Source: Escherichia coli
Lineage (GTDB): Bacteria > Pseudomonadota > Gammaproteobacteria > Enterobacterales > Enterobacteriaceae
Strand: one strand, 5' to 3'
Assembly: GCF_050920415.1 (NCBI RefSeq)
Contig: NZ_CP169309.1
Length of the DNA stretch: 64,000 nt
Part shown: positions 1 through 64,000 of the stretch, piece after piece
Numbering within the stretch: the first letter of the stretch is position 1
How the letters are laid out: every line of letters begins with the position of its first letter
The notes under the pieces: model-generated
The model's database searches: none
What the model was told of the DNA's origin: nothing
What the model saw: the letters and a program-made list of their open reading frames with translations, nothing else
Position numbers and translations under genes: made by a program

Positions 1-7623: not shown

Positions 7624-7791
7624 ATGAGAGGACTTACATACAATCCCGGCATTCTTCCGGCAGAAATGATTATTCGCCAACGCGTAAAGCCAATGCCATC
7701 GAGAGAGGAATTGCTTAAAAGAAAGAGTTTCGGTTCTGTTAATGACAACAAATATCTGAATGCGATGTGGCGTAAAGGAGGCAAGCAGTGA
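7624..7791 (+). CDS. Hypothetical small prophage protein (55 aa)
   Basis: GAGGAA RBS before ATG 7624; the longer overlapping ORF from 7474 is in another frame relative to 7320-7613 and was not preferred. Confidence 0.35.
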
Positions 7792-8087
7792 GTGTATGTC
7801 TTATTGATAAACGTCGACGTGGGCAACAAATACCATCTGTTGAAATGCCGAATCACACATGGTTTTGCGTACTTGATATCGATGGTATGGATACGTTGGT
7901 TGACACTCGTCATTACTGCGATACCGCAACAGCTACTCCGGCGAAAGCAAAGAAAATGGCTGCTATGATAGAAAGCTGGACTCCACCTGATGGTTGGTGC
8001 AATGGGAATGATCGAGATTGGCACGAAAAAATGAAGGGCTATATCTGCGATTTTTTACGTAAATGCAACGGATTCAGGGTGATGTGA
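7788..8087 (+). CDS. Hypothetical prophage protein (99 aa, GTG start)
   Basis: AGGAGG RBS; start overlaps previous stop. Confidence 0.4.
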
Positions 8088-8088
8088 C

Positions 8089-8982
8089 ATGAGCGAGATT
8101 AACCATCAGGCACTGCGTGAGGCGGCGGAAAATGCAACTAAGGGGAGCTACATCGTAGGGCATACATCGGTCAATCAGCACGGTAATTTAACAGGAGTTT
8201 TTGTTTGTCAAAAATGGAAAGGAGAACCCGGAGGCGTGATTGCAGAATGTCATGTTAACTGCCTGGTTGAAACAGATGTTCAGGCTTATGCAAACGCTGA
8301 ATTTATTGCTGCCTTTAATCCAAATGTTGCGCTGGCGCTACTGGATGAACGGGAAAGAAACCAGCAATACATCAAACGCCGCGACCAGGAGAACGAGGAA
8401 ATTGCGCTAACGGTAGGGAAGCTGCGTGTTGAGCTGGAAGGCAAAGACAAGCTGATTGCAGAGCTTAGAAAACAATGCGCTGAATGGGAGCGAAAAGCAT
8501 TAAGCAACTTTGAAGAGTGTGCTGCGATGGCTGAACGTATCGAAGAGTTGCAGACAAAATCTGCACCAGATTCGTTTGGCATCATCGGTGAAAATATTCG
8601 AACACAGGATAATCGAATAACGTCAGACCCTATGTTTTGTGTGTATCAAAAGCGCGAAATCGTTGTTGATGCTGATTATGACTATGACCGGATTGTCTGG
8701 GTTGATGAAGATGGCAATGAAGCCAATAAACGCCAAAGTCGTCGTCTCGAACTACTTCACGAAAACTTTCGAGAGCCACCAGAAAAATGGCGGCGCGTTG
8801 CTGTGAAAGATATTGATGAATTCGTTACCTGCTGTTTCACCGAACAGGGTTGTAAAGACTACCTGGCAGTCAATGGTCACAATCTTCGCTTGCCATTTAT
8901 ATATGTAAAAAGCGGTTTCAGGAACGCTGAATATATCGGCATAAGAAACTGGCTTGCTGGCATTCGCATCAAAGGAGAGTGA
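8089..8982 (+). CDS. Ea22-like prophage protein (297 aa)
   Basis: N-terminus MSEINHQALREAAENATKG and central coiled-coil are typical of the ead/Ea22-like family as I recall it; lambda-like position. Confidence 0.5.
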   Translation: MSEINHQALREAAENATKGSYIVGHTSVNQHGNLTGVFVCQKWKGEPGGVIAECHVNCLVETDVQAYANAEFIAAFNPNVALALLDERERNQQYIKRRDQENEEIALTVGKLRVELEGKDKLIAELRKQCAEWERKALSNFEECAAMAERIEELQTKSAPDSFGIIGENIRTQDNRITSDPMFCVYQKREIVVDADYDYDRIVWVDEDGNEANKRQSRRLELLHENFREPPEKWRRVAVKDIDEFVTCCFTEQGCKDYLAVNGHNLRLPFIYVKSGFRNAEYIGIRNWLAGIRIKGE

Positions 8983-8983
8983 G

Positions 8984-9175
8984 ATGAATGGACAAATATC
9001 AATTGTTCGACCAGGAGCATGTGACGATCGCGAAATACGAATGATTATTCGTCTGGCGATGGGGAAAACAATAACAGCTCTCATTACTCCAGAAAATCTC
9101 GCATTAGCTTTAACCGGAAAGTCAGACCTGCCAGTGGAGCTAAAGCTGCGAAATGTTGAGATTAAGGTGAAATAG
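8984..9175 (+). CDS. Hypothetical small prophage protein (63 aa)
   Basis: AAGGAGAG RBS before ATG 8984. Confidence 0.35.
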   Translation: MNGQISIVRPGACDDREIRMIIRLAMGKTITALITPENLALALTGKSDLPVELKLRNVEIKVK

Positions 9176-9177
9176 CT

Positions 9178-10383
9178 ATGACCACTATTACCAAAGAACG
9201 TATCGAATTGTTCATTAAAAATCCGCTTGATAACGGACTTACTCGTGGCGAACAAATGGAACTGGCACGAATTGCACTGGCCTCGCTTGAGGCAGAGCCA
9301 GTTGGTGCATTCCACATTGCTGAACAGCAAGTTGACGGAACAAGTGACTATCTCAAGGATGGAGAATGGCCTATTGATAATGGGATTATTGAAGTCTACG
9401 CCGCTCCGCCAGTACCGGTAGTACCTGCTGCATTACCTGAGAACGACGATGAGGACGGGCATGACATTGATTATCTTGAGCCATCTGAAGTTTACGCGCT
9501 TGGGCGAACAGCTGGCTGGAACGCCTGCCGCGTCGCCATGCTTCAGTCCGGAAACTTTCTGGAAAACAAGAATTCGTCAACCAATAATTTTCGGGAAATC
9601 GCGGAAACGTCAACCAACTCTCCGGTAATTCCTGATGAGGTGTTGTCCGCAATCCGGGAGGTTGCCAGGATTCGCGCCGATTTCGATGATTTTGACGGTG
9701 ACAGGCGAGGTATCGGTGATTGTCTGGATGAGGCCGAGCAAGAGCTTATCGTTACCATTAACAAATATGCCAGTCAGTTGGCAGTAGAGCCGGTAGTGCC
9801 TGCTGTTCTGGAACGTTTGCGAACCATTGTAGCGGACCCACGCGCATTACCTCGCAGAAAAGAATGGGTTAGTGGGCAGCAGTACAGTTACGTACTTCTC
9901 GAAAACGTAGAAGCTATGGTTGATGAAGCCTGCCGTGCAGCCATGCTCTATGGTGCCGTACATGCAAGCCAGGCTTACAAGTTGCCACAAACGCAGTTTA
10001 AACAGGTTGCTGACCTCTACGAAATGCAATTTGATGACGGTCGCACTTGTACCTTTCACACTGATGCGCAAAAGGCTGTGCAATGGCTTCAGGCGTGCGA
10101 CGGAAACAGGGTTCAGGAATACGTTAAGCTGGAACGATTGCAGAACGCACTGTCTGGCAACTCTCCGGTAACTCCGGATGGTTGGATAAGCTGTAGTGAG
10201 CGAGTGCCAGAGGACGGTCAGCACGTAATTATTTTATGTGATGGCGCATTCGTTCTTTATGCGCAATATCGGGGCGGTGAGTTTTTTGATGTCGTCCGCA
10301 ATGGTGAGGAGTTCTTCGAAACGCAGAGCCGCAATGTAACCCACTGGATGCCGCTACCAGAACCGCCGCAGGAGGCGAAATGA
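9178..10383 (+). CDS. Hypothetical prophage protein with C-terminal DUF551-like motif (401 aa)
   Basis: C-terminal ...VTHWMPLPEPP resembles the DUF551 signature common in enterobacterial prophages. Confidence 0.45.
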   Translation: MTTITKERIELFIKNPLDNGLTRGEQMELARIALASLEAEPVGAFHIAEQQVDGTSDYLKDGEWPIDNGIIEVYAAPPVPVVPAALPENDDEDGHDIDYLEPSEVYALGRTAGWNACRVAMLQSGNFLENKNSSTNNFREIAETSTNSPVIPDEVLSAIREVARIRADFDDFDGDRRGIGDCLDEAEQELIVTINKYASQLAVEPVVPAVLERLRTIVADPRALPRRKEWVSGQQYSYVLLENVEAMVDEACRAAMLYGAVHASQAYKLPQTQFKQVADLYEMQFDDGRTCTFHTDAQKAVQWLQACDGNRVQEYVKLERLQNALSGNSPVTPDGWISCSERVPEDGQHVIILCDGAFVLYAQYRGGEFFDVVRNGEEFFETQSRNVTHWMPLPEPPQEAK

Positions 10384-10640
10384 TGAATGTAAAAGAGAAG
10401 GTTTTTCAGGTGATGCGTTCCCGGGCTGCCCTGCAAGATAAAGCTCTCGGCGGGGAATATCCATTCAGGATGGCAACCTGGAATCTGCGGTTGGCAATGG
10501 AGAAGGAATTTCCTGATGAAGAATGGCGTTCGGCAGATTTGCGCAAAATTCTTATGGAGATGGCTAAAGACGGAACAGTATCCAAAGATACCCATGCCAG
10601 CCGGATTGGTCAGGCGGTATGGAGACTGGAGGTGAGGTAA
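10380..10640 (+). CDS. Hypothetical prophage protein (86 aa)
   Basis: Start overlaps previous stop; stop overlaps next start. Confidence 0.4.
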   Translation: MMNVKEKVFQVMRSRAALQDKALGGEYPFRMATWNLRLAMEKEFPDEEWRSADLRKILMEMAKDGTVSKDTHASRIGQAVWRLEVR

Positions 10641-10924
10641 TGGCTAACCTGCAACTTGCCGTTAAATGTGAATACTTCGATGCCATGATTCGTGGAGAGA
10701 AAACGGAAGAGTATCGCTTGTGTAATGACTACTGGAATAAGCGAATTATGTTCCGCGAGTACGACCGCCTGATTATCACAAAGGGATATCCGAAGCGCGA
10801 CGACTCCAGTCGTAGAATTGACGTCCCGTATGACGGATATGAAATCAAGACAATCATACATCCACACTTCGGTGATAAACCGGTAAAGGTGTTCGCGATA
10901 AAGGTGAATATCGGCAATGAATAA
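10640..10924 (+). CDS. Hypothetical prophage protein (94 aa from ATG 10640)
   Basis: GGAGGTGAGG RBS before ATG 10640; TAATG coupling with the upstream gene. Confidence 0.4.
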   Translation: MANLQLAVKCEYFDAMIRGEKTEEYRLCNDYWNKRIMFREYDRLIITKGYPKRDDSSRRIDVPYDGYEIKTIIHPHFGDKPVKVFAIKVNIGNE

Positions 10925-10995
10925 CATCCTCGCACTCGCGGGGATTTCTTTTATCTGAACTCGCTACGGCGGGTTTTGTTTTATGGAGATGATAA

Positions 10996-11163
10996 ATGCA
11001 CTTCCGAGTCACAGGTGAATGGAATGGAGAGCCATTCAACAGAGTTATCGAAGCAGAGAACATCAACGACTGCTATGACCACTGGATGCTGTGGGCGCAG
11101 ATAGCACATGCAGACGTAACCAATATTCGAATTGAAGAACTGAAAGAACACCAAGCCGCCTGA
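10996..11163 (+). CDS. Small protein upstream of xis (55 aa)
   Basis: GGAG RBS; stop codon lies in the loop of terminator 11156-11176. Confidence 0.4.
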   Translation: MHFRVTGEWNGEPFNRVIEAENINDCYDHWMLWAQIAHADVTNIRIEELKEHQAA

Positions 11164-11176
11164 TGGCGGTTTTTTC
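11156..11176 (+). terminator. Intrinsic terminator upstream of xis
   Basis: CCGCC-TGAT-GGCGG hairpin followed by TTTTTTCTT. Confidence 0.6.
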
Positions 11177-11202
11177 TTGCGTGTAATTGCGGAGACTTTG
11201 CG

Positions 11203-11421
11203 ATGTACTTGACACTTCAGGAGTGGAACGCTCGCCAGCGACGCCCAAGAAGCCTTGAAACAGTTCGTCGATGGGTGCGCGAATGCAGGATATTCCCTCC
11301 TCCGGTTAAGGATGGAAGAGAATATCTGTTCCACGAATCAGCGGTAAAGGTTGACTTAAATCGACCAGTAACAGGTAGCCTTTTGAAGAGGATCAGAAAT
11401 GGGAAGAAGGCGAAGTCATGA
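11203..11421 (+). CDS. xis: Excisionase, lambda Xis type (72 aa)
   Basis: Near-identical to lambda Xis as I recall it (MYLTLQEWNARQRRPRSLETVRRW...); overlaps int start. Confidence 0.9.
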   Translation: MYLTLQEWNARQRRPRSLETVRRWVRECRIFPPPVKDGREYLFHESAVKVDLNRPVTGSLLKRIRNGKKAKS

Positions 11422-12469
11422 GCGCCGGGATTTACCCCCTAACCTTTATATAAGAAACAATGGATATTACTGCTACAGGGACCCAAGGACGGGTAAAGAG
11501 TTTGGATTAGGCAGAGACAGGCGAATCGCAATCACTGAAGCCATACAGGCCAACATTGAGTTATTTTCAGGACACAAACACAAGCCTCTGACAGCGAGAA
11601 TCAACAGTGATAATTCCGTTACGTTACATTCATGGCTTGATCGCTACGAAAAAATCCTGGCCAGCAGAGGAATCAAGCAGAAGACACTCATAAATTACAT
11701 GAGCAAAATTAAAGCAATAAGGAGGGGGCTGCCTGATGCTCCACTTGAAGACATCACCACAAAAGAAATTGCGGCAATGCTCAATGGATACATAGACGAG
11801 GGCAAGGCGGCGTCAGCCAAGTTAATCAGATCAACACTGAGCGATGCATTCCGAGAGGCAATAGCTGAAGGCCATATAACAACAAACCCTGTCGCTGCCA
11901 CTCGCGCAGCAAAATCAGAGGTAAGGAGATCAAGACTTACGGCTGACGAATACCTGAAAATTTATCAAGCAGCAGAATCATCACCATGTTGGCTCAGACT
12001 TGCAATGGAACTGGCTGTTGTTACCGGGCAACGAGTTGGTGATTTATGCGAAATGAAGTGGTCTGATATCGTAGATGGATATCTTTATGTCGAGCAAAGC
12101 AAAACAGGCGTAAAAATTGCCATCCCAACAACATTGCATGTTGATGCTCTCGGGATATCAATGAAGGAAACACTTGATAAATGCAAAGAGATTCTTGGCG
12201 GAGAAACCATAATTGCATCTACTCGTCGTGAACCGCTTTCATCCGGCACAGTATCAAGGTATTTTATGCGCGCACGAAAAGCATCAGGTCTTTCCTTCGA
12301 AGGGGATCCGCCTACCTTTCACGAGTTGCGCAGTTTGTCTGCAAGACTCTATGAGAAGCAGATAAGCGATAAGTTTGCTCAACATCTTCTCGGGCATAAG
12401 TCGGACACCATGGCATCACAGTATCGTGATGACAGAGGCAGGGAGTGGGACAAAATTGAAATCAAATAA
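11399..12469 (+). CDS. int: Tyrosine integrase, lambda Int type (356 aa)
   Basis: Matches lambda Int (MGRRRSHERRDLPPNLYIRNNGYYCYRDPRTGKEF...; catalytic HELRS...LLGH...Y region). Confidence 0.95.
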   Translation: MGRRRSHERRDLPPNLYIRNNGYYCYRDPRTGKEFGLGRDRRIAITEAIQANIELFSGHKHKPLTARINSDNSVTLHSWLDRYEKILASRGIKQKTLINYMSKIKAIRRGLPDAPLEDITTKEIAAMLNGYIDEGKAASAKLIRSTLSDAFREAIAEGHITTNPVAATRAAKSEVRRSRLTADEYLKIYQAAESSPCWLRLAMELAVVTGQRVGDLCEMKWSDIVDGYLYVEQSKTGVKIAIPTTLHVDALGISMKETLDKCKEILGGETIIASTRREPLSSGTVSRYFMRARKASGLSFEGDPPTFHELRSLSARLYEKQISDKFAQHLLGHKSDTMASQYRDDRGREWDKIEIK

Positions 12470-12558
12470 TGATTTTATTTTGACTGATAGTGACCTGTTC
12501 GTTGCAACAAATTGATAAGCAATGCTTTTTTATAATGCCAACTTAGTATAAAAAAGCA
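12470..12558. other. attL (B-O-P'): lambda 15-bp core at 12544-12558 with P-prime arm 12470-12543; prophage/chromosome junction
   Basis: Minus strand reads GCTTTTTTATACTAAGTTGGCATTATAAAAAAGCATTGCTTATCAATTTGTTGCAACGAACAGGTCACTATCAGTCAAAATAAA, the lambda attP core and P-prime arm. Confidence 0.85.
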
Positions 12559-12603
12559 GGCTTCAACGGATTCATTTTTCTATTTCATAGCCCGGAGCAA
12601 CCT

Positions 12604-13887
12604 GTGAATACATTTTCAGTTTCCCGTCTGGCGCTGGCATTGGCTTTTGGCGTGACGCTGACCGCCTGTAGCTCAACACCACCCGATCAACGTCCTTCTG
12701 ATCAAACCGCGCCTGGTACCTCTTCTCGCCCGATTCTGTCGGCAAAAGAAGCGCAGAATTTCGATGCTCAACACTATTTTGCGTCCCTGACGCCGGGCGC
12801 AGCATCATGGAATCCATCACCGATTACTCTGCCTGCACAACCTGACTTTGTTGTCGGCCCGGCGGGTACTCCGGGTGTAACGCATACCACGATTCAGGCG
12901 GCGGTAGATGCGGCAATTATCAAGCGCACCAACAAGCGCCAGTATATTGCCGTGATGCCTGGTGAATATCAGGGAACGGTGTATGTCCCTGCCGCTCCGG
13001 GTGGAATTACTCTGTACGGTACAGGTGAAAAACCGATTGATGTGAAGATTGGGCTTTCCCTTGATGGGGGCATGAGCCCTGCCGACTGGCGTCACGACGT
13101 CAACCCGCGCGGCAAATATATGCCAGGTAAACCAGCGTGGTATATGTACGATAGCTGCCAGAGCAAACGCAGCGACAGTATCGGCGTTCTCTGCTCTGCG
13201 GTCTTCTGGTCACAAAACAATGGCCTGCAACTGCAAAACCTGACCATCGAAAACACGCTGGGTGATAGCGTAGATGCGGGTAACCATCCGGCGGTGGCAC
13301 TGCGTACTGATGGCGACAAAGTGCAGATCAATAACGTCAACATTCTCGGTCGTCAGAATACATTCTTTGTCACCAACAGTGGTGTGCAAAACCGTCTGGA
13401 AACCAACCGTCAGCCGCGTACTCTGGTGACCAACAGTTACATTGAAGGGGATGTGGATATCGTTTCTGGTCGCGGCGCAGTGGTGTTCGATAATACCGAA
13501 TTCCGCGTGGTGAACTCACGTACTCAGCAAGAAGCGTATGTGTTTGCACCGGCTACGCTGTCTAACATCTATTACGGTTTCCTCGCCGTAAACAGCCGTT
13601 TCAATGCTTCCGGTGATGGCGTGGCGCAACTGGGCCGCTCGCTGGATGTTGATGCCAATACCAACGGTCAGGTGGTGATCCGTGATAGCGCCATCAACGA
13701 AGGTTTTAACACGGCTAAACCGTGGGCCGATGCGGTGATTTCCAATCGTCCGTTTGCGGGTAATACTGGCAACGTTGATGATAACGACGAAGTACAGCGT
13801 AATCTGAATGACACTAACTACAACCGCATGTGGGAATACAATAACCGCGGCGTGGGTAGCAAAGTGGTTGCAGAGGCGAAGAAGTAA
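12604..13887 (+). CDS. ybhC: Pectinesterase-family outer-membrane lipoprotein YbhC (427 aa, GTG start)
   Basis: Signal peptide with lipobox LTACSS; matches the E. coli YbhC sequence and its position beside the lambda att site. Confidence 0.9.
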   Translation: MNTFSVSRLALALAFGVTLTACSSTPPDQRPSDQTAPGTSSRPILSAKEAQNFDAQHYFASLTPGAASWNPSPITLPAQPDFVVGPAGTPGVTHTTIQAAVDAAIIKRTNKRQYIAVMPGEYQGTVYVPAAPGGITLYGTGEKPIDVKIGLSLDGGMSPADWRHDVNPRGKYMPGKPAWYMYDSCQSKRSDSIGVLCSAVFWSQNNGLQLQNLTIENTLGDSVDAGNHPAVALRTDGDKVQINNVNILGRQNTFFVTNSGVQNRLETNRQPRTLVTNSYIEGDVDIVSGRGAVVFDNTEFRVVNSRTQQEAYVFAPATLSNIYYGFLAVNSRFNASGDGVAQLGRSLDVDANTNGQVVIRDSAINEGFNTAKPWADAVISNRPFAGNTGNVDDNDEVQRNLNDTNYNRMWEYNNRGVGSKVVAEAKK

Positions 13888-13903
13888 AAGCGATTAACTT
13901 TTT

Positions 13904-14010
<107 letters not shown>

Positions 14011-14027
14011 CATTCACATGGCGCTTT

Positions 14028-16313
14028 TTACATCTGACGGTTTTTATTGAAGTTAATCAAACTACCCGCCTTGATAATCTCGCGCTCTTCAGCAGTCAGA
14101 CTTTCCATATAGAGCGTAATCTCTGTTACCGGCGCATCTTCATGGATCACATAACCTTTAAACGTCGTCCCCGGATTATCCAGCGCCGCTTTAATGCCAA
14201 GGATGTAAATGTAATCCCCCACTTCAAACGTTGGTGCTTCCGCCATTTGCAGCGGTAACATCCCCCAGTTGATGACGTTAGAACGGTAGCGTTTAGTCGC
14301 GTATTCCTCGGCAATATTCGCCAGACCGCCAATCACACGCTGGCAGCTCGCCGCCTGCTCACGCGCAGACCCATCGCCTGGTTTCACCGCATAGACCATG
14401 CTGCCAATTTCAGTTTGCAGCGGATCAATATGCTCCTGACCAGCAATCTGCTTAATGCGCGCAAACACCTCTGTCAGCTCGCTGACATTGCCCGCCAGAC
14501 GCTGATTTTCCAGCTCGGCAGTCGCTTTACTTCTGCCAACATAACCTGGATCGCGGCGTGACAGGGTAAACTCCGCCAAACCAATCGGATTTGAACGATA
14601 AGAAGAGGTTTCACCGGAAGGAATCAATTCGTCGGTGGTGGTCACTTCGTCGAGGATCTTCGAGCACACTTTGAGGACGATATTGTCAGTCAGCGCCCCC
14701 AATTCCGGCCAGTCTTTGATGTTCGGTCCGTAGATCAGCGATTGCTGGGTCGCCCCTTTCACAAAGCCCTGATAGACGCGATTTTTATACAGCGTGACAT
14801 CGAAGGCATACTCCGGCACGATGTCCCAGCAGTCCAATTCACTTGCAGAGGTTAAATAACCACCGTTTGCGGCTGTTGCAGCGATAGAACGGGCATCCAT
14901 CAACGCCACCGCTGACATCTGACCGTTGGCTGGCTTAGAGCCTTCGCGGTTCGGGAAGTTACGCGTGGTGTGGCGAATACTCAAACCGTTGTTGATTGGC
15001 GTGTCGCCCGCGCCAAAGCATGGGCCGCAAAACGCAGTTCTGATGATTGCACCTGCGCCAATCAAATCTGCTACCACGCCTTTTTTGGCTAAATCCATAA
15101 ACACCGGCTGTGATGATGGATAAACCGCCAGCGAGAAGGTGTCATTGCCACAGGATTGACCGCGCAGCGCATTAGCTGCAGCGATAACGTTTTCATAGTT
15201 ACCGCCAGAACAGCCCGCGATAATCCCCTGCTGCACTTTCAGGCGACCATTTTCGACTTTATCCAGCAATGAGAGTTTGGCTTTCCCGTGCGCCACGCGC
15301 TCGGACTCAATTTCAATCTCACGCAGAATGTCAGTCAGGTTCTGGTTCAGCATGTCGATTTCATACACGTTGCTCGGGTGGAACGGCAGCGCAATCATTG
15401 GTTTGATGGCACTCAAATCAACGCTGATGCAGCCATCGTAGTACGCCATCGGTTGAGGGTTAAGCTGACAATAATCCTGGCCGCGACCGTGCAGCGCCAG
15501 CCAGTTATGGACTTCTTCATCAGTTTGCCAGACAGAACTTAAACAGGTAGTTTCAGTGGTCATCACGTCAACGCTGTTACGGAAATCGGTAGAGAGCGCT
15601 GCAACACCGGGCCCCACGAATTCCATCACTTTGTTTTTGACGTAGCCGTTTTTGAACACGGCACCAATGATAGCCAGCGCCACATCCTGCGGCCCCACAT
15701 ACGGCGCAGGTTTTCCGGTCAAATGCACCGCAACAACTCCCGGATAGTCGATATCCCAGGTGTCATTAAGCAGCTGTTTTACCAACTCACCGCCACCCTC
15801 ACCGACTGCCATTGTCCCTAATGCACCGTAACGGGTGTGGCTGTCTGACCCGAGGATCATTTTGCCGCCTCCTGCCATCATCTCACGCATATATTGATGG
15901 ATGACCGCAATATGCGGAGGCACAAAAATACCGCCATAACGCTGCGCTGCCGATAAACCAAAAACATGGTCATCACCGTTAATGGTGCCGCCGACGGCGC
16001 AGAGTGAGTTATGGCAGTTGGTCAGCACATACGGCAGCGGGAAACGTTCCATACCGGACGCTTTAGCGGTCTGTACAATACCAACAAAGGTAATATCGTG
16101 AGAGGCTAATGAATCAAACTTAATTTTAAGTTTATCCATATTTCCGGACGTATTATGAGAAGAGAGAATAGACCAGGCAATAGTGCCTTTTTTTGCTTCT
16201 TCTTTTTTAATTTCGCCTCTGAAATGTTCTTCGGCAATTATTTCGTTATTACTGGCGAGAAATACGCCTTTTTCAGATAACTTGATCATCAAATGCTCCA
16301 GATATCTGCGCAC
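14028..16313 (-). CDS. ybhJ: Aconitase-family protein YbhJ (761 aa)
   Basis: Aconitase-like motifs; conserved position. Confidence 0.85.
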
Positions 16314-16340
16314 CGTTAAGTGCGCAGAAAGATAATAAAT

Positions 16341-16465
16341 GGATATACTCTAAATAATTCGAGTTGCAGGAAGGCGGCAAGCGAGTGAATCCCCAGGAGC
16401 TTACATAAGTAAGTGACTGGGGTGAGCGAACGCAGACGCAGCACATGCAACTTGAAGTATGACGA
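16341..16465. repeat. ERIC/IRU intergenic repeat
   Basis: Contains AAGTAAGTGACTGGGGTGAGCG (ERIC2 primer sequence) and the inverted partner; a second copy lies at 62222-62345. Confidence 0.8.
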
Positions 16466-16471
16466 GTATAT

Positions 16472-17905
16472 TTACAGCATGTTCCAGCCGATCAGCATAT
16501 TCCACCACCACACGCCGAGGGTGATATGTACCAGGAAGGTTAATATCGTCAGTACCGCACCGACCAACCACCAGGATTTAATATCGTTATAGCCTACGCC
16601 GAAGATGACCGGACCTGCCGCACCGCCATAGTGAGTAACCATGCCGCCATAGGAGTTGGAGAAAAGCAGCGCCAGCGCAGTTAACATTAACGGTGCGCCG
16701 GAGACGTTCGCCAGCATGGCAAATACCGGTAACATGGCAACGATATAGGCACTACCGGAAGCAAAGAAATAACGCACGATGATGCTAAGGAAAATAATAA
16801 CGAAGAAAGCTACGTTACCATGACCGTCAAATGCCAGGTTATTTTTAAAGACTTCAGCTAACCATTCGAAGAATTTAACTTTCGATAATAAGGAGCTTAA
16901 GCCGATAATACCGCCGTACCAGATTAAGGTATTCCAGCCGCCTTTATTTTTCACCACGTCTTCCCAGGTAACGATCCCCAGCAGCAGCATGGTCGCCATA
17001 ACAACGATTGCCACAGTGGATTCATCTACCCCGAGCGTTTTACTGAAAATCCAGCCCAGCAGCGCCAGCACGAAGACACCGAGCAGCATTTTTTCGCGGA
17101 TTTTCATCGGCCCCAGCTCAGCAAGGCCCGCTTTGGCGATGGTTTTGTTATCCACTTTCTTAATTTCTGGCGGATACATGGTGTAAATCACCAGCGGAGT
17201 GACCAGTAGCATAATGATGCCAGGCAATCCAGCAGCCAGCGCCCATCCACCCCAACTAATTTGTAGGTGCAGAATATCATTGATCATTTTCAGCGCCAGA
17301 ATGTTCCCCGCCATTGCGGTAAAGAACATATAGCTGGTGGTTTTAGTGACCATGTAAATGGACATCATCAGGTAATGTCCAACACGACGTGGGCTTTTTT
17401 CAGGTTCTGACCCCAAAGCCACCGCCACGCTGTTGATGATCGGTAACACAATGCCGCCCGCACGCGCGGTGTTAGACGGTGTTGCCGGAGCCAGTACCAG
17501 ATCGAGGAATACCGTAACGTAACCCAGCCCCAGGGTAGTGCTACCAATTTTGCCAATCAATAAATAGGCAATACGTTTACCTAACCCTGTGGTCACAAAT
17601 GCGGCACTTAAGGTAAACGCCGAGAATACCAGCCAGGTGGTACCTGAAGAGTAACCGCTTAATACGGCGGTAGTCTTAAATGCACCATCGGATAAATTAC
17701 CGACCACCACCATGGAGGCAGCAACGGCAATTAACAGTACGACAGGTTCCGGGAAAGGCTTGATAACCAGCCCCACAATGGCCGCCAGGTAAATACCAAA
17801 AAGCACCCACGCCAGTTCGCTTAATCCTGCCGGAGCTGGCATAAAGCCAATAATACATGGGATCGCTAATATCAGAATTAGCTTCCATAACGATTTCTTA
17901 TTCAT
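16472..17905 (-). CDS. ybhI: DASS-family anion transporter YbhI (477 aa)
   Basis: Polytopic membrane protein matching YbhI. Confidence 0.85.
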   Translation of the reverse strand: MNKKSLWKLILILAIPCIIGFMPAPAGLSELAWVLFGIYLAAIVGLVIKPFPEPVVLLIAVAASMVVVGNLSDGAFKTTAVLSGYSSGTTWLVFSAFTLSAAFVTTGLGKRIAYLLIGKIGSTTLGLGYVTVFLDLVLAPATPSNTARAGGIVLPIINSVAVALGSEPEKSPRRVGHYLMMSIYMVTKTTSYMFFTAMAGNILALKMINDILHLQISWGGWALAAGLPGIIMLLVTPLVIYTMYPPEIKKVDNKTIAKAGLAELGPMKIREKMLLGVFVLALLGWIFSKTLGVDESTVAIVVMATMLLLGIVTWEDVVKNKGGWNTLIWYGGIIGLSSLLSKVKFFEWLAEVFKNNLAFDGHGNVAFFVIIFLSIIVRYFFASGSAYIVAMLPVFAMLANVSGAPLMLTALALLFSNSYGGMVTHYGGAAGPVIFGVGYNDIKSWWLVGAVLTILTFLVHITLGVWWWNMLIGWNML

Positions 17906-17980
17906 TTAAAATCCTGTTCTTTCTGTATGACTCATACAGAAGTCCTTTATTGATTGTCCTTATCCTGACAACGAATATTT

Positions 17981-19033
17981 TCAGGGAAGATAAACTTCAC
18001 CGGAAAATATTTTTCTGGTTGTCCGAATAACAGATGCGCGTAACGTCGTGGCATCCTGACCTTCATTACTTAAATGAACGTCGAGTGCACCACTGGGGTG
18101 TTCAATATTGATATTGCCGTATCCTACAGAAGGGACGATTTGTCGGGTGACGGTGCCTTCCAATGCACAACTACTGGAAATAGCAATAGCACCGGTTATC
18201 GCCAGCGCGCGATGGCAAGAATGCGGCATAAAATAACGCACATTAATTGCCCCGCCTTTCTGCGCAGGAGAAATAAGCACAGGTTTAGGGATAACCATAT
18301 TACTGACATCGCCTAAGCCCATTGCTTTACCCGCTTGTAGGCGGATAGATTCAATGCGGGCTAATAATGTTTTGTCGGCATCCAGTTCCGCCGGTAATTC
18401 ATAGCCTGTTTTACCCAAATAATCAGCCGGAATAATGACGACTGGCATCGCCATATCGATACAAGTCACTGGAACATCGTCAAAATAATCAATCTGATTA
18501 TCAGTCGGGAAGACTTTTCCGGTTTTGGTTCCAGCGGCATTCAGGAAAGTGAGCGCAACCGGTGCGGCAGTACCCGGTACGCCGTCAATTCTGGCGCTAC
18601 CCTCGTACTCGACAACACCATTTGGCGTTTGCACATCAGCTTCGATGAACGTACCCGTATTGACGTTGCGGATACATACGCGGGTAACTGGCGAAGTCGC
18701 TGCAATCAAACCATTTTCAATGGCGAATGCCCCAACGCCAGACAGCATATTGCCGCAGTTAGGCGTGGTATCGACACGTTGCTCATGGACGATAACCTGA
18801 GCAAACAGATAATCGACGTCAGCACGCGGATCGCTGGAACGGCTAATTATGGCGACTTTACTGGTCAGTGGATTACCGCCGCCAATACCGTCAATTTCCA
18901 GATCGTTACCGGAACCCATAATTGCCATCAATATTTTATCGCGCTGCGTTTGATCTTCGGGTAGATGTTCCGCTAACAGGAACGCGCCCCTCGAGGTTCC
19001 ACCTCGCATCATCACGCAGGGTATTTTTTTCAT
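17981..19033 (-). CDS. ybhH: PrpF-like isomerase YbhH (350 aa)
   Basis: Matches YbhH; conserved order. Confidence 0.85.
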   Translation of the reverse strand: MKKIPCVMMRGGTSRGAFLLAEHLPEDQTQRDKILMAIMGSGNDLEIDGIGGGNPLTSKVAIISRSSDPRADVDYLFAQVIVHEQRVDTTPNCGNMLSGVGAFAIENGLIAATSPVTRVCIRNVNTGTFIEADVQTPNGVVEYEGSARIDGVPGTAAPVALTFLNAAGTKTGKVFPTDNQIDYFDDVPVTCIDMAMPVVIIPADYLGKTGYELPAELDADKTLLARIESIRLQAGKAMGLGDVSNMVIPKPVLISPAQKGGAINVRYFMPHSCHRALAITGAIAISSSCALEGTVTRQIVPSVGYGNINIEHPSGALDVHLSNEGQDATTLRASVIRTTRKIFSGEVYLP

Positions 19034-19216
19034 AATAATGCCCTCAATTTAAAAACATAACTTATTGCGATATGGTTACATTAAGGGCAAAGCATCTCTA
19101 ATGACTTTAGCTCAACGATTAATAACATTTTTTCATTAATTTAAGTTGGCTAAATGCAGTTAAAATTTTTAACTGCCTGTCATCCAAAATCGTCGCATCC
19201 ATTTTTCGGAGTAATA

Positions 19217-20170
19217 ATGAAGCATGAATTATCAAGTATGAAGGCATTTGTCATACTGGCAGAGTCCAGTTCATTTAACAATGCTGCTAAATTACTCAAT
19301 ATTACGCAACCTGCATTAACGCGAAGAATAAAAAAGATGGAAGAGGATTTACATATTCAACTATTTGAGCGTACAACTCGCAAGGTTACGTTAACAAAAG
19401 CAGGAAAAAGGTTGCTCCCGGAGGCGCGGGAATTAATAAAGAAATTCGATGAAACGCTTTTTAATATTCGTGATATGAATGCTTATCATCGTGGTATGGT
19501 GACGTTAGCGTGTATTCCGACCGCAGTATTTTATTTTTTACCACTGGCAATCGGTAAATTTAATGAGCTGTATCCCAATATTAAAGTGCGGATTCTGGAA
19601 CAAGGCACGAATAATTGCATGGAATCGGTGCTGTGTAACGAATCAGACTTTGGCATAAACATGAACAACGTCACAAATTCATCCATTGATTTTACCCCAC
19701 TGGTCAACGAGCCGTTTGTGCTGGCCTGTCGGCGTGACCACCCATTAGCCAAAAAGCAGCTTGTAGAATGGCAGGAGTTAGTGGGTTACAAAATGATTGG
19801 CGTACGCTCCTCCAGCGGCAACCGACTTTTGATAGAACAACAGCTGGCCGACAAGCCCTGGAAGCTGGACTGGTTTTACGAAGTGCGTCATCTTTCGACG
19901 TCATTAGGACTGGTGGAGGCGGGACTGGGGATTTCGGCGCTTCCTGGTCTGGCAATGCCCCATGCACCCTATTCTTCGATTATTGGTATCCCGCTGGTGG
20001 AACCGGTTATACGTCGGACATTGGGGATTATTCGCCGCAAAGATGCCGTGCTTTCTCCGGCTGCAGAACGCTTTTTTGCCTTGCTGATTAATTTATGGAC
20101 CGACGATAAAGACAACTTGTGGACCAATATCGTCGAACGCCAGAGACATGCGTTACAGGAAATAGGTTAA
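19217..20170 (+). CDS. ybhD: LysR-family transcriptional regulator YbhD (317 aa from MKHELSS)
   Basis: LysR HTH (LLNITQPALTRRIKKMEEDL); track start 19154 is an upstream extension. Confidence 0.85.
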   Translation: MKHELSSMKAFVILAESSSFNNAAKLLNITQPALTRRIKKMEEDLHIQLFERTTRKVTLTKAGKRLLPEARELIKKFDETLFNIRDMNAYHRGMVTLACIPTAVFYFLPLAIGKFNELYPNIKVRILEQGTNNCMESVLCNESDFGINMNNVTNSSIDFTPLVNEPFVLACRRDHPLAKKQLVEWQELVGYKMIGVRSSSGNRLLIEQQLADKPWKLDWFYEVRHLSTSLGLVEAGLGISALPGLAMPHAPYSSIIGIPLVEPVIRRTLGIIRRKDAVLSPAAERFFALLINLWTDDKDNLWTNIVERQRHALQEIG

Positions 20171-20210
20171 TACACCGGCGCAGGAGAGACTGCGCCGGGT
20201 GAATCAGCGG

Positions 20211-21242
<1,032 letters not shown>

Positions 21243-21360
21243 CTAAAATTAGTCGCTTTTGGCGGTGAATGCTGAATTAAAACGCAGAATTTTGTCCGAT
21301 AGTGGTATCGGTGTACCATTCGCGCAGACGAAAATTCTTAACCTTAATCTGGAATACGCC

Positions 21361-22179
21361 ATGACCACACGCGTGATTGCACTCGACTTAGACGGCACCT
21401 TATTGACCCCGAAAAAAACCTTGCTTCCTTCATCGATAGAAGCCCTGGCCCGCGCTCGCGAAGCAGGCTATCAATTAATCATCGTCACGGGCCGCCATCA
21501 TGTCGCTATTCATCCTTTTTATCAGGCGCTGGCGCTGGATACACCTGCTATTTGCTGTAATGGCACCTATTTGTATGATTATCATGCAAAAACAGTGCTT
21601 GAAGCCGATCCAATGCCCGTTAATAAAGCCCTGCAACTCATTGAGATGCTGAATGAACACCACATTCACGGTCTGATGTATGTGGATGATGCAATGGTCT
21701 ATGAGCACCCGACCGGGCATGTCATTCGCACGTCTAACTGGGCGCAAACCCTGCCGCCGGAACAGCGTCCGACCTTTACCCAGGTTGCTTCACTGGCCGA
21801 GACAGCGCAGGAAGTTAACGCAGTATGGAAGTTCGCCCTGACACACGATGACCTGCCGCAATTGCAGCATTTTGGTAAGCATGTTGAACATGAATTGGGA
21901 CTGGAGTGTGAATGGTCCTGGCACGATCAGGTTGATATTGCCCGCGGTGGTAACAGCAAAGGTAAACGCCTGACGAAATGGGTTGAGGCGCAAGGCTGGT
22001 CGATGGAAAACGTCGTCGCATTCGGCGATAATTTTAATGATATCAGTATGCTGGAAGCCGCTGGTACAGGCGTGGCGATGGGCAACGCTGATGACGCAGT
22101 AAAAGCGCGTGCCAACATTGTGATTGGTGATAACACCACCGACAGCATTGCCCGGTTCATTTATAACCACCTGATTTAA
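21361..22179 (+). CDS. ybhA: HAD-family pyridoxal phosphate phosphatase YbhA (272 aa from MTTRVIALDLDGT)
   Basis: HAD motif DLDGTLL; track start 21259 is an extension. Confidence 0.9.
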   Translation: MTTRVIALDLDGTLLTPKKTLLPSSIEALARAREAGYQLIIVTGRHHVAIHPFYQALALDTPAICCNGTYLYDYHAKTVLEADPMPVNKALQLIEMLNEHHIHGLMYVDDAMVYEHPTGHVIRTSNWAQTLPPEQRPTFTQVASLAETAQEVNAVWKFALTHDDLPQLQHFGKHVEHELGLECEWSWHDQVDIARGGNSKGKRLTKWVEAQGWSMENVVAFGDNFNDISMLEAAGTGVAMGNADDAVKARANIVIGDNTTDSIARFIYNHLI

Positions 22180-23238
22180 TCAGGCGGTTATCGAGACACT
22201 TTTAATTTGCGCGTATAGCCATAGGCCAGGTTTGATCGCCAGTTCATCCCTGGCCCACGGGCTTATTCGCGCCCACAGCGTTTTACCGCCGACTTCCAAT
22301 TCCACTTCCACCTGACCGTTGTCGTCATAGCTATTGACGACTTTGGCGCGCAATACGTTACGAATGCTGGTTTGTTGCGGCGGTTGTAAAACCAGAGAAA
22401 CATCGGAAGCCTGGATGCGGATGCGTAGCGCGGCTTGCAGCGGTTCATCCAGCTTATTAACCCACAAATGCTGATCGCCCAGCGCCAGCGCGGTCATCGC
22501 GTAACGCGGATGATGTTCCAGTACCGTTACTTTCAGAATGCTGCTTTGTTGCTCTTTCGGCAACCATGGATTCATTACGCTACTGCCCCAGACTTCTTCC
22601 AGCGCACCGAACGCTTTCACCTGGCCGTTTTCCAGTACCATCACTCGGTCTGCCAGATGGAGGATCTCATCCAGCGAATGGCTGACATAGAGCATCGGAA
22701 TGTTGATTTCCCGCGTCAACCGTTGCAGATAAGGCAATAGCTCGCGTTTTCGCGGAAGATCCAGCGAGGCCAGTGGTTCATCCAGCAATAATAATTCCGG
22801 TGCCGTCAGCAATGCCCGGCCAATTGCCACACGCTGTTTTTCGCCTCCGGACAGGCTGCCCGGTAAACGCTCAAGCAACGGATCAATGCCTAAAAGCGCC
22901 ACCAGCTTATCGAACTGATCGACCATGCTTTTCGCCATGCCGTAGCGCAGATTTCCACGTACTTTGTAATGCGGAAACAGCCGCGCATCCTGAAACACAT
23001 AACCAACGCGACGCTTTTCTGGCGAAAGGCAGATCCCTTTTTCGGCGTCATTTAGTACCCGACCATTGAGGACAATCCGCCCTTTTTGCGGACGTGTCAG
23101 CCCACTGATGGCATTAATCAGCGAGGTTTTTCCAGCTCCGGAGACACCAAAGATAGCGGTGATACCATTGGCGGGCAGCGTTTCATTAATGGCCAGGCAA
23201 TGATTGCCCAACGTCTGGGAAAAATTCAGTTCCAGCAT
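22180..23238 (-). CDS. modC: Molybdate ABC transporter ATP-binding protein (352 aa)
   Basis: Walker [14 protein letters not shown] signature LSGGEKQR. Confidence 0.95.
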
Positions 23239-23240
23239 GA

Positions 23241-23930
23241 TTAGCGCCCCGCCCGTTCACGGCTGATTCTGGCCAGCCATTCAGAAATCAACAGGGAGAT
23301 CATCGCCAGCGCAATAGAGATAATGCACAGTCTCGCCGCACCACTTTCCCCGCCGGGGGTCTGGATCAGGGTATACATGGCTGAAGGAATGGTTCGCGTT
23401 TCGCCAGGAATGTTAGAAACAAAGGTGATCGTTGCCCCAAACTCACCAAGCGAACGAGCGAATGCCAGTACCGTACCGACGATAATTCCCGGTAAGGTCA
23501 GCGGTAACGTGATAGTAAAGAACACGCGCCAGCGCCCTGCCCCCAATGTTCTTGCGGCCTGTTCCAGTTTGACATCAACCCCTTCCAGCGCCAGACGAAT
23601 TGCCCGCACCATCAACGGAAACGACATCACGGCGGCAGCGAGAACCGCGCCACGCCAGCTAAAGGCGAAGGTAATGCCAAACCAGTCATACAGACGTTCA
23701 CCGATAAATCCGCGCCGTCCCATCGAAACTAATAACAAGTAACCGACGACCACGGGCGGTAACACCAGCGGTAGATGCAGTACGCTGTCGAGCAGAGCTT
23801 TGCCCGGAAATGTGCAACGCACCAGTAACCAGGCAAAAAAGATCCCAAACGGCAGGCTAAACAGCACAGCCAGGGAAGAAACTTTCAGGCTTAATAAAAC
23901 CGCCTGCCATTCTGGATCGGTCAGTATCAT
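23241..23930 (-). CDS. modB: Molybdate ABC transporter permease (229 aa)
   Basis: Matches ModB; operon context. Confidence 0.95.
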
Positions 23931-24703
23931 TACTTGGTTGTAAATCCGTAGCGTTTAAAAATTTCCGCAGCCTGCGGTCCCTTCAGATAATCATAAAATG
24001 CTTTTACTGTCGCATTGTTATGTCCTTCCACAACAGCAACCGGATATTCCACTTTTTTATGTGAATCTTCCGGGAAGGTGGCAACCACTTTTACCCCTTT
24101 GCTGGCAACTGCGTCAGAACCGTAAACAATACCCAGCGGCGCTTCATTGCGTTCGACCAACGCCAGCGCGCCACGAACATCTTCCGCCGGAGCCAGTTTC
24201 GGGGAGAGCGTATCCCATGCGCCCAGTTTTTGCAGTGCTTCTTTTGCATAAATGCCAGCGGGAACATGTTCCGGATCACCAACCGCCAGGCGACCGCCAT
24301 TCAGCAGCGAAGTCCAGTTGGTTTTGCTGTCAATGGAGAAATCTTTCTGCTCGCTGGCTTTCGGTGCTACAACAACCAGGCTATTACCGAGTAGAGTCTG
24401 ACGCGAGGCCGTATCGATCGCTTTTTTATCAACCGCATAATCCATCCATTTCTGATCGGCAGAAATAAACAGATCCGCAGGCGCACCCGCTTCAATCTGA
24501 CGGGCCAGGGTAGAAGACGAGGCGAAAGAAGAGACGACATCTACGCCTTTCTCTTTTTTATACTGCGTAGCGATGTCCTGCATTGCGTTAGTCAGTGATG
24601 CGGCGGCGAATACCGTGATTTTCCCTTCATCTGCCAGTACATTGCCAGCAGCAGCGAAAGAGAGTGCCGCCCCGGCAAACAAGTTCAACCATTTACGAGC
24701 CAT
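23930..24703 (-). CDS. modA: Molybdate-binding periplasmic protein (257 aa)
   Basis: Signal peptide plus ModA sequence. Confidence 0.95.
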   Translation of the reverse strand: MARKWLNLFAGAALSFAAAGNVLADEGKITVFAAASLTNAMQDIATQYKKEKGVDVVSSFASSSTLARQIEAGAPADLFISADQKWMDYAVDKKAIDTASRQTLLGNSLVVVAPKASEQKDFSIDSKTNWTSLLNGGRLAVGDPEHVPAGIYAKEALQKLGAWDTLSPKLAPAEDVRGALALVERNEAPLGIVYGSDAVASKGVKVVATFPEDSHKKVEYPVAVVEGHNNATVKAFYDYLKGPQAAEIFKRYGFTTK

Positions 24704-24722
24704 TGGTAACCCCTTAATGCAA

Positions 24723-24746
24723 CGTTATGTAGGCGATAATATAACG
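24723..24746. promoter_or_regulatory. ModE operator at the modA promoter
   Basis: Palindrome CGTTATGTAGGCGATAATATAACG upstream of modA. Confidence 0.75.
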
Positions 24747-24868
24747 GCTAGCTCAGAATTTTCCCAGCAGTTATTGCTAACCTTTGTGAGGTAGATGAGA
24801 AAAATATCGGCAGGAAAAGCAGGAAGTTGAGAACAAGAAAATGCCCGACTAAGCGGGCATTCAGGGAA

Positions 24869-25036
<168 letters not shown>

Positions 25037-25146
25037 TCATGAGACTATTCTAACCGCTAAGCACAGAAAAGCACTCCCCTTTTGTGCGGTCAGCTTTGCG
25101 TGGCGTTCGTTTTCCGTCACAATAAGACTTTTGCCAGGACATTGTT

Positions 25147-25935
25147 ATGCAGGCCGAAATCCTTCTCACCCTTAAGCTCCAACAAAAATTATTCGCCGAC
25201 CCGCGCCGCATTTCGTTACTAAAACACATTGCGCTTTCCGGTTCCATTAGCCAGGGAGCGAAAGATGCCGGTATCAGCTATAAAAGCGCCTGGGATGCCA
25301 TTAACGAGATGAATCAGTTAAGTGAGCATATTCTGGTTGAGCGCGCAACAGGCGGTAAAGGTGGCGGCGGCGCAGTACTGACCCGCTATGGTCAGCGACT
25401 GATTCAGCTCTATGATTTACTGGCGCAAATCCAGCAAAAAGCCTTTGATGTGTTAAGTGACGATGACGCCTTGCCGCTGAACAGCCTGCTGGCCGCGATC
25501 TCACGTTTTTCACTGCAGACCAGTGCCCGTAACCAGTGGTTTGGCACCATCACCGCCCGCGATCATGATGACATTCAACAACATGTTGATGTCTTACTGG
25601 CCGATGGCAAAACACGCCTTAAAGTCGCGATTACCGCACAAAGTGGCGCACGTCTGGGACTGGATGAAGGCAAAGAAGTGTTGATTCTGCTGAAAGCGCC
25701 GTGGGTGAACATTACTCAGGATGACACTGTCGCCCAGGGTGCCGACAACCAATTGCCGGGCATTATTCGTCATATAGAGCGCGGTGCAGAACAGTGCGAA
25801 GTATTAATGGCGTTACCTGACGGGCAAACTCTGTGCGCCACGGTGCCGATAAATGAAGCAGCTTCTCTTGAACAAGGGCAGAATGCCACGGCTTACTTTA
25901 ACGCCGACAGCGTGATTATCGCTACGCTTTGCTAA
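25147..25935 (+). CDS. modE: Molybdate-responsive transcriptional regulator (262 aa)
   Basis: Matches ModE (MQAEILLTLKLQQKLFADPRRISLLKHIALSGSISQGAKDAGISYKSAW...). Confidence 0.95.
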   Translation: MQAEILLTLKLQQKLFADPRRISLLKHIALSGSISQGAKDAGISYKSAWDAINEMNQLSEHILVERATGGKGGGGAVLTRYGQRLIQLYDLLAQIQQKAFDVLSDDDALPLNSLLAAISRFSLQTSARNQWFGTITARDHDDIQQHVDVLLADGKTRLKVAITAQSGARLGLDEGKEVLILLKAPWVNITQDDTVAQGADNQLPGIIRHIERGAEQCEVLMALPDGQTLCATVPINEAASLEQGQNATAYFNADSVIIATLC

Positions 25936-26002
25936 GCGTGTTGACAATTTGTTATGAAACACGTATCCCTGTCAGTAATCGCTGCAAAAAATGGGATATA
26001 AA

Positions 26003-27475
26003 ATGTCATCGTTGCAAATTTTGCAAGGCACGTTTCGTCTTAGCGACACAAAAACGCTGCAATTGTCTCAGCTAACGTTAAACGCGGGTGATAGTTGGGC
26101 GTTTGTCGGTTCGAATGGAAGCGGGAAGTCGGCGCTGGCCCGCGCGCTGGCGGGGGAACTTCCGTTTTTGAAAGGTGAACGACAAAGTCAGTTTTCCCAC
26201 ATCACTCGTCTCTCCTTCGAGCAATTGCAAAAGCTCGTCAGCGACGAATGGCAACGGAATAACACCGATATGCTCGGCCCTGGCGAAGATGACACCGGAC
26301 GCACTACGGCTGAAATCATTCAGGATGAAATTAAGGATGCACAGCGTTGTGCGCAGTTGGCGCAGCAGTTCGGCATTACCGCCCTTCTCGACCGACGCTT
26401 TAAATACCTTTCCACTGGCGAGACGCGAAAAACCCTGCTGTGTCAGGCGCTGATGTCGGAGCCAGACTTGTTGATTCTTGATGAGCCGTTCGATGGCCTG
26501 GATGTTGCCTCACGTCAGCAGCTGGCTGAGCTGCTCGCCTCGTTACATCAGTCCGGTATTACCCTGGTACTGGTGCTCAATCGCTTCGATGAGATCCCGG
26601 AATTTGTCCAGTTTGCTGGCGTGCTGGCGGATTGCACGTTAGCGGAAACTGGCGCTAAAGAGGAACTGCTCCAACAAGCACTCGTCGCGCAACTGGCGCA
26701 TAGCGAACAGCTTGAAGGTGTGCAACTGCCGGAGCCAGATGAACCTTCAGCACGTCACGCCTTACCCGCCAACGAACCGCGCATTGTGCTGAAAAATGGC
26801 GTGGTTTCTTATAACGATCGCCCCATTCTTAATAACCTTAGCTGGCAGGTGAATCCAGGCGAGCACTGGCAAATTGTCGGGCCAAATGGCGCGGGAAAAT
26901 CGACGCTATTAAGCCTGATTACAGGCGATCATCCGCAAGGTTACAGCAACGATTTGACGCTTTTTGGACGACGTCGCGGCAGCGGCGAAACCATCTGGGA
27001 CATCAAAAAGCATATCGGTTACGTCAGCAGTAGTTTGCATCTGGATTACCGGGTCAGCACTACCGTGCGTAATGTGATCCTTTCTGGCTATTTTGATTCG
27101 ATTGGCATTTATCAGGCCGTTTCAGATCGCCAGCAAAAACTGGTGCAGCAGTGGCTGGATATTCTCGGCATTGATAAACGCACGGCTGACGCTCCTTTCC
27201 ATAGTCTTTCCTGGGGACAGCAGCGTCTGGCGCTGATCGTTCGCGCACTGGTGAAGCATCCGACTTTGCTTATTCTTGATGAACCTTTACAGGGCCTTGA
27301 TCCACTCAATCGCCAGCTTATCCGCCGTTTTGTTGATGTGCTGATTAGCGAAGGTGAAACGCAATTATTGTTTGTTTCACACCACGCCGAAGATGCGCCC
27401 GCCTGTATTTCCCATCGTCTTGAGTTCGTGCCGGACGGTGACCTCTATCGTTATGCGCTGACAAAAATAAACTGA
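26003..27475 (+). CDS. modF: ABC-family ATPase ModF (490 aa from MSSLQILQ)
   Basis: Two ABC ATPase domains (GSNGSGKS, GPNGAGKST). Confidence 0.9.
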   Translation: MSSLQILQGTFRLSDTKTLQLSQLTLNAGDSWAFVGSNGSGKSALARALAGELPFLKGERQSQFSHITRLSFEQLQKLVSDEWQRNNTDMLGPGEDDTGRTTAEIIQDEIKDAQRCAQLAQQFGITALLDRRFKYLSTGETRKTLLCQALMSEPDLLILDEPFDGLDVASRQQLAELLASLHQSGITLVLVLNRFDEIPEFVQFAGVLADCTLAETGAKEELLQQALVAQLAHSEQLEGVQLPEPDEPSARHALPANEPRIVLKNGVVSYNDRPILNNLSWQVNPGEHWQIVGPNGAGKSTLLSLITGDHPQGYSNDLTLFGRRRGSGETIWDIKKHIGYVSSSLHLDYRVSTTVRNVILSGYFDSIGIYQAVSDRQQKLVQQWLDILGIDKRTADAPFHSLSWGQQRLALIVRALVKHPTLLILDEPLQGLDPLNRQLIRRFVDVLISEGETQLLFVSHHAEDAPACISHRLEFVPDGDLYRYALTKIN

Positions 27476-27642
27476 GTCGGTAATGCTGACTGTACCGGAG
27501 GCGGCCTTAGCGCCCTCTCCGGCCTAAAGTTCGACGCATCCAGGCATGAAACCGCGACTTTTTTCAGATAAAAAGCGCAATCATTCATAAACCCTCTGTT
27601 TTATAATCACTTAATCGTGCATAAAGAACGGCTAAATTCTTG

Positions 27643-27724
27643 TGTAAACGATTCCACTAATTTATTCCATGTCACACTTTTCGCATCTTTGTTATGCTAT
27701 GGTTATTTCATACCATAAGCCTAA
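27643..27724 (+). promoter_or_regulatory. gal operon control region: GalR operator OE (27643-27658), CRP site (TGTCACACTTTTCGCATC), P1/P2 -10 region (TATGCTATGGTTATTTCATACCAT)
   Basis: Classic gal promoter sequence read directly. Confidence 0.85.
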
Positions 27725-27735
27725 TGGAGCGAATT

Positions 27736-28752
27736 ATGAGAGTTCTGGTTACCGGTGGTAGCGGTTACATTGGAAGTCATACCTGTGTGCAATTACTGCA
27801 AAACGGTCATGATGTCATCATTCTTGATAACCTCTGTAACAGTAAGCGCAGCGTACTGCCTGTTATCGAGCGTTTAGGCGGCAAACATCCAACGTTTGTT
27901 GAAGGTGATATCCGTAACGAAGCGTTGATGACCGAGATCCTGCACGATCACGCTATCGACACCGTGATCCACTTCGCCGGGCTGAAAGCCGTTGGCGAAT
28001 CGGTACAAAAACCGCTGGAATATTACGACAACAATGTCAACGGCACCCTGCGCCTGATTAGCGCCATGCGCGCCGCTAACGTCAAAAACTTTATCTTCAG
28101 CTCCTCCGCCACCGTTTATGGCGATCAGCCCAAAATTCCATACGTTGAAAGCTTCCCGACCGGCACGCCACAAAGTCCTTACGGCAAAAGCAAGCTGATG
28201 GTGGAACAGATCCTCACCGATCTGCAAAAAGCCCAGCCGGACTGGAGCATTGCCCTGCTGCGCTACTTCAACCCAGTTGGCGCGCATCCGTCGGGCGATA
28301 TGGGCGAAGATCCGCAAGGTATTCCGAATAACCTGATGCCATACATCGCCCAGGTTGCCGTAGGCCGTCGCGACTCGCTGGCTATTTTTGGTAACGATTA
28401 TCCGACCGAAGACGGTACTGGCGTACGCGATTACATCCACGTAATGGACCTGGCAGACGGCCACGTCGTGGCAATGGAAAAACTGGCGAACAAGCCAGGC
28501 GTACACATCTACAACCTCGGCGCAGGCGTAGGCAGCAGCGTGCTGGATGTGGTTAATGCCTTCAGTAAAGCTTGCGGCAAACCGGTTAATTATCATTTTG
28601 CACCGCGTCGCGAGGGCGACCTTCCGGCCTACTGGGCTGACGCCAGCAAAGCCGACCGTGAACTGAACTGGCGCGTAACGCGCACACTCGATGAAATGGC
28701 ACAGGACACCTGGCACTGGCAGTCACGCCATCCACAGGGATATCCCGATTAA
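27736..28752 (+). CDS. galE: UDP-glucose 4-epimerase (338 aa)
   Basis: MRVLVTGGSGYIGSH... Rossmann NAD motif. Confidence 0.95.
   Translation: MRVLVTGGSGYIGSHTCVQLLQNGHDVIILDNLCNSKRSVLPVIERLGGKHPTFVEGDIRNEALMTEILHDHAIDTVIHFAGLKAVGESVQKPLEYYDNNVNGTLRLISAMRAANVKNFIFSSSATVYGDQPKIPYVESFPTGTPQSPYGKSKLMVEQILTDLQKAQPDWSIALLRYFNPVGAHPSGDMGEDPQGIPNNLMPYIAQVAVGRRDSLAIFGNDYPTEDGTGVRDYIHVMDLADGHVVAMEKLANKPGVHIYNLGAGVGSSVLDVVNAFSKACGKPVNYHFAPRREGDLPAYWADASKADRELNWRVTRTLDEMAQDTWHWQSRHPQGYPD
27765..27780 (+). promoter_or_regulatory. GalR internal operator OI within the galE 5-prime end
   Basis: GTGGTAGCGGTTACAT. Confidence 0.8.
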
Positions 28753-28761
28753 GGAACGACC

Positions 28762-29808
28762 ATGACGCAATTTAATCCCGTTGATCATCCACATCGCCGC
28801 TACAACCCGCTCACCGGGCAATGGATTCTGGTTTCACCGCACCGCGCCAAGCGCCCCTGGCAGGGGGCGCAGGAAACGCCAGCCAAACAGGTGTTACCTG
28901 CGCACGATCCAGATTGCTTCCTCTGCGCAGGTAATGTGCGGGTGACAGGCGATAAAAACCCCGATTACACCGGGACTTACGTTTTCACTAATGACTTTGC
29001 GGCCTTGATGTCTGACACGCCAGATGCGCCAGAAAGCAACGATCCTTTGATGCGTTGTCAGAGCGCGCGCGGTACCAGCCGGGTGATCTGCTTTTCACCG
29101 GATCACAGTAAAACGCTGCCAGAACTGGGCGTTGCGGCATTGACGGAAATCGTCAAAACCTGGCAGGAGCAAACCGCAGAACTGGGGAAAACATACCCGT
29201 GGGTGCAGGTCTTTGAAAACAAAGGCGCGGCGATGGGCTGCTCTAACCCGCATCCGCACGGACAGATTTGGGCAAATAGCTTCCTGCCTAACGAAGCTGA
29301 GCGCGAAGACCGCCTGCAAAAAGAATATTTCGCCGGGCAGAAATCACCAATGCTGGTGGATTATGTTCAGCGCGAGCTGGCAGACGGTAGCCGTACCGTT
29401 GTCGAAACCGAACACTGGTTAGCCGTTGTGCCTTACTGGGCTGCCTGGCCGTTCGAAACGCTACTGCTGCCCAAAGCCCACGTTTTGCGAATCACCGATT
29501 TGACCGACGCCCAACGCAGCGATTTGGCGCTGGCGTTGAAAAAGCTGACCAGTCGTTATGACAACCTCTTCCAGTGCTCCTTCCCCTACTCTATGGGCTG
29601 GCACGGCGCACCGTTTAATGGCGAAGAGAATAAACACTGGCAGCTGCACGCGCACTTTTATCCGCCTCTGCTGCGCTCCGCCACCGTACGTAAATTTATG
29701 GTTGGTTATGAAATGCTGGCAGAGACCCAGCGAGACCTGACCGCAGAACAGGCAGCAGAGCGTTTACGCGCAGTCAGCGATATCCATTTTCGCGAATCCG
29801 GAGTGTAA
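28762..29808 (+). CDS. galT: Galactose-1-phosphate uridylyltransferase (348 aa)
   Basis: Matches GalT; HPH active-site motif (CSNPHPHGQ). Confidence 0.95.
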
Positions 29809-29811
29809 GTA

Positions 29812-30960
29812 ATGAGTCTGAAAGAAAAAACACAATCTCTGTTTGCCAATGCATTTGGCTACCCTGCCACTCATACCATTCAGGCGCCTGGCCGCGTGAA
29901 TCTTATTGGCGAACACACCGACTACAACGACGGTTTCGTTCTGCCCTGCGCAATTGATTATCAAACCGTCATTAGTTGTGCGCCACGTGATGACCGTAAC
30001 GTTCGCGTGATGGCAGCCGATTATGAAAATCAGCTCGACGAGTTTTCCCTCGATGCGCCCATTGTCGCGCATGAAAACTATCAATGGGCTAACTACGTTC
30101 GTGGCGTGGTGAAACATCTGCAACTGCGTAACAACAGCTTCGGCGGCGTGGACATGGTGATCAGCGGCAATGTGCCGCAGGGGGCCGGGTTAAGTTCTTC
30201 CGCTTCACTGGAAGTCGCGGTCGGAACCGTATTGCAGCAGCTTTATCATCTGCCGCTGGACGGCGCACAAATCGCACTTAACGGCCAGGAAGCAGAAAAC
30301 CAGTTTGTTGGCTGTAACTGTGGGATCATGGATCAGCTGATTTCCGCGCTCGGCAAAAAAGATCATGCCTTGCTGATCGATTGCCGCTCACTGGGCACCA
30401 AAGCGGTTTCCATGCCGAAAGGTGTGGCTGTCGTCATCATCAACAGTAACTTCAAACGTACCCTGGTTGGCAGCGAATACAACACCCGTCGTGAACAGTG
30501 CGAAACCGGTGCGCGTTTCTTCCAGCAGCCAGCCCTGCGCGATGTCACCATTGAAGAGTTCAACGCTGTTGCGCATGAACTGGACCCGATCGTGGCGAAA
30601 CGCGTGCGTCATATCCTGACTGAAAACGCCCGTACCGTTGAAGCAGCCAGCGCACTGGAGCAAGGCGACCTGAAACGTATGGGCGAGTTGATGGCGGAGT
30701 CTCATGCTTCTATGCGAGATGATTTCGAAATCACCGTGCCGCAAATTGACACTCTGGTAGAAATCGTCAAAGCTGTGATTGGCGACAAAGGTGGCGTACG
30801 CATGACCGGCGGCGGATTTGGCGGCTGTATCGTCGCACTGATCCCGGAAGAGCTGGTGCCTGCCGTACAGCAAGCTGTCGCTGAACAATATGAAGCAAAA
30901 ACAGGTATTAAAGAGACTTTTTACGTTTGTAAACCATCACAAGGAGCAGGACAGTGCTGA
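29812..30960 (+). CDS. galK: Galactokinase (382 aa)
   Basis: GHMP kinase motifs ([14 protein letters not shown]). Confidence 0.95.
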
Positions 30961-31994
30961 ACGAAACTCCCGCACTGGCACCCGATGGTCAGCCGTACCG
31001 ACTGTTAACTTTGCGTAACAACGCAGGGATGGTAGTCACGCTGATGGACTGGGGTGCGACTTTACTTTCCGCCCGTATTCCGCTTTCCGATGGCAGCGTC
31101 CGCGAGGCGCTGCTTGGCTGCGCCAGCCCGGAATGCTATCAGGATCAGGCCGCATTTCTTGGGGCCTCTATTGGTCGTTATGCAAACCGTATCGCCAATA
31201 GTCGTTATACCTTTGACGATGAAACCGTAACGCTTTCGCCAAGTCAGGGCGTCAACCAGCTGCACGGCGGCCCGGAAGGGTTCGACAAACATCGCTGGCA
31301 GATTGTGAACCAGAACGATCGTCAGGTGCTGTTTGCCTTGAGTTCAGATGATGGCGATCAGGGCTTTCCGGGGAATCTCGGCGCGACAGTGCAGTATCGT
31401 CTGACCGACGATAACCGTATCTCTATTACTTATCGCGCCACGGTTGATAAACCTTGCCCGGTGAATATGACTAACCACGTCTATTTCAACCTCGACGGCG
31501 AGCAGTCTGACGTACGCAATCACAAGCTGCAGATTCTGGCAGACGAATATCTGCCGGTTGATGAAGGCGGCATTCCGCACGACGGCCTGAAATCTGTCGC
31601 CGGAACGTCTTTTGATTTCCGCAGCGCCAAAATCATCGCCAGTGAATTTCTTGCCGACGATGATCAGCGCAAAGTGAAAGGTTACGATCATGCGTTCTTG
31701 TTACAGGCTAAAGGTGATGGCAAGAAAGTGGCGGCGCATGTCTGGTCAGCAGATGAAAAATTGCAACTGAAGGTCTACACCACCGCTCCGGCTCTGCAAT
31801 TTTACTCCGGCAACTTCCTTGGTGGCACGCCGTCACGGGGAACTGAACCTTACGCTGACTGGCAGGGACTGGCTCTGGAAAGCGAGTTTCTGCCGGACAG
31901 CCCAAACCACCCTGAATGGCCGCAACCGGACTGCTTCCTGCGTCCTGGCGAAGAGTATTCCAGCCTGACTGAATATCAGTTTATTGCTGAATAA
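30954..31994 (+). CDS. galM: Aldose 1-epimerase / galactose mutarotase (346 aa)
   Basis: Matches GalM; overlaps the galK end. Confidence 0.95.
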
Positions 31995-32148
31995 CTTTAA
32001 GCCCTCGTCATGAGGGCTTTATCCTTATATTGCTCAAATCACCAGCAAACACCGACATATTTGCAACTCAATATTCACAACAACCTTACACTGCGACACT
32101 ATTTTCGCTATGGTTATGCGTAAGCATTGCCGTTGCTTCGTCACGGCA

Positions 32149-32171
32149 ATATAATGAGAATTATTATCATT
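32149..32171. promoter_or_regulatory. Fur box upstream of gpmA
   Basis: ATAATGAGAATTATTATCATT resembles the Fur consensus. Confidence 0.6.
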
Positions 32172-32196
32172 AAAAGATGGTTTGAGGAGTAAGTAT

Positions 32197-32949
32197 ATGG
32201 CTGTAACTAAGCTGGTTCTGGTTCGTCATGGCGAAAGTCAGTGGAACAAAGAAAACCGTTTTACCGGTTGGTACGACGTGGATCTGTCTGAGAAAGGCGT
32301 AAGCGAAGCAAAAGCAGCTGGTAAGCTGCTGAAAGAGGAAGGTTACAGCTTTGATTTTGCTTACACCTCTGTGCTGAAACGCGCTATCCATACCCTGTGG
32401 AATGTGCTGGACGAACTGGATCAGGCATGGCTGCCCGTTGAGAAATCCTGGAAACTGAACGAACGTCACTACGGTGCGTTGCAGGGTCTGAACAAAGCGG
32501 AAACTGCTGAAAAGTATGGCGACGAGCAGGTGAAACAGTGGCGTCGTGGTTTTGCGGTAACTCCGCCGGAACTGACTAAAGATGATGAACGTTATCCGGG
32601 CCACGATCCACGTTACGCGAAGCTGAGCGAGAAAGAGCTGCCACTGACGGAAAGCCTGGCGCTGACCATTGACCGCGTGATCCCTTACTGGAATGAAACT
32701 ATTCTGCCGCGAATGAAGAGCGGTGAGCGCGTGATCATCGCCGCACACGGTAACTCGTTACGTGCGCTGGTGAAATATCTCGATAATATGAGCGAAGAAG
32801 AGATTCTTGAGCTGAATATCCCGACTGGCGTGCCACTGGTTTATGAATTCGACGAGAATTTCAAACCGCTGAAACGCTATTATCTGGGTAATGCTGACGA
32901 GATCGCGGCGAAAGCAGCGGCCGTTGCTAACCAGGGTAAAGCGAAGTAA
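32197..32949 (+). CDS. gpmA: 2,3-bisphosphoglycerate-dependent phosphoglycerate mutase (250 aa)
   Basis: [17 protein letters not shown] catalytic His motif. Confidence 0.95.
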
Positions 32950-32974
32950 ACGTCATTCGCTTAAAAATGAGAAA

Positions 32975-33005
32975 GCCGACTGCAAGTGAGTCGGCTTTTT
33001 TGTTG
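32975..33005. terminator. Bidirectional intrinsic terminator between gpmA and aroG
   Basis: AAGCCGACT-loop-AGTCGGCTT hairpin flanked by A- and T-runs. Confidence 0.75.
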
Positions 33006-33107
33006 CTAACAATGGAGCACATTGCCTGATGCGACGCTGCGCGTCTTGTCAGGGCTACGGTGATTCATCAGATACGCCACTCTGACGGCGCATCCGACAA
33101 TTAAACC

Positions 33108-34160
33108 TTACCCGCGACGCGCTTTTACTGCATTCGCCAGTTGACGTAACAGAGCATCGGTATCTTCCCAGCCGATGCAGGCATCAGTGATGCTCTTACC
33201 GTAGGCCAGCGGCTCCCCGCTCTCGAGGCTCTGATTGCCTTCCACCAGATGGCTTTCCACCATCACGCCAATAATGGCCTTTTCGCCACCGGCAATCTGC
33301 TGGCAAACGTCAGCACAAACATCCATCTGCTTTTTGAATTGTTTCGACGAGTTAGCATGGCTGAAATCGATCATCACCTGTGCTGGCAGGCCTGCCTTGT
33401 TCAGCCCTTCTTTCACTTCAGCAACGTGCTTCGCGCTGTAGTTAGGCTCTTTACCGCCGCGCAGAATGATATGGCAATCGCCGTTACCGCTGGTGTTCAC
33501 GATCGCCGAATGCCCCCATTTGGTTACGGACAGGAAGCAGTGCGGCGCACCGGCGGCATTTATGGCATCGATAGCCACTTTAATCGTACCGTCGGTGCCA
33601 TTTTTGAAGCCGACCGGACAAGAAAGCCCAGACGCCAGTTCGCGGTGCACCTGCGATTCCGTTGTACGTGCGCCAATTGCGCCCCAGCTCATCAGGTCCG
33701 CGAGATATTGCGGGGTGATCATATCCAGGAATTCACCCGCCGCTGGCAGACCGCTGTCGTTAATATCGAGCAGCAATTTGCGGGCAATACGCAGACCGTC
33801 GTTGATCTGGAAGCTGTTATCCATATGCGGATCGTTAATCAGCCCTTTCCAGCCCACTGTGGTACGCGGCTTTTCAAAGTAGACGCGCATTACGATTTCC
33901 AGCTCATCTTTCAGCTCTTCACGCAGCGCCAGCAAGCGAGTGGCATACTCTTTAGCCGCGACGGGATCATGAATAGAACACGGACCAATCACCACCAACA
34001 GGCGATCATCATTACCTTTCAGGATCTTATGGATCGCTTTTCGGGCATGGGCAACCGTATTCGCGGCATTTTCAGTAGCGGGGAATTTTTCCAGCAATGC
34101 GACAGGAGGAAGTAACTCTTTGATTTCTTTGATTCGTAAATCGTCGTTCTGATAATTCAT
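33108..34160 (-). CDS. aroG: Phe-sensitive DAHP synthase (350 aa)
   Basis: Matches AroG (MNYQNDDLRIKEIKELLPPVALLEKFPATE...). Confidence 0.95.
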   Translation of the reverse strand: MNYQNDDLRIKEIKELLPPVALLEKFPATENAANTVAHARKAIHKILKGNDDRLLVVIGPCSIHDPVAAKEYATRLLALREELKDELEIVMRVYFEKPRTTVGWKGLINDPHMDNSFQINDGLRIARKLLLDINDSGLPAAGEFLDMITPQYLADLMSWGAIGARTTESQVHRELASGLSCPVGFKNGTDGTIKVAIDAINAAGAPHCFLSVTKWGHSAIVNTSGNGDCHIILRGGKEPNYSAKHVAEVKEGLNKAGLPAQVMIDFSHANSSKQFKKQMDVCADVCQQIAGGEKAIIGVMVESHLVEGNQSLESGEPLAYGKSITDACIGWEDTDALLRQLANAVKARRG

Positions 34161-34230
34161 GTCTGTTCCAGTGTTGCCATACTTATCTTAGTGAATGCAA
34201 TACTTCCAATCTATATCTTCCGTCAGAATG

Positions 34231-34248
34231 TGTAAACGGGGTTTTACA
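34231..34248. promoter_or_regulatory. TyrR box upstream of aroG
   Basis: TGTAAACGGGGTTTTACA (TGTAAA-N6-TTTACA). Confidence 0.8.
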
Positions 34249-34475
34249 CTATGAACGGATTAATCCTGGAATTAGCAAGAAAAACGCCAGATTGTCGCGA
34301 AAAACGAGATCTCTCCTACAATTTCTAACTGTAACTCCTTTGTTTGTTAATTATTTCAAGATTCTCTTCTGGGTATCTTTGCCTAGCTGAAATCTTAAAC
34401 AATTACTTTATATTCACCTGCAAATGCACTGTTGGAAGAGGTTATCCGACATAACGACCATAACAGGAGCATCCT

Positions 34476-34856
34476 ATGAAAATGACAAAACTGGCCACAC
34501 TATTTTTGACTGCCACTCTAAGCCTTGCCAGCGGTGCCGCACTGGCTGCCGATAGCGGAGCGCAAAGCAATAACGGCCAGGCAAACGCCGCAGCTGATGC
34601 GGGCCAGGTAGCCCCTGACGCCCGTGAAAATGTCGCGCCAAATAACGTCGACAATAACGGGGTAAATACCGGTTCTGGCGGCACAATGCTGCATCCGGAT
34701 GGTTCTTCAATGAACAATGACGGCATGACCAAAGATGAAGAGCACAAGAACACCATGTGCAAAGATGGTCGCTGCCCGGATATCAATAAAAAAGTCCAAA
34801 CCGGTGATGGCATCAACAATGATGTCGATACCAAAACCGACGGTACCACGCAGTAA
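34476..34856 (+). CDS. ybgS: Secreted protein YbgS (126 aa)
   Basis: Signal peptide; conserved position. Confidence 0.8.
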
Positions 34857-34969
34857 CCCTGCGAAATAGCCAATAATGGGAGAGCGGAGTCTCTCCTTTT
34901 TTATTTTTCTCTTCTAAAAGCAGTATGATGTCATAAAGTTAAGTGAGAATAATTAAGGGATGACTCGTC

Positions 34970-35905
34970 ATGGCACACTCACACAGTTCCTCACACCTGC
35001 CAGAAGATAATAATGCTCGTCGCTTGTTATATGCTTTCGGCGTGACTGCCGGGTTTATGCTGGTAGAAGTCATTGGTGGTTTTCTTTCCGGTTCTCTGGC
35101 ATTGCTGGCCGATGCGGGTCATATGTTGACCGATACTGCCGCCCTGCTTTTCGCCCTACTCGCCGTGCAATTCTCCCGTCGTCCTCCCACCATTCGCCAC
35201 ACTTTCGGTTGGCTAAGATTGACCACGCTCGCGGCGTTTGTGAATGCCATCGCTCTGGTGGTGATTACCATTTTGATTGTCTGGGAGGCGATAGAACGCT
35301 TCCGCACGCCGCGTCCGGTCGAGGGTGGCATGATGATGGCTATTGCCGTGGCTGGGCTGCTGGCCAATATACTTTCTTTCTGGTTACTTCATCACGGTAG
35401 CGAAGAGAAAAACCTCAACGTGCGCGCAGCGGCACTGCATGTTCTCGGGGACCTACTGGGTTCGGTTGGGGCTATTATTGCCGCGTTGATTATTATCTGG
35501 ACCGGCTGGACACCTGCAGACCCCATTCTCTCGATACTGGTATCGCTTCTGGTTCTGCGCAGCGCCTGGCGGTTATTGAAAGACAGCGTGAATGAATTAC
35601 TTGAAGGTGCGCCCGTTTCGCTGGATATCGCTGAAATGAAACGCCGCATGTGCCGGAAAATCCCGGAAGTCCGCAATGTGCACCATGTACATGTGTGGAT
35701 GGTGGGCGAAAAGCCAGTGATGACGCTGCATGTGCAGGTGATCCCGCCACACGATCACGACGCGTTGTTGGATCAGATCCAACATTATCTGATGGATCAC
35801 TATCAGATTGCACACGCCACCATCCAGATGGAATATCAACCTTGTCATGGGCCAGAGTGCCACCTGAACGAAGGGGTGTCTGGCCATTCACATCATCATC
35901 ATTAA
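34970..35905 (+). CDS. zitB: Zinc efflux cation diffusion facilitator (311 aa)
   Basis: CDF-family TM motifs, His-rich termini. Confidence 0.9.
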
Positions 35906-36621
35906 TGGGACAGCGCGCGTGAACCTCTTTCGCGTGCGCTGTTGATCCACATCCGGCTGCCGTTGAGGGCAATAAAGGTCAGGATGATGTACTCCAGAGA
36001 CATGGCGTAAACGCCCTGAAGTGCAAAAATAACGACGCTAATCACGTTAATAATCACCCACAATAGCCAGTTTTCCACATACTTACGTGTCATCAGAATC
36101 ATTGCCACGATAGATAACACCATCATGCAGGAATCCCAGAACGGGAAGGCATCCGGTTGCAGTTCAGGCATTGCAACCTGTAATCCTAACGCTTGCATGA
36201 TCATAACTGCCACGCGGGTCAAAAATGCAAACACCGGATTGATAAATACCGTCATCAGACTAATCGAAACAACGCAAACCGCAATCCAGCTTAGCGCCTT
36301 CGGCAATGGCAACCAGCGAATTTTCAACTCCGCCTCGTTCTGACTGGTTTGTCGCGACCACGCATACCAACCGTAAATATTCGCGGCAAAGAAAAACACC
36401 TGTAATAGCAGGCTGGCATACAGCTGAATCTGAAAGAAAATAATGCCAAACAAGGTGACGTTGATCAGGCCAAAGAAGTAGTTGCTGATCTTCTCCAGAC
36501 TGGCAAGGCCAATACACAGCAACCCGGCGATCGTGCCTACCGCTTCGATCCATGAGAGATCATAACCGCCTGCTCCTATTGGTATATGTACCAGGATATT
36601 CTGCACACTAAAAAAATCCAT
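35902..36621 (-). CDS. pnuC: Nicotinamide riboside transporter (239 aa)
   Basis: Matches PnuC; downstream of nadA in one operon. Confidence 0.9.
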
Positions 36622-36658
36622 CTTTCCCCCAAAGCGTAACGTGACGCCTTATTATTAG

Positions 36659-37702
36659 TTATCCACGTAGTGTAGCCGCAAAATCCAGCATACGATTGAG
36701 CGGCACCAGCGCCTTCTCTCGCAGCCTTTCCTCAACATGAACCTCGTGATTGCTTCCTTCCTGTTCTAATGCCTCTGCGATGGCCTGAAGGCCATTCATG
36801 GCCATCCACGGACAATGCGCGCAGCTGCGGCAGGTTGCGCCCTCACCCGCGGTTGGTGCTTCCCGTAACTCTTTATCTGGCACCGCCTGCTGCATTTTGT
36901 AGAAAATACCCCGATCGGTTGCCACGATAAGTCGCTGATGTGGCAATGTTTTCGCAGCAGCGATCAGTTGACTGGTGGAACCGACCGCATCCGCCATATC
37001 TACAATAGCTTGCGGTGATTCTGGATGCACCAGTATGGCAGCATCCGGGTATTCTTCTTGCAAGCGGGTTAACGCCTGAGTCTTAAACTCATCATGCACA
37101 ATGCAGGCACCCTGCCAGCATAAAATGTCTGCGCCCGTCTGTTTTTGCACGTAACGCCCCAGATGTTTGTCGGGAGCCCAGATGATTTTTTCCCCCAAAC
37201 TATCCAGATGATCAATAAGTTCGACGGCAATGCTTGAAGTTACCACCCAATCTGCGCGCGCTTTTACCGCAGCAGAAGTGTTGGCGTAGACGACGACAGT
37301 ACGATCGGGATGGGCATCGCAAAATGCGTTAAATTCTTCAACAGGGCAGCCGAGATCCAGTGAACATTCAGCCTGAAGTGTCGGCATCAGAATTGTTTTT
37401 TCCGGACTGAGAATTTTGGCGGTTTCTCCCATAAATCTCACCCCAGCGACTAACAACGTAGAAGCGGGATGCTTTGCACCGAAGCGCGCCATTTCCAGAG
37501 AATCAGAAATACAGCCACCCGTTTCTTCTGCCAGTTGTTGAATTTCGGGATCGGTATAGTAGTGGGCAACCATCACCGCATTACGTTCTTTTAGCAGACG
37601 TTTTATCTTCTCACGGTAATACGCTTTTTCATCAATACTTAACGGCGTCGGCTTCGGGGGGAAAGGATAAATCGCCGCTTCAGGATCAAACATCACGCTC
37701 AT
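36659..37702 (-). CDS. nadA: Quinolinate synthase A (347 aa)
   Basis: Matches NadA ([21 protein letters not shown]...). Confidence 0.95.
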
Positions 37703-37772
37703 CTTACCATCTCGTTTTACAGGCTTAACATTAAAACCGACATAAGCGTGATATTCGCTATTATCGGCATGA

Positions 37773-37792
37773 TTTGTTTTATATGCTAAACA
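37773..37792. promoter_or_regulatory. NadR operator upstream of nadA
   Basis: Palindrome TTGTTTTATATGCTAAACAA (TGTTTA...TAAACA). Confidence 0.7.
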
Positions 37793-37947
37793 AGATAGTC
37801 GAATGGTGGGGAAAAGTCACTCGAAATACGTATGAGATGACGAATGCCACACTTTGCGTCTTATTCCTCCGACGTAGAGTCGTTTACGCAGCAAGCGCGG
37901 AGTATGTCATCAGGGTCAAGAATTGAAATTGAGAGATGCCTGAATAG

Positions 37948-37974
37948 CAAAAAAGCGCCTTTAGGGCGCTTTTT
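37948..37974 (-). terminator. Second (duplicated) copy of the lysT-operon terminator hairpin
   Basis: AAAAAAGCGCC-TTTAG-GGCGCTTTTTT, near-identical to 38105-38132. Confidence 0.6.
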
Positions 37975-38104
37975 TACATTGGTGGGTCGTGCAGGATGAC
38001 TCACTTCGCTCGCCCTTCGGGCCGTCGCCGCGAGCGGCTCCGTTGTTTCGCTGCGCTCAACTCGAACCTGCTGCAGGTTCGAATCTTTGAATATCCCAGA
38101 TAGC

Positions 38105-38132
38105 AAAAAAGCGCCTTTAGGGCGCTTTTTTT
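38105..38132 (-). terminator. Intrinsic (bidirectional) terminator after lysQ
   Basis: GCGCC-TTTAG-GGCGC hairpin flanked by A- and T-runs immediately 3-prime of the last tRNA. Confidence 0.8.
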
Positions 38133-38136
38133 ACAT

Positions 38137-38212
38137 TGGTGGGTCGTGCAGGATTCGAACCTGCGACCAATTGATTAAAAGTCAACTGCTCTACCAACTG
38201 AGCTAACGACCC
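38137..38212 (-). tRNA. lysQ: tRNA-Lys (UUU)
   Basis: Reverse complement matches E. coli tRNA-Lys incl. anticodon loop CUUUUAA and CCA end. Confidence 0.95.
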
Positions 38213-38344
38213 CTTGCGGGATTATGCTGCTTTAATCATTCAGGATGGTGGGTCGTGCAGGATGACTCGACTTCGTCTCGCCCTTCGGGCCGTTGCTGAC
38301 GCAACGTTATCCTTCACATTCTCTACCAGTAACCACCTTTAAAT

Positions 38345-38420
38345 TGGTGGGTCGTGCAGGATTCGAACCTGCGACCAATTGATTAAAAGTCAACTGCTCT
38401 ACCAACTGAGCTAACGACCC
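38345..38420 (-). tRNA. lysZ: tRNA-Lys (UUU)
   Basis: Identical to the other tRNA-Lys copies. Confidence 0.95.
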
Positions 38421-38566
38421 ATACGGGTGTTACCTGAATGATTTCTACTCGGGACCAATCTTTAATATTGGTGGATCGTGCAGGATGACTCGCTTCGCTC
38501 GCCCTACGGGCCGTTGCTGGCGCAACGTTATCCTTCACGCTTAACATCTGAGTTTGATGTTAAAAC

Positions 38567-38642
38567 TGGTGGGTCGTGCAGGATTCGAACCTGCGACCAA
38601 TTGATTAAAAGTCAACTGCTCTACCAACTGAGCTAACGACCC
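38567..38642 (-). tRNA. lysY: tRNA-Lys (UUU)
   Basis: Identical to the other tRNA-Lys copies. Confidence 0.95.
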
Positions 38643-38645
38643 GAG

Positions 38646-38721
38646 TGGTGGGTGATGACGGGATCGAACCGCCGACCCCCTCCTTGTAAGGGAGGTGCTC
38701 TCCCAGCTGAGCTAATCACCC
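38646..38721 (-). tRNA. valZ: tRNA-Val (UAC)
   Basis: Reverse complement matches E. coli tRNA-Val (anticodon loop CUUACAA). Confidence 0.95.
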
Positions 38722-38771
38722 GATACTGCGCTGGATACTACAAACTACTTCCACCGAACCCACCGCATTAG

Positions 38772-38847
38772 TGGTGGGTCGTGCAGGATTCGAACCTGCG
38801 ACCAATTGATTAAAAGTCAACTGCTCTACCAACTGAGCTAACGACCC
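38772..38847 (-). tRNA. lysW: tRNA-Lys (UUU)
   Basis: Identical to the other tRNA-Lys copies. Confidence 0.95.
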
Positions 38848-38849
38848 GG

Positions 38850-38925
38850 TGGTGGGTGATGACGGGATCGAACCGCCGACCCCCTCCTTGTAAGGGAGGT
38901 GCTCTCCCAGCTGAGCTAATCACCC
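38850..38925 (-). tRNA. valT: tRNA-Val (UAC)
   Basis: Identical to the other tRNA-Val copy. Confidence 0.95.
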
Positions 38926-39060
38926 GATACTACGCTGGATACTACAACTAACTAGGTTAGTGGTGGGTCGTGCAGGATGACTCGACTTCGTCTCGCCCTT
39001 CGGGCCGTTGCTGACGCAACGTTATCCTTCACGTTTTACTACCGCTTCCACCTTAGCGAT

Positions 39061-39136
39061 TGGTGGGTCGTGCAGGATTCGAACCTGCGACCAATTGATT
39101 AAAAGTCAACTGCTCTACCAACTGAGCTAACGACCC
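39061..39136 (-). tRNA. lysT: tRNA-Lys (UUU)
   Basis: Identical to the other tRNA-Lys copies; first gene of the operon. Confidence 0.95.
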
Positions 39137-39300
39137 ACTTTTTCGTTGCTTTCGGTTTGTTTGATATCCCGTGGCAACGGCGGCATATATTACTGATTTC
39201 AGACTTGAGCGCAACAAAAATTTCGATGTAGATCACTCAACTGCTTATGATTCGCACGACACGACCAGAAATAATGCGACTTCTGGTCGTGTGTTATGCA

Positions 39301-40092
39301 TTACATCGCGTTCAGACGTTTTTGCGCCTGTTTTGCGCCATCAGTACCAGGGTATTTACTGATAACCTGCTGGTATACGGCTTTCGCTTTTGCGGTGTCA
39401 CCTTTCTCCTGCATGATGACGCCGACTTTAAACATCGCATCTGCAGCCTTCGGTGACTTCGGATAGTTTTTCACTACCGAAGCAAAATAATACGCCGCAT
39501 CATCTTTTTTACCCTTGTTGTAGTTTAACTGACCCAGCCAATAATTGGCGTTTGGCAGGTAAGTTGAATCAGGGTAATTTTTGATGAAATTCTGAAATGC
39601 CACCATTGCGTCATCCTGGCGGGATTTATCCTGCACCAGCGCAATAGCTGCATTGTAATCCGTGTTTGCATCACCGCTTTTCACCGGCGCGCCAGCATTC
39701 GCAGTACCAGCATCAGCTGTCGGCGTCGTTGATGCCGCCGCACCGCTTTGATCGCCGCTGGTTGATTGCGCCGCTGCACCACCGCTGCTGAGGCTATCGA
39801 TCTGCAACAGGATCTGCTTTTGCCGCTCCACGACCTGATTCAGTTGATACTGATTTTCCTGAATCTGACCACGCAGGGAATCAATATCGGATTGATTATC
39901 AGAGAGTTGTTGCTGGAGTTGGGTTAAAAGCTGGCTGTGAGCATTAGAAATACGCTCAAGTTGAGTGACGCGGTCTTCGACCGAGCCTGAGCCGACACTA
40001 CTGATTGGTGCCTGAGCAAAAGCGGCCCAGGGGGCCGCTATACCAACCAGTAACGACAGACTCAATAGTTGATGTCTGAAGTTACTGCTCAT
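39301..40092 (-). CDS. cpoB: Cell division coordinator CpoB/YbgF (263 aa)
   Basis: Signal peptide, coiled-coil and TPR region; last gene of the tol-pal cluster. Confidence 0.9.
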   Translation of the reverse strand: MSSNFRHQLLSLSLLVGIAAPWAAFAQAPISSVGSGSVEDRVTQLERISNAHSQLLTQLQQQLSDNQSDIDSLRGQIQENQYQLNQVVERQKQILLQIDSLSSGGAAAQSTSGDQSGAAASTTPTADAGTANAGAPVKSGDANTDYNAAIALVQDKSRQDDAMVAFQNFIKNYPDSTYLPNANYWLGQLNYNKGKKDDAAYYFASVVKNYPKSPKAADAMFKVGVIMQEKGDTAKAKAVYQQVISKYPGTDGAKQAQKRLNAM

Positions 40093-40101
40093 GCAATTCT
40101 C

Positions 40102-40647
<546 letters not shown>

Positions 40648-40657
40648 TTAATTATTA

Positions 40658-41950
40658 TCACAGATACGGCGACCAGGCAGGGAATTTGACCTGTCCATCA
40701 GTTGCCGGAAGACGCGCTTTGAAACGCCCATCTGTAGAAACCAAATTCAGCACGGATCCCATCCCCTGAGAAGAGCTGTAGATTACCATAGTGCCGTTAG
40801 GTGCCAGACTTGGCGTTTCATCCAGGAACGTGGACGACAGAACTTGTACGCCTCCCGTTGCCAGATCTTGTTTGGCAATGTGCTGCTGCCCACCATTGGA
40901 GCTGACCATTACCATAAATTTACCGTCGCTGCTGACATCCGCATCCTGGTTCTGCGAACCTTCCCAGGTAATACGTTGTGGCGCACCGCCGTTGATATTC
41001 ACTTTATAAACCTGCGGACGACCGGCCTGGTCAGAAGTAAATGCCAGGTTCTGGCTGTCCGGGAACCAGGTCGGTTCGGTATTGTTACTGCGACCATCAG
41101 TCACCTGGCGGATCTGACCAGAAGCCAAATCCATTACGTACAGGTTCAGGCTACCGGTTTTCGACAAGGCGAATGCCAGTTTGCTGCCGTCTGGCGAGAA
41201 TGCAGGGGCACCGTTGTGACGCGGGAATGAAGCCACCTGACGTACAGCACCATTTGCCAGCGTTTGAATAACCAGCGCTGAACGACCGCTCTCGAAAGTC
41301 ACATAGGCCAGTTTAGAACCATCCGGTGACCATGCCGGAGACATCAGCGGCTGCGGAGAACGGTGAACGACAAACTGGTTGTAACCGTCATAGTCAGATA
41401 CGCGCAGTTCATACGGGAACTGACCGCCGTTGGTCTGAACAACGTAGGCAATACGGGTACGGAACGCACCTTTAATGCCGGTCAGTTTTTCAAACACTTC
41501 ATCACTGGCGGTATGACCAGCATAACGCAGCCACTGCTTGTTCACTTTGTACGAGTTCTGAGCAAGTACAGTACCCGGTGCGCCGCCAGTGTCAACCAGC
41601 TGATAAGCAACATTGTAAGAGCCGTCCGGATTCGGAGTGACCTGGCCGACAACCACAGCGTCAATGCCCAGCGCAGACCATGCTGCTGGTTGTACTTCCT
41701 GTGCACTACCCGGCTGCTGTGGCAGACGAGCGCGATCTAATGGATTAAATTTACCGCTGTTACGCAAGTCAGCAGCAACGATGCCGCCAATATCTTCAGG
41801 TGCTGCACCAGGACCCGCCCACTGGAAAGGAACAACGCCAATAGGACGACCGGAATCTACACCGCTGTCGATCACAATGCGGACTTCAGCATGCAGAACT
41901 GATGCCCACAGTATGAGAAAACCAAATGCTACTCGTAATGCCTGCTTCAT
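40658..41950 (-). CDS. tolB: Tol-Pal system periplasmic protein TolB (430 aa)
   Basis: Matches TolB ([30 protein letters not shown]...). Confidence 0.95.
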
Positions 41951-42082
41951 CATATCTCCCTTATCTGGACCGATGGCCCACGATAATTTAGCAGAATGTT
42001 AACAAACTAAAATACACAAAACTACCAGAACCCCGTGGCAACCGGTGTCTGATGTTGACCGTCGGAACAGTCAGCATCGCGA

Positions 42083-43348
42083 TTACGGTTTGAAGTCCAA
42101 TGGCGCGTTTTTGAACACTTCATATACTGCCTGGCTTGGTGGTTTCGGGATCTTCGCAAGTTTAGCTGCTGCCAACGCAGCCTGACAAAGTGCGGGATCG
42201 CCACCTTCAGGTTTGATATCCAGTAACATACCATCGGGTGCCAGTTTTATGCGCAGCGTACAGGTCTTGCCTGCATAGGACGATGCGTCATAGAACTTAC
42301 TTTCGATAGCAGATTTAATCTGCCCGGCATAGTTATTGATATCGGCCCCTGATGCGCCATTGTTTTTAGTATTACCACTCCCGGCAGGCGAAGCATTGTT
42401 CCCTTTCGCCCCTCCCCCCGTTTTCGGTGCATTCTTACCAGAGCTTAGCTCACCGAAAATATCATCTGCCTCTGCGGCCGCTTTTGCTGCAGCGGCTTTT
42501 TCAGCTGCAGCTTTTGCCGCTGCCGCTTTTTTGTCTGCGGCGGCTTTTTCTGCCGCTGCTTTCTTATCAGCTGCTGCCTTTTCAGCAGCCGCTTTTTCTG
42601 CTGCTTTTTTGTCGGCTGCAGCTTTCTCTGTCGCTGCTTTCTTATCAGCTGCAGCCTTTTCAGCAGCCGCTTTCTTCTCAGCTTCTGCCTTGGTTTTTTC
42701 AGCAGCTTCAGTTGCCGCTTTTTTTCTTGCTTCAGCTGCAGCTGCTTCTGCCGCTTCCGCTTTCTTCTTCAGCGCCGCAGCGGCTGCTTCGGCTTTTTTC
42801 TGCGCTTCGGCTGCGGCTTTGGCGGCTTCTGCTTCTGCTTTTTTCTTCGCGTCTGCAGCCGCTTTCTTCGCTGCTTCTTCCGCAGCTTTTGCATCCGCTT
42901 CAGCCTTCGCTTTAGCATCTGCCGCCGCTTTCGCTGCCGCCTCTTCCGCTTGCTTCTGCTTTAACTCGGCCTGTTTTGCGGCTTCTTCAGCCTGCTTTTT
43001 CTGCTCCTGAGCCGCTAACCGCTCTTTCTCAAGTTGCTTCAGGCGTTCCTGTTCAGCCGCTTGTTTCTCACGCAGTTCTTCCGCAGCCTGCTGTTCCTTC
43101 ATCTTGCGCTGCTCATCAGAACGCTTCGCGCTTGATTCCTGGCTTTGCATGCGTTTGTACTGCTCAACTACCGCACCTGAATCAACCATTACAGCGTCGA
43201 TGGACGAACCACCGCCGCCTCCGGCTGAAGCTTCTATATTCTCATCGAACGAACTCCAGATCAGCGCCGCAAATAAGATGACATGCAGCACTGCTGAAAT
43301 AATTATCGCCCGCTTGAGCTTGTCGTTTTGTTCGGTTGCCTTTGACAC
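42083..43348 (-). CDS. tolA: Tol-Pal system protein TolA (421 aa) with Ala/Lys/Glu-rich repetitive domain II
   Basis: N-terminal TM anchor, long AEKAAA-type repeat region, C-terminal domain III. Confidence 0.95.
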   Translation of the reverse strand: MSKATEQNDKLKRAIIISAVLHVILFAALIWSSFDENIEASAGGGGGSSIDAVMVDSGAVVEQYKRMQSQESSAKRSDEQRKMKEQQAAEELREKQAAEQERLKQLEKERLAAQEQKKQAEEAAKQAELKQKQAEEAAAKAAADAKAKAEADAKAAEEAAKKAAADAKKKAEAEAAKAAAEAQKKAEAAAAALKKKAEAAEAAAAEARKKAATEAAEKTKAEAEKKAAAEKAAADKKAATEKAAADKKAAEKAAAEKAAADKKAAAEKAAADKKAAAAKAAAEKAAAAKAAAEADDIFGELSSGKNAPKTGGGAKGNNASPAGSGNTKNNGASGADINNYAGQIKSAIESKFYDASSYAGKTCTLRIKLAPDGMLLDIKPEGGDPALCQAALAAAKLAKIPKPPSQAVYEVFKNAPLDFKP

Positions 43349-43412
43349 TCTCGGTTTCCAAAAACTGTTCGCCTGTTACCCGCTCTCTTTCAAGCAAGGG
43401 AAACGCAGATGT

Positions 43413-43841
43413 TTAGATAGGCTGCGTCATTAAACCAACCGATTTCACACCCGCACTATGTAACAAGTTCAGTGCTTTAATTATTTCATCGTAAGGCACA
43501 TCTTTTGCGCCACCGATCAGAAAGACCGTTTTCGGGTTGGCCTTGAAACGGCTGGACACTTCCGCCACCACCTGCTCTGGTGGTAAACGCTCCAGGCGAT
43601 CTTTCTCAACCATCACGGTGTACTGACCAATACCAGACACTTCAACAATCACTGGCGGATTATCGTTACTGCTCACCGCCTGTGATTCAGTAGCGTCTGG
43701 CAGATCGACCTCCACGCTCTGGGTGATGATGGGCGCTGTCGCCATAAAGATCAGCAACAGCACCAGCAGTACGTCCAGCAACGGTACAATGTTGATTTCG
43801 GACTTGAGATCGCGACGACCTCGTCCACGCGCTCTGGCCAT
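43413..43841 (-). CDS. tolR: Tol-Pal system protein TolR (142 aa)
   Basis: Matches TolR. Confidence 0.95.
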   Translation of the reverse strand: MARARGRGRRDLKSEINIVPLLDVLLVLLLIFMATAPIITQSVEVDLPDATESQAVSSNDNPPVIVEVSGIGQYTVMVEKDRLERLPPEQVVAEVSSRFKANPKTVFLIGGAKDVPYDEIIKALNLLHSAGVKSVGLMTQPI

Positions 43842-43844
43842 GGC

Positions 43845-44938
<1,094 letters not shown>

Positions 44939-45087
44939 TTTACATCCCGGTAATGCAACAAAAGTTAGAGCTTTTAAACGCTGCTACTATACGCGCGCGA
45001 TTGAGGTTTGGGAATGAGGGCAAGTTAAGGGAGCGTAAAAATTTATGGGCCTGAAGCGGCCCATAAATTTTTAAAGAGAATTCTGAT

Positions 45088-45381
45088 TTAAAAGAAGAAG
45101 AAAATCAGCCCGACAATGAGAACAATATCGGCAAGCAAAGGGCAAAAAATCCCTTGCCAGAGAACCTTCTGCGGACGAAAGCCCACGCCGTGAATAACAC
45201 CAGCACAGACGGCCCACATCAGCAATAAACCATGCCAGATTTCCAGTTCACTGGTCTTCGCGGCGAAACGTGACGGGTCCCAAAACATACATCCTGCTAA
45301 CAGAAGCGCCATCACGAAGGAAAGCGCCCGCAGGGGGCGCTTGTCCATTACCGCATACAAGGTTGCGATAATCTTACTCAT
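45088..45381 (-). CDS. ybgE: Cyd operon protein YbgE (97 aa)
   Basis: Small membrane protein downstream of cydX. Confidence 0.8.
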   Translation of the reverse strand: MSKIIATLYAVMDKRPLRALSFVMALLLAGCMFWDPSRFAAKTSELEIWHGLLLMWAVCAGVIHGVGFRPQKVLWQGIFCPLLADIVLIVGLIFFFF

Positions 45382-45494
45382 CAGATGTCTTCTTGACCGG
45401 CTTTGCCTGATTCGACGTGCTCAAGCGCCAGCGCGGTGATTACCCCAAACGAACAGGCAAGAAGCGTTCCCAGAATCCATGCGAAATACCACAT
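45381..45494 (-). CDS. cydX: Cytochrome bd-I accessory subunit CydX (37 aa)
   Basis: Translates to MWYFAWILGTLLACSFGVITALALEHVESGKAGQEDI; missed by the ORF track. Confidence 0.9.
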   Translation of the reverse strand: MWYFAWILGTLLACSFGVITALALEHVESGKAGQEDI

Positions 45495-45508
45495 TTTTAG
45501 CTCCTTAC

Positions 45509-46648
45509 TTAGTACAGAGAGTGGGTGTTACGTTCAATATCTTCTTTGGTGATACGACCGAACATTTTCCAGTAGCACCAGGCGGTGTAGAGCAGAATGA
45601 TCGGTACCAGAACCACCGCAACCCAGGTCATGACGTTAAGCGTCAGCTGGCTGGAAGTTGCATCCCACATTGTCAGACTTGCGTTCATCATGGTGCTGGA
45701 CGGCATCACAAACGGGAACATTGCAATACCGGCAGTCAGGATGATGCAGGCCAGCGTCAGGGAGGAGAACACAAACGCCCACGCCGCTTTATCCATACGT
45801 GCAGTCAGAATGGTCAGCAGAGGCAGAACCACACCCAGTACCGGAATAGCCCACAGAATCGGCGTGTTGTTGAAGTTCACCAACCATGCGCCAGCTTCAC
45901 GAACCACTTCTTTATTCAGCGGGTTAGATGCCGCGTAATGGTCCATTGTTGATTTCACAACATAACCATCGATACCGTACATCACCCATACGCCAGCCAG
46001 TGCGAAGCAGACCAGTGTCACCAGAGCCGCCACCTGAGCCGTTGCACGAGTACGCAGGTGCAGTTCGCCCACGGTGCGCATCTGCAGATAAGTCGCGCCC
46101 TGTGTAATGATCATCCCTACGCTCACCACACCTGCCAGCAAGCCGAACGGGTTAAGCAGCTGGAAGAAGTTACCGGTGTAGTACAGACGCAGATATTCAT
46201 CCACGTTGAACGGTACGCCCTGCAACAGGTTACCAAACGCCACGCCAATCACCAGCGGCGGAACGAAGCTACCAATGAAGATGCCCCAGTCCCACATGTT
46301 ACGCCAGCGGGTTTCTTCAATCTTGGAGCGGTAGTCAAAACCGACCGGACGGAAGAACAGAGACGCCAGCACGAGGATCATCGCGACATAGAAGCCGGAG
46401 AACGCAGCGGCATAGACCATCGGCCAGGCAGCAAACAGAGCGCCACCCGCAGTGATCAGCCATACCTGGTTACCGTCCCAGTGTGGTGCGATGGAGTTAA
46501 TCATAATTCGACGCTCGGTGTCGTTACGACCGAGGAAACGGGTGAGCATGCCCACCCCCATGTCGAAACCGTCAGTGACTGCAAAACCAATCAGCAGAAC
46601 GCCAACCAGCAGCCACCAGATAAAACGCAATACTTCATAATCGATCAT
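45509..46648 (-). CDS. cydB: Cytochrome bd-I ubiquinol oxidase subunit II (379 aa)
   Basis: Matches CydB. Confidence 0.95.
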   Translation of the reverse strand: MIDYEVLRFIWWLLVGVLLIGFAVTDGFDMGVGMLTRFLGRNDTERRIMINSIAPHWDGNQVWLITAGGALFAAWPMVYAAAFSGFYVAMILVLASLFFRPVGFDYRSKIEETRWRNMWDWGIFIGSFVPPLVIGVAFGNLLQGVPFNVDEYLRLYYTGNFFQLLNPFGLLAGVVSVGMIITQGATYLQMRTVGELHLRTRATAQVAALVTLVCFALAGVWVMYGIDGYVVKSTMDHYAASNPLNKEVVREAGAWLVNFNNTPILWAIPVLGVVLPLLTILTARMDKAAWAFVFSSLTLACIILTAGIAMFPFVMPSSTMMNASLTMWDATSSQLTLNVMTWVAVVLVPIILLYTAWCYWKMFGRITKEDIERNTHSLY

Positions 46649-46663
46649 TTGACGACTCCTGTC

Positions 46664-48232
46664 TTAGCGTGCCGGCTGAGTAGTCGTGGAAGACTGCTCA
46701 AAGTGATAGCGACCGGTTTTCAGGCTGCTTGGGCCGAGGCGTGCAAACTTGAACATCAAGAACAATTCTGCCACCAGGAACAGGGTATACAGGCCACAAA
46801 TCAGCACCATCGAGAAGATGAGGTCGCCTGCGGTCAGTGACGAGTTCGCTACAGCTGTCGGCAGCACTTCACCGATAGCCCAAGGTTGGCGACCATATTC
46901 AGCCACGAACCAGCCCGCTTCTACAGCAATCCACGGCAGCGGAATACCGTACAGTGCGGCGCGCAGCAGCCATTTTTTCTCGCCAATACGGTTGCGGATG
47001 ACACTCCAGAAAGAGAGCGCGATGATTGCCAGCAGCAGGAAGCCACACGCCACCATGATACGGAACGCGAAGTACAGCGGCGCTACACGTGGAATGGAGT
47101 CTTTGGTTGCCTGTTGAATCTGCGCTTCAGTCGCATCCGCCACGTTTGGCGTGTAGCGTTTCAGCAACAGACCGTAACCGAGGTCTTTCTTCATGCTATT
47201 GAACTGGTCACGAACCGCCTGGTCAGTAGACCCAGAACGCAGTTGCTCGAGCAGAGAGTACGCCTTCATCCCGTTACGGATGCGTTCTTCATGCTGCACC
47301 ATCAGCTCTTTCAGGCCGATAACCGGGGTATCCACGGAACGCGTTGCAATGATGCCCAGCGCGTAAGGGATCTGGATCGCAAATTTGTTCGTCTCCTCTT
47401 CCTGATCAGGAATGCCGAACAGAGTAAAGGCAGCAGGTGCAGGTTGCGTTTCCCACTCGGCTTCAATAGCAGCCAGTTTGGTTTTCTGCACGTCGCCCAT
47501 TTCATAACCAGATTCATCACCCAGAACAATAACAGACAGAACGGCAGCCATACCGAAGCTGGCAGCGATAGCAAAGGAGCGTTTAGCGAAGGCGAAGTCA
47601 CGACCTTTCAGCATATACCATGCGCTGATACCGAGGATGAACATCGCGCCAGTCACATAACCAGACGCTACCGTGTGAACGAATTTCACCTGAGCAACCG
47701 GGTTAAGCACCAGCTCGGAGAAGCTCACCATCTCCATACGCATAGTTTCAAAGTTGAAATCGGACGCGATTGGGTTTTGCATCCAGCCGTTCGCAACCAG
47801 AATCCACAGCGCGGACAGGTTTGAACCGAGCGCCACCAGCCAGGTGACACACATATGCTGAACTTTACCCAGACGATCCCAACCGAAGAAGAACAGACCT
47901 ACAAAGGTGGATTCGAGGAAGAAGGCCATCAGACCTTCGATTGCCAGCGGCGCGCCGAAAATATCCCCTACATAGTGGGAATAGTAAGACCAGTTAGTCC
48001 CGAACTGGAACTCCATGGTCAGACCGGTTGCCACACCCAGAGCGAAGTTGATACCAAACAACTTGCCCCAGAACTTGGTCATATCTTTATAAATCTGTTT
48101 GCCGGAAAGGACGTAGACCGTTTCCATAATGGCCAGCAGGAACGCCATACCGAGCGTCAGTGGCACAAAAAGGAAGTGGTACATCGCGGTCAAGGCAAAC
48201 TGTAAGCGCGACAGTTCGACTATATCTAACAT
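46664..48232 (-). CDS. cydA: Cytochrome bd-I ubiquinol oxidase subunit I (522 aa)
   Basis: Matches CydA incl. Q-loop. Confidence 0.95.
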
Positions 48233-48568
48233 CATGACTCCTTGCTCATCGCATGAAGACTCCGAGAGTGAACCCCGTTAGAAAGGGTCACACGCATGCC
48301 CCAATACAAAATTATTTGCTCGCCTCTATCGCTGCCTTTTCCTCAAAAGTGGAAAAGACAATGATAAAAAGTTACAAATATGTTAATGAATAAACCAAAT
48401 TGATCCCGTAATTATATTACGCCGCAAAATCCTTACAATAAACAGGTTTTTATTGAGCAAATTTGCATTTTTCGACAGTGATCAATTTATAGCGAAATTG
48501 TCACGACCTCACCAATTTGATCTACGACAATTTATCGTGTTTTGCAGATTTTTTTCAAGAATTAAAAA

Positions 48569-48582
48569 TTGATTTATATCAA
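48569..48582. promoter_or_regulatory. FNR-type site in the long AT-rich cydAB control region
   Basis: TTGATTTATATCAA (TTGAT-N4-ATCAA). Confidence 0.6.
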
Positions 48583-49035
48583 AACCAATCAAATATGTTA
48601 ATTATGTATAAACCATAGACCATTGGTAATTTTATTGTTAATTTATTGTGAAATATTTATGTAACACAATTATTACAATAAAAAGACATAGATAAAAAAC
48701 CAGTGTTTTATTTAACAGAATCGCCTTATCAACTTTTTATAATACCAATTGATTAGAGTAGCCAATTTGTTGCTATTTTACATAACATATTTTTATCAAA
48801 GTTAATTGATTGTTGCCTTTATGAGCATCGCCGTAAGACCGCCATGTTATTGTTTCATTTGTAATAATCACCAATAAGTATCGATGAGAGAGATATCGCT
48901 TAACAGAGGCGACTGTGTCTGCATGAACACAGGCAACTTTCGCCTGATAAACGAAAAATGAGCGATTTTTGCAAGTTAGTTTTTCTATAGCTGGGTACGC
49001 TGAGCGCCTCGCTTGATTACAATGAGGTTGCTGCC

Positions 49036-49980
49036 ATGGGTCTTGATAATATAGGTTCTGTTGTCAATCGCTTCTCTGGTTGGCCATCAAATGATCCTCT
49101 AAAAACAGATAACGAATCAATGACATCACCCGTGACTGTGCAGGTAATAAAGTTGATTGCCGCCATCCTTGACCCACATCGGATAGTCGTTGGTATCGAT
49201 ACACTCTATACAACGCAGCGCAAAACATTTACCTCAGAGGGTCAACAACTCATTGAATCAGCATTGAAAACACTTAATGTGATGAATTTAAATAACCTGG
49301 AAACAGATCGCGATGAGGAGGGTAACTATCTGGCTTTTGGATATAACGTTGACACTCCTGACAGAATAACCGTTTCTGCTTATAATGAAAAAAAACCTTT
49401 CTGTTATGGCCAATGTCTTTTAATACAGGATGAAGAACCAGATTTATTTAACCTGGTAAAAATTAAAACCTTTGAAGCCAGGCATAATTATGTTTCTAAA
49501 TTGATGAGCGATCCGGAATTTATGTTTAAATTCAGTTATAGCGCCCAACAAAATAGATTAGAACCTCATCTTCTGGTTCCCACTTATTTCCCTCTGAAAA
49601 CAAACCAACCGGTTACGCTAGAGGATTTACTGATACTTTATCGTTTCTTTAAAATGAATGGCGATTTTAATATATTAACATCAGATGAATACATGAGTAT
49701 CATGACACCTCTGATGAAGTGTGAGCGTAGTGTCCACGACCATAACAGGTATGTGACGGGCAAAGATGCTCTTCTTCTGGACAATCCTCCGTCTGGTAAC
49801 CAGATATATTTCCATATTTCCCCTGACGAATCAGCAACACTTGTCCTTTATTTTTCAGACAATAACCTTGAATCCTTCGTCTTTGAAAATGATATTCCGA
49901 GCCAGTATCGACATTTCAAAATGTTTACCAATTTAGCACTAGTTATTGATCAGTTAACCGACGCCAATCAAATACTTTAA
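49036..49980 (+). CDS. Hypothetical protein, AT-rich (314 aa)
   Basis: Long ORF with AT-rich codon usage unlike the flanking backbone; no family recognised. Confidence 0.5.
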   Translation: MGLDNIGSVVNRFSGWPSNDPLKTDNESMTSPVTVQVIKLIAAILDPHRIVVGIDTLYTTQRKTFTSEGQQLIESALKTLNVMNLNNLETDRDEEGNYLAFGYNVDTPDRITVSAYNEKKPFCYGQCLLIQDEEPDLFNLVKIKTFEARHNYVSKLMSDPEFMFKFSYSAQQNRLEPHLLVPTYFPLKTNQPVTLEDLLILYRFFKMNGDFNILTSDEYMSIMTPLMKCERSVHDHNRYVTGKDALLLDNPPSGNQIYFHISPDESATLVLYFSDNNLESFVFENDIPSQYRHFKMFTNLALVIDQLTDANQIL

Positions 49981-50059
49981 TTTTCTATACAGCCCTGTGT
50001 AAAATATTGCTAAACAGTGCCCGGGGTTGATTTTTATTCCTCACGGTGATATTTAAATC

Positions 50060-50482
50060 ATGACACCATCTCAGCTCTCTTTTAATACTCTTCCTGTCAA
50101 TGCAACATGCACTTCAGAGATAACAGTAAACACACAAAAATTCTCTGACATCCTCTACTCAGTGGGGTATTCCCTAAAGGATCTGGCTTATCTGAGCAGA
50201 TGTCTGGCATCATTACACCCAACACTCGCCAAAAACATTTATGAAACGGAAAATCTCAGCGATCAAAAATTACTTTATATAGATTGCCGTAGTACAAATG
50301 AAATCAAGATAAATATATTTTTGGGTCAAAAAAGAGAAGAATTAATCGAAATTAGTTCTGATACAGTCATTTTTTCGATACTGTCTTCATTGATTGACTC
50401 AGCTATTTCTGAACATCGACATCAAATCACCGTTAATGATTCAAATAATTCTGAACTATTTTATGAGGATTATACTGATTAA
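50060..50482 (+). CDS. Hypothetical acidic protein, AT-rich (140 aa)
   Basis: ORF co-oriented with and 80 nt downstream of 49036-49980. Confidence 0.45.
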   Translation: MTPSQLSFNTLPVNATCTSEITVNTQKFSDILYSVGYSLKDLAYLSRCLASLHPTLAKNIYETENLSDQKLLYIDCRSTNEIKINIFLGQKREELIEISSDTVIFSILSSLIDSAISEHRHQITVNDSNNSELFYEDYTD

Positions 50483-51024
50483 ATCCACTCTGTGCGAACC
50501 TGTCCTGCATTTATGCCAGAAGTATTAGAATCTTTGCTTAACGTTACTCATACAGTAGCACCTTCATGTGTCTCTCTTTTTTACGAACAATCAAAAGAAC
50601 TAACAAGGGGCATAATTCGTATAAATTATTAACCATTTGTTATATTCAACATTTTTTTACATTAAGCAGAGATGAATTGCAGTGAAATTCAAGTTAAATT
50701 TTACGAAATGTATTACTCATGGCTAAAAAATCTTCCCAAAATGCAAATTAGAAGTTGATCACAATTATCTCAATCCATCAAATCAAGATAATTTTAAAAA
50801 TTTAACATCAATGACAGCGGTTGGCATAACACACTGAATTAAAATGAAAATTTAAAAAACAATTTTTAAACAATCATTTCCCGAAAGACATTTTGAAAAT
50901 AGATCAATTGCAACATTACGGTCAGATAAAGACACTCCTCTGATATTAAACCTGTGCCGTTATGAACGGCCATAAATACGACGTGTGTAACTTAATTTAC
51001 TCTCTGTCTTACAAAGGATTACCC

Positions 51025-51474
51025 ATGAAGAAAGCAACACTTGTGATTGGCGTTATTGGCGCGGACTGCCATGCAGTAGGCAATAAAGTTCTGGACCGCG
51101 TTTTTAGCAACCATGACTTCAGAGTCATTAATCTGGGCGTAATGGTCAGCCAGGACGAATATATTGATGCTGCCATTGAAACTGGCGCTGACGCGATTGT
51201 CGTCTCCTCTATCTATGGGCATGGCGATATCGACTGTCTGGGCATGCGCGAACGCTGCATTGAGCGTGGCTTGGGGGACATCCTGCTCTATGTGGGCGGC
51301 AACCTGGTGGTCGGAAAACATGACTTCGCTGACGTGGAAACCAAGTTCAAAGAGATGGGATTTGATCGCGTCTTCGCCCCAAGTCATGACTTAGAAGATG
51401 TCTGCCAGCTGATGGCCCACGATATCAACCAACGTCATGGCGTTGAAACTTGCATTCTTGAAGAGGCAATCTGA
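51025..51474 (+). CDS. glmS: Glutamate mutase sigma subunit, B12-binding (methylaspartate mutase S; 149 aa from MKKATL)
   Basis: Close match to clostridial MutS/GlmS ([18 protein letters not shown]..., GDIDC...); symbol is not the glucosamine-6-P synthase. Confidence 0.85.
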
Positions 51475-52862
51475 TGCAAATCGTCTCTGTCGATATTGGA
51501 TCGACGTGGACCAAAGCAGCCCTCTTCACCCGGGAGGGGGACGCGTTAACGTTGGTTAACCACGTTCTGACCCCAACCACCATCCATCATCTGGCAGAGG
51601 GATTTTTCTCCAGCCTTAACCAGGTGTTAAACGTAGATAATGCCCTCCCCCTGTTAAACCGCGGTGAGGTTGCATTGAAGTATTCCTCTTCTGCCAAAGG
51701 TGGGCTGGCGGTTGCCGCAATGGGAATAGTGCCTTCTATCACTCTGGAAACCGCGAAAGTAACCGCTCACTCTGCAGGTGCTAAAATTGCGCAATATTAC
51801 TCCTACAAGCTGAACCGCCGTGATATCCAGGCACTAGAAGAAACGCAGCCCGATATTCTCTTGTTCACCGGCGGCACCGACGGCGGAGAAGAAAGCTACG
51901 GACTGAATAACGCCCGTGTGCTGGCAGAATCCAAACTCGACTGCGCCATTATTTATGCCGGAAACCGGGATATTCAGGACAAGGTGCAGGAGACCCTCGG
52001 GCATAAAGACCTGACCATCGTCGACAACGTTCTGCCCGATCTTGACCATCCGAACCCTTTAGCTGCACGCCAGGCTATCTGCGACATATTCCTTAAACGC
52101 ATCGTTAAAGGGAAAGGGCTGGATGTCATTGTTGATAAAACAGGCGAAGAACCAATGCCGACACCATGGACGGTCTTTGAACTGGTGAAGGCAATCAGTA
52201 ACGTCGATCACAGCTGGAAAGAGTTCATGCTGATCGACATGGGCGGCGCAACCACCGATGTCTATTCCGCCTGTGCCAACACGCTCTCGCCCGACACTGT
52301 TTTACATGGCGTACCGGAACCCTTCGTAAAACGGACGGTGGAAGGCGATCTGGGAATGCGCGTCTCGGCAATGGTGGTTGGTGAAAGTGCGAAAGAGTTA
52401 GTCAGTGTGAATTTTGCTCAGCAACCCGCACAGTTGGACGCTTTTTATCATTACCTCCGTCATCTAGTCGCTCATCCCGACTACTTACCCGCGAATGCAG
52501 ATGAAAAATATTTCGATACCGTCCTGGCCGGACTGTGTGTGGGTTATGCCACCGAAAGACATGCGGGCACCAAAAAAGAGGTCTGCACCTGCGTCGGCAA
52601 TGTCGATTTACAGATGGGACGTGACCTGACAACCGTGCGTAAAGTCGTGGGTTCCGGCGGATGGCTCTCGCGTGCCAGTCAGTTCGATATGCATCACTGG
52701 TTGAAATACCGCGAGTTAAACGACGACGGTAAACGCATTCTCTTACCGACCGAATTTGAATATTACCGCGATTCCCGGGGGCTATTACCACTGCTGGCAA
52801 ACGTCGCCAGAGTCGATCCGCTGGCCGCCGCGCGCACCAGTATTCAATGCTTAACCCTATAA
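51474..52862 (+). CDS. glmL: Glutamate mutase-associated MutL/GlmL-like protein (462 aa)
   Basis: Conserved position between the S and E subunits; start overlaps the glmS stop. Confidence 0.65.
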   Translation: MQIVSVDIGSTWTKAALFTREGDALTLVNHVLTPTTIHHLAEGFFSSLNQVLNVDNALPLLNRGEVALKYSSSAKGGLAVAAMGIVPSITLETAKVTAHSAGAKIAQYYSYKLNRRDIQALEETQPDILLFTGGTDGGEESYGLNNARVLAESKLDCAIIYAGNRDIQDKVQETLGHKDLTIVDNVLPDLDHPNPLAARQAICDIFLKRIVKGKGLDVIVDKTGEEPMPTPWTVFELVKAISNVDHSWKEFMLIDMGGATTDVYSACANTLSPDTVLHGVPEPFVKRTVEGDLGMRVSAMVVGESAKELVSVNFAQQPAQLDAFYHYLRHLVAHPDYLPANADEKYFDTVLAGLCVGYATERHAGTKKEVCTCVGNVDLQMGRDLTTVRKVVGSGGWLSRASQFDMHHWLKYRELNDDGKRILLPTEFEYYRDSRGLLPLLANVARVDPLAAARTSIQCLTL

Positions 52863-52880
52863 CAATTAAGGCTGCAATCA

Positions 52881-54326
52881 ATGGAACTTCGAAATAAGAA
52901 ATTAACCCATGACGAATTCATGACCGAGCGGCAACAGGTATTGAAAACCTGGGAAACCGGCAAGGATGTTGAAAACTTTGAAGATGGCGTTAAATACCAA
53001 CAAACCATTCCTGAGCATAAACGCTTCTCTCTTGCCCTGCTGAAAGCAGACAAGGAAGGTAAAACCCTTAGCCAACCGCGCGCAGGCGTGGCGCTGATGG
53101 ACGAACACATCGAACTACTGAAAACACTACAAGAAGAGTGCGATCTGCTGCCGAGCACTATCGATGCATATACCCGTCTGAATCGGTACGAAGAAGCGGC
53201 TGTAGGGATTAAAAAATCCATCGAAGCCGGAACCTCTAAACTGAACGGTTTACCGGTAGTTAACCACGGCGTCGCAGCTTGCCGTCGCCTCACCGAAACT
53301 CTGCAAAAACCGCTACAGATCCGCCACGGCACGCCTGATGCGCGTCTGCTGGCTGAAATCTCGATGGCCAGCGGCTTTACCAGTTATGAAGGCGGCGGCA
53401 TTTCCTACAATATTCCGTATGCCAAGCGCGTAACGCTGGAAAAATCGATCCGCGACTGGCAGTACTGCGATCGTTTAATGGGGATGTATGAAGAACACGG
53501 GATCCGCATCAACCGCGAACCGTTTGGCCCACTAACGGGTACGCTAATCCCGCCGTTTATCTCGCACTCTATCGCAATAATCGAAGGCTTGCTGGCACTG
53601 GAACAGGGTGTGAAGTCTATCACCGTTGGTTATGGTCAGGTCGGTAGCCTGACGCAGGATGTTGCGGCGATCCAGTCTCTGCGGGAACTTGCACACGAAT
53701 ATTTTCAGAGCTATGGCTATACCGACTACGAATTAAGTACCGTGTTTCACCAGTGGATGGGAGGCTTTCCGGAGGACGAATCGAAAGCGTTCGCCATTAT
53801 CTCCTGGGGTGCTGCCGTCGCGGGGATGTCTGGTGCTACCAAAGTCATCACCAAAAGTCCGCACGAAGCCTGGGGCATCCCGACTGCTGCTGCCAACATT
53901 CAGGGGCTAAAAGCCTCCCGCCAGATGCTCAACATGGTCAACGAGCAGAAATTCCCGCCGTGCCCGGCGGTTGAACTAGAAATTGAACTGATTAAGAGCG
54001 AGGTTCGCGCTGTACTGAACAAAGTGTTCGAACTGGGCAATGGTGATATTGCGCGCGGTACGGTGCTGGCATTTGAAGCGGGCGTACTGGATGTGCCGTT
54101 TGCGCCAGCCGCCTGCAACGCAGGCAAAATTCTTCCGGTCCGTGACAACACCGGCGCGATACGCGTACTGGAAGCCGGAGCCGTTCCATTGCCAAAAGAT
54201 ATTCTCGACCTCCACCACGATTACGTTGCTGAACGCGCGCGCTTTGAAGGACGCCAACCGACATTCCAGATGGTTGTAGATGACATCAATGCTGTATCCC
54301 ACAGTAAATTAATAGGAAGACCATAA
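52881..54326 (+). CDS. glmE: Glutamate mutase epsilon (catalytic) subunit (481 aa)
   Basis: Size and sequence fit MutE/GlmE. Confidence 0.8.
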   Translation: MELRNKKLTHDEFMTERQQVLKTWETGKDVENFEDGVKYQQTIPEHKRFSLALLKADKEGKTLSQPRAGVALMDEHIELLKTLQEECDLLPSTIDAYTRLNRYEEAAVGIKKSIEAGTSKLNGLPVVNHGVAACRRLTETLQKPLQIRHGTPDARLLAEISMASGFTSYEGGGISYNIPYAKRVTLEKSIRDWQYCDRLMGMYEEHGIRINREPFGPLTGTLIPPFISHSIAIIEGLLALEQGVKSITVGYGQVGSLTQDVAAIQSLRELAHEYFQSYGYTDYELSTVFHQWMGGFPEDESKAFAIISWGAAVAGMSGATKVITKSPHEAWGIPTAAANIQGLKASRQMLNMVNEQKFPPCPAVELEIELIKSEVRAVLNKVFELGNGDIARGTVLAFEAGVLDVPFAPAACNAGKILPVRDNTGAIRVLEAGAVPLPKDILDLHHDYVAERARFEGRQPTFQMVVDDINAVSHSKLIGRP

Positions 54327-55567
54327 TGAAAATAAAACAGGCCCTTTTTACCGCTGGCTACTCCTCATTCTATTTCGATGATCAGCAGGCGATAAAAAAC
54401 GGAGCGGGTCACGACGGCTTTTTTTATACCGGAGAGCCGGTAACACAGGGGTTTAACGCCGTACGTCAGGCCGGGGAGTGCGTTTCGGTTCAGTTGATTC
54501 TGGAAAACGGTGCGGTCGCCGTAGGCGACTGTGCTGCCGTACAGTATTCCGGGGCAGGCGGTCGCGATCCACTGTTCCTCGCAGAGCACTTTATTCCGTT
54601 CCTCAACGACCATATCAAGCCATTACTGGTAGGCCGCGATGTGGATGCTTTCCTGCCGAATGCCCGTTTCTTCGACAAATTGCGTATTGACGGAAACTTG
54701 CTGCATACCGCCGTACGTTATGGATTATCACAGGCGCTGCTTGATGCTACCGCGCTGGCAACCGGCCGTCTAAAAACTGAAGTGGTCTGTGATGAATGGC
54801 AGTTGCCACGCGTGGCGGAATCCATTCCATTATTTGGTCAGAGCGGAGACGATCGATATATCGCTGTCGATAAGATGATCCTTAAGGGCATCGACGTGCT
54901 ACCTCATGCGCTGATTAATAACGTCGAAGAGAAACTGGGCTTTAAAGGAGAAAAACTGCGCGAATATGTCCGTTGGCTATCCGATCGGATTCTAAGCAAA
55001 CGCACCAGCGCACGCTACCACCCTACCCTACACATCGATGTATACGGCACTATTGGTCTGATCTTCGATATGGATCCGCTTCGCTGTGCGCAATACATCG
55101 CCAGTCTGGAAAAAGAGGCGCAAGGCCTGCCGCTCTACATTGAGGGGCCGGTCGATGCCGGTAACAAGCCCGATCAAATCCGCCTGCTGACCGCGATTAC
55201 CAAAGAGCTGACGCGCCTCGGTTCCGGCGTGAAAATTGTGGCCGATGAATGGTGTAACACCTACCAGGATATTGTTGATTTCACTGATGCCGCCAGTTGC
55301 CACATGGTGCAAATCAAAACCCCGGATCTGGGCAGTATTCACAACATCGTCGATGCAGTTCTTTATTGCAACAGCCACAGCATGGAAGCGTACCAGGGCG
55401 GCACCTGCAATGAAACCGATGTCAGCGCCCGCACGTGTGTCCACGTCGCCCTTGCCGCTCGCCCCATGCGTATGCTGGTAAAACCGGGGATGGGCTTTGA
55501 CGAAGGCCTCGATATCGTCTTCAACGAAATGAATCGTACTATCGCGCTGTTGCAGGCTAAGGATTAA
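54326..55567 (+). CDS. mal: 3-methylaspartate ammonia-lyase (413 aa)
   Basis: Enolase-superfamily methylaspartase, N-terminus similar to clostridial MAL (MKIK...YFDDQ.AIK.GA). Confidence 0.85.
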   Translation: MKIKQALFTAGYSSFYFDDQQAIKNGAGHDGFFYTGEPVTQGFNAVRQAGECVSVQLILENGAVAVGDCAAVQYSGAGGRDPLFLAEHFIPFLNDHIKPLLVGRDVDAFLPNARFFDKLRIDGNLLHTAVRYGLSQALLDATALATGRLKTEVVCDEWQLPRVAESIPLFGQSGDDRYIAVDKMILKGIDVLPHALINNVEEKLGFKGEKLREYVRWLSDRILSKRTSARYHPTLHIDVYGTIGLIFDMDPLRCAQYIASLEKEAQGLPLYIEGPVDAGNKPDQIRLLTAITKELTRLGSGVKIVADEWCNTYQDIVDFTDAASCHMVQIKTPDLGSIHNIVDAVLYCNSHSMEAYQGGTCNETDVSARTCVHVALAARPMRMLVKPGMGFDEGLDIVFNEMNRTIALLQAKD

Positions 55568-55570
55568 CAA

Positions 55571-56941
55571 ATGGCTCGTTCTTTTAAAGTCTTATCGCCA
55601 ACGGCAATCCTCGGGTATGGATTCCCGGAAGAGAGCTTCCGCAAAGCGATGGCAGAATCGCCCGATCTGATCGCCGTTGATGCAGGATCTTCCGATCCAG
55701 GTCCCCACTACCTCGGGGCAGGCAAACCGTTTACCGATCGCGCAGGGGTCAAGCGCGATCTGCGCTATATGATCACCGCAGGCGTGCAAAATAATATACC
55801 GGTGGTGATCGGAACGGCCGGCGGTTCTGGTGCCGCTCCACACCTGGAGTGGTGCCGAGAAATAATTCATGAGATTGCCCGGGAAGAGCGCCTCGCGTTC
55901 TCGATGGCGCTGATCCCGGCAGACGTTGACAAAGCCATCGTCCACCAGGCGCTGGATAACGGCAAAATCACGGCGCTGGATTTTGTCCCGCCGTTAACCC
56001 ACGACTCGATTGACGAAAGTACGTATATCGTCGCGCAAATGGGCATCGAACCCTTCCAGCGGGCGCTGAAAGAAGGAGCGCAAGTGGTGCTGGGCGGGCG
56101 CGCTTACGACCCGGCCTGCTTTGCTGCGCTTCCGATCATGCAAGGCTTTGATGAAGGTCTGGCACTGCATTGTGGGAAAATCCTTGAATGTGCGGCAATC
56201 GCTGCAACACCCGGCTCAGGCTCTGACTGTGCGATGGGCATCATTGATGACAACGGCTTTACGCTGAAGACGTTTAATCCGAAGCGTAAATTTACCGAAA
56301 CGTCAGCTGCTGCACACACACTGTATGAGAAATCCGATCCCTACTTTCTGCCAGGACCTGGCGGCGTGCTAAACCTGAAAGGTTGCACATTTAAAGCGAT
56401 CAATGATGGCGAAGTGTACGTCAGCGGTTCTAAGCATGAAGAAACGCCCTATGCCCTGAAACTGGAAGGTGCGCGGCGGGTGGGTTTCCGCTGTTTGACC
56501 ATCGCCGGAACGCGCGACCCGATCATGATCGCCGGGATCGATAACATCATCGATGAAGTCAAAACCAGCGTTTCGCGTAATCTGTCCTTAGACGATGACA
56601 GCATTCGCATCAATTTCCACCTGTACGGCAAAAACGGGGTGATGGGTGACCATGAACCGATGCAAACTGCCGGGCATGAGCTGGGGATTGTCCTTGATGT
56701 AGTTGCACCGACCCAGGAAATTGCCAACAGCGTTTGCTCGCTGGTGCGCTCTACCATGCTGCACTACGGCTATGAAAACCGCATCGCTACCGCAGGCAAC
56801 CTGGCGTTCCCGTTCTCCCCTTCTGATATCCAGGGCGGGCCGGTATACGAATTTTCCATATATCACCTGATTGAAGCCAACGACGCTCTGCGTTTTGATT
56901 TCCATATTGAACAGGTGACGCCAGAAGGAGTTCAGGCATGA
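55571..56941 (+). CDS. Conserved hypothetical protein, DUF1446 (AtuA N-terminal-like) family (456 aa)
   Basis: Family assignment from memory of the AtuA-like fold; no catalytic motif identified. Confidence 0.5.
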   Translation: MARSFKVLSPTAILGYGFPEESFRKAMAESPDLIAVDAGSSDPGPHYLGAGKPFTDRAGVKRDLRYMITAGVQNNIPVVIGTAGGSGAAPHLEWCREIIHEIAREERLAFSMALIPADVDKAIVHQALDNGKITALDFVPPLTHDSIDESTYIVAQMGIEPFQRALKEGAQVVLGGRAYDPACFAALPIMQGFDEGLALHCGKILECAAIAATPGSGSDCAMGIIDDNGFTLKTFNPKRKFTETSAAAHTLYEKSDPYFLPGPGGVLNLKGCTFKAINDGEVYVSGSKHEETPYALKLEGARRVGFRCLTIAGTRDPIMIAGIDNIIDEVKTSVSRNLSLDDDSIRINFHLYGKNGVMGDHEPMQTAGHELGIVLDVVAPTQEIANSVCSLVRSTMLHYGYENRIATAGNLAFPFSPSDIQGGPVYEFSIYHLIEANDALRFDFHIEQVTPEGVQA

Positions 56942-57255
56942 AACAGTCAATTGTCTCACTGGCGCAAGTCATTCGTTCGAAAAATGCCGGACCTTACGAA
57001 CTGGTTTTAGATATTTTATTTAAAACGAAAGAAAACTATGAGCGAGTAAAATCATCAGGGCAATTAACCCCAGAACTGATTGCGCGCTTATATCATGTTG
57101 AACCTGACTTTATTCATCGTATTGTCTGGTTTGATCCTTCTAACGCAGTAAAAATTGTCATGCCACGAGATATTATCTCCGGGAATGTAGGTGACAATGA
57201 TGTCTATGGCGCACAGCAACATGCACCTTTATTAAATATGAGTTTCGATTTGTAA
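56938..57255 (+). CDS. Small partner protein, DUF4387-like (105 aa), translationally coupled to the preceding gene
   Basis: ATGA stop/start overlap with 55571-56941. Confidence 0.45.
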   Translation: MKQSIVSLAQVIRSKNAGPYELVLDILFKTKENYERVKSSGQLTPELIARLYHVEPDFIHRIVWFDPSNAVKIVMPRDIISGNVGDNDVYGAQQHAPLLNMSFDL

Positions 57256-57415
57256 AAATCCGAACACTTTTAGCCAACTGACATCCCGTCACTTATTGCA
57301 GCTCAACACTTCAGCTATTTGTAAGGTTGTTATAGCAGGTAGATGCCTGAATCTCTATTCAGGCATCCACTTCTCCTGATTCTGATTTATCGCCGTGCAC
57401 CTGATGGAGGAAAAA

Positions 57416-58696
57416 ATGAAGAAAATAAGTTTAACTACGATGATTCTTTTGGCGCTGGTACTTGGAATGATTATCGGCGTAGTGCTCAATAACACTGCTT
57501 CACCGGAAACAGCAAAACTCTATGCGCAAGAAATATCGATATTCACGACGATTTTCTTACGACTGATAAAAATGATTATCGCTCCGTTAGTGGTCTCTAC
57601 CCTGGTGGTAGGTATTGCTAAAATGGGCGATGCCAAAGCCCTTGGTCGTATTTTTTCTAAAACACTCTTTTTATTTATTTGCGCCTCATTGCTGTCAATT
57701 GCCTTAGGCTTGATAACGGTAAATTTCTTCATGCCAGGCACAGGAATTAATTTTGTTGCACACGGTGCCGAAACCACCGGAGTGGTCGCGTCAGAACCCT
57801 TTACACTAAAAGTATTTATTTCGCATGCTTTCCCCACCAGCATTGTCGATGCCATGGCGCACAATGAAATTTTGCAAATCGTGGTGTTCTCAATTTTCCT
57901 CGGCTGTAGCCTGACGGCGATTGGTGAGAAAGGCAGCGCCATCGTTCACGCCTTAGATTCGCTGGCACATGCCATGTTAAAGCTCACTGGCTACGTCATG
58001 CTCTTCGCTCCCCTGACCGTATTCGCCGCTATTTCAGCATTGATTGCTGAACGAGGACTGGCAGTTATGGTGAGCGCCGGGATCTTTATGGGTGAATTTT
58101 ATTTCACCATGTTATTACTTTGGGTGCTGCTTATCGGTCTGGCCATCGTTTATGTCGGCCCCTGCATCAGACGCCTGACCCGCGCCCTTTCAGAACCCGC
58201 CCTGCTGGCATTTACCACATCCAGTTCTGAAGCTGCTTTTCCGGGAACGCTTGAAAAACTGGAGCAATTTGGCGTTTCCCCCAAAATTGCCAGCTTTGTC
58301 TTACCCATTGGCTACTCATTTAATCTCGTTGGATCAATGGCCTACTGCTCCTTCGCCACAGTTTTCATCGCCCAGGCCTGCAATATCCATTTATCCATCG
58401 GTGAGCAAATCACCATGCTGTTGATCCTGATGTTGACCTCGAAAGGAATGGCTGGCGTACCACGCGCCTCAATGGTGGTTATCGCCGCCACGCTCAACCA
58501 GTTCAATATTCCGGAAGCGGGGCTGATCTTGCTGATGGGCGTTGATCCGTTCCTTGATATGGGGCGTTCCGCGACAAACGTCATGAGCAACGCAATGGGC
58601 GCTGCGATGGTGAGTCGGTGGGAAGGCGAACATTTCGGCGAGGGTTGTCGGGGTAAAGCATTAAAACCCAATGAATCGAACGTTGCTCTGCCCTGA
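57416..58696 (+). CDS. Dicarboxylate/amino acid:cation symporter (GltP/DctA-like; 426 aa from MKKISL)
   Basis: DAACS-family TM topology and conserved motifs; GGAGGA RBS before ATG 57416. Confidence 0.8.
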   Translation: MKKISLTTMILLALVLGMIIGVVLNNTASPETAKLYAQEISIFTTIFLRLIKMIIAPLVVSTLVVGIAKMGDAKALGRIFSKTLFLFICASLLSIALGLITVNFFMPGTGINFVAHGAETTGVVASEPFTLKVFISHAFPTSIVDAMAHNEILQIVVFSIFLGCSLTAIGEKGSAIVHALDSLAHAMLKLTGYVMLFAPLTVFAAISALIAERGLAVMVSAGIFMGEFYFTMLLLWVLLIGLAIVYVGPCIRRLTRALSEPALLAFTTSSSEAAFPGTLEKLEQFGVSPKIASFVLPIGYSFNLVGSMAYCSFATVFIAQACNIHLSIGEQITMLLILMLTSKGMAGVPRASMVVIAATLNQFNIPEAGLILLMGVDPFLDMGRSATNVMSNAMGAAMVSRWEGEHFGEGCRGKALKPNESNVALP

Positions 58697-58803
58697 GGGG
58701 GATCTTAAGCAATCAGAAGCCAATGACTACGCATTTTTATAAGCCGGATCATGAAGTTAGACGGCAATTAAGTAACACTAACGTTTAAGGTGAAAAGTGA
58801 AAT

Positions 58804-60456
58804 ATGTCCAAACCATTTATCTGGCAAGAACCGTTTCTACAAAATAAAGACGGTACAGAATATACATTAATTAGCGATCAACATATTACAGTAACGGAAT
58901 TAGACGGCGAAGAAGTGATAAAAATCGCTCCTGAAGCATTAACGCTGCTTGCCCGGCAGGCATTTTATGAAGCCTCTTTTTTCTTACGTTCCGCTCATTT
59001 GCAACAGGTCGCCAGCATTCTTAGCGATCCGCAGGCCAGTAGTAATGATAAATACGTTGCGTTGCAGTTATTACGTAATGCTGAAGTCTCAGCAAAAGGG
59101 GTATTACCCAACTGTCAGGATACCGGCACCGCAACTATTGTTGCCAGTAAAGGGCAACAGATATGGACGGGAGGTAACGACGCTGAAGCCTTAAGCAAAG
59201 GCATTTACAGTACTTTCCAGGAAAATAATCTGCGCTTTTCACAAAATGCGCCGCTGGATATGTATACCGAAGTCAATACGCAAACCAATCTCCCGGCGCA
59301 GATTGATATCAGCGCTGTCGCTGGTAATGAGTACCATTTTCTCTGTGTTAATAAAGGGGGCGGCTCCGCCAATAAAGCCGCGCTTTATCAGGAAACCAAA
59401 TCCTTATTGCAACCAGAAAAACTGACCGCGTTTTTAATCGACAAAATGAAATCGTTGGGCACGGCCGCCTGCCCGCCCTACCACATCGCCTTTGTCATCG
59501 GAGGGCTTTCAGCCGATCAAACCTTAAAAGTTGCCAAGCTGGCCTCTACGAAATATTACGACAATTTGCCCACCAGCGGAAACGAGCAGGGACAAGCATT
59601 CCGTGATATTGAGCTGGAAAAAGCGTTGCTCGAAGCCAGTCAGCAATTTGGTATTGGTGCGCAATTTGGGGGTAAATATTTCGCTCATGATATTCGCGTC
59701 ATTCGTCTGCCGCGTCACGGTGGCTCTTGCCCGATAGCTATGGCGCTCTCCTGTTCTGCCGATCGCAATATCAAAGCAAAAATTAACAAGCACGGTATCT
59801 GGCTGGAAAAACTCGAACACAATCCGGGGCAATATATTCCAGCCTCATTGCGGGAAGAAAATCACGCGCAACATGTACACCTGGATCTAAACCGTCCGTT
59901 GCGTGACGTGATGCAGGATCTCGCCAGATTACCGGTAGGTACCCGCGTGTCGTTAAGTGGTCCCATCGTAGTGGCGCGCGATATCGCCCACGCAAAAATA
60001 AAAGCGCGGCTGGATAGCGGCGAATCGATGCCGGATTACCTGAAGCATCATATTGTCTATTACGCTGGCCCGGCGAAAACACCGGAGAACATGGCCTGCG
60101 GTTCACTGGGTCCAACCACGGGCGGTCGAATGGACGGTTATGTCGAAACCTTCCAGGCGGCTGGCGGCAGTCTGGTAATGTTATCGAAAGGTAACCGCAG
60201 CCAGCAGGTCACCGATGCCTGTCACAAACATGGCGGCTTCAATCTGGGAAGTATTGGCGGTGCAGCTGCGTTACTGGCGCAAGAATATGTCAAAAGTCTG
60301 CGTTGCCTGGAATACCCGGAGCTGGGTATGGAGGCGGTGTGGATGATGGAAGTGGAAAATCTGCCCGCATTCATCCTGGTCGATGATAAAGGCAATAATT
60401 TCTTTAGTCAGTTTGAGCAGCAACACCGCTGCGCCAGTTGCCCTGCGGGACATTAA
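58804..60456 (+). CDS. fumD: Class I (Fe-S) fumarate hydratase paralogue, mesaconase/fumarase FumD (550 aa)
   Basis: FumA/FumB-family length and motifs; clustered with glutamate mutase and methylaspartase. Confidence 0.8.
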
Positions 60457-60465
60457 GGAAAATGA

Positions 60466-61068
60466 ATGGAAGCGCGAATTTCAACTGAACGGCATGTGCA
60501 GCGCCAGCAGAAATTGAAGGAACAGGTCGATACGCGCGTCGCGGCGGCGATAGAGAAAAAAGGGATCTTGATTGTTTTCACCGGCAACGGCAAAGGGAAA
60601 TCCACTGCCGCGTTTGGTACTGTGACGCGCGCGGTGGGTCATGGCAAAACGGTGGGGGTTGCACAGTACATCAAGGGGCAATGGGACAACGGCGAATACA
60701 ACCTTCTCCAGCCGCTGGGGGTTGAGTTTCATATTATGGGAACCGGTTTTACCTGGGAGACTCAGAACCGGCAAGCGGATATCGATGCGGCGAAAGAGGT
60801 CTGGTCGGAAAGCAAACGGATGCTGGCTGACAAGCGTTACGACTTAGTGGTGCTTGATGAGCTCACCTATATGCTGGCTTACCATTATCTGGATACAGAA
60901 GAAGTGATCACTTCTCTGCAAAACCGTCCGGCACAACAAAGTGTCATTGTCACCGGACGCGGTTGCCACAGTCAGATATTAAAAATGGCGGATACGGTAA
61001 GTGAAATCCGCCCCGTCAAACATGCTTTTGATAACGGCATTCAGGCCCAGCCGGGGATCGACTGGTAA
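60466..61068 (+). CDS. Cob(I)alamin adenosyltransferase, BtuR/CobA family (200 aa)
   Basis: Strong similarity to E. coli BtuR (IIVFTGNGKGKSTAAFG...VVLDELTYM...TGRGC...VKHAFD.G..AQ.GID). Confidence 0.85.
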   Translation: MEARISTERHVQRQQKLKEQVDTRVAAAIEKKGILIVFTGNGKGKSTAAFGTVTRAVGHGKTVGVAQYIKGQWDNGEYNLLQPLGVEFHIMGTGFTWETQNRQADIDAAKEVWSESKRMLADKRYDLVVLDELTYMLAYHYLDTEEVITSLQNRPAQQSVIVTGRGCHSQILKMADTVSEIRPVKHAFDNGIQAQPGIDW

Positions 61069-61101
61069 TAACTGCGCCTGGCATCCCGCCAGGCGCAGGT
61101 T

Positions 61102-62007
61102 TTACATCTCCTGCGGTACGACCGATTTCGCCAGCAACCATTCACGAAATTGCTGCAAGTGCGGAGAGTCAGACTTCTCTTCCTGCCACGTCATAATAAA
61201 ACGATTACCGGTACGAATAGGCACATCACAGGGGATCACCATATCGCCACTATCCAAATCATGTTGAATAGCGAACCGTGGTAACAGCGCCACGCCGAGA
61301 TTAGAGCGCACGGCGGCAATCAGCATTGAAAGCAAATCGAAACGTGGTCCGTTATTGACCAGCGGACTGCTAACGCCAGATAAAGCAAACCACTCTTCCC
61401 AGCCAGTAATACGGGTGCTTTGATGCAGAAGTGGTAACTCAGTAAGCAGTTCTGCCACTGACAGTTTTTGATCGGACATTGCAAGCAAACTGCCGCTGCA
61501 TACCGGCAAAATCTCCTCTTCAAAGAGATATTCTACTTCCGCCCAGGGCGCGCAAAAATTTTCGCGCATAATGACAGCATCGTACTCCCGATTAAGAAAA
61601 TCGCCGTTATTAGCTAAAGAATGAATATTAACAATAATATCGGGATGTAACTTTGTGAATTCATGTAAATTTGGGATTAACCAGTGGGTACTAAACGTAG
61701 GATTAACGGCAAGTTCAATAACCTGAACCGTAGGCTGCCAGGTCATAATCGTATTGGTATCGCGTTCCAGCTTATTTAATGTTTCTTTTACTATCCCCAG
61801 GTAATACTTCCCTGCATCATTAAGAAAAATGCGTTTTTTAGAGTGTGAAAATAACGGAGTATGTAAAAATTCCTCCAGCGCACTTACTTGTCTGAATACA
61901 GCACTTTGGGTTAACGCTAACTCCTCAGCCGCTCTGGTATAACTTTCATGTCGTGCGACGACCTCAAAAGTCACCAGCAGCTCCGTTTTAGGTATTTTTC
62001 CTCGCAT
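61102..62007 (-). CDS. LysR-family transcriptional regulator (about 301 aa from MRGKIPKT)
   Basis: N-terminal LysR HTH (ELALTQSAVFRQVSALEEFL); divergent from the downstream rtcB-like gene. Confidence 0.8.
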   Translation of the reverse strand: MRGKIPKTELLVTFEVVARHESYTRAAEELALTQSAVFRQVSALEEFLHTPLFSHSKKRIFLNDAGKYYLGIVKETLNKLERDTNTIMTWQPTVQVIELAVNPTFSTHWLIPNLHEFTKLHPDIIVNIHSLANNGDFLNREYDAVIMRENFCAPWAEVEYLFEEEILPVCSGSLLAMSDQKLSVAELLTELPLLHQSTRITGWEEWFALSGVSSPLVNNGPRFDLLSMLIAAVRSNLGVALLPRFAIQHDLDSGDMVIPCDVPIRTGNRFIMTWQEEKSDSPHLQQFREWLLAKSVVPQEM

Positions 62008-62221
62008 AATGCCGTCCGTGAAAAAATAACAACTCAAAAATTATTTTATAAAAAACAGTAGCACTAATGAATATCATAATTCAAATAAACAAACCAGTCA
62101 GCTATATGTCTAACCAGGAAAATAAAGTGACAATAATCCTAAAACAGGAATTTCACCTCAGTTATCCGCATGCAATACTTTAAAGCTATTATTGCAAGAA
62201 TATTATTCATATACATGAATA

Positions 62222-62345
62222 TACTCTAAATAAGTCAAGTTGCAGGAAGGGAACAAATAATGAATTTCCAGAAGCTTACATAAGTAAGTGACCTGGGTGA
62301 GCGAACATCGATGCAGCACATGCAACTTGAATTATGACAAGTATA
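62222..62345. repeat. ERIC/IRU intergenic repeat (second copy)
   Basis: Near-identical to 16341-16465 incl. AAGTAAGTGACCTGGGTGAGCG. Confidence 0.8.
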
Positions 62346-62596
62346 CAATGATAAATTTATATACCCTATGTTATATATTATCTATGTCCGGTTAAATTGA
62401 ATGAGTCATAGCCTTAAAAGACTTCACAAAAGATAATTCCTCTTTAACAATAAGCCAGATTTACCACTTGTAAAACTTGCTATCGCCACATACACTACGC
62501 GCGTTTTCTTTCCCTTTTGCTGGCTGCTGACCGGAAAGACAAAATTACCCTCGCAATACAGGGGGTTGTTTAACGTCTATATTTCAGGACAGCGTT

Positions 62597-63994
62597 ATGC
62601 ATCATCTTTTAAGGCTTGATAAAGCCTTTCTGCGCAAAGGGATCCAACTTTCCCGTGCCAACAATATTGTTTCATTATGTCGTCCATCAGGAGCCAGTGC
62701 CCGCGTACTGCTGCCGGACGAACTGCCGCTGGAAGAAAAAGCAGTGACACAACTGCTTGATTTTGCAGAAGTGAAGATACCAGGCCATCCAGGTTACGTA
62801 CGCCAGACGTGCGCGACGCCAGATTTTCATCCCGGCAATGGCGTCCCCGTTGGCGCGGTGGTGGCCTCAACGCCGGATTTAGTCATTCCCGCCGCCATCG
62901 GCACCGATATTTCTTGTGGCATGCGGCTGCTGACGACCGGATTAACACTTGAGCAAGCCGAAGCGCATAAAGACGTCATCGCTCAGCGGTTAACGCAAGT
63001 GCTACTGCAAAATGAGCGCGATGTTCCGTTATCCGCACAGGCGTTCACCGCGCTTTTTGATGGCGGACCGGCAGATTGCGTGTCGACCTTGCCATCAGCA
63101 GGTCTCTGGACACGCACGAATATCCCCCGAATGGTACAAGAGATTGACCGCTGCATTGGGCTTAACGAGCATAACAGTCATTCGCGTTATGCCCCACCCG
63201 CCCTGCTGGCAACGGACCGCGCATTACTCCGCGATCCTTGTCTGGGTACGCCGGGTTCAGGTAATCATTTTATTGAACTTCAGGTCGTTGATAGCGTGGT
63301 TGATCGCCATGTAGCCTGGCAACAAGGGCTGAAAACAGGCGATATTGTGGTGATGATCCACAGTGGATCGCGAGATGTTGGCTTTTACGTCGGAAGACGC
63401 TGGATGGATCGCGCCCGTGCTGAATGGCCCACCGGACATAAACATCCACAAAGCGGGTTATATGGTCTGGCAGGCGGACTGGCGGAGGAATATCTACAAG
63501 CGATAGGAATGGCGGCGCGTTACGCGTGGTTAAATCGCGTGACAATTGCCGAAATGGTGCGCGTATGTCTTGCCAATCTCTTTCATCAGGACAATTCGCA
63601 TCTGGTGGTGGATGTGCCACATAACATCATCCTTCGCGAGCATGAAATGAATATTCATCGCAAAGGCGCAACACCGGCACGAGTGGGCAATCTGGCGTTA
63701 ATCCCTGGTTCAATGGGCGATTATTCGTGGCTTGCGGTAGGTTGCGGCAACCCGGAGTGGCTGTGGTCATGCAGTCACGGAGCAGGACGCAGCCAGCGTC
63801 GGCAGGCCATGCGCTCACGCGCGACTGAAGAGTCAACGCTGCCGTGGCAATGCGTCACATTGCGCGAAGAACGACGTCTTGAAGAAGCGCCAGCGGCTTA
63901 TAAAGATATTGGTCCGGTTATCGAAGCTCAACAAGAAGCCGGATTAATTCAGCCAGCGGTCAGATTTCGACCGTGGTTAACGTTTAAAGCATAA
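62597..63994 (+). CDS. RtcB-family RNA ligase paralogue (465 aa)
   Basis: RtcB motifs GSGNHF, HSGSRDVG, SCSHGAGR. Confidence 0.75.
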   Translation: MHHLLRLDKAFLRKGIQLSRANNIVSLCRPSGASARVLLPDELPLEEKAVTQLLDFAEVKIPGHPGYVRQTCATPDFHPGNGVPVGAVVASTPDLVIPAAIGTDISCGMRLLTTGLTLEQAEAHKDVIAQRLTQVLLQNERDVPLSAQAFTALFDGGPADCVSTLPSAGLWTRTNIPRMVQEIDRCIGLNEHNSHSRYAPPALLATDRALLRDPCLGTPGSGNHFIELQVVDSVVDRHVAWQQGLKTGDIVVMIHSGSRDVGFYVGRRWMDRARAEWPTGHKHPQSGLYGLAGGLAEEYLQAIGMAARYAWLNRVTIAEMVRVCLANLFHQDNSHLVVDVPHNIILREHEMNIHRKGATPARVGNLALIPGSMGDYSWLAVGCGNPEWLWSCSHGAGRSQRRQAMRSRATEESTLPWQCVTLREERRLEEAPAAYKDIGPVIEAQQEAGLIQPAVRFRPWLTFKA

Positions 63995-64000
63995 AAAAGG

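Follow-up and report, generated by a model that had tools for sequence, protein, structure and literature searches.

The window analysed here, 64,000 nucleotides of Escherichia coli contig NZ_CP169309.1 (assembly GCF_050920415.1), opens inside a prophage and crosses into the chromosome upstream of ybhC. The prophage part ends with a lambda-derived cassette in which xis and int are followed by an attachment site, and ybhC lies directly downstream of int on the same strand. The features around the junction are as follows.

1-12557, no strand assigned: prophage part of the window, from the immunity region to attL (PHROGs and Pfam hits)
10921-12557, plus: lambda-derived cassette with a 55-aa ORF, xis, int, the P' arm and the core (blastn against lambda)
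10996-11163, plus: 55-aa ORF within the cassette
11203-11421, plus: xis, excisionase, 72 aa (Pfam Exc, E-value 3.9e-41)
11399-12469, plus: int, tyrosine integrase, 356 aa (Pfam Arm-DNA-bind_1 and Phage_integrase)
12466-12542, minus: P' arm of attL, with the site sequences of lambda 27739-27815
12466-12476, minus: arm-type Int site P'3, matching the lambda string and overlapping the int stop codon
12477-12486, minus: arm-type Int site P'2, matching the lambda string
12487-12497, minus: arm-type Int site P'1, matching the lambda string
12505-12517, minus: IHF H' core, matching the lambda string
12543-12557, minus: common core O, 15 bp, GCTTTTTTATACTAA (exact match)
12546-12552, minus: 7-bp overlap TTTATAC for strand exchange, inside the core
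12558-12603, minus: B arm of attB and remaining ybhB-ybhC intergenic DNA, the first chromosomal sequence
12604-13887, plus: ybhC, 427 aa, GTG start (ORF; Pfam Pectinesterase; annotated ybhC in strain MFDS1022581 and in K-12)

The names and positions of P'1, P'2, P'3 and H' are taken over from the established lambda att literature.

The attL junction and its recombination genes

A search of the whole window returns the 15-bp lambda core as a single exact copy on the minus strand, at 12543-12557. The sequence-only reading had placed it on the correct strand, but its coordinates, 12544-12558, need to be moved one base to the left. No second copy is present in the window even with up to two mismatches (chance expectation from shuffles, 0.16 matches), and by simple arithmetic 64 kb should contain an exact 15-mer about 1e-4 times by chance. 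As the window starts inside the prophage, near cro, the lack of a second core does not count against an att site. The same 15-mer is common to lambda attP, K-12 attB, the empty-site strain MFDS1022581 and the attR of sister genomes described below.

On the phage side, window 12463-12557, comprising core and P' arm, aligns with lambda 27724-27818 with zero mismatches, 12463-12542 corresponding to lambda 27739-27818. The P' arm that had been proposed to follow the int stop (TAA, 12467-12469) is thus confirmed, at 100% identity to lambda between that stop and the core. On the chromosomal side, the B half is identical to the attB of both K-12 and MFDS1022581 across the 45 bases compared. In a three-way alignment of the reverse complement of 12440-12640 with lambda attP and K-12 attB, the ybhC side follows attB and the int side follows attP. 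When the whole lambda genome is compared by blastn, homology extends through the final core base (window 12557, lambda 27724) and no further, while homology to MFDS1022581 begins at 12539. The two matches overlap only in the core and in a TTG common to B' and P', so zero bases have been lost or gained, and such a loss-free meeting of two homologies reads as the signature of conservative site-specific recombination.

The window contains the following components of a lambda-type attL: the common core, a P' arm with P'1 to P'3 and H', a B half-site with the breakpoint inside the core, a cognate tyrosine integrase carrying an arm-binding domain and the R-K-H-R-H-Y set, and an excisionase. Judged by its sequence, 12466-12565 is a genuine attL (B-O-P'), with the core at 12543-12557 as the exact prophage boundary.

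A perfect 12-nt inverted repeat, TGCTTTTTTATA / TATAAAAAAGCA, occupies 12523-12534 and 12547-12558, between the P' arm and the core and overlapping the latter. Lambda attP itself already supplies ten of the 12 positions; the final two base pairs, contributed by the B arm (A at 12557-12558, pairing with TG at 12523-12524), bring the repeat to 12 in attL.

The cassette matches lambda 29361-27724 at 98.7% over 1638 bp (blastn) and is the sole long lambda-homologous stretch in the window, with 20 nucleotide mismatches, zero of them after 12229. Xis shares 71 of 72 residues with lambda Xis (98.6%), the sole change being G59S, and Int shares 353 of 356 (99.2%), the changes being H164P, A245T and I248V, which agrees with the earlier description of both proteins as lambda-type. 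All six catalytic residues of Int are retained (R212, K235, H308, R311, H333 and Y342).

The prophage body and its partner junction

Upstream of the cassette, the window carries the following prophage genes, assigned by PHROGs and Pfam except for the insertion sequence.

64-309, minus: Cro-like gene
370-1107: CI-like repressor
1879-2184: N-like antiterminator
2891-4200, minus: IS3-family insertion sequence, 1310 bp (terminal inverted repeats; transposase ORFs)
3820-4146 and 2933-3820: IS3-family transposase ORFs within 2891-4200
3749-3865: ALIL frameshift pseudoknot within the IS3-family element
5636-6343: Erf/Rad52
6344-6817: SSB
6827-7306: endonuclease
7320-7613: Abc2
8089-8982: Ea22-like gene
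9178-10383: DUF551 gene

The closest phages for this arm are the P22-like N7, Sf6, IME10 and CUS-3, in mosaic patches of about 97%, and among complete RefSeq E. coli genomes the best match covers no more than 61% of its length. Outside 10921-12557, blastn matches to lambda are confined to four short patches, including 2673-2806, 5164-5211 and 8327-8439. Identity between the CI-like repressor and lambda cI is 23%. For the Cro-like protein, lambda Cro gave no match, and the best E-value to any lambda protein is 0.66. In the N-like protein, the C-terminal 36 residues are 58% identical to lambda N while the N-terminal part is unrelated, so that this antiterminator is itself mosaic; the unrelated part is where lambda N carries its RNA-binding motif. 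The proposal that the immunity and N region is not of lambda type stands, with the correction that the N-like protein is not unrelated to lambda N over its whole length. Erf and SSB take the place of lambda Exo, Bet and Gam. Thus, the genome-wide similarity to lambda, including immunity and recombination genes, that would define a Lambdavirus lambda prophage was not found. The mosaic nature proposed for the element is upheld, with lambda homology at 10921-12557 and a P22/Sf6-like arm over the remaining 1-10920, and the element seems best regarded as a P22-like (Lederbergvirus) prophage equipped with a lambda xis-int-att cassette, not as a lambda variant. P22-type early genes are present in the window itself, and the virion module (tailspike, ejection proteins) was observed in sister genomes only.

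The IS3-family element interrupts the prophage pL operon upstream of xis-int and is separate from att. It is flanked by a 3-bp target duplication, ATC (2888-2890 and 4201-4203), and is 99.9% identical to copies annotated "IS3 family transposase". The uninterrupted target site is seen in L016. The sister assemblies are free of an IS at 2891-4200 and carry copies elsewhere, in the Ea22-like gene, and an IS66 element in the immunity region.

Relatives with an identical arm were found by exact-protein look-up, and their bio-side junction through look-up of a clone-specific BioA allele. Exact look-up of the Cro-like protein returned short contigs only. The 90-aa protein next to O is very common, with 15747 blocks by exact-protein look-up, and its search returned unrelated prophages. 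GCA_000194575.2 matches the prophage arm of the window at 100% except at IS positions. Read from ybhB, its bio-side junction consists of B', the 15-bp core seen in attL and a P arm, which makes it an attR (P-O-B'). Such an attR lies beside ybhB in four related occupied genomes, this one included, and from these sister assemblies we infer an equivalent attR in the genome of the window. Beyond the sister attR come an O-acetyltransferase gene, a P22-type tailspike gene, mnt and ejection-protein genes, 96-99% identical to those of phages Gally, vB_EcoP-611R6 and Sf6, the tailspike and acetylase genes being 99% identical to vB_EcoP-611R6. Summed over two contigs, the prophage of GCA_000194575.2 comes to about 39.8 kb, the size of a complete P22-like phage. 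A further relative, JAQMUX010000001.1, retains only about 23 kb of prophage, its structural genes having been lost through IS-associated deletions; it also carries insertions of IS3 and IS66, and its gp16 and O genes are truncated.

The P arm of the sister attR retains the arm-type sites P1 and P2 as well as the sib/tI hairpin. Over 200 positions (L032:11931-12130) it shows 33 differences from lambda, most of them falling in the region of the lambda Xis, Fis and IHF-H2 sites, and it contains a palindrome, TAGTCT-ATTTTTT-AGACTA. The same variant P arm is found in the attP of phage JEP4 (MT740315.1, Lederbergvirus; L038:8028-8227), a site that follows closely on the tailspike gene and a small ORF. 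JEP4 shares the P22-like organisation and the lambda int, its int-attL stretch being 98.8% identical at the nucleotide level with one mismatch in the 77 bases of the P' arm, whereas differences in the immunity region, the early genes and the tailspike follow the mosaicism usual among such phages. An att cassette circulates that combines an invariant lambda P' arm, near-wild-type Int and Xis, and a rewritten P arm. As JEP4 was isolated with this int and this variant attP, the mosaic circulates as a free phage.

When compared with the attL of a K-12 lambda lysogen, the junction has the same 15-bp core, the whole P' arm (P'1-P'3 and H'), the same B half-site, the same position upstream of ybhC and nearly identical Int and Xis. 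It differs from a lambda lysogen in its prophage body, which is lambda-like only at 10921-12557, and in the altered P arm of its partner site in the sister genomes. The ybhC-ybhB site is also listed for lambda-B of E. coli B and lambda-Cr of strain Crooks (PMC3032704) and for Sp3 of O157:H7 Sakai (PMC8190617). These three, which were compared at the junction only, share the chromosomal site and have different prophage bodies; the int-attL-ybhC stretch matches E. coli B genomes at 97.4%.

The chromosomal flank and occupancy of the site

The GTG-initiated ORF at 12604 coincides with the annotated ybhC of MFDS1022581, in agreement with the gene start given in the sequence-only reading. Past ybhC come ybhJ, ybhI, ybhH, ybhD, pgl, ybhA, modCBA, acrZ, modEF and galETKM (27736-31994), in the order found in MFDS1022581. 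The presence of the mod genes and galETKM in the window, together with a far junction in the sister genomes that abuts ybhB-bioA, supports the assignment to the classical lambda attB between gal and bio. In MFDS1022581 (NZ_CP169399.1, L005), ybhB and ybhC are adjacent and attB is empty. Window 12539-61001 is collinear with this genome, with 3 mismatches in 48463 positions (megablast); one of these is the B'/P' base beside the core, leaving 2 real SNPs in 48.4 kb (12558-61001).

Integration replaces all DNA more than 46 bp upstream of ybhC. A scan of the interval between the int stop and the ybhC start (12470-12603) found no terminator-like site, and the sole promoter-like match in a scan from int to ybhC is weak and lies inside int. 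As int and ybhC are on the same strand with no terminator-like site between them, prophage transcription could run into ybhC, and read-through or otherwise changed ybhC expression is a possible consequence of the integration, although we consider read-through quite unlikely.

Several other features of the flank were recorded. Palindromic repeats of the REP/BIME type occupy the ybhC-ybhJ intergenic region (13895-14005), and searches spanning this region consequently match about 25 places per E. coli genome. At 37980-39136, seven tRNA genes (five tRNA-Lys UUU and two tRNA-Val UAC) are interleaved with four RtT repeats, and a CpoB/ybgF RNA thermometer lies at 40063-40201. Between cydAB and the window end stands an accessory block (49036-61068), which we take to be absent from K-12. 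According to the MFDS1022581 annotation, its genes encode methylaspartate mutase (glmS, glmL, subunit E), methylaspartate ammonia-lyase, an AtuA-family protein, a dicarboxylate symporter, a class I fumarate hydratase and cobO, and the block resembles a glutamate-fermentation (mesaconate pathway) island.

Of 5426 complete E. coli genomes, 1918 (about a third) carry the junction over its full 134 bp and the rest match the attB half only, and a 4-kb int-attL-ybhC stretch is covered to at least 80% in 1744 genomes. Within the clone of the window, the 11.9-kb bio-side flank shows 0 SNPs among the empty genomes (MFDS1022581 and L030) and the occupied ones (L032 and L034), which indicates that the prophage has been gained or lost recently within one clone.

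Origin and activity of the prophage end

The reading to which we give a probability of about 95% is that this attL arose by Int-mediated integration of a P22-like mosaic phage, equipped with a lambda xis-int-att cassette, at the attB between ybhB and ybhC. The attP core of the temperate phage would have paired with the attB core in the ybhB-ybhC intergenic region, and recombination by Int with IHF would have exchanged strands across the 7-bp overlap, giving attL and attR. The predicted products are int-P'-O-B-ybhC, as in the window, and ybhB-B'-O-P-phage, outside it. The integrating phage would not have been lambda but a Lederbergvirus mosaic whose lambda-type DNA spans only about 1.8 kb, from the sib/tI hairpin to just past xis. 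For excision, Int, Xis, IHF and Fis would assemble on attL and attR, and exchange within TTTATAC would restore an empty attB as in the near-identical strains. Sequence identities, breakpoints, intact int and xis, the sister attR and occupancy that varies within one clone are observed directly, whereas catalysis of the integration by Int, like a persisting ability of the site to recombine, is what we infer from them.

The alternatives bear on different aspects of this reading. That the core might be a chance match, or a piece of a larger repeat unrelated to att, could draw on the 12-nt inverted repeat overlapping it, but most of that repeat belongs to lambda attP itself, an exact 15-mer is expected far less than once in the window (and 0.16 times even with two mismatches allowed), and the 80 bases adjacent to the core are those of lambda, with no other copy in the window. 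A larger non-att repeat was rejected as a candidate because ten of the 12 repeat positions belong to lambda attP and the other two base pairs to the B arm, and this explanation as a whole is vanishingly unlikely. Highly improbable too, if less so, is that attL is the relic of an older lambda-type prophage, most of which was replaced in place by a P22-like phage through homologous recombination with only int, xis and attL surviving. The confinement of lambda homology to the cassette and a few short patches is compatible with such a history, since lambdoid and P22-like phages exchange modules through patches of this kind. However, the same combination already exists in the free phage JEP4, where the variant attP and lambda int come after a P22-type tailspike gene, and the P arm of the sister attR joins directly to the tailspike and acetylase genes close to those of vB_EcoP-611R6. 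Given JEP4 and the structure of the sister attR, ordinary integration of an already mosaic phage suffices, and the existence of this mosaic as a free phage makes a special in-place history unnecessary. The junction is an attL either way.

A more serious possibility, though still less probable than its contrary, is that the site is the dead attL of a cryptic remnant, intact in sequence but unable to excise owing to damage at its distal end or in its regulation. This concerns the activity of the site and is compatible with its identity as attL. The IS in the pL operon speaks for it, as does the decay of the prophage in JAQMUX010000001.1, and on both grounds the copy in the window may fail to induce or to excise. 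Conversely, no disabling change is seen in int, xis, the P' arm or the core, the prophage of GCA_000194575.2 has the length of a complete P22-like phage, and attB is empty in clone mates whose flanks are identical. Together with these empty sites, the intact state of int, xis and attL argues for a system that is functional or was so recently, even if induction or excision of the particular copy in the window may be impaired.

For integration of a mosaic phage at attB, the junction itself is ordinary, textbook and already known; it matters little beyond annotation and opens no new question about site-specific recombination. It is a long shot that the variant P arm integrates and excises efficiently and thereby provides a natural experiment on the tolerance of the excisive intasome; if it were true that this arm stays efficient, it would show how much sequence change that intasome tolerates. 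MFDS1022581 offers a ready-made unintegrated control, and the variable occupancy of the site in one E. coli clone is useful for strain typing and for studies of prophage dynamics.

Follow-up and report, generated by a model that had tools for sequence, protein, structure and literature searches.

The closest described relatives of the sequences reported here are the RtT-type units, which were reportedly first described as 178-bp repeats distal to tyrT and are catalogued as Rfam family RF00391. In Escherichia coli K-12, one unit lies between tyrT and tyrV and three 178-bp units follow tyrV, each ending with the 3' end of tRNA-Tyr, and the 3' end of the annotated rttR RNA (b4425) falls exactly at the CCA of this tRNA-end copy, hereafter called the mimic. 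A complete RtT 5' half comprises a closing strand, GAUGAGAA, an inverted plus a direct T-arm half, and GAGCG-AAG-CGAG. RtT RNAs have been detected by Northern blot in A. pleuropneumoniae, and published work describes the role of RtT as unknown or links it loosely to the stringent response, a link for which later papers cite Bosl and Kersten (1991).

Other described systems share part of this organization. REP/BIME-like repeats are also small, hairpin-rich tandem units that vary between strains, but the RtT units of E. coli are tied to stable-RNA genes and possess an end derived from the host gene. Attachment (att) sites in tRNA genes have a geometry that extends from the T loop to the CCA. Finally, 3'ETS-leuZ is a functional spacer/trailer of a tRNA transcript; as a matter of general knowledge, it resembles RtT units in being a transcribed, non-tRNA part of a tRNA precursor that is released by processing, and RtT units differ from it in being repeated, terminated by a tRNA end and polymorphic in copy number. 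Our literature search found no paper on repeats in the lysT operon.

We analysed a window of 64,000 nucleotides of E. coli DNA, the lysT region of which is 100% identical to that of E. coli strain MFDS1022581. The lysT operon, which has nadA and cpoB as neighbours, contains seven tRNA genes, all on the minus strand (ARAGORN). Read in the direction of transcription, the locus is composed of the following features:

39061..39136, minus strand: lysT, tRNA-Lys(UUU), the first gene of the operon (ARAGORN; Rfam tRNA model, 79.2 bits).
38961..39060, minus strand: unit 1, a 5'-truncated internal RtT-like unit of subtype A and 100 nt between lysT and valT (Rfam RtT, 60.6 bits).
38961-38978, minus strand: 18-nt copy of the tRNA-Lys 3' end in unit 1.
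38850..38925, minus strand: valT, tRNA-Val(UAC) (ARAGORN).
38772..38847, minus strand: lysW, tRNA-Lys(UUU) (ARAGORN).
38722..38771, minus strand: lysW-valZ spacer of 50 nt, without a unit (by comparison with K-12).
38646..38721, minus strand: valZ, tRNA-Val(UAC) (ARAGORN).
38567..38642, minus strand: lysY, tRNA-Lys(UUU) (ARAGORN).
38469..38566, minus strand: unit 2, an internal RtT-like unit of subtype B and 98 nt between lysY and lysZ (Rfam RtT, 54.2 bits).
38469-38486, minus strand: mimic of unit 2, with one C>T change.
38345..38420, minus strand: lysZ, tRNA-Lys(UUU) (ARAGORN).
38246..38344, minus strand: unit 3, an internal RtT-like unit of subtype A and 99 nt between lysZ and lysQ (Rfam RtT, 60.6 bits).
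38246-38263, minus strand: mimic of unit 3.
38137..38212, minus strand: lysQ, tRNA-Lys(UUU), the last gene of the operon (ARAGORN).
38100..38136, minus strand: first Rho-independent terminator, a GCGCC-CUAAA-GGCGC hairpin between A and U runs (sequence; repeat; PMC4176162).
37980..38099, minus strand: full-length terminal RtT unit (Rfam RtT, 49.9 bits; PGAP 'RtT sRNA' in MFDS1022581).
37980-37997, minus strand: 18-nt copy of the tRNA-Lys 3' end in the terminal unit.
37944..37979, minus strand: second terminator copy (100% identity), closing a 156-157 bp tandem repeat of terminator, RtT unit and tRNA end.

Rfam models also detected a CpoB/ybgF ICR thermometer (RF02782, 142 bits) at 40063-40201 on the minus strand, between pal and cpoB and upstream of the operon. 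At 3749-3865 of the window, again on the minus strand, lies an ALIL pseudoknot (RF01497, 122 bits), a frameshift element of IS3-family insertion sequences, which points to a copy of such an insertion sequence near the start of the window.

Four blocks of the operon share the same sequence at one end. The 23-mer GAGTCATCCTGCACGACCCACCA, read on the minus strand, occurs four times, at 37980-38002, 38246-38268, 38469-38491 (with one mismatch) and 38961-38983, for 0.00 matches expected in the 64 kb from dinucleotide shuffles. Its last 18 nt are the 3' end of tRNA-Lys including the CCA, so that the mimic itself, ATCCTGCACGACCCACCA, is present in four copies, one of them with one mismatch. A GC-rich 19-nt core, GCRACGRCCCGWAGGGYGA, is likewise found in exactly four copies in 64 kb against 0.01 expected, and includes the GCCCTTCGGGCC hairpin noticed in a previous, sequence-only reading of this DNA. 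In transcript orientation, each of the lysT-valT, lysY-lysZ and lysZ-lysQ spacers consists of a short variable segment, the conserved GC-rich core and then GAGUCAUCCUGCACGACCCACCA, the last 18 nt of which are the tRNA-Lys 3' end. These internal units fall into two paralogous subtypes, A and B. Downstream of lysQ, the terminator is followed by a longer fourth block ending in the 18-nt tRNA-Lys copy and then by the terminator again; the two terminator copies (37944-37975 and 38100-38131) are 100% identical over 32 nt, and the repeat extends through the 18-nt tRNA end, with a tandem period of 156-157 bp. The lysT operon terminator has been described, and is identical to that of lysV (PMC4176162). 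The duplicated terminator escaped a simple terminator scan, probably owing to A/T runs that lengthen its stem.

These data show that the repeated-block observation is real and was correctly seen: the sequence-only reading had reported four blocks carrying the last 18 nt of tRNA-Lys with its CCA, a conserved GC-rich hairpin in each, and a doubling of the lysQ terminator around one of them, and all three are found at the locus. The coordinates that it gave for the blocks hold apart from small offsets, and in the second block the mimic starts at 38246 and not at 38231. It had placed the mimic at the beginning of each block, which is wrong: with the whole operon read from the minus strand, each block closes with its mimic. 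The blocks are truly related to tRNA sequence, sharing with it only the T-arm and the acceptor 3' strand, and each tRNA 3' end forms with the following mimic an 18-bp direct repeat, spaced by about 100 or 156 bp.

All four blocks score above the RtT gathering threshold of 45 bits in a covariance-model search (60.6, 60.6, 54.2 and 49.9 bits, cmscan), and PGAP calls the terminal block 'RtT sRNA' at the identical position in strain MFDS1022581. Each of them follows a tRNA gene of the same orientation and sits either inside the tRNA operon or at its end. The full order of such a unit, from 5' to 3', is an inverted T-arm half, a direct T-arm 5' half (GCAGGUUCGA in Lys units, AAGGUUCGA in Tyr units), a core of about 70 nt and the tRNA end, which copies the final 16-19 nt of the preceding tRNA (end of the T loop, 3' strand of the T stem, 3' strand of the acceptor stem, and NCCA). 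The core is made of three short hairpins, AACGUUGC-loop-GCAACG, CCC-GAA-GGG and one of variable sequence. The terminal block matches the whole model, although its outer helix is poor, with marked mismatches; its 5' half contains the T-arm palindrome, an inverted-plus-direct T-arm half that reads UCGAACCUGC A GCAGGUUCGA, and the GAGCGCAGCGA element, with a degenerate outer helix. The three internal units lack the RtT 5' half and retain only a short closing strand, GUGAAGGAU. In these, the alignment spans a 43-nt insertion and places the model's 5' half on the T-arm of the real upstream tRNA, indicating that the internal units are 5'-truncated fragments; their Rfam scores are therefore earned in part from the upstream tRNA T-arm and not from the unit itself.

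Compared with the tyrT RtT, the lys units share the core, the 3' end of the upstream tRNA including the CCA, the position in tRNA operon spacers and the presence of tandem units after the last tRNA. They differ in several respects: their 3' end and closing strand are of the tRNA-Lys and not the tRNA-Tyr type, the three internal units lack the model 5' half, the tail repeat incorporates a Rho-independent terminator and recurs every 156 bp, against 178 bp at tyrT, a tpr-like ORF is missing, and a stable RNA is documented for the tyrT RtT and none for the lys units. Taken together, the four blocks are very probably modules of the RtT family, which we regard as the best explanation overall. The blocks are thus real but ordinary, belonging to a family already catalogued, with the terminal one already annotated; the sequence-only reading had described them without recognising this membership. 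A tRNA pseudogene origin was rejected, as ARAGORN and the Rfam tRNA model find just the seven genuine genes at the locus, with no cloverleaf remnants in the blocks.

A plus-strand ATG at the junction between tRNA end and core (GGATGACTC) raises the idea that the blocks encode small antisense proteins. Indeed, in two copies this ATG opens ORFs of 35 and 41 amino acids. However, the frames differ between copies (MTRLRLALRAV... and MTHFARPSGRR...), because the copies have a 2-nt indel right after the ATG, one copy's frame stops after about 19 codons, and the ORFs continue into antisense tRNA sequence. In addition, cross-taxon variation obeys hairpin pairing and not codons, which makes this coding hypothesis vanishingly unlikely. 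In the sense direction, the lys units have no ATG-initiated equivalent of the tpr ORF found in the tyr units. Both antisense and sense ORFs in the lys units were consequently rejected, the former for the frame differences between copies and the latter for the missing tpr ATG.

The RtT modules of the lysT operon vary among E. coli strains. Alleles were compared in seven genomes, with spacers given from lysT-valT to lysZ-lysQ:

This window: spacers of 135/50/146/132 nt; tail with one RtT unit and two terminators.
K-12: spacers of 135/149/146/132 nt; tail with one RtT unit and two terminators.
Nissle 1917: spacers of 35/51/48/33 nt; zero units and a single terminator.
R32_14_1F: spacers of 135/50/146/132 nt; three internal and two tail units, three terminators.
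O157:H7: one unit; only four Lys genes; lysT-valT unit absent.
T28R: three internal units, tail unit absent.
DETEC-E223: four internal units, tail unit absent.

The comparison with K-12, which the sequence-only reading had proposed, reveals the same architecture plus a fifth unit: the lysW-valZ spacer of K-12 contains an extra 99 nt lying exactly between the lysW CCA and the mimic CCA, and its 149 nt equal this unit plus the sequence found here, save for a 1-nt indel (CTAATGACGG in K-12 versus CTAATGCGG here). Units 1, 2 and 3 (lysT-valT, lysY-lysZ and lysZ-lysQ) are all absent from Nissle 1917. Across the seven genomes, and barring occasional strain SNPs, the empty site equals the filled site minus the spacer, core and mimic, so that each unit is cleanly present or absent, with the 18-nt direct repeat as its boundary. 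The 156-157 bp tandem unit of the tail is present in zero, one or two extra copies, giving one, two or three terminators depending on the strain, and the strains examined contain from none to six units. On a larger scale, the tail is empty in 2,910 of 5,425 complete E. coli genomes (~54%), and the lysT-valT unit is absent from approximately 10 of 30 evenly sampled genomes, a count made from BLAST pieces and their span, the >=80% coverage summary being unusable since pieces were joined across the unit. Because each unit is absent from some healthy E. coli lineages, with Nissle 1917 carrying none at all, the units in the lysT operon are clearly dispensable in E. coli.

Units are found at the orthologous spacers in Citrobacter, Enterobacter, Pluralibacter and Phytobacter, as revealed by the wider comparison among Enterobacteriaceae that had also been suggested. 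Since these orthologous internal units exist, the empty sites of E. coli are most likely losses. Such losses might occur by slippage or illegitimate recombination between the 18-bp direct repeats, and gains or tandem duplications by unequal exchange or gene conversion between identical tRNA genes; the end-points, from which these routes are deduced, would also implicate the identical terminators in unequal exchange. The mimic of the lysY-lysZ unit (38469-38486) is changed at one acceptor-strand position, C>T here and C>G in T28R, while the real tRNA genes are invariant, indicating relaxed constraint on the copy. In practical terms, the units account for length polymorphism, assembly and alignment breaks, and recombination-prone sites in tRNA operons.

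Two origins had been put forward for the pseudo-3' ends, past duplication and past integration. Duplication is supported by the zero to two extra copies of the tail tandem unit and by the two paralogous internal subtypes. Integration would make the blocks the scars of elements that target the tRNA 3' end or T loop, leaving a displaced tRNA end (attR) after decay. The geometry is suggestive: as in tRNA-gene att sites, the duplicated segment starts in the T loop, runs to the CCA and forms a direct repeat flanking a strain-variable segment, and the filled and empty alleles resemble precise insertion and excision. One prophage-flanked locus (L012) has an RtT mimic cut at ATCC|. Nevertheless, no integrase, cargo or foreign gene is present at the lysT locus between nadA and cpoB, and the inserts measure only about 80-140 bp, with 81-138 bp lying between the repeats, and consist of a conserved, structured, host-wide core, rather than element-specific DNA. 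This core recurs at many tRNA loci and is also fused to the 3' end of 5S rRNA, which to our knowledge is not a usual integration target. Moreover, it forms tandem arrays with a fixed period (156, 173-178 bp), which argues for local duplication.

Phage collections yielded only host-flank matches. A blastn search of the tail unit against 50,697 phage records returned three weak matches, of which at least one is a Salmonella chromosomal contig filed there by mistake and annotated 'RtT RNA', and the core pattern matched nine loci in IMG/VR, five of which are host-type RtT units, lying beside tRNA genes where the locus includes those, and four chance GC-rich matches in coding DNA. Phage or plasmid relatives of the RtT blocks were thus not found in the collections searched. 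We conclude that integration is not supported at this locus and is a very improbable origin for the blocks.

At L012 (~10900-11100 of an IMG/VR prophage contig, valU-lysV tail), the RtT mimic after lysV ends right after ATCC, and the DNA beyond is unrelated, encoding a Pin/Gin-like invertase and tail-fibre-like proteins; the locus may represent a rearrangement or integration point inside the mimic. A terminator-RtT tail identical to that of the lysT operon also follows lysV in the valU operon.

The RtT core extends well beyond the lysT operon. A core-pattern scan of one genome per species identified at least 120 loci, mostly in Enterobacterales with a few in other Gammaproteobacteria (Orbaceae, Marinobacterium, Amphritea), chance matches in GC-rich genomes aside. 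Among the matches listed, 82 have a stable-RNA gene within 700 nt upstream, and 71 of these 82 contain 12 nt or more from the 3' end of that very RNA. The copied RNAs, again among the matches listed, are tRNA-Lys, tRNA-Tyr, tRNA-Arg(ACG), including the E. coli serV-arg operon, tRNA-Arg(CCG), tRNA-Pro and 5S rRNA, for which the copied segment is AACUGCCAGGCAU. Lineage-specific tRNA variants are mirrored in the mimic. The RtT model scores Pro and Arg(CCG) units at 89-101 bits, showing that the family already spans several tRNA types; by contrast, the 5S-type, internal Arg(ACG)-type and dispersed-type units are not recognised by the Rfam RtT model at its gathering score.

The 5S-type unit consists of an RtT-like core followed by a copy of the 5S rRNA 3' end (AACTGCCAGGCAT), with which the 5' strand GGCAGTT pairs. 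Found shortly after the 5S rRNA genes of rrn operons, it lacks an annotation, falls below the RtT gathering threshold and is polymorphic in E. coli, being found in 3,285 of 5,426 genomes at one to four places per genome. Such units occur at L025 (1-260), L078, L080, L081, L098, L106, L125, L128 and L132, as well as elsewhere in the genome of the present strain. Where tRNA-Arg(ACG) genes stand in tandem (E. coli serV-argV/Y/Z/Q, L124; L028, L031, L115, L119 and L137), the spacers between them contain RtT-like units that are truncated on the 5' side and close with the 3' end of tRNA-Arg. These Arg units correspond exactly to the internal lys units, score under the Rfam gathering threshold and are unannotated. 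Lastly, a dispersed intergenic repeat with an RtT core (AACGTTGC-loop-GCRACGGCCCGAAGGGTGA-hairpin-TCAT, then an A-run and a small hairpin) was observed away from tRNA genes in Alcanivorax sp. 24 (L043-L057), Pectobacterium (L094/L095), Brenneria (L113) and Pseudomonas (L058/L072), often in tandem with a period of ~74 bp. It matches zero Rfam families at gathering and may be a free-standing relative of the RtT core.

Sequence variation across these loci bears on RNA structure. When 46 sequences are aligned, pairing in the three core hairpins reaches 91%, compared with 23-45% in slid-partner controls, and the variable hairpin (F) displays changes on both sides in four of its five pairs. A 5' strand complementary to the mimic is found at a fixed position, with a sequence that depends on the RNA type: GGGGAAGGAU for tRNA-Tyr, AGAGGAU for tRNA-Pro, GGGAGGAU for tRNA-Arg(ACG), GCRGGGU for tRNA-Lys (GUGAAGGAU in internal units) and GGCAGUU for 5S rRNA. 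This closing segment pairs with the T-stem part of the tRNA-end copy. The internal units are predicted to fold into a closed three-hairpin shape, more stable than shuffled sequences (z = -2.54, -3.12 and -2.59 for units 1, 2 and 3), while the terminal unit does not fold significantly better than its shuffles (z = -1.46). The covarying hairpins, together with a closing helix that matches the mimic, indicate that pairing is or was under selection, acting on the RNA or possibly on DNA hairpins, and suggest that a purely neutral-repeat view does not explain these two features.

Published work describes the expression of the lysT operon in K-12. It is transcribed as one ~1100-nt precursor ending at the first terminator, from which RNase P takes off the terminator before freeing the pre-tRNAs, proceeding 3' to 5'; on Northern blots, probes for the spacers revealed no species in wild-type K-12, and precursors only in rnpA49 mutants (PMC4176162). 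The internal units sit inside this polycistronic transcript, and are therefore transcribed and discarded during RNase P and exonuclease processing; the blank spacer probes in the wild type likewise suggest that the units behave as discarded spacers. The tail unit, located beyond the terminator, is reached only by read-through. By analogy with the tyrT RtT/rttR RNA, the mimic could provide the released spacer RNA with a tRNA-like, exonuclease-resistant CCA 3' end, but this analogy with a stable RNA may fail for the lys units, because spacer RNA is lacking in the wild-type K-12 Northern blots.

A stronger proposal holds that selection maintains the modules as functional RNAs that act through their 3'-end mimic. 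They might then be decoys or competitors that occupy enzymes reading tRNA 3' ends (RNase P, RNase T/PH, the CCA-adding enzyme, RelA on the ribosome), or a natural external-guide-like strand for RNase P. The core is kept mainly across Enterobacterales and a few other Gammaproteobacteria with compensatory changes, the closing helix covaries with the RNA type (Tyr, Pro, Lys, Arg, 5S), the mimic tracks lineage-specific tRNA variants, and the annotated tyrT RtT RNA terminates at the mimic CCA, all in agreement with such a function, as are the Northern-blot detection of RtT RNAs in A. pleuropneumoniae and the stringent-response link. By contrast, every unit of the lysT operon is missing from some healthy E. 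coli lineage, and Nissle 1917 has zero; the tail unit lies past the terminator where the ~1100-nt transcript ends, and no spacer RNA species is seen in the wild type (PMC4176162). Furthermore, uncompensated mutations build up in mimics and stems within E. coli, and the mimic is mostly base-paired, and not exposed, in the predicted folds. The processing-decoy role raised in the sequence-only reading is weakened by the healthy Nissle 1917, which has none of the units, and by the blank wild-type K-12 Northern blots. On balance, we consider a function exerted through the mimic unlikely for these modules.

Beyond the lysT operon, RtT-type modules could represent a general device in which a covarying core is fused to the 3' strand of the preceding stable RNA, mimicking its 3' end, with a 5' strand that coevolves to pair with the mimic, a proposal that we hold to be doubtful at present. 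If true, it would imply a selected function that relies on how mature 3' ends are recognised, such as the buffering or guidance of RNase P, 3' exonucleases or RelA. Alternatively, it would imply that some unrecognised process transfers a copy of the neighbouring RNA gene's 3' end to a dispersed repeat element. In conclusion, for this window the blocks matter little, being members of a catalogued family, one of them annotated, and dispensable. The comparative pattern, namely a mimic that matches the upstream RNA, including 5S rRNA, a covarying helix and a variable copy number, provides testable handles on the role of RtT.

Follow-up and report, generated by a model that had tools for sequence, protein, structure and literature searches.

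The FNR site of the cyd control region belongs to a textbook system and is already known. The K-12 cydAB control region is described with promoters P1–P5, FNR sites at -53.5 and -1.5, ArcA-P sites and H-NS, as far as the work of Cotter et al. 1997 and Govantes et al. 2000 is cited in PMC3688515 and PMC3798270. Both K-12 FNR sites, TTGATATTTATCAA and TTGTTCTCGATCAA, lie under the ChIP-seq peak at 770,404/5 (PMC3688515). The first is bound by FNR and lies at -53.5 relative to the cydAB start (Myers et al. 2013, PMC3688515, Table 1 and supplement 6), and the second is listed as a bound site of 14.05 bits (PMC3688515). Work on FNR, ArcA and H-NS in the cyd control region was all done on the K-12 allele. 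Replacement of promoters and intergenic regions in E. coli is referred to as ‘regulatory switching’ (Oren et al. 2014, as cited by Thorpe et al. 2018, Piggy, PMC5890482). The glutamate-fermentation cluster of O157:H7 was described by Kronen et al. 2015 (PMC4682846), where its position adjacent to cydA and the two intervening ORFan genes are not discussed.

The stretch of E. coli DNA analysed here (the window, 64,000 nucleotides) is 100% identical to one annotated E. coli chromosome. The gene cydA (46664..48232, minus strand; cytochrome bd-I subunit I) was identified by NCBIfam NF011677 (1179 bits) and by the RefSeq annotation of the 100%-identical record; its product is WP_000884361.1, identical to the K-12 protein. 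CydA and CydB give NCBIfam equivalog matches, and the spacer under study is situated directly upstream of cydA in the cydABX-ybgE operon. RefSeq places the cydA start codon at window 48232, on the second of the two ATGs in ATGATG, which puts the spacer between cydA and a divergent hypothetical gene at 48233–49035 (803 bp); of the span 48236–49035 given in the initial annotation, the end is retained and the start is corrected. The description of a long and very AT-rich upstream region is confirmed: G+C content is 33.6% in the 803-bp spacer, 30.8% in 48233–48878 and 23.9% in 48500–48800 (about 24% in the centre), with 49.2% for the whole window.

With a probability of about 0.9, the spacer is the cis-regulatory region of cydABX-ybgE, together with 157 bp of the divergent neighbour, and carries an allele designated W here, while the K-12 allele (K) has most probably been imported. 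The earlier reading of the spacer as a cydAB control region agrees with its adjacency to cydA, the FNR sites, the P1 hexamers and three ArcA clusters at K-12-like distances.

Next to the gene, a 73-nt block (48233..48305, minus strand) forms the cydA 5' leader with the Shine-Dalgarno sequence and contains GGAGUC twice. This leader shows 0–2 changes across 17 Escherichia/Citrobacter sequences; the DNA upstream of it is 66–76% identical. A structured RNA element in the leader was considered and is unsupported, since folding stability does not exceed expectation (z = 0.06). A Rfam scan of 47900–51100 (E <= 1) returned no RNA family, and a terminator scan of the spacer found none.

The perfect TTGAT-N4-ATCAA motif reported in the initial annotation is present exactly at 48569..48582 as the palindrome TTGATTTATATCAA (TTGATATAAATCAA in the cydA sense). 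It matches the consensus at 10 of 10 specified bases, is the sole perfect instance in the window and is centred at -343.5 from the ATG, which corresponds to -53.5 of P1. The palindrome aligns in register and base for base with the bound K-12 site TTGATATTTATCAA; the alignment with known cyd FNR sites, on which the initial annotation had made the motif depend, thus upholds it. It is the predicted counterpart of the K-12 FNR site at -53.5 of P1.

That the palindrome is a functionless chance occurrence in AT-rich DNA has almost no probability left, and this explanation is effectively refuted already. AT-richness does raise the frequency of words resembling TTGAT or ATCAA; 0.15 perfect sites are expected per 64 kb, and when the whole window was shuffled 100 times, 14 of the results contained at least one. 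However, shuffling the AT-rich 803 bp alone gave a perfect site in only 0.33% of 20,000 trials. Moreover, the perfect palindrome lies at the corresponding position, -341.5 to -344.5 relative to the cydA ATG, in 16 of the 17 Escherichia/Citrobacter sequences, the remaining one having a single mismatch, so its distance to cydA is fixed in two genera despite flanks that diverge to 66–76% identity. The K-12 homologue is also occupied by FNR in vivo.

A second FNR site, TTGTCGTAGATCAA, is predicted at 48517..48530 (minus strand), where it overlaps the P1 start (-1.5) 52 bp downstream of the perfect site. It aligns with K-12 TTGTTCTCGATCAA, and the centre-to-centre distance to the perfect site is 52 bp in both alleles; two mismatches to the consensus (TTGTC) are found here versus one in K-12. 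A third FNR-like element, TTGATCACTGTCGA (48472..48485, minus strand; 2 mismatches, centre at -246.5), is kept as a 14-mer in 14 of the 17 sequences, and K-12, HH97 and E. albertii have one substitution that leaves both half-sites unchanged. This element is absent from the FNR site list of Myers et al. 2013 (PMC3688515).

The P1 equivalent TTGAAA-18-TAAATT was called by consensus scan at 48529..48558 (minus strand) with a predicted start at about 48522 (-290). The aligned K-12 position reads TTGGAA-18-TAAATT, and the K-12 P1 start was deduced from the -53.5 annotation to be at -288. In a motif scan of the spacer, the -10 region of P1 was found to overlap ACGATAAATT, a 10-mer resembling the H-NS motif. 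A candidate downstream cyd promoter, TTGTAA-16-TATAAT (48411..48438, minus strand; 10/12 matches, predicted start near -172), which presumably represents the published promoter P2, lies within a 39-nt block invariant between the K allele, the W allele and Citrobacter. The number of promoter calls in the spacer (4 versus 3.7 +/- 2.1 expected) is not above chance, and the P1-like and P2-like calls carry weight only because they are aligned with K-12.

ArcA boxes were scored with a position weight matrix built from Table S3 of Park et al. 2013 (PMC3798270), which reproduces the published K-12 scores. The spacer contains 10 boxes of at least 9 bits compared with 1.7 +/- 1.4 in shuffles, and the predicted boxes cluster at the counterparts of three K-12 ChIP-seq regions (PMC3798270). 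The box AAGTTACAAATATGTTAA (48369..48386, plus strand; 20.5 bits at -154) is the counterpart of K-12 region ‘cydA3’, and each of the 17 sequences has an ArcA box between -152 and -155. A cluster at 48595..48678 with scores of 16.2, 16.9, 20.5 and 16.5 bits, the first three of them between -420 and -363, is the counterpart of ‘cydA2’; the K-12 boxes aligned with it score 13.0, 10.4 and 12.9 bits.

Two distal boxes (48782..48816; 17.3 bits at -567 and 14.0 bits at -584) lie in otherwise unalignable DNA and are the putative functional counterpart of K-12 ‘cydA1’ (-590, 20.2 bits). The -567/-584 pair occurs in E. coli strains with the W allele, in HH97 and in cryptic-clade Escherichia; at a 12-bit threshold E. 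albertii has only the box at -568, and the distal pair of K-12 is the Citrobacter-like -590/-635. In a search for repeats, the spacer yielded nothing but short AT-rich pairs; the two exact copies of the 13-mer CAAATATGTTAAT are accounted for by two ArcA boxes.

Identity to K-12 is 99–100% through cydA and the leader and then 60%, 91%, 66% and 47% in successive 100-bp bins. It amounts to 76.7% over -1..-424 and 66% over about -75..-450, and the DNA further upstream could not be aligned. The spacer is therefore not the K-12 allele, being about 66–77% identical from about -70 to -424. All known regulatory sites appear to be kept in the W allele despite a difference of about 25–35% from K-12. Interpretation of the identity drop at about -70 as a recombination breakpoint was rejected as unprovable, the leader being equally invariant in Citrobacter; this boundary may mark the onset of strong constraint.

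Among complete E. coli genomes, 3178 (about 59%) carry the K type at >=99% identity and about 2245 (about 41%) the W type, which is also found in O157:H7; intermediates are almost absent. HH97 is a recombinant with a W-type distal and a K-type proximal part. H30 (strain GB2005-delet-a-f), a candidate for a fourth upstream configuration, proved to contain an engineered cat insertion. A literature search that did not cover Oren et al. 2014 found no earlier report of a cydA promoter dimorphism.

The W-type spacer matches E. albertii at 87%, Escherichia sp. MOD1-EC7003 at 95%, Escherichia sp. E1V33 at 90% and E. coli E69 at 89%; the K-12 allele is 66–68% identical to the same four. The K-12 distal ArcA pattern (-635/-590) and the mngB->cydA synteny match Citrobacter, and the 3' 1.2 kb of mngB in K-12 is only 73–84% identical to that of strain EC28. 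Since E. albertii and the cryptic Escherichia clades carry W, this is probably the Escherichia-wide allele and the K-12 allele is probably the replaced one. The latter is most probably a deeply diverged allele of the same architecture, imported together with the 3' part of mngB by recombination from a non-Escherichia enteric. The direction of replacement is drawn from outgroups caught by one exact 18-mer, with E. fergusonii, Salmonella and many other genera unsampled; none of the outgroups so sampled qualified as the donor of K.

Alternatively, W and K could both be ancient vertical alleles under balancing selection, or W could have been imported from other Escherichia and K be native. Both alleles are frequent (59% and 41%), the Citrobacter-like distal ArcA layout and mngB synteny of K possibly represent the ancestral enterobacterial state, and the diversity of W alleles in E. 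coli is unusually high (87–97% identity). Nevertheless, such a history is rather unlikely: K is nearly monomorphic (>=99% in 3178 genomes), as expected of a young allele, and W identities broadly track relatedness (E. coli 89–97%, cryptic clades 90–95%, E. albertii 87%). The distance between K and W (66%) is also Citrobacter-like, and vertical maintenance would need a polymorphism older than the genus.

Alignment with K-12 had been proposed in the initial annotation for placing the boundary of a neighbouring island. Homology with K-12 stops at about -424, and the boundary was obtained from strains without the cluster: the DNA that these E. coli have in common with the window ends at 48878..48879 (-646 from the ATG). 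The BLAST end points are 48878 for FDAARGOS_1251, EC28, HH97 and E69, and 48871 for Escherichia sp. E1V33. This junction is outside every predicted FNR and ArcA site, and the repeat search within the spacer found no target-site duplication or repeat at 48878.

The 157 bp beyond the junction (48879..49035, plus strand; 45% G+C) precede the divergent ORFan gene, belong to a low-G+C module rather than to the cyd region and recur only in O157:H7, E. albertii and MOD1-EC7003. The module (about 48879–50730, 1.85 kb, 35.9% G+C) includes two ORFan genes on the plus strand (49036–49980, 314 aa; 50060–50482, 140 aa) with dN/dS of 0.35–0.37 versus O157. Their proteins have no family in Pfam, NCBIfam, PADLOC or PHROGs (one PHROG match with E = 0.089 was disregarded), and a search of 5.8 billion sequences places them in no more than 5 protein clusters. 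Since the four profile collections gave no family, these genes have no support for an origin from a phage or a defence system.

The glutamate-fermentation (methylaspartate) cluster starts with glmS, glmL and glmE (51026..54326, plus strand; NCBIfam, the annotation of the identical record and Kronen et al. 2015, PMC4682846) and continues to mal, fumD, cobO and a LysR gene. Its G+C content is 50.7% versus 49.2% in the window, and it occurs in as many genomes as the ORFan module (1135/5426 for each). In three genomes of Citrobacter amalonaticus (80.8% identity), in E1V33 and in MOD1-EC7003, the glm cluster likewise adjoins cydA and is divergently oriented to it. Given this adjacency in Citrobacter amalonaticus and in other Escherichia, the glm/mal cluster is best interpreted as a long-standing neighbour of cydA that has been variably lost, and not as a recent insertion. 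The initial annotation had described the far side of the spacer as horizontally acquired; this fits the low-G+C two-ORF module only and does not extend to the glm/mal cluster with its 50.7% G+C and old adjacency to cydA.

A recent island could in principle have cut off or disturbed a K-12-type region and affect cyd via H-NS spreading or cross-talk. The accessory distribution of module and cluster (1135/5426 genomes), the 1.85 kb of 35.9% G+C at the junction, a typical H-NS substrate, and the end of K-12 homology at about -424 are in line with this. It is nonetheless improbable, as the lost homology reflects allele replacement on the K-12 side rather than truncation, and FDAARGOS_1251, EC28 and E69, which lack the cluster, share the window sequence up to -646. 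Both FNR sites and the three ArcA regions are contained within this limit. The ORFan gene adjoins cydA in E. albertii as well, and its junction there, together with the glm adjacency in Citrobacter amalonaticus and two other Escherichia species, indicates that the adjacency of cydA and its neighbours is old. The annotation of the sucD–cydA interval contains neither an integrase or transposase nor a tRNA or flanking repeat. Any influence of the neighbour on cyd, be it cross-talk or H-NS spreading, would be speculation.

The perfect FNR site might also mainly serve the divergent side through anaerobic activation of the glutamate-fermentation operon or the ORFan genes. The methylaspartate pathway ferments glutamate anaerobically (PMC4682846) and the spacer is common to the divergent genes, but 454 bp separate the site from the ORFan start codon and 2.4 kb separate it from glmS, and the consensus scan called no sigma-70-like promoter on the plus strand of the spacer, including the vicinity of the site. 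It is equally kept in K-12, FDAARGOS_1251 and Citrobacter sedlakii, all without such a neighbour, and its spacing to the cydA P1 is fixed, which makes this role very improbable.

For the cyd control region itself, regulation may be proposed from K-12 experiments and a site-by-site correspondence, with roles transferred by alignment and motif scoring. Transcription would start mainly from the P1-type promoter TTGAAA-18-TAAATT, about 290 nt before cydA, and probably also from promoters farther downstream, for example near -172 from TTGTAA-16-TATAAT. When anaerobiosis is complete, P1 would be repressed by FNR dimers on the -53.5 palindrome (48569–48582) and on the weaker -1.5 site (48517–48530). 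ArcA-P could occupy three groups of direct-repeat boxes (about -150, -365 to -445 and -550 to -585) and raise micro-aerobic expression, mainly via relief of H-NS silencing of the AT-rich DNA. Features relevant to H-NS are the 24–31% G+C and the one motif-like 10-mer at the P1 -10 region.

Tentatively, bd-I expression may be governed in E. coli by two old and sharply distinct control alleles, the K-12 one being xenologous, and W could give a different micro-aerobic/anaerobic bd-I set-point because of its stronger ArcA boxes and weaker start-site FNR site. If true, this would be a lineage-level respiratory difference relevant to gut colonisation; if the outputs of the alleles differ, they would offer a simple example of how the regulation of a respiratory enzyme important for colonisation and nitric-oxide tolerance varies. 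K-12 regulatory maps (RegulonDB/EcoCyc coordinates, ChIP peaks) are not transferable by simple identity to about 41% of E. coli, O157:H7 included. Comparison of W, K and Citrobacter provides a natural phylogenetic footprint of the 650-bp region, in which the constrained blocks are both FNR sites, the third FNR-like element, the ArcA boxes, the 39-nt block with the TTGTAA promoter and the 73-nt leader.

Compared with the closest known systems, the locus resembles the K-12 cydAB region in its gene and leader, in the palindrome (-343.5 here, -341.5 in K-12), in the second FNR site 52 bp downstream, in the P1 hexamers (TTGAAA/TAAATT here, TTGGAA/TAAATT in K-12) and in ArcA box clusters at about -150, -400 and -580. 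It differs in stronger ArcA boxes at -154 and -420 (20.5 bits versus 15.3 and 13.0), in a weaker and displaced distal box (17.3 bits at -567 versus 20.2 at -590), in a -1.5 FNR site weaker by one mismatch and in its upstream neighbour, which is a divergent ORFan gene here and the co-directional mngB in K-12. The cluster beyond resembles that of O157:H7 (PMC4682846) in glmS, glmL, glmE, mal, a DUF1446/AtuA-type gene, gltP, fumD, cobO and a LysR gene, and the glm genes of the two are 97.3–97.7% identical. With regulatory switching, as outlined in the citing work, the locus shares a near-identical core coding sequence, two sharply different upstream regions in one species and a recombinant, HH97; the cyd switch, however, keeps the whole site architecture without rewiring, and the replaced allele seems to be that of the reference strain.

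The cyd control region upstream of cydA is real, its earlier interpretation is largely right, and the system is already known. Added here are the exact junction of the region with its neighbour (48878/48879), a full predicted site map, and the recognition that the region is dimorphic, with the Escherichia-wide allele in the window and the outlier in K-12. The genes cydA (ORF 46664-48235; CydA, NCBIfam equivalog, 1179 bits) and cydB (ORF 45509-46648; CydB, NCBIfam equivalog, 866 bits) are both on the minus strand, and CydA is the K-12 protein (WP_000884361.1). Between 45800 and 46500, cydB has 92-96% identity to each of the five other E. coli compared (flanking parts 97-100%); this stretch may be a small patch of recombinant DNA confined to the window lineage. 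The chromosome of E. coli MFDS1022581 is 100% identical to window 48000-49300, and its record places the cydA start at the second ATG of ATGATG (window 48232). The spacer comprises 803 bp and ends at the upstream neighbour of cydA, a divergent hypothetical ORF (49036-49980, plus strand). The initial annotation described 48236-49035 as AT-rich; the AT-richness is borne out (33.6% G+C; 23.9% for 48500-48800; 49.2% for the whole window), but the left coordinate shifts by 3 bp to 48233.

The perfect FNR palindrome TTGATTTATATCAA is located at 48569-48582, with exactly the position and sequence (TTGAT-N4-ATCAA) first reported for it. It is the sole perfect match within 64 kb (0.15 expected), and shuffles of the AT-rich spacer produce one in only 0.33% of cases. 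In the alignment of the cydA upstream regions it is in register with K-12 TTGATATTTATCAA, the centres lying at -343.5 in the window and -341.5 in K-12 (negative positions count from the cydA ATG). Myers et al. 2013 (PMC3688515) gave a cydAB FNR ChIP-seq peak at 770,404/5 with an FNR site position of -53.5, and their supplement contains TTGATATTTATCAA (14.9 bits) and TTGTTCTCGATCAA (14.05 bits) as bound sites at cydA. Alignment of the motif with a known cyd FNR site was checked and found; since that site is reported as bound, the reading of the motif as an FNR-type site of the cyd control region stands.

The second K-12 site is 52 bp downstream of the first, at -1.5 relative to the start of P1, the main FNR-repressed cyd promoter of K-12; from the FNR site positions of Myers et al. 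2013, this start is deduced to be at -288 from the ATG. Its counterpart in the window is a second predicted FNR site, TTGTCGTAGATCAA (48517-48530), 52 bp from the palindrome, with two mismatches to the FNR consensus (one in K-12). P1-like hexamers TTGAAA-18-TAAATT (48558..48529) lie between both FNR sites and are aligned with TTGGAA-18-TAAATT of K-12. A third FNR-like element, TTGATCACYGTCGA / TTGATCACTGTCGA (48472-48485, minus strand; 2 mismatches, centre -246.5), is near-invariant across 17 Escherichia and Citrobacter sequences and is absent from the list of cydA FNR sites of Myers et al. 2013.

ArcA boxes were predicted with a position weight matrix built from 115 boxes of Park et al. 2013, Table S3 (PMC3798270). 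The matrix scores of the three K-12 cydA boxes (20.2, 13.0 and 15.3 bits) closely match the published ones (19.8, 12.7 and 15.3 bits). At a threshold of at least 9 bits, the window spacer holds 10 boxes versus 1.7 +/- 1.4 in shuffles. They form three groups, with boxes at 48369-48386 (20.5 bits, at -154), 48595-48678 (16.2, 16.9, 20.5 and 16.5 bits, -363 to -446) and 48782-48816 (17.3 and 14.0 bits, -550 to -584). Each group has its counterpart in one of the three K-12 ArcA ChIP-seq regions at cydA, predicted at -152..-122, -418..-367 and -597..-567 (PMC3798270). The exact 13-mer CAAATATGTTAAT occurs at both 48375 and 48590 because both copies are predicted ArcA boxes.

K-12 and the window are 99-100% identical through cydA and its 73-nt leader; upstream of the leader, identity per successive 100-bp bin is 60%, 91%, 66% and 47%, and sensitive BLAST alignment is limited to -1..-424 (76.7% identity). 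The region has the known FNR/ArcA architecture of the E. coli cyd control region, as proposed, but its sequence is not that of K-12. The K-12-type allele (K) and the window-type allele (W), the latter also found in O157:H7, show about 66% identity between about -75 and -450. In 3178 complete E. coli genomes the K-12 segment -70..-424 recurs with an identity of 99% or above, and 2243 have it only as partial 80-90% matches, with intermediates nearly nil; about 2245 genomes are counted as W. The species is therefore dimorphic at this region, K accounting for ~59% and W for ~41% of complete genomes. The dimorphic stretch is window 48300-48660 (3303-3657 of the K-12 locus L001). In the recombinant strain HH97, the distal part is W-type and everything from ~-375 inward is K-type. 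Within W, identity to the window is 97% for O157:H7, 90% for FDAARGOS_1251 and 87% for EC28, and window 48000-49300 recurs at 99% or more in only 7 genomes. No paper reporting dimorphism of the cydA control region was found; replacement of promoters as such is well established in E. coli (Oren et al. 2014, as cited in PMC5890482).

Outgroups were obtained by an exact-18-mer scan of species-representative genomes with TTGTAAGGATTTTGCGGC, a block identical in K and W, so that the sample consists only of genomes carrying the 18-mer. It retrieved the cyd upstream regions of E. albertii, Escherichia sp. MOD1-EC7003, Escherichia sp. E1V33, E. coli E69 and seven Citrobacter. All retrieved Escherichia have the W allele (87-95% identical to the window between about -75 and -450), and K-12 is 66-68% identical to each of them and 67-70% to Citrobacter. 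Like C. sedlakii and C. amalonaticus S646, K-12 has co-directional mngB->cydA, and its distal ArcA boxes (-635(-)/-590(+)) have a layout similar to that of Citrobacter (-638(-)/-594(+)), whereas those of Escherichia W alleles are typically at -584(-)/-567(+); in E. albertii, only the -568 box is found at a 12-bit threshold. The 3' 1.2 kb of mngB is 73-84% identical between K-12 (L035) and W-allele strain EC28 (L034), rising to 92-98% further in, versus 98% for the flanking sucABCD; the diverged block of K-12 thus runs from the cyd promoter into mngB. The most economical reading, with a probability of roughly 70%, is that W is native to Escherichia and that K, as a stretch of 2 kb or more spanning the cyd promoter and the mngB 3' end, was imported from an unsampled non-Escherichia enteric. 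The near-monomorphism of K fits a young allele. No donor was found among the 18-mer-carrying outgroups.

The island boundary was placed using strains without the neighbouring cluster. DNA that the window shares with FDAARGOS_1251, HH97, EC28 and E69 ends at 48878 (-646), ~60 bp past the most distal ArcA box, and E1V33 shares the window sequence up to 48871. Gene order is sucD-TPR-cydA in FDAARGOS_1251 and HH97, and mngB-TPR-cydA in EC28. The first layer beyond is the ORFan module (48879 to ~50730; 35.9% G+C for 49036-50730, counted from the first ORF), with genes at 49036-49980 (314 aa) and 50060-50482 (140 aa), both on the plus strand. Neither protein has a family in Pfam, NCBIfam, PADLOC or PHROGs, and only five related protein clusters were found among 5.8 billion sequences. 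Compared with O157:H7, the ORFs have dS 0.18-0.24 (cydA 0.09) and dN/dS 0.35-0.37; this dN/dS of ~0.36 marks them as real, fast-evolving genes under purifying selection. In most of the 1135 carriers their identity is 80-90%, against ~97.5% for the adjoining glm genes. The module also adjoins cydA in O157:H7, MOD1-EC7003 and E. albertii. The 314-aa homologue of E. albertii NBRC 107761 (L008 1294-2239) is broken into two ORFs of 209 and 108 aa and is probably a pseudogene; sucD lies within ~1.3 kb of it, with no glm cluster.

The second layer is this glm cluster (glmS-glmL-glmE-mal-...-fumD-cobO-LysR, then an RtcB-family gene, then sucD), which serves glutamate fermentation (Kronen et al. 2015, PMC4682846). 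It has 50.7% G+C and 97.3-97.7% identity among E. coli carriers, where its genome count equals that of the ORFan module (1135, all W allele). At its far end, the variable interval has the RtcB-family RNA ligase gene (L033 2196-3593) standing alone between the glm-cluster LysR and sucD; by offset, the approximate position of this gene is just past window end 64000. Divergently oriented, the cluster also adjoins cydA in three Citrobacter amalonaticus-group genomes (80.8% identity) and in E1V33, which has no ORFan module there. E69, which lacks the cluster, has glmS-start fragments (L026 11817-11922; window 50995-51054 and 51183-51235) just past the -646 junction, which look like a deletion scar. 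The stretch between sucD and cydA has therefore long been a variable site, occupied by mngRAB, a TPR gene, the glm cluster or several of these together, rather than the target of a single recent island insertion. The term horizontally acquired, applied initially to the far side, is defensible for the ORFan module but not for the glm cluster, given its G+C content and its place beside cydA in Citrobacter. Cross-talk or H-NS spreading from the neighbour into the cyd region is a speculative possibility; that the arrangement is old speaks for a cyd regulation that tolerates the neighbouring DNA.

The footprint of 17 Escherichia and Citrobacter sequences (25-35% divergence) includes the 73-nt leader (48233-48305, minus strand), which is kept in all 17, with 0-2 changes from Escherichia to Citrobacter and adjoining promoter DNA 66-76% identical. 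GGAGUC is present twice in it, at a distance of 24 nt, and its second copy is the Shine-Dalgarno; no excess folding stability of the leader was found (z = 0.06). The leader may be the target of a post-transcriptional regulator. The FNR palindrome is kept in 17/17 sequences (perfect in 16), as are the right half ATCAA of the -1.5 FNR site, the third FNR-like element, the ArcA box at -152 to -155 and the 39-nt block AAAAACCTGTTTATTGTAAGGATTTTGCGGCGTAATATA; of all promoter-like matches in the spacer, the best one, TTGTAA-16-TATAAT (48438..48411), lies in this block. Judged by this footprint, the cyd control architecture is conserved, with filler DNA free to vary. Govantes et al. 2000 reportedly dealt with promoters P2-P5 and with how much each of the two FNR sites contributes. 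The two alleles could differ in the set-point of bd-I expression. In K-12, FNR represses P1, and ArcA-P activates by antagonising H-NS (PMC3798270, PMC3688515). The retention of the sites while the filler diverges supports the transfer of this mechanism to the W allele, in which, as in K-12, FNR would repress at P1 and ArcA-P would activate through antagonism of H-NS.

Follow-up and report, generated by a model that had tools for sequence, protein, structure and literature searches.

An intact operon at the sucD-cydA site of Escherichia coli predicted to carry glutamate breakdown through methylaspartate to pyruvate and acetate

Gene content and genomic setting

The window, the 64,000-nucleotide stretch of E. 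coli DNA analyzed here, contains nine co-oriented, densely packed genes on its + strand between positions 51025 and 61068, each free of internal stops and each preceded by a Shine-Dalgarno-like sequence. They are, in order, glmS, glmL (mutL), glmE, mal, cmlA, cmlB, a gene for a DAACS carrier, fumD, and cobA/cobO, with overlaps at three junctions (glmS/glmL, glmE/mal, and cmlA/cmlB). The annotated start codon (ATG) of glmS begins at position 51025 and the cobA/cobO stop codon ends at position 61068, exactly the interval given in a preliminary description of this DNA.

The operon lies within a variable segment, the island proper (48608..63986), bordered by the upstream region of cydA at one end and by sucD/sdhX at the other; in BLASTN comparisons, homology to K-12 stops at 48607 on the cydA side and returns at 63987 on the sucD side. 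The K-12 counterpart of this segment is mngR-mngA-mngB (K-12 765155-771084), which is replaced here. The preliminary description had placed the cluster next to cydAB with mngB as its K-12 neighbor; the cluster does adjoin cydAB, but by BLASTN and the K-12 annotation it takes the place of mngR-mngA-mngB instead of sitting beside mngB. That the cluster is absent from K-12, as also proposed, was borne out by the synteny comparison, and its equation with the cluster of O157:H7 holds as well (ECs_0756-0764 of strain Sakai, 97.6 to 100% protein identity). The ORFs did not turn out to belong to unrelated enzyme families, nor was the cluster present at this site in K-12-like genomes, the two observations that had been named as speaking against the proposal.

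Besides the operon, the island carries two ORFan genes, a LysR regulator, and an RtcB paralogue, and its composition is mosaic, with 33 to 38% GC in the ORFans and 51 to 55% in the operon. Searches within 48608-63986 for an integrase, a transposase, or a tRNA insertion site, and around it for flanking repeats, found none, on which grounds we rejected a mobile genomic island. Instead of a mobile element, we see in this segment one of several alleles, differing from strain to strain, of the intergenic hot spot between sucD and cydA.

The two ORFans, one of 314 amino acids and about 35% GC (49036..49980, + strand) and one of 140 amino acids and low GC (50060..50482, + strand), have no match among Pfam, NCBIfam, PADLOC, or PHROG families. 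They are 85.7% and 83.6% identical to ECs_0767 and ECs_0766 of Sakai, respectively, with dN/dS values of 0.37 and 0.35. For the longer one, a search of 5.8 billion sequences gave no more than 5 protein clusters. Both co-occur with the operon in all of 1,135 genomes. A role for the ORFans in the pathway was considered and rejected, since a 62% homologue sits in the cydA-proximal position in a relative without the glm operon; we count the 314-residue ORFan as part of the locus, with no demonstrable place in the pathway. At the other end, the RtcB-family RNA ligase paralogue (62597..63994, + strand; Pfam RtcB, E 1.5e-94, below the NCBIfam cut-offs) is a variable island passenger, its region being at least 80% present in only 144 genomes and partial in 300. 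This gene and an ERIC repeat lie between lysR and sucD in the window, whereas Sakai has only short remnants there.

Enzymes leading from glutamate to citramalate

We used the curated NCBIfam cut-offs as the yardstick for enzyme gene identities, and all named enzyme genes score above them. The seven products listed in the preliminary description proved right by NCBIfam and PDB matches, the transporter at family level only; that list had, however, passed over two of the nine genes, which occupy 55571-57255, or 17% of the interval.

The first gene, glmS (51025..51474), encodes the B12-binding sigma subunit of glutamate (methylaspartate) mutase. Its product scores 250 bits against NF002612 (cut-off, 110), is also above the cut-off of TIGR01501, matches the glutamate mutase structures PDB 1I9C/1CCW (E 1.5e-49), is 98.0% identical to ECs_0764, and carries the DxHxxG motif of base-off/His-on B12 binding at residues 14 to 19 (D14-C-H16-A-V-G19). 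Between glmS and glmE sits glmL (51474..52862), whose product, the mutase accessory or reactivating protein, reaches 505.7 bits with NF040745 (cut-off, 475) and 877 bits with TIGR01319 and is 97.6% identical to ECs_0763. The catalytic epsilon subunit, encoded by glmE (52881..54326), scores 865 bits against TIGR01503 (cut-off, 390), matches chain B of 6H9E/1CCW over its full length (E 2e-190), and is 99.8% identical to ECs_0762 with a dN/dS of 0.006. Judged by sequence, GlmS and GlmE together have the characters of an adenosylcobalamin-dependent glutamate mutase.

The next gene, mal (54326..55567), encodes 3-methylaspartate ammonia-lyase, with 544 bits for TIGR01502 (cut-off, 286), a match to PDB 1KKO at E 3.6e-270, and 99.8% identity to ECs_0761. 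Its product retains Q172, H194, D238, E273, D307, Q329, K331, and C361; among these, we take Lys331 and His194 to be the catalytic bases and Asp238, Glu273, and Asp307 the Mg ligands, with Gln329 in addition, as in the structures from Clostridium tetanomorphum and C. amalonaticus. According to the literature, the Mal protein of O157:H7 is active in vivo.

The class I [4Fe-4S] fumarase paralogue encoded by fumD (58804..60456) is assigned as the mesaconase: it scores 1,274 bits against NF011921, the model of FumD-type fumarases (cut-off, 1,060), more than against the models of FumA and FumB, and stays under the cut-offs of FumA (926 versus 1,105) and NF011920 (922 versus 1,094). Cys104, Cys223, and Cys317, the three [4Fe-4S] ligands, are present. 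The O157:H7 protein ECs_0757, to which it is 97.8% identical, has a kcat/Km of 2e6 M-1 s-1 with mesaconate and 7.5e5 M-1 s-1 with fumarate (PMC4682846), and by analogy with this orthologue FumD of the window presumably prefers mesaconate over fumarate. The last gene, cobA/cobO (60466..61068), encodes a BtuR-like ATP:cob(I)alamin adenosyltransferase (TIGR00708, 246 bits versus 168; NF004637, 295 versus 185; 99.5% identity to ECs_0756) with the CobA-type P-loop GNGKGKST in its translation. We rejected its equation with the conserved P-loop protein of nonenterobacterial clusters, the two being unrelated beyond the Walker A motif.

cmlA and cmlB as putative citramalate lyase genes

The two genes passed over, cmlA (55571..56941) and cmlB (56938..57255), are placed between mal and the transporter gene, and the start of cmlB overlaps the stop of cmlA by 4 bases. 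RefSeq labels their products "AtuA family" and "DUF4387", and the Sakai annotation has "3-methylaspartate ammonia-lyase" for ECs_0760 and "acyl-CoA synthetase" for ECs_0759. CmlA (about 456 residues), of the AtuA/DUF1446 family, matches Pfam AtuA (PF07287) weakly and partially (E 1.5e-18, residues 63 to 394) and is 91.9% identical to chain A of PDB 9ERQ. CmlB (about 105 residues) belongs to Pfam DUF4387 (E 2.9e-39), shares 88 of 104 residues (84.6%) with chain B of 9ERQ, and is 100% identical to ECs_0759. The entries 9ERQ and 9EVF, which date from 2025, name their chains "citramalate lyase subunit A (cmlA)" and "B (cmlB)", corresponding to the large and small subunits, and their titles name crystals with AMPPNP and citramalate and with ADP and pyruvate. 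For the cmlAB genes of Raoultella planticola, a species other than that of the window, in vivo cleavage of citramalate into pyruvate and acetate has been reported, with cmlAB-dependent growth on mesaconate and labelling of acetyl-CoA (bioRxiv 10.64898/2026.01.16.699985). The predicted assignment as citramalate lyase rests on the PDB molecule names and this one preprint on the Raoultella enzyme. Classical citrate or citramalate lyase genes (CitD, CitE, CitF, and CitC/X/G) were found neither among the island ORFs nor in eight related loci.

These matches bear on whether the pathway stops at (S)-citramalate, which would then be excreted, for example to act on the host or on competitors, with the AtuA/DUF4387 pair unrelated to it. 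Kronen and Berg found no citramalate lyase activity in extracts of O157:H7 ATCC 700728, which did not grow anaerobically on glutamate, and proposed secretion as possible (PMC4682846). However, those negative assays were made with cells grown on citrate, acetate, or propionate, in which cluster expression was absent (PMC4682846). In addition, cmlA and cmlB lie translationally coupled inside the operon, their products are 92% and 85% identical to a deposited lyase with citramalate and pyruvate bound, the Raoultella genes permit mesaconate-dependent growth, and the mal-cmlA-cmlB linkage persists across phyla. We therefore regard a pathway ending in excreted citramalate as very unlikely.

Transport and control

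The DAACS dicarboxylate/amino acid:cation symporter (57416..58696, with the RefSeq start at 57416) is 99.8% identical to ECs_0758. It scores 314 bits against the DctA model (cut-off, 513) and 304 bits against that of GltP (cut-off, 638), below both cut-offs, and from this family-level similarity we infer that its substrate may be glutamate or a C4 or C5 dicarboxylate. The slightly higher score for DctA, a C4-dicarboxylate carrier, would suit an operon whose main task is the use of C5 dicarboxylates or methylaspartate from outside the cell (mesaconate, citramalate, or 3-methylaspartate), with the mutase branch accessory or run in reverse. So would two distant loci, one of which has cmlAB and a fumarase gene but neither glm nor mal within 9 kb, whereas the other has cmlAB alone, and the report that no tested enterobacterium grew on glutamate or methylaspartate alone (PMC4682846). 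Yet glmS, glmL, glmE, and cobA have no role except in the B12-dependent interconversion of glutamate and methylaspartate and show dN/dS values of 0.006 to 0.17, a sign of strong purifying selection, so that this use of the operon appears improbable as its main one.

The AT-rich region upstream of glmS (50483..51024, + strand) is the presumed promoter or regulatory region. A sigma-70 scan gave 23 sites against 25.2 expected, not above shuffles, and defined no promoter; the sole candidate FNR box upstream of glmS (50755-50768) has 2 mismatches and is at chance level. The sequence upstream of cydA, which K-12 has as well, contains a perfect FNR box at 48569-48582. No cobalamin riboswitch or other RNA element was found in or near the operon with Rfam at the gathering threshold, the Rfam matches of the window lying elsewhere (tRNAs, RtT, the cpoB thermometer, and the IS3 ALIL element), and the spacer between cmlB and the transporter gene has a local 11-bp stem with otherwise ordinary folding (z -1.1).

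Downstream, the terminator scan found a GC-rich hairpin of 11 pairs, 9 of them G-C (61072..61098, inverted repeat I7), between the convergent cobA and lysR; it probably serves as a bidirectional terminator at the end of the operon. The LysR-family, GcvA-like regulator beyond it (61102..62007, - strand; RefSeq CDS) scores 221 bits against NF008352, under the cut-off of 288, and differs from ECs_0755 at 2 of 301 residues (299 identical), with a dN/dS of 0.05. Since LysR genes also flank homologous clusters (loci L013 and L014), this neighbor is a likely candidate for the regulator of the operon.

Conservation, distribution, and related clusters

Of 5,426 complete E. coli genomes, 1,117 keep at least 80% of the operon length, and 18 more have partial matches; roughly one E. 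coli strain in five is thus a carrier, as is nearly every O157:H7 strain. Strain E2348/69 retains only glmS, next to ISEc13. Such losses, together with the finding that no condition led to expression of the cluster genes in O157:H7 ATCC 700728 (PMC4682846), might suggest a silent, decaying remnant without present function in E. coli. All nine ORFs of the window are intact, however, at dN/dS values of 0 to 0.17 versus Sakai and a DNA divergence of 2 to 4%, and with the number of genomes that keep the operon, this leaves a remnant exceedingly improbable. The order glmS-mutL-glmE-mal-cmlA-cmlB recurs in distant genomes, among them those of Riflebacteria and Lentisphaerae, and mal is directly upstream of cmlA in six of eight loci, at 62 to 68% identity.

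The Sakai cluster described in 2015 (ECs_0755-0764; Kronen and Berg, PMC4682846) has the same site between sucD and cydA, the same order, and the same orientation. The clostridial cluster (C. tetanomorphum and C. tetani) likewise encodes both mutase subunits (S and E), MutL/GlmL, and methylaspartase, and its mesaconase is also an iron-sulfur enzyme akin to class I fumarase. In their overall chemistry the two agree, glutamate yielding pyruvate, acetate, and ammonia. The mesaconase is a single polypeptide of 550 residues here and the two-subunit MesAB in Clostridium; the last step is assigned to CmlAB here and to a CitDEF-type, acyl-carrier-dependent lyase with CitCXG maturation there. Moreover, the enterobacterial operon adds CobA and the DAACS carrier and has a LysR regulator in place of a clostridial GntR. 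The methylaspartate cycle of haloarchaea differs in converting mesaconate to mesaconyl-CoA for acetate assimilation, without a mesaconase and without a citramalate lyase. AtuA of Pseudomonas (acyclic terpene utilization, PF07287) is in the same Pfam family as CmlA, in an unrelated genomic context; we know of no established biochemical role for it.

Discussion

Our analysis indicates that the interval very probably harbors, complete and intact, the operon of the enterobacterial version of methylaspartate glutamate breakdown, which ends in pyruvate and acetate. We propose the following model for this pathway. The DAACS carrier would import its presumed substrate, and GlmS and GlmE with adenosylcobalamin would convert (S)-glutamate to (2S,3S)-3-methylaspartate, GlmL serving to reactivate the mutase and the CobA-type enzyme to re-adenosylate cob(I)alamin from imported corrinoid. 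Mal would then release ammonia to give mesaconate, which FumD, as shown for the protein of O157:H7, would hydrate to (S)-citramalate, and CmlAB would split the latter into pyruvate and acetate. The preliminary description had ended the pathway at citramalate and stated, correctly, that what becomes of this compound was left open in 2015 (PMC4682846). Its endpoint has been superseded, because the two skipped genes correspond to the deposited subunits of citramalate lyase (PDB 9ERQ/9EVF), the enzyme of the last step, and the encoded pathway is thus predicted to go past citramalate.

Because the crystals contained AMPPNP or ADP, a nucleotide would seem to take part in the CmlAB reaction in some way. 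This opens the way for a tentative hypothesis on the mechanism, one that we hold to be possible but on balance doubtful, wherein CmlAB phosphorylates the C4 carboxylate of citramalate with ATP and then cleaves the phosphorylated compound to pyruvate plus acetyl phosphate, from which acetate kinase would recover ATP. If this were true, phosphorylation would be a third route, beside CoA and acyl-carrier thioesters, to a workable acetate carbanion leaving group. It would also suggest other AtuA-family proteins as similar lyases, for example where acetate is released in the degradation of acyclic terpenes.

The operon itself is already known as the published glutamate breakdown cluster, whose distribution and FumD activity were reported in 2015. 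The last enzyme followed as a PDB deposition of 2025, and with it the fate of citramalate is very probably settled; the question raised in the preliminary description thereby has a probable answer, and the discovery value of the finding is low. Its value lies instead in the correction of annotation, since the present labels conceal that E. coli strains with this operon in all probability possess a complete route, dependent on B12, by which glutamate is broken down to pyruvate, acetate, and ammonia.

Gene content and published counterpart of the operon

Nine open reading frames on the + strand fill window positions 51025-61068, with short or overlapping junctions and a Shine-Dalgarno-like sequence ahead of every gene: glmS (51025-51474), glmL (51474-52862), glmE (52881-54326), mal (54326-55567), the AtuA/DUF1446 gene cmlA (55571-56941), the DUF4387 gene cmlB (56938-57255), a DAACS carrier gene (57416-58696), fumD (58804-60456) and cobA/cobO (60466-61068). 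The limits set in the preliminary description, which had read this interval from the sequence as a B12-dependent glutamate fermentation island, are exact, since in the RefSeq annotation of the nearly identical strain MFDS1022581 they are the glmS start codon and the end of the cobA stop codon. A GC-rich hairpin (61072-61098) lies 3' of cobA, and beyond it comes a convergent LysR gene (61102-62007). In the 160 bases that separate cmlB from the carrier gene there is a perfect 11-bp stem-loop, GATGCCTGAAT-CTCT-ATTCAGGCATC (57340-57368), without a T tract; folding of the whole spacer is not unusual (z -1.1).

GlmS, GlmE, Mal, the FumD-type class I fumarase and CobA passed NCBIfam equivalog models by wide margins, and GlmL passed its model by a narrow one. 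The fumarase passed NF011921 (1274 bits vs 1060) and scored below both the FumA model and NF011920, which places it in a third, distinct orthologue group. Full-length matches were obtained to the structures solved for glutamate mutase (Clostridium), methylaspartase (Citrobacter) and class I fumarase. GlmS carries the B12-binding DxHxxG motif, Mal has all eight active-site residues, and the fumarase has three cysteines at the presumed [4Fe-4S] ligand positions of class I fumarases (Cys105, Cys224 and Cys318 in FumA). The carrier scores under both the DctA and the GltP cut-offs. The first assignment of these genes was right as far as it went, but it missed two genes of the interval, cmlA and cmlB.

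The cluster was described in O157:H7 and other enterobacteria by Kronen and Berg in 2015 (PMC4682846). Its claimed match to the O157:H7 cluster held, with gene order the same and proteins 97.6-100% identical to Sakai ECs_0756-0764. In that study, FumD (ECs0757) preferred mesaconate over fumarate (kcat/Km 2e6 vs 7.5e5 M-1 s-1), the DUF1446 gene downstream of mal was given as of unknown function, citramalate lyase activity was not detected and no expression condition was identified (PMC4682846). The fate of citramalate was judged unclear (PMC4682846), as the preliminary description had said; that statement has since been overtaken by PDB deposits of 2025. A 2025 preprint adds that the O157:H7 methylaspartase is active in vivo. 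The feature is real, and its essentials have all been published or deposited in the PDB before.

cmlA and cmlB as probable citramalate lyase genes

Neither the 456-amino-acid nor the 105-amino-acid product matched an NCBIfam model; in Pfam, the former matched AtuA (E 1.5e-18) and the latter DUF4387 (E 2.9e-39). A PDB search matched both full-length to chains A and B of 9ERQ and 9EVF, named by their depositors "Citramalate lyase, subunit A (cmlA)" and "subunit B (cmlB)", with identities of 419/456 to the CmlA chain and 88/104 to the CmlB chain. An AlphaFold model built from 39 homologues (pLDDT 85.8) and compared with solved structures superposed on 9EVF_A with a TM score of 0.93. The cmlAB genes of Raoultella planticola reportedly conferred plasmid-dependent growth on mesaconate with label entering acetyl-CoA, and mesaconate-derived citramalate was reported to be converted to pyruvate and acetate in a CmlAB-dependent manner (bioRxiv 10.64898/2026.01.16.699985).

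The ligand pairs, AMPPNP with citramalate and, in 9EVF, ADP with pyruvate (titled "Citramalate lyase - ADP - pyruvate complex", released 2025-10-08), suggest that the nucleotide is a co-substrate of CmlAB, possibly by way of an acyl phosphate; drawn from entry titles, this is a tentative reading that we consider rather doubtful.

In O157:H7 Sakai, the current labels are misleading: ECs_0759, the DUF4387 protein, is called 'acyl-CoA synthetase' and ECs_0760, the AtuA-family protein, '3-methylaspartate ammonia-lyase'. Both should be relabeled as citramalate lyase subunits.

CmlA homologues gave 6819 matches, the best 120 of which have at least 62% identity and include Riflebacteria, Lentisphaerae, Holophagaceae and Accumulibacter. 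We inspected gene context at eight nonenterobacterial cmlAB loci. In six of them mal lies directly upstream of cmlA, within glmS-(mutL)-glmE-mal-cmlA-cmlB; one has cmlAB and a fumarase gene without glm or mal, and one has cmlAB alone. A class I fumarase gene is inside or adjoins the cluster in four of the eight, and CitDEF-type lyase genes were seen in none of them. Such an arrangement would be predicted for CmlAB as the lyase acting after mesaconase.

A conserved protein of about 310 amino acids directly follows cmlB in seven of these loci (L005, 10712-11665; L006, 10677-11618; L007, 10698-11654; L011, 10714-11685; L012, 14269-15201; L013, 10698-11621; L014, 10706-11629). This protein carries a Walker A motif (GAEGAGKSTL) but matches no Pfam family, and it has neither a homologue in the window nor a relative of solved structure; the seven sequences are 50-69% identical to the reference copy. 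Possibly it is an uncharacterized accessory factor of the pathway that is missing from enterobacteria.

Chromosomal site and distribution

Homology to K-12 ends at window position 48607, 373 bases upstream of the cydA start, and restarts at 63987, the mngR stop, beside sdhX and sucD; the place of mngR-mngA-mngB, 5.9 kb in K-12, is thus taken by a segment of 15.4 kb. This synteny check bears out the proposal that the cluster lies near cydA and is missing at that site in K-12. No integrase, transposase or flanking repeat was found in or around the segment. In addition to the operon it carries a pair of low-GC ORFans, the LysR gene, an ERIC repeat and an RtcB paralogue.

Across 5426 complete E. 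coli genomes, at least 80% of the operon length is found in 1117 (20.6%) and any match to the operon in 1135; mngRAB is found in 3864, and neither in at least about 400; the 2015 figure was 26.5% of the strains sequenced by then (PMC4682846). A derivative of E. coli O127:H6 E2348/69 carries a hybrid allele of the same locus (NZ_LT903847.1, 4107906-4113182), in the order two ORFans, intact glmS, ISEc13, mngA remnant and mngR, the IS element sitting where the truncated glm operon meets a likewise truncated mng locus.

The two ORFans (49036-49980 and 50060-50482, about 35% GC), between cydA and glmS, had no match in Pfam, NCBIfam, PADLOC or PHROGs and only five protein clusters in a database of 5.8 billion sequences. 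They occur in 1135 genomes, equal to the count with any part of the glm operon, and diverge much faster than it (843 genomes at 80-90% DNA identity vs 95-99% for the operon), with a dN/dS of about 0.36. A 62% identical homologue adjoins cydA in a relative lacking the operon. The spacer between the LysR and RtcB genes contains the ERIC/IRU-type repeat (…AAGCTTACATAAGTAAGTGACCTGGGTGAGCG…; 62211-62345), whose inverted arms are 25 nt long and to which a copy between ybhI and ybhJ in Sakai is 85% identical. The divergent RtcB-family RNA ligase paralogue (62597-63994, 465 amino acids, Pfam E 1.5e-94) scores under all NCBIfam cut-offs, and rtcA, rtcR and prfH are not adjacent. Its region is at least 80% present in only 144 of the 5426 genomes and partly present in 300; in Sakai nothing is left but 50-57-base pieces from its 3' end.

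At the other end of the window, positions 1-12538 have no match in NZ_CP169399.1, a genome elsewhere 99.99-100% identical to it. They are a lambdoid prophage end adjoining ybhC, with a tyrosine integrase ORF (11399-12469), a Rad52-type recombinase and an XRE repressor by similarity, and an IS3-family element (about 2933-4146) in which an ALIL frameshift pseudoknot spans 3749-3865. The site beside ybhC is presumably the classical lambda attachment site.

Selection and the proposed pathway

DNA identity to Sakai is 96.4-99.1% over the operon genes, with dN/dS of 0 to 0.17 across all nine and 0.05 for the LysR gene. These low operon values speak against reading the cluster as a decaying remnant.

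From family membership, the glutamate mutase would catalyze the first reaction, with GlmL as its putative reactivase and CobA as the predicted adenosyltransferase. Mal and FumD would carry out the methylaspartase and mesaconase steps, as activities of near-identical orthologues, in vivo for Mal, indicate. By position, the LysR gene may encode the operon regulator, and the carrier would transport a substrate of the route. E. coli is not known to synthesize the corrin ring, so the route needs imported corrinoid. Two overlooked genes, cmlA and cmlB, would close the pathway.

Follow-up and report, generated by a model that had tools for sequence, protein, structure and literature searches.

Gene content and organization of the island

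The window analyzed here, a 64,000-nucleotide stretch of Escherichia coli DNA, contains an island of nine genes on one strand (51025-61068), in the order glmS-glmL-glmE-mal-cmlA-cmlB-gltP-fumD-cobO (Table 1). The island is flanked by cydAB and sucCD, and its left end is a low-GC stretch (0.33-0.38). Here we focus on the adjacent genes cmlA and cmlB. The 1685 bases of the cmlAB region are 100 % identical to E. coli chromosome NZ_CP169399.1, for which RefSeq carries the same two CDS as our ORF listing under the names 'acyclic terpene utilization AtuA family protein' (cmlA) and 'DUF4387 domain-containing protein' (cmlB). RefSeq places a methylaspartate ammonia-lyase gene upstream and a dicarboxylate/amino acid:cation symporter gene downstream, so the pair does lie between a methylaspartase gene and a transporter, as had been proposed from the sequence.

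Table 1. Features of the island in the window
Feature	Position	Strand	Basis
glmS, glutamate (methylaspartate) mutase small B12-binding subunit, first gene of the operon	51025..51474	+	RefSeq
glmL (mutL), mutase accessory/reactivating protein	51474..52862	+	RefSeq
glmE, glutamate mutase large subunit	52881..54326	+	RefSeq
mal, 3-methylaspartate ammonia-lyase	54326..55567	+	RefSeq
cmlA, predicted citramalate lyase large subunit, 456 aa, AtuA/DUF1446 family	55571..56941	+	ORF, ATG start
Translational-coupling junction (putative): AAGGAG and cmlB ATG over cmlA TGA	56925..56941	+	read from sequence
cmlB, predicted citramalate lyase small subunit, 105 aa, DUF4387	56938..57255	+	ORF, ATG start
Hairpin, 14-nt arms (93 % complementary), 4-nt loop, no T-run	57339..57370	+	repeat search
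gltP-like dicarboxylate/amino acid:cation symporter, presumed glutamate uptake	57416..58696	+	RefSeq
fumD, class I fumarase/mesaconase, mesaconate to (S)-citramalate (CmlAB substrate)	58804..60456	+	RefSeq
cobO, cob(I)alamin adenosyltransferase, adenosylcobalamin for the mutase, last gene of the operon	60466..61068	+	RefSeq
Intrinsic-terminator-like hairpin, strong, 11 pairs (9 G-C), closes the operon	61072..61098	+	promoter/terminator scan
LysR-type regulator, divergent, presumed island regulator	61102..62007	-	RefSeq

The cmlA start lies 3 nt from the mal stop codon, with TAAGGA at 55558-55563. At the cmlA/cmlB boundary the two reading frames overlap as ATGA, the cmlB ATG occupying 56938-56940 and the cmlA TGA 56939-56941 (the junction sequence ends ...GGCATGAAACAG), and a Shine-Dalgarno sequence, AAGGAG at 56925-56930, can be read 7 nt 5' of the cmlB ATG. 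This 4-nt overlap has identical spacing across all enterobacterial loci (L007-L019). The original prediction of a 456-aa and a 105-aa frame joined by an ATGA overlap agrees exactly with the coordinates in our ORF listing. Together with the Shine-Dalgarno sequence of cmlB itself, the overlap would be expected to match the amounts of CmlA and CmlB through translational coupling. Three minus-strand ORFs in the same interval (55592-55945, 56449-56757 and 56588-56959) were rejected, being unsupported and lying on the strand opposite to conserved coding sequence.

The spacer that separates cmlB from the transporter gene is 160 nt long, has a lower GC content and contains the hairpin at 57339-57370. 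This hairpin matched no Rfam family; it might serve in mRNA processing or stability, or be a palindrome to which a protein binds. Promoter-like sites were not enriched (23, compared with 24.4 in shuffled sequence), and only the terminator after cobO stood out. An Rfam search of both strands of 48000-62700, at E values up to 1, found no RNA family, and thus no B12 riboswitch was detected. The symporter and the LysR-type regulator are labelled GltP and LTTR, respectively, in Fig. 5 of an earlier description of this cluster (PMC4682846).

The edges of the island have features of their own. Between cydA and glmS, the low-GC left edge contains two ORFs (49036-49980, 314 aa; 50060-50482, 140 aa) that are each annotated 'hypothetical protein' in RefSeq and are found in O157:H7 too. 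On the right, a gene for an RtcB-family RNA ligase (62597-63994) sits between the LysR regulator and sucD; it is missing from that position in O157:H7 FRIK804, indicating that the right edge of the island is strain-variable.

CmlA and CmlB belong to the AtuA and DUF4387 families

Profile searches upheld the recognition of AtuA-like domains in both proteins. CmlA residues 63-394 match Pfam AtuA (PF07287, formerly DUF1446; E = 1.5e-18, 67.3 bits), and CmlB residues 6-101 match DUF4387 (PF14330; E = 2.9e-39, 134 bits, 97 of 98 model positions). The two parts are indeed fused in some organisms, as anticipated: P0227 (621 aa) and P0258 (608 aa) each contain both. Homologs number more than 6800, and 22 CmlA sequences from several phyla share 150-odd invariant columns, so that the conservation of the pair goes far beyond chance. 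Other domain combinations may also occur; in the predicted proteins P0128, P0142 and P0186, an N-terminal DUF4387 domain is followed by unrelated C-terminal extensions of roughly 230-430 aa.

Near-identity to a crystallized citramalate lyase

Both proteins match a crystallized enzyme from end to end. CmlA is 91.9 % identical to chain A of PDB entries 9ERQ/9EVF (E = 5.6e-293), and CmlB is identical to 9erq_B at 88 of 104 positions (84.6 %; E = 5.2e-57). The depositors named these chains, from Raoultella planticola, 'Citramalate lyase, subunit A (cmlA)' and 'subunit B (cmlB)'; entry 9ERQ, released on 2025-10-22, is by its entry title an AMPPNP-citramalate complex. The E. coli proteins differ from them by 37 substitutions in CmlA and 16 in CmlB, and none of the 37 falls in a column invariant among the 22 aligned CmlA sequences. 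As in the CmlAB-type lyase, a separate small DUF4387 subunit is encoded directly downstream of the large subunit, and genes for glutamate mutase, methylaspartase and mesaconase are in the same operon.

A preprint of January 2026 used Raoultella cmlAB as a citramalate lyase yielding pyruvate and acetate (bioRxiv 10.64898/2026.01.16.699985). In that work, an acetyl-CoA auxotroph carrying a cmlAB plasmid grew on mesaconate and lost growth when cured of the plasmid, and isotope labelling traced mesaconate carbon to acetyl-CoA; growth occurred only on mesaconate and not on racemic citramalate. The genes were employed explicitly for a CoA-independent route, in which the reaction is treated as reversible and disfavored by 20 mM acetate, and the acetate as free and needing activation by Acs (10.64898/2026.01.16.699985). 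The functional claim rests on the depositors' names, the entry title and this preprint from another group, and the E. coli copy, judging by its sequence, probably has the same activity as the Raoultella enzyme.

These data bear out the suggestion that the pair is an enzyme of the pathway, for example one converting citramalate, since the near-identical proteins of 9ERQ/9EVF are named citramalate lyase and the preprint uses cmlAB as one. They also show that the pair was wrongly taken to be uncharacterized: others had already established the function, named the enzyme and deposited two crystal structures. The further suggestions of mesaconate conversion, mutase repair or cofactor handling are unsupported, because FumD, GlmL and CobO fill those roles in the same operon. 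The evidence supports citramalate conversion as the missing step, a correct deduction about an enzyme that was already known and is under-annotated in RefSeq.

A probable CoA-independent last step for the methylaspartate pathway

We consider it highly probable that CmlA and CmlB together form a citramalate lyase that works without coenzyme A or acyl carrier protein and carries out the last step of the methylaspartate pathway encoded by the island. In the pathway that we propose, the GltP-like carrier would import glutamate, and the adenosylcobalamin-dependent glutamate mutase GlmS/GlmE would convert it to 3-methylaspartate, with GlmL keeping the mutase active and CobO supplying its coenzyme. 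Mal would then deaminate 3-methylaspartate to mesaconate, FumD would hydrate mesaconate to (S)-citramalate, and the E. coli CmlAB is predicted to cleave (S)-citramalate to pyruvate and acetate.

Kronen and Berg described the cluster in 2015, characterized FumD from E. coli O157:H7 biochemically and showed it to be a mesaconase (PMC4682846). In their account, these enterobacteria lacked the step that follows FumD, and a DUF1446 gene lay downstream of mal; because E. coli citrate lyase, isocitrate lyase and methylisocitrate lyase all failed to cleave (S)-citramalate, its fate was called unclear (PMC4682846). Extracts of E. coli ATCC 700728 had neither citramalate lyase nor methylaspartase activity, and no condition was found under which that strain expressed the island (PMC4682846). 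Since methylaspartase was also absent and the island was not expressed, the missing lyase activity is not evidence on the enzyme.

Distribution, linkage and selection

Among 5426 complete E. coli genomes, cmlAB is present in 1125 and mal in 1122, and 1117 contain 80 % or more of the 10.1-kb island. These matching counts indicate that, within E. coli, cmlAB belongs to the island as a fixed component. In one E. coli record the pair and mal are plasmid-borne instead of chromosomal, and one genome has two copies. All nine island genes are intact, with pN/pS values of 0.00-0.17 against O157:H7. In the comparison with O157:H7 FRIK804, pN/pS was 0.05 for cmlA and 0 for cmlB (no non-synonymous differences); against Citrobacter, the values were 0.06 and 0.12. 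Both E. coli genes are under purifying selection.

Scanning one genome per species gave 80 loci, whose CmlA relatives are 55-91 % identical. Represented among them are Enterobacterales, Betaproteobacteria, Riflebacteria, Aminicenantes, Spirochaetes, Lentisphaerae, Planctomycetes, Fibrobacteres, Chloroflexi and many Clostridia. A cmlB homolog comes next after cmlA in 77 of the 80 species, and in the other three the locus is cut off at cmlA or just past it. In 63 of the 80, cmlA is immediately preceded by glmE and mal in the same orientation. Examination of gene neighborhoods therefore confirmed that the pair is not absent from the cluster, being fixed in E. coli and glm/mal-linked in most of the species scanned. 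A tblastn search with E. coli K-12 CitC/D/E/F/X/G detected no CitD, CitF, CitC, CitX or CitG homolog at any of the 80 loci, and CitE-like genes at two.

Seen from the methylaspartase side, for which two loci were checked, Paludibacterium has a minimal operon of six genes, glmS-mutL-glmE-mal-cmlA-cmlB, an arrangement also seen on a metagenomic contig. The best 120 Mal homologs were all at least 72 % identical, a range that leaves clostridial CitDEF-type clusters outside their reach.

About ten species have a close cmlAB (55-68 % identity) that has neither glm nor mal within 10 kb (L024, L047, L056, L058, L059, L072, L080, L081, L085 and L086); they include Accumulibacter, Desulfospira, Haliea, Shewanella, Dethiobacter, Magnetococcales, a Pseudomonadales MAG and Desulforamulus. 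The enzyme is thus not exclusively tied to glutamate fermentation, and CmlAB must also serve other citramalate sources or act in another context. In Dethiobacter (L072), cmlAB comes after genes for a two-component system of the LytS/BtsR type and for a CstA-family transporter whose best NCBIfam match is a pyruvate/proton symporter model. The Magnetococcales MAG (L081) has two CitE-like genes downstream of cmlAB.

Another gene recurs at these loci. A conserved protein of ~317 aa with a Walker A motif, GAEGSGKST, is encoded directly after cmlB or before glmS (for example L002:11712-12665, L005:11698-12654 and L090:11043-11966). It occurs in 43 of the 80 cmlA loci (L007-L086), none of them enterobacterial, and these loci carry the glm-mal cluster wherever their flanks are covered. 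Neither the window, nor the enterobacterial islands, nor the glm/mal-free cmlAB loci contain this gene. The protein gave no Pfam, NCBIfam or informative PDB match, and may be an undescribed component of the pathway.

Some NCBI records, from Salmonella enterica, Riflebacteria and Lentisphaerae (P0002, P0060 and P0071), still name CmlA homologs '3-methylaspartate ammonia-lyase', an error to which Kronen and Berg drew attention in 2015 (PMC4682846).

Conserved motifs and a possible role for the nucleotide

Direct cleavage of citramalate requires expulsion of the α-carbanion of acetate. The classical lyases for citrate and citramalate get around this carbanion with a thioester on a carrier protein, and enzymes of the isocitrate lyase type stabilize an aci-carboxylate. 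CmlAB has neither a carrier subunit nor an isocitrate-lyase-type fold. The AMPPNP in the crystal suggests that ATP is an effector or a participant in catalysis. In our working model, a bound adenine nucleotide would either activate the enzyme or transiently phosphorylate the C4 carboxylate, an acyl phosphate thereby taking the place of the thioester of the classical lyases.

Alignment of CmlA with fused AtuA-like proteins revealed a set of invariant motifs: GYG (15-17), DxGSxDxGP (37-45), GGxG (84-87), H91, K121, QxGxEP (156-161), GRxYDP (176-181), HxGKIxEC (200-207), AAHxLYEK (247-254), GPGG (262-265), R393, H398, Y401 and GN (409-410). Their conservation points to a catalytic apparatus common to the whole family. 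The loop at 37-45, which has low AlphaFold confidence, may be a mobile lid. Three observations, namely the motifs common to CmlA and the fused AtuA-like proteins, the AMPPNP in the crystal and the family-less P-loop gene, touch on a broader reading that we put forward tentatively and regard as possible, though short of probable. The AtuA/DUF4387 superfamily would consist of acetate-releasing hydroxy-acid lyases that rely on a bound adenine nucleotide and not on a thioester to make the α-carbanion of the carboxylate accessible, in one version through a catalytic phosphoryl cycle in which an acyl phosphate would stand in for the acetyl-S-ACP of citrate lyase, and the P-loop protein would be a further component of the pathway.

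Alternative explanations

The presence of AMPPNP together with citramalate in the crystal complex would also suit an ATP-consuming or acyl-phosphate-forming lyase in place of a simple free-acetate lyase, one that turns citramalate and ATP into pyruvate, acetyl phosphate and ADP, or into acetate, ADP and phosphate. The glycine-rich loops DxGSxDxGP, GGxG and GPGG are of the phosphate-binding kind, and an acyl phosphate could solve the carbanion problem chemically. However, the preprint's treatment of the reaction as reversible, as disfavored by 20 mM acetate and as yielding free acetate for Acs argues against net ATP use or release of acetyl phosphate, and we judge such a lyase rather improbable; the preprint's view of the reaction would still accommodate a catalytic nucleotide cycle. 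Membership in Pfam AtuA brings up a different substrate, a CoA ester, as in citramalyl-CoA cleavage or mesaconyl-CoA conversion, and a CoA ester has been tentatively proposed for AtuA itself (PMC4847356). Yet the crystal ligand is free citramalate, the route in the preprint is CoA-independent (10.64898/2026.01.16.699985), the island is without a CoA transferase or ligase, and citramalyl-CoA lyase genes are missing from most enterobacteria (PMC4682846). We regard a CoA-ester substrate as very improbable.

The position of the pair immediately 3' of mal, and the long-standing methylaspartase name of its homologs, would fit an accessory factor for glutamate mutase or methylaspartase that acts in repair, cofactor handling or as a chaperone. 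But GlmL and CobO already do these jobs in the operon, close homologs in about ten species have no mutase or methylaspartase nearby, the structure holds citramalate, and the cmlAB genes give citramalate cleavage in a host that has no mutase; this idea is effectively refuted and we give it almost no credence. A citramalate lyase might, on the other hand, be idle in E. coli, with cmlAB a cryptic, unexpressed remnant of a horizontally acquired island. E. coli is well established to have no de novo B12 synthesis and needs external corrinoid, and only about 21 % of complete genomes contain the island. In ATCC 700728, moreover, it was not inducible and methylaspartase went undetected (PMC4682846). 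Against this, its nine genes are intact with low pN/pS, it is kept whole in 1117 genomes, and it has its own adenosyltransferase and regulator, so a cryptic island seems unlikely.

Implications

DUF1446/AtuA was a large family for which no activity had been proven. CmlAB would close the methylaspartate pathway in E. coli O157:H7 and in roughly a fifth of E. coli, so that these strains, given B12, could take glutamate all the way to pyruvate, acetate and ammonia, a capacity that bears on gut colonization by pathogens. It is also a compact, CoA-independent C-C lyase already in use in synthetic pathways. The practical value lies in correcting annotation, both of the RefSeq names given above and of the methylaspartase label in older records; the same correction is due for thousands of homologs in many phyla.

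Comparison with known systems

The classical citramalate lyase, CitD-CitE-CitF with CitC, CitX and CitG (Clostridium tetanomorphum; citCDEFXG in E. coli), catalyzes the same overall reaction as CmlAB and occupies the equivalent position in the methylaspartate pathway. The model clusters of clostridia have CitDEF genes where cmlAB sits here (PMC4682846). With no CitD or CitF homolog at the 80 cmlA loci, this is the pattern expected of two unrelated enzymes for one step. Neither CmlA nor CmlB has a Pfam, NCBIfam or PDB match to Cit proteins, and we do not place them with CitDEF.

The isocitrate lyase/PEP mutase superfamily includes the isocitrate, methylisocitrate and 2,3-dimethylmalate lyases. 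It is a mechanistic analog only, in that its members cleave 2-hydroxy acids without a cofactor and expel a carboxylate α-carbanion; they are TIM barrels, a different fold, with no detectable similarity to CmlAB. E. coli cells expressing isocitrate or methylisocitrate lyase had no citramalate lyase activity (PMC4682846). Among DRE-TIM metallolyases (citramalate synthase, HMG-CoA lyase), no family model matched CmlA or CmlB above its cut-off. We dismissed as noise a hit to citramalate synthase TIGR00977 (E = 0.07, 11 bits against a cut-off of 450), a D-Ala-D-Ala ligase found with the CmlA profile (E = 0.047) and a human NTPase (E = 0.34).

Relatives of known context are the AtuA proteins of acyclic terpene utilization in Pseudomonas and Thauera, which belong to the same Pfam families as CmlAB and, at ~600 aa, have AtuA and DUF4387 fused. 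In fused proteins of 608-668 aa, the AtuA part is 37-40 % identical to full-length CmlA and is followed by a C-terminal DUF4387 domain. AtuA differs from CmlAB in being one polypeptide, in serving terpene catabolism and in its presumed use of a CoA ester; with a Pfam score of only 67 bits, CmlA is a divergent family member. AtuA has been tentatively assigned as a lyase that releases acetate from the CoA ester of a tertiary 3-hydroxy acid (PMC4847356), and the literature that we searched contained no direct demonstration of its activity. As CmlAB also frees acetate from a tertiary hydroxy acid, it fits this old proposal for AtuA and lends it weight.

Follow-up and report, generated by a model that had tools for sequence, protein, structure and literature searches.

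The window analysed here, a 64,000-nucleotide stretch of DNA from E. coli MFDS1022581, ends in an RtcB-family gene that lies head to head with a LysR-type regulator. The features of this region are as follows.

61102-62007, minus strand: LysR-type regulator (GcvA-like), recognised by profile search and RefSeq annotation.
62026-62488, no strand: AT-rich variable spacer (31% GC), found at full length only in 144 genomes with the arrangement of the window.
62211-62345, no strand: copy of a dispersed intergenic repeat of about 135 bp, recognised by its multiple matches across genomes.
62489-62596, plus strand: leader of 108 bp that accompanies rtcB in all E. coli contexts, defined by homology with hut-type loci and by reading of the sequence.
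62597-63994, plus strand: rtcB3-type gene for a predicted RtcB-family 3'-phosphate/5'-OH RNA ligase, based on the open reading frame, Pfam, motifs, an AF2 model and dN/dS.
63951-64000, plus strand: final 44 nt of rtcB and the following 6 nt, which persist as a scar beside sucD in 394 genomes.

The reading frame at 62597-63994 starts with ATG and encodes 465 aa. Its ribosome-binding site (AGGA, 62586-62589) stands 7 nt 5' of the start codon, in a leader that is homologous to the hut-type loci L003, L009 and L010 from exactly its first position, 62489. The stop codon ends at 63994 and the window 6 nt later, as the original prediction had stated; it was also right that the LysR gene is encoded divergently from rtcB and that the location is accessory, the gene occupying a variable segment between the core genes cydA and sucD. 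In E. coli, the gene is monocistronic, chromosomal and single-copy, and is placed tight against sucD. RefSeq names its product 'RtcB family protein' and that of its neighbour 'LysR substrate-binding domain-containing protein'; the LysR reading frame spans 61102..62037 on the minus strand, and the RefSeq start at 62007 yields a protein of 301 aa. We refer to the rtcB gene product as RtcB3-type, a label coined in the present analysis.

We show that RtcB3-type has the features expected of an RtcB-family enzyme. The Pfam RtcB model (PF01139) covers residues 63-464 (model positions 7-425 of 426, E = 1.5e-94), and the active-site motifs noticed at the outset, MIHSGSRDVG and WSCSHGAGR, hold up, with the catalytic motifs aligning to those of RtcB from P. 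horikoshii and T. thermophilus. The predicted metal ligands are D104 and C107 (TDISCG), H224 (GSGNHF), H255 (IHSGSR) and H342 (PHN), and the predicted GMP-accepting residue is H394 (SHGAGR); D104, C107, N223, H224, H255, H342 and H394 are all invariant among 21 clade members. An AF2 model (pLDDT 87.6, pTM 0.90) retrieved 4dwq_A (E = 1.6e-32, TM 0.81) and 8odp_A (TM 0.84) in Foldseek. Taken together, the alignments and the model show an intact RtcB-family enzyme with a full predicted RtcB fold and every predicted catalytic residue present. In length, RtcB3-type resembles P. horikoshii PH1602 and human RTCB, with which it superposes over its full extent (TM 0.81-0.84), and a single sequence alignment with the long archaeal and eukaryal RtcBs runs end to end over residues 40-460. 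However, identity to these proteins is 22-27%, and RtcB3-type lacks a tRNA-splicing context.

By sequence, RtcB3-type is a third E. coli RtcB, separate from both the rtcBA ligase and RtcB2, the PrfH-linked enzyme. It is 30% identical to RtcB1 and 28% to RtcB2, which are themselves 28% identical to each other, and it forms a separate clade in a neighbour-joining (NJ) tree, in agreement with the original description of a paralogue distinct from, and larger than, the rtcBA-linked RtcB (465 vs 408 aa). With RtcB1, encoded in the rtcBA-rtcR operon, it has in common the Pfam family, the metal-binding and His-GMP motifs and, presumably, the three-step Mn2+/GTP ligation of 3'-P and 5'-OH ends. Unlike RtcB1, it adds an N-terminus of about 40 residues and a longer helical segment (residues ~118-205), is accessory in E. 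coli, and is accompanied by no rtcA, divergent rtcR or sigma-54 promoter. RtcB2 is likewise an accessory E. coli paralogue with an intact catalytic core, and both are plausibly devoted to one class of damaged RNA, but RtcB2 has 379 aa, its gene is overlapped by a prfH that RtcB3-type lacks, and the RtcB2-PrfH module resides at yafP-pepD, whereas the RtcB3-type gene resides beside sucD. All NCBIfam RtcB models score RtcB3-type under their cut-offs. The clade is compact, with proteins of about 465 aa in 288 species of beta- and gamma-proteobacteria, among them E. coli, Burkholderia, Pseudomonas aeruginosa, Pectobacterium, Xenorhabdus and bee-gut Gilliamella, and its genes mostly stand alone. An RtcB1 orthologue and an RtcB3-type protein are encoded in one locus in Gilliamella, Enterobacillus and a Comamonadaceae MAG. 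In a representative search, the clade itself was matched by fragments only, the top full-length matches (40-46% identity) belonging to sister clades, whose rtcB genes are also unpartnered.

Like other RtcBs, the protein probably acts as a GTP/Mn2+-dependent sealing ligase. His394 would be guanylylated with Mn2+ and GTP; the 2',3'-cyclic phosphate of a broken RNA would be opened to a 3'-phosphate, to which His394 would pass GMP; and the 5'-OH end would then attack the activated 3' end, resealing the strand. Myxococcus xanthus, whose RtcB1-RtcB3 set a precedent for multiple RtcB paralogues in one bacterium, raises another reading, namely that RtcB3-type chiefly caps ends or acts on DNA (3'-ppG or 5'-phosphate capping) instead of sealing RNA. 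Maughan and Shuman (in 2015) reportedly found that the M. xanthus paralogues differ in their balance of ligation and capping, and RtcB3 of that species is said to prefer end-capping over ligation. By analogy with such paralogues, 'ligase' may misname the main activity of RtcB3-type, and two parts of the protein are particular to the clade, namely a conserved stretch of 40 residues at the N-terminus and a distinctive form of the helical segment. We nevertheless consider a mainly capping or DNA-directed enzyme unlikely: all residues of the ligation steps are conserved, a DNA-repair context is absent, and the neighbours in other taxa are RNA-repair genes. These neighbours, present in a minority of loci (roughly 17/84), comprise rtcB1-rtcR in Gilliamella and Enterobacillus, a PF09414 RNA ligase (ATP) with an HD/AAA_33 (HD/kinase) protein in seven loci of three genera, and KptA in Chitinivorax.

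Among 5426 E. coli genomes, the body of the rtcB3-type gene is found in 296 (about 5%). Some part of it is matched in 690, and the 394 that remain after subtraction of those with the gene body retain only the 50-bp scar beside sucD (locus L004 is an example), so that the gene is often lost and therefore dispensable. At the position of the spacer (62026-62488), other strains have an 8.6-kb hut cluster or decayed remnants of it. It could be argued from this pattern that the gene is a functionless hitch-hiker, brought in with the hut island and now decaying in E. coli, since a relative 87% identical also adjoins hutU (with another downstream gene), the scar stands alone in so many genomes and truncation to 398 aa is common. 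Nevertheless, 289 of the 296 copies are near full length, dN/dS is 0.15-0.18 across alleles that are 4-7% divergent, and the clade keeps 55-67% identity across orders, with a mean column identity of 73%. The gene is thus selectively maintained under purifying selection, and decay of a functionless passenger is quite improbable. A plasmid search returned no genuine plasmid copy, a 98% 'plasmid' match being a 4.9-Mb record, and a phage search matched distant RtcBs only, at <=31% identity. The repeat at 62211-62345 has 2-11 matching places per genome in 5425 of the 5426 genomes at about 84% identity, is unannotated and contains AAGTAAGTGACCTGGGTGAGCG; it is most likely an ERIC/IRU element, a name suggested by the ERIC2 primer sequence.

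The divergent LysR protein belongs with the GcvA-type LysR subfamily (1.3e-65), and its gene is the terminal gene of a methylaspartate/glutamate-fermentation cluster, in which it has been listed as the LTTR (PMC4682846). We infer that it regulates the adjacent glutamate-fermentation genes and is not dedicated to rtcB. A pairing of the two genes as a LysR-controlled RNA-repair unit finds some encouragement in the head-to-head layout of 144 E. coli genomes, in the flanking of the hut-rtcB block of other strains by the same LysR, and in an opposite-strand reading frame about 1 kb upstream of rtcB in Escherichia sp. MOD1-EC7003 that shares 92% identity with the N-terminal half of the window LysR. 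However, 589 bp separate the two start codons, the dispersed repeat lies in between, and LysR is carried by 1127 E. coli genomes vs 296 for rtcB. At least 823 genomes have it without rtcB, including O157:H7, where the order is fumD-cobO-LysR-sucD; locus L004 is likewise one with LysR and no rtcB. In about 150 genomes, the two genes are separated by the hut cluster, and LysR probably became the neighbour of rtcB here only because that cluster is absent. Other genera have no orthologue of the window LysR near rtcB, the best being 32% identical. A LysR-like cluster near rtcB in 15 of 82 loci consists of a different LysR (22-32% identical to that of the window), and we attach no weight to it, LysR genes being plentiful in Burkholderiales. 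A dedicated LysR regulator is thus very unlikely.

Within 350 bp upstream of the window gene and of the 84 clade loci, no sigma-54 promoter (TGGCAC-N5-TTGCA-like) was found, while the positive control, K-12 rtcBA, has a perfect TGGCACGACGGTTGCA. Control by RtcR and sigma-54, first suggested by the RtcR beside the rtcB3-type gene in Gilliamella, was rejected, since the divergent partner of RtcR there is the canonical rtcB1 and clade members have no sigma-54 site; across the 84 loci, rtcR is adjacent to the clade gene only in Gilliamella and Enterobacillus. A promoter and terminator scan, sigma-70-like matches included, gave counts not above those of shuffled sequence and thus no convincing promoter. 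Rfam had no match in 60900-64000 at E <= 1 and none in four related loci at the gathering threshold, and PADLOC assigned no defence family to RtcB or LysR at E <= 0.01.

RtcB2 and PrfH form a ribosome rescue and repair module in E. coli (PMC9304027, PMC9223846, PMC13166195). That the window gene is such an RtcB2-like ligase, with a downstream PrfH rescuing or repairing ribotoxin-cut ribosomes, a possibility raised at the outset, is hardly credible: even though E. coli has these modules and the two best NCBIfam matches are PrfH-associated RtcB models, the scores stay under the cut-offs (TIGR03073, release_rtcB, 168.9 vs 271.8 bits; NF007153, 206.5 vs 407 bits), RtcB2 is a distant paralogue encoded elsewhere, and a linked PrfH partner is ruled out by the next gene in the source genome, a convergent sucD 97 bp past the stop, which refutes physical linkage, and by the lack of any prfH homologue in 84 loci of the clade (tblastn, E <= 1e-6). 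Of the two outcomes that the original prediction had named as speaking against it, the absence of a downstream partner was observed, and clustering with canonical RtcB was not. The genes around rtcB in the source genome include no RtcA homologue, tblastn at the same threshold found none in the 84 loci, and all-vs-all clustering of reading frames revealed no conserved partner beyond lineage-level synteny, no neighbour being common to more than 15 of 82 loci.

Our preferred reading is that RtcB3-type is a stand-alone RtcB-family ligase, intact and selectively maintained, which represents a third E. coli type without an obligatory partner and has LysR as an incidental neighbour; we regard this as likely. 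Its role would be to mend RNA broken under stress or by a toxin with ribonuclease activity, probably on a substrate unlike those of RtcB1 and RtcB2, and it would likely do so with no obligatory protein partner. RtcB1 acts on tRNA halves and MazF-cut rRNA, and RtcB2-PrfH on the colicin E3 cut. Since RtcB2 is specific for one ribotoxin lesion, the third lineage is a candidate for another dedicated RNA-repair specificity. It is tempting to go further and propose, tentatively, that this partner-less lineage, shared by E. coli and about 290 other proteobacterial species, reseals a specific RNA lesion beyond the reach of RtcB1 and RtcB2-PrfH and may offer an immunity-like, strain-specific protection against a ribotoxin. 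Examples of such lesions include the products of an anticodon nuclease, a contact-dependent inhibition toxin or a colicin.

For annotation, these findings mean that RtcB3-type should be treated neither as a gene of a PrfH module nor as a LysR-regulated gene. The literature consulted, which extends to 2026, names only two RtcB ligases in E. coli, RtcB (rtcBA) and the PrfH-linked RtcB2, and the rtcB3-type gene emerges as a conserved, as yet uncharacterised third E. coli RtcB under purifying selection.

The window holds an ATG-started frame of 465 codons that contains the motifs MIHSGSRDVG and WSCSHGAGR, together with a divergent LysR-type frame, and the rtcB stop lies 6 nt short of the window end, just as the original prediction had described. 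The Pfam RtcB model (PF01139) matches residues 63-464 over model positions 7-425 of 426 (E = 1.5e-94), and the protein encoded upstream of rtcB matches GcvA-type LysR regulators. Every catalytic motif is matched in an alignment with the P. horikoshii and T. thermophilus RtcB proteins, and an AlphaFold model (pLDDT 87.6, pTM 0.90) superposes over its whole length on P. horikoshii RtcB-GMP/Mn (TM 0.81) and on human RTCB (TM 0.84). The window protein belongs to the RtcB family and has the RtcB fold and catalytic residues.

We compared this protein with RtcB1, the canonical rtcBA ligase, taken from K-12, and with RtcB2, the PrfH-linked ligase, taken from the intact rtcB2-prfH pair that sits between yafP and pepD in an ST131 strain.

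Pairwise identity of the E. coli RtcB proteins
Window protein and RtcB1: 30%
Window protein and RtcB2: 28%
RtcB1 and RtcB2: 28%

The best NCBIfam matches of the window protein are PrfH-associated models, far under their cut-offs (168.9 vs 271.8 bits and 206.5 vs 407 bits). A neighbour-joining tree (n=117) of the window protein, both E. coli ligases, 10 further clade members and 104 RtcB representatives of 380-530 aa places the window protein within a tight proteobacterial clade of ~465-aa proteins, itself nested in ~460-480-aa relatives (40-46% identity), with RtcB1 among ~400-aa proteins and RtcB2 on a lone branch. Because of these low pairwise identities, sub-threshold family scores and separate clade, the window protein, judged by its sequence, is a third E. 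coli RtcB paralogue and no variant of RtcB1 or RtcB2, which bears out the proposal that it is distinct from the canonical enzyme. The claim that it is larger holds against E. coli RtcB1 and RtcB2 but not against archaeal and eukaryal RtcB, which have the same length. For E. coli, the papers found name no RtcB ligases besides RtcB and RtcB2.

The clade is widespread. Nearly all of the 120 best homologues listed have 462-471 aa (a few 398-514 aa); those beyond Escherichia are 58-67% identical to the window protein, their hosts including Pseudomonas aeruginosa, Burkholderia, Ralstonia, Variovorax and Chitinimonas. With one genome scanned per species, 288 species have the gene, among them Burkholderiales, Neisseriales, Gilliamella, Xenorhabdus, Pectobacterium and Enterobacillus. 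Across a 21-sequence clade alignment, mean column identity is 73% and the invariant positions include D104, C107, N223, H224, H255, H342 and H394. Compared with alleles that differ from it by 3.8-7% in nucleotide sequence, the window gene has dN/dS values of 0.18, 0.17 and 0.15. Phages yielded no close relatives (best ≤31% identity), the plasmid search found no clade members on genuine plasmids, and PADLOC gave no match.

Gene order around rtcB (RefSeq annotation)
cydA; two hypothetical genes
glmS, glmL, glmE; methylaspartate ammonia-lyase
AtuA-family gene; DUF4387 gene; dicarboxylate/amino-acid symporter; class I fumarate hydratase; cobO
LysR-type regulator (-), its open frame spanning 61102-62037
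62597-63994 (+), RtcB
sucD (-), convergent to rtcB, starting 97 bp past the RtcB stop
sucC, odhB, sucA, sdh

The prfH gene suspected just beyond the window edge is absent, its place being taken by sucD. Moreover, tblastn (E ≤ 1e-6) detected neither PrfH nor RtcA homologues in any of 84 clade loci, and the PrfH idea is refuted for this gene. When all ORFs from 82 loci were clustered, no gene family kept company with the clade except through synteny at lineage level; the largest was present in 15 of the 82. Most loci hold a lone gene, including those of P. aeruginosa, Burkholderia and three sister-clade examples (from the 40-46% identical relatives), and RNA-repair neighbours recur in a minority of loci. 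In Gilliamella and Enterobacillus, a genuine RtcR, scoring 774 bits against a cut-off of 650, adjoins the clade gene; its divergent partner is a canonical RtcB1 orthologue (68-71% identical to E. coli RtcB1), with the 465-aa gene on the other side, so that the order in Gilliamella reads rtcB1 <- rtcR -> rtcB3, rtcB3 being the 465-aa paralogue. A Comamonadaceae MAG carries an RtcB1 orthologue and the paralogue in tandem, and tblastn found no rtcA homologue in the loci that pair the two. Several Gilliamella loci also have a 262-aa ORF on the opposite strand between rtcR and the 465-aa rtcB. An ATP-dependent RNA ligase (PF09414) and an HD/AAA_33 protein flank the clade gene in Janthinobacterium, one Gilliamella and Affinibrenneria; the ligase is not covered by any NCBIfam model, and the HD/AAA_33 protein has weak CCA-enzyme HD matches only. 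This cassette resembles an RNA repair pair for end-healing and sealing. In Chitinivorax, KptA follows the clade gene.

Other genes at clade loci (L, numbered comparison loci)
RtcB1 orthologue with 465-aa RtcB (Gilliamella, Enterobacillus, Comamonadaceae MAG): L048 2595-7398; L047; L050; L064; L065; L011 6001-13251; L018 818-3714
262-aa ORF: L064 4993-5781 (-)
PF09414 ligase and HD/AAA_33 (kinase-like) two-gene cassette, three genera: L012-L014, L016, L063 (about 3520-5700); L030 3621-5627; L086 7829-9994

The divergent LysR gene was considered as a candidate regulator of rtcB. Of 5426 complete E. coli genomes, 296 carry the body of rtcB, in each case once and on the chromosome, and 289 of these copies are near full length; the LysR gene is present in 1127 genomes, and O157:H7 has fumD-cobO-LysR-sucD without rtcB. 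In roughly 150 genomes, an 8.6-kb hut cluster (HAL, hutG, hutI, hutD, permease, hutU) parts the same LysR (97% identical) from the same rtcB. Kronen and Berg place the LTTR in the enterobacterial glutamate-fermentation cluster, along with GltP, FumD and CobA (PMC4682846), and other genera have no orthologue of the window LysR near rtcB. Given these differing counts, the intervening hut cluster, the LTTR of the fermentation cluster and the lack of LysR orthologues near rtcB elsewhere, the head-to-head arrangement is circumstantial and a LysR link to rtcB is not supported.

Window ~49000-61070, between cydA and sucD, holds a complete methylaspartate (mesaconate) glutamate-fermentation cluster (glmS, glmL, glmE, methylaspartate ammonia-lyase, AtuA-family/DUF1446, DUF4387, GltP-like symporter, FumD, cobO), in which FumD, a class I fumarase, scores 1274 bits against NF011921; two genes without annotated function lie ahead of it (about 49036-49980 and 50060-50482). 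At the other end of the window, adjoining uvrB, positions 1-4179 encode a large pentapeptide-repeat protein, truncated where the window starts, and a hypothetical protein of 550 aa, neither of which is known to be encoded in K-12.

Homology of hut-type loci to the window ends at 62025 and restarts at 62489, a junction that is a recombination hot spot.

Hut-bearing junction 62025/62489
L003 1-10512; L009; L097

The spacer between these points (62026-62488) has 31% GC and is complete in no genomes but the 144 that share the window arrangement. Within it, at 62211-62345, lies a copy of a dispersed, unannotated ~135-bp repeat. Copies about 84% identical are present in 5425 of 5426 E. coli genomes, at 2-11 places in each; since the repeat contains AAGTAAGTGACCTGGGTGAGCG, a sequence of the ERIC2 primer, it is most likely ERIC/IRU. 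A 'Citrobacter sp.' MAG has the 8.6-kb hut cluster exactly between the same LysR and rtcB. The gene for an 87% identical protein stands head-to-head with hutU in a different genomic setting, with another downstream gene, an indication that rtcB came in together with the hut block. All that 394 genomes retain of rtcB is its last 50 bp. What remains of the locus in E. coli WP3-W18-ESBL-08 (L004 4495-5050) is fragments of the spacer between LysR and HAL, 61 nt of HAL and two stretches of rtcB, 57 nt from its interior and its final 50 nt; this locus is a decayed derivative of the hut form and documents stepwise deletion of hut and rtcB.

No sigma-54 promoter precedes the window gene or any of the 84 clade genes in a scan in which the K-12 rtcBA control was a perfect match; the upstream scan found no convincing promoter for the window rtcB, and Rfam no element at the locus. 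A good ribosome-binding site, AGGA, lies 7 nt ahead of the ATG, and the 108-bp leader is kept in all contexts. The 10-mer TCAGGACAGC occurs just 5' of the start codon (62584-62595), overlapping this site, and recurs shortly 3' of the K-12 rtcBA sigma-54 promoter; by rough estimate, the chance of this in two 100-nt stretches is roughly 1%, and it may be coincidence.

Following established RtcB enzymology (reviews PMC10630183; PMC8051266), His394 would be guanylylated in an Mn2+-dependent step, the GMP would be passed to the RNA 3'-phosphate once a 2',3'-cyclic phosphate had been hydrolysed, and a 5'-OH end would then attack. On ribosomes cut by colicin E3, RtcB1 and RtcB2 cannot replace each other (PMC9304027; PMC13166195), and the paralogue coexists with RtcB1 at one locus in several taxa; the paralogue has therefore most likely been retained for an RNA substrate of its own. 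The window gene adds an uncharacterised member to a well-known family of enzymes and is not a new system; it would become more notable if a specific ribotoxin lesion repaired by the predicted ligase were found.
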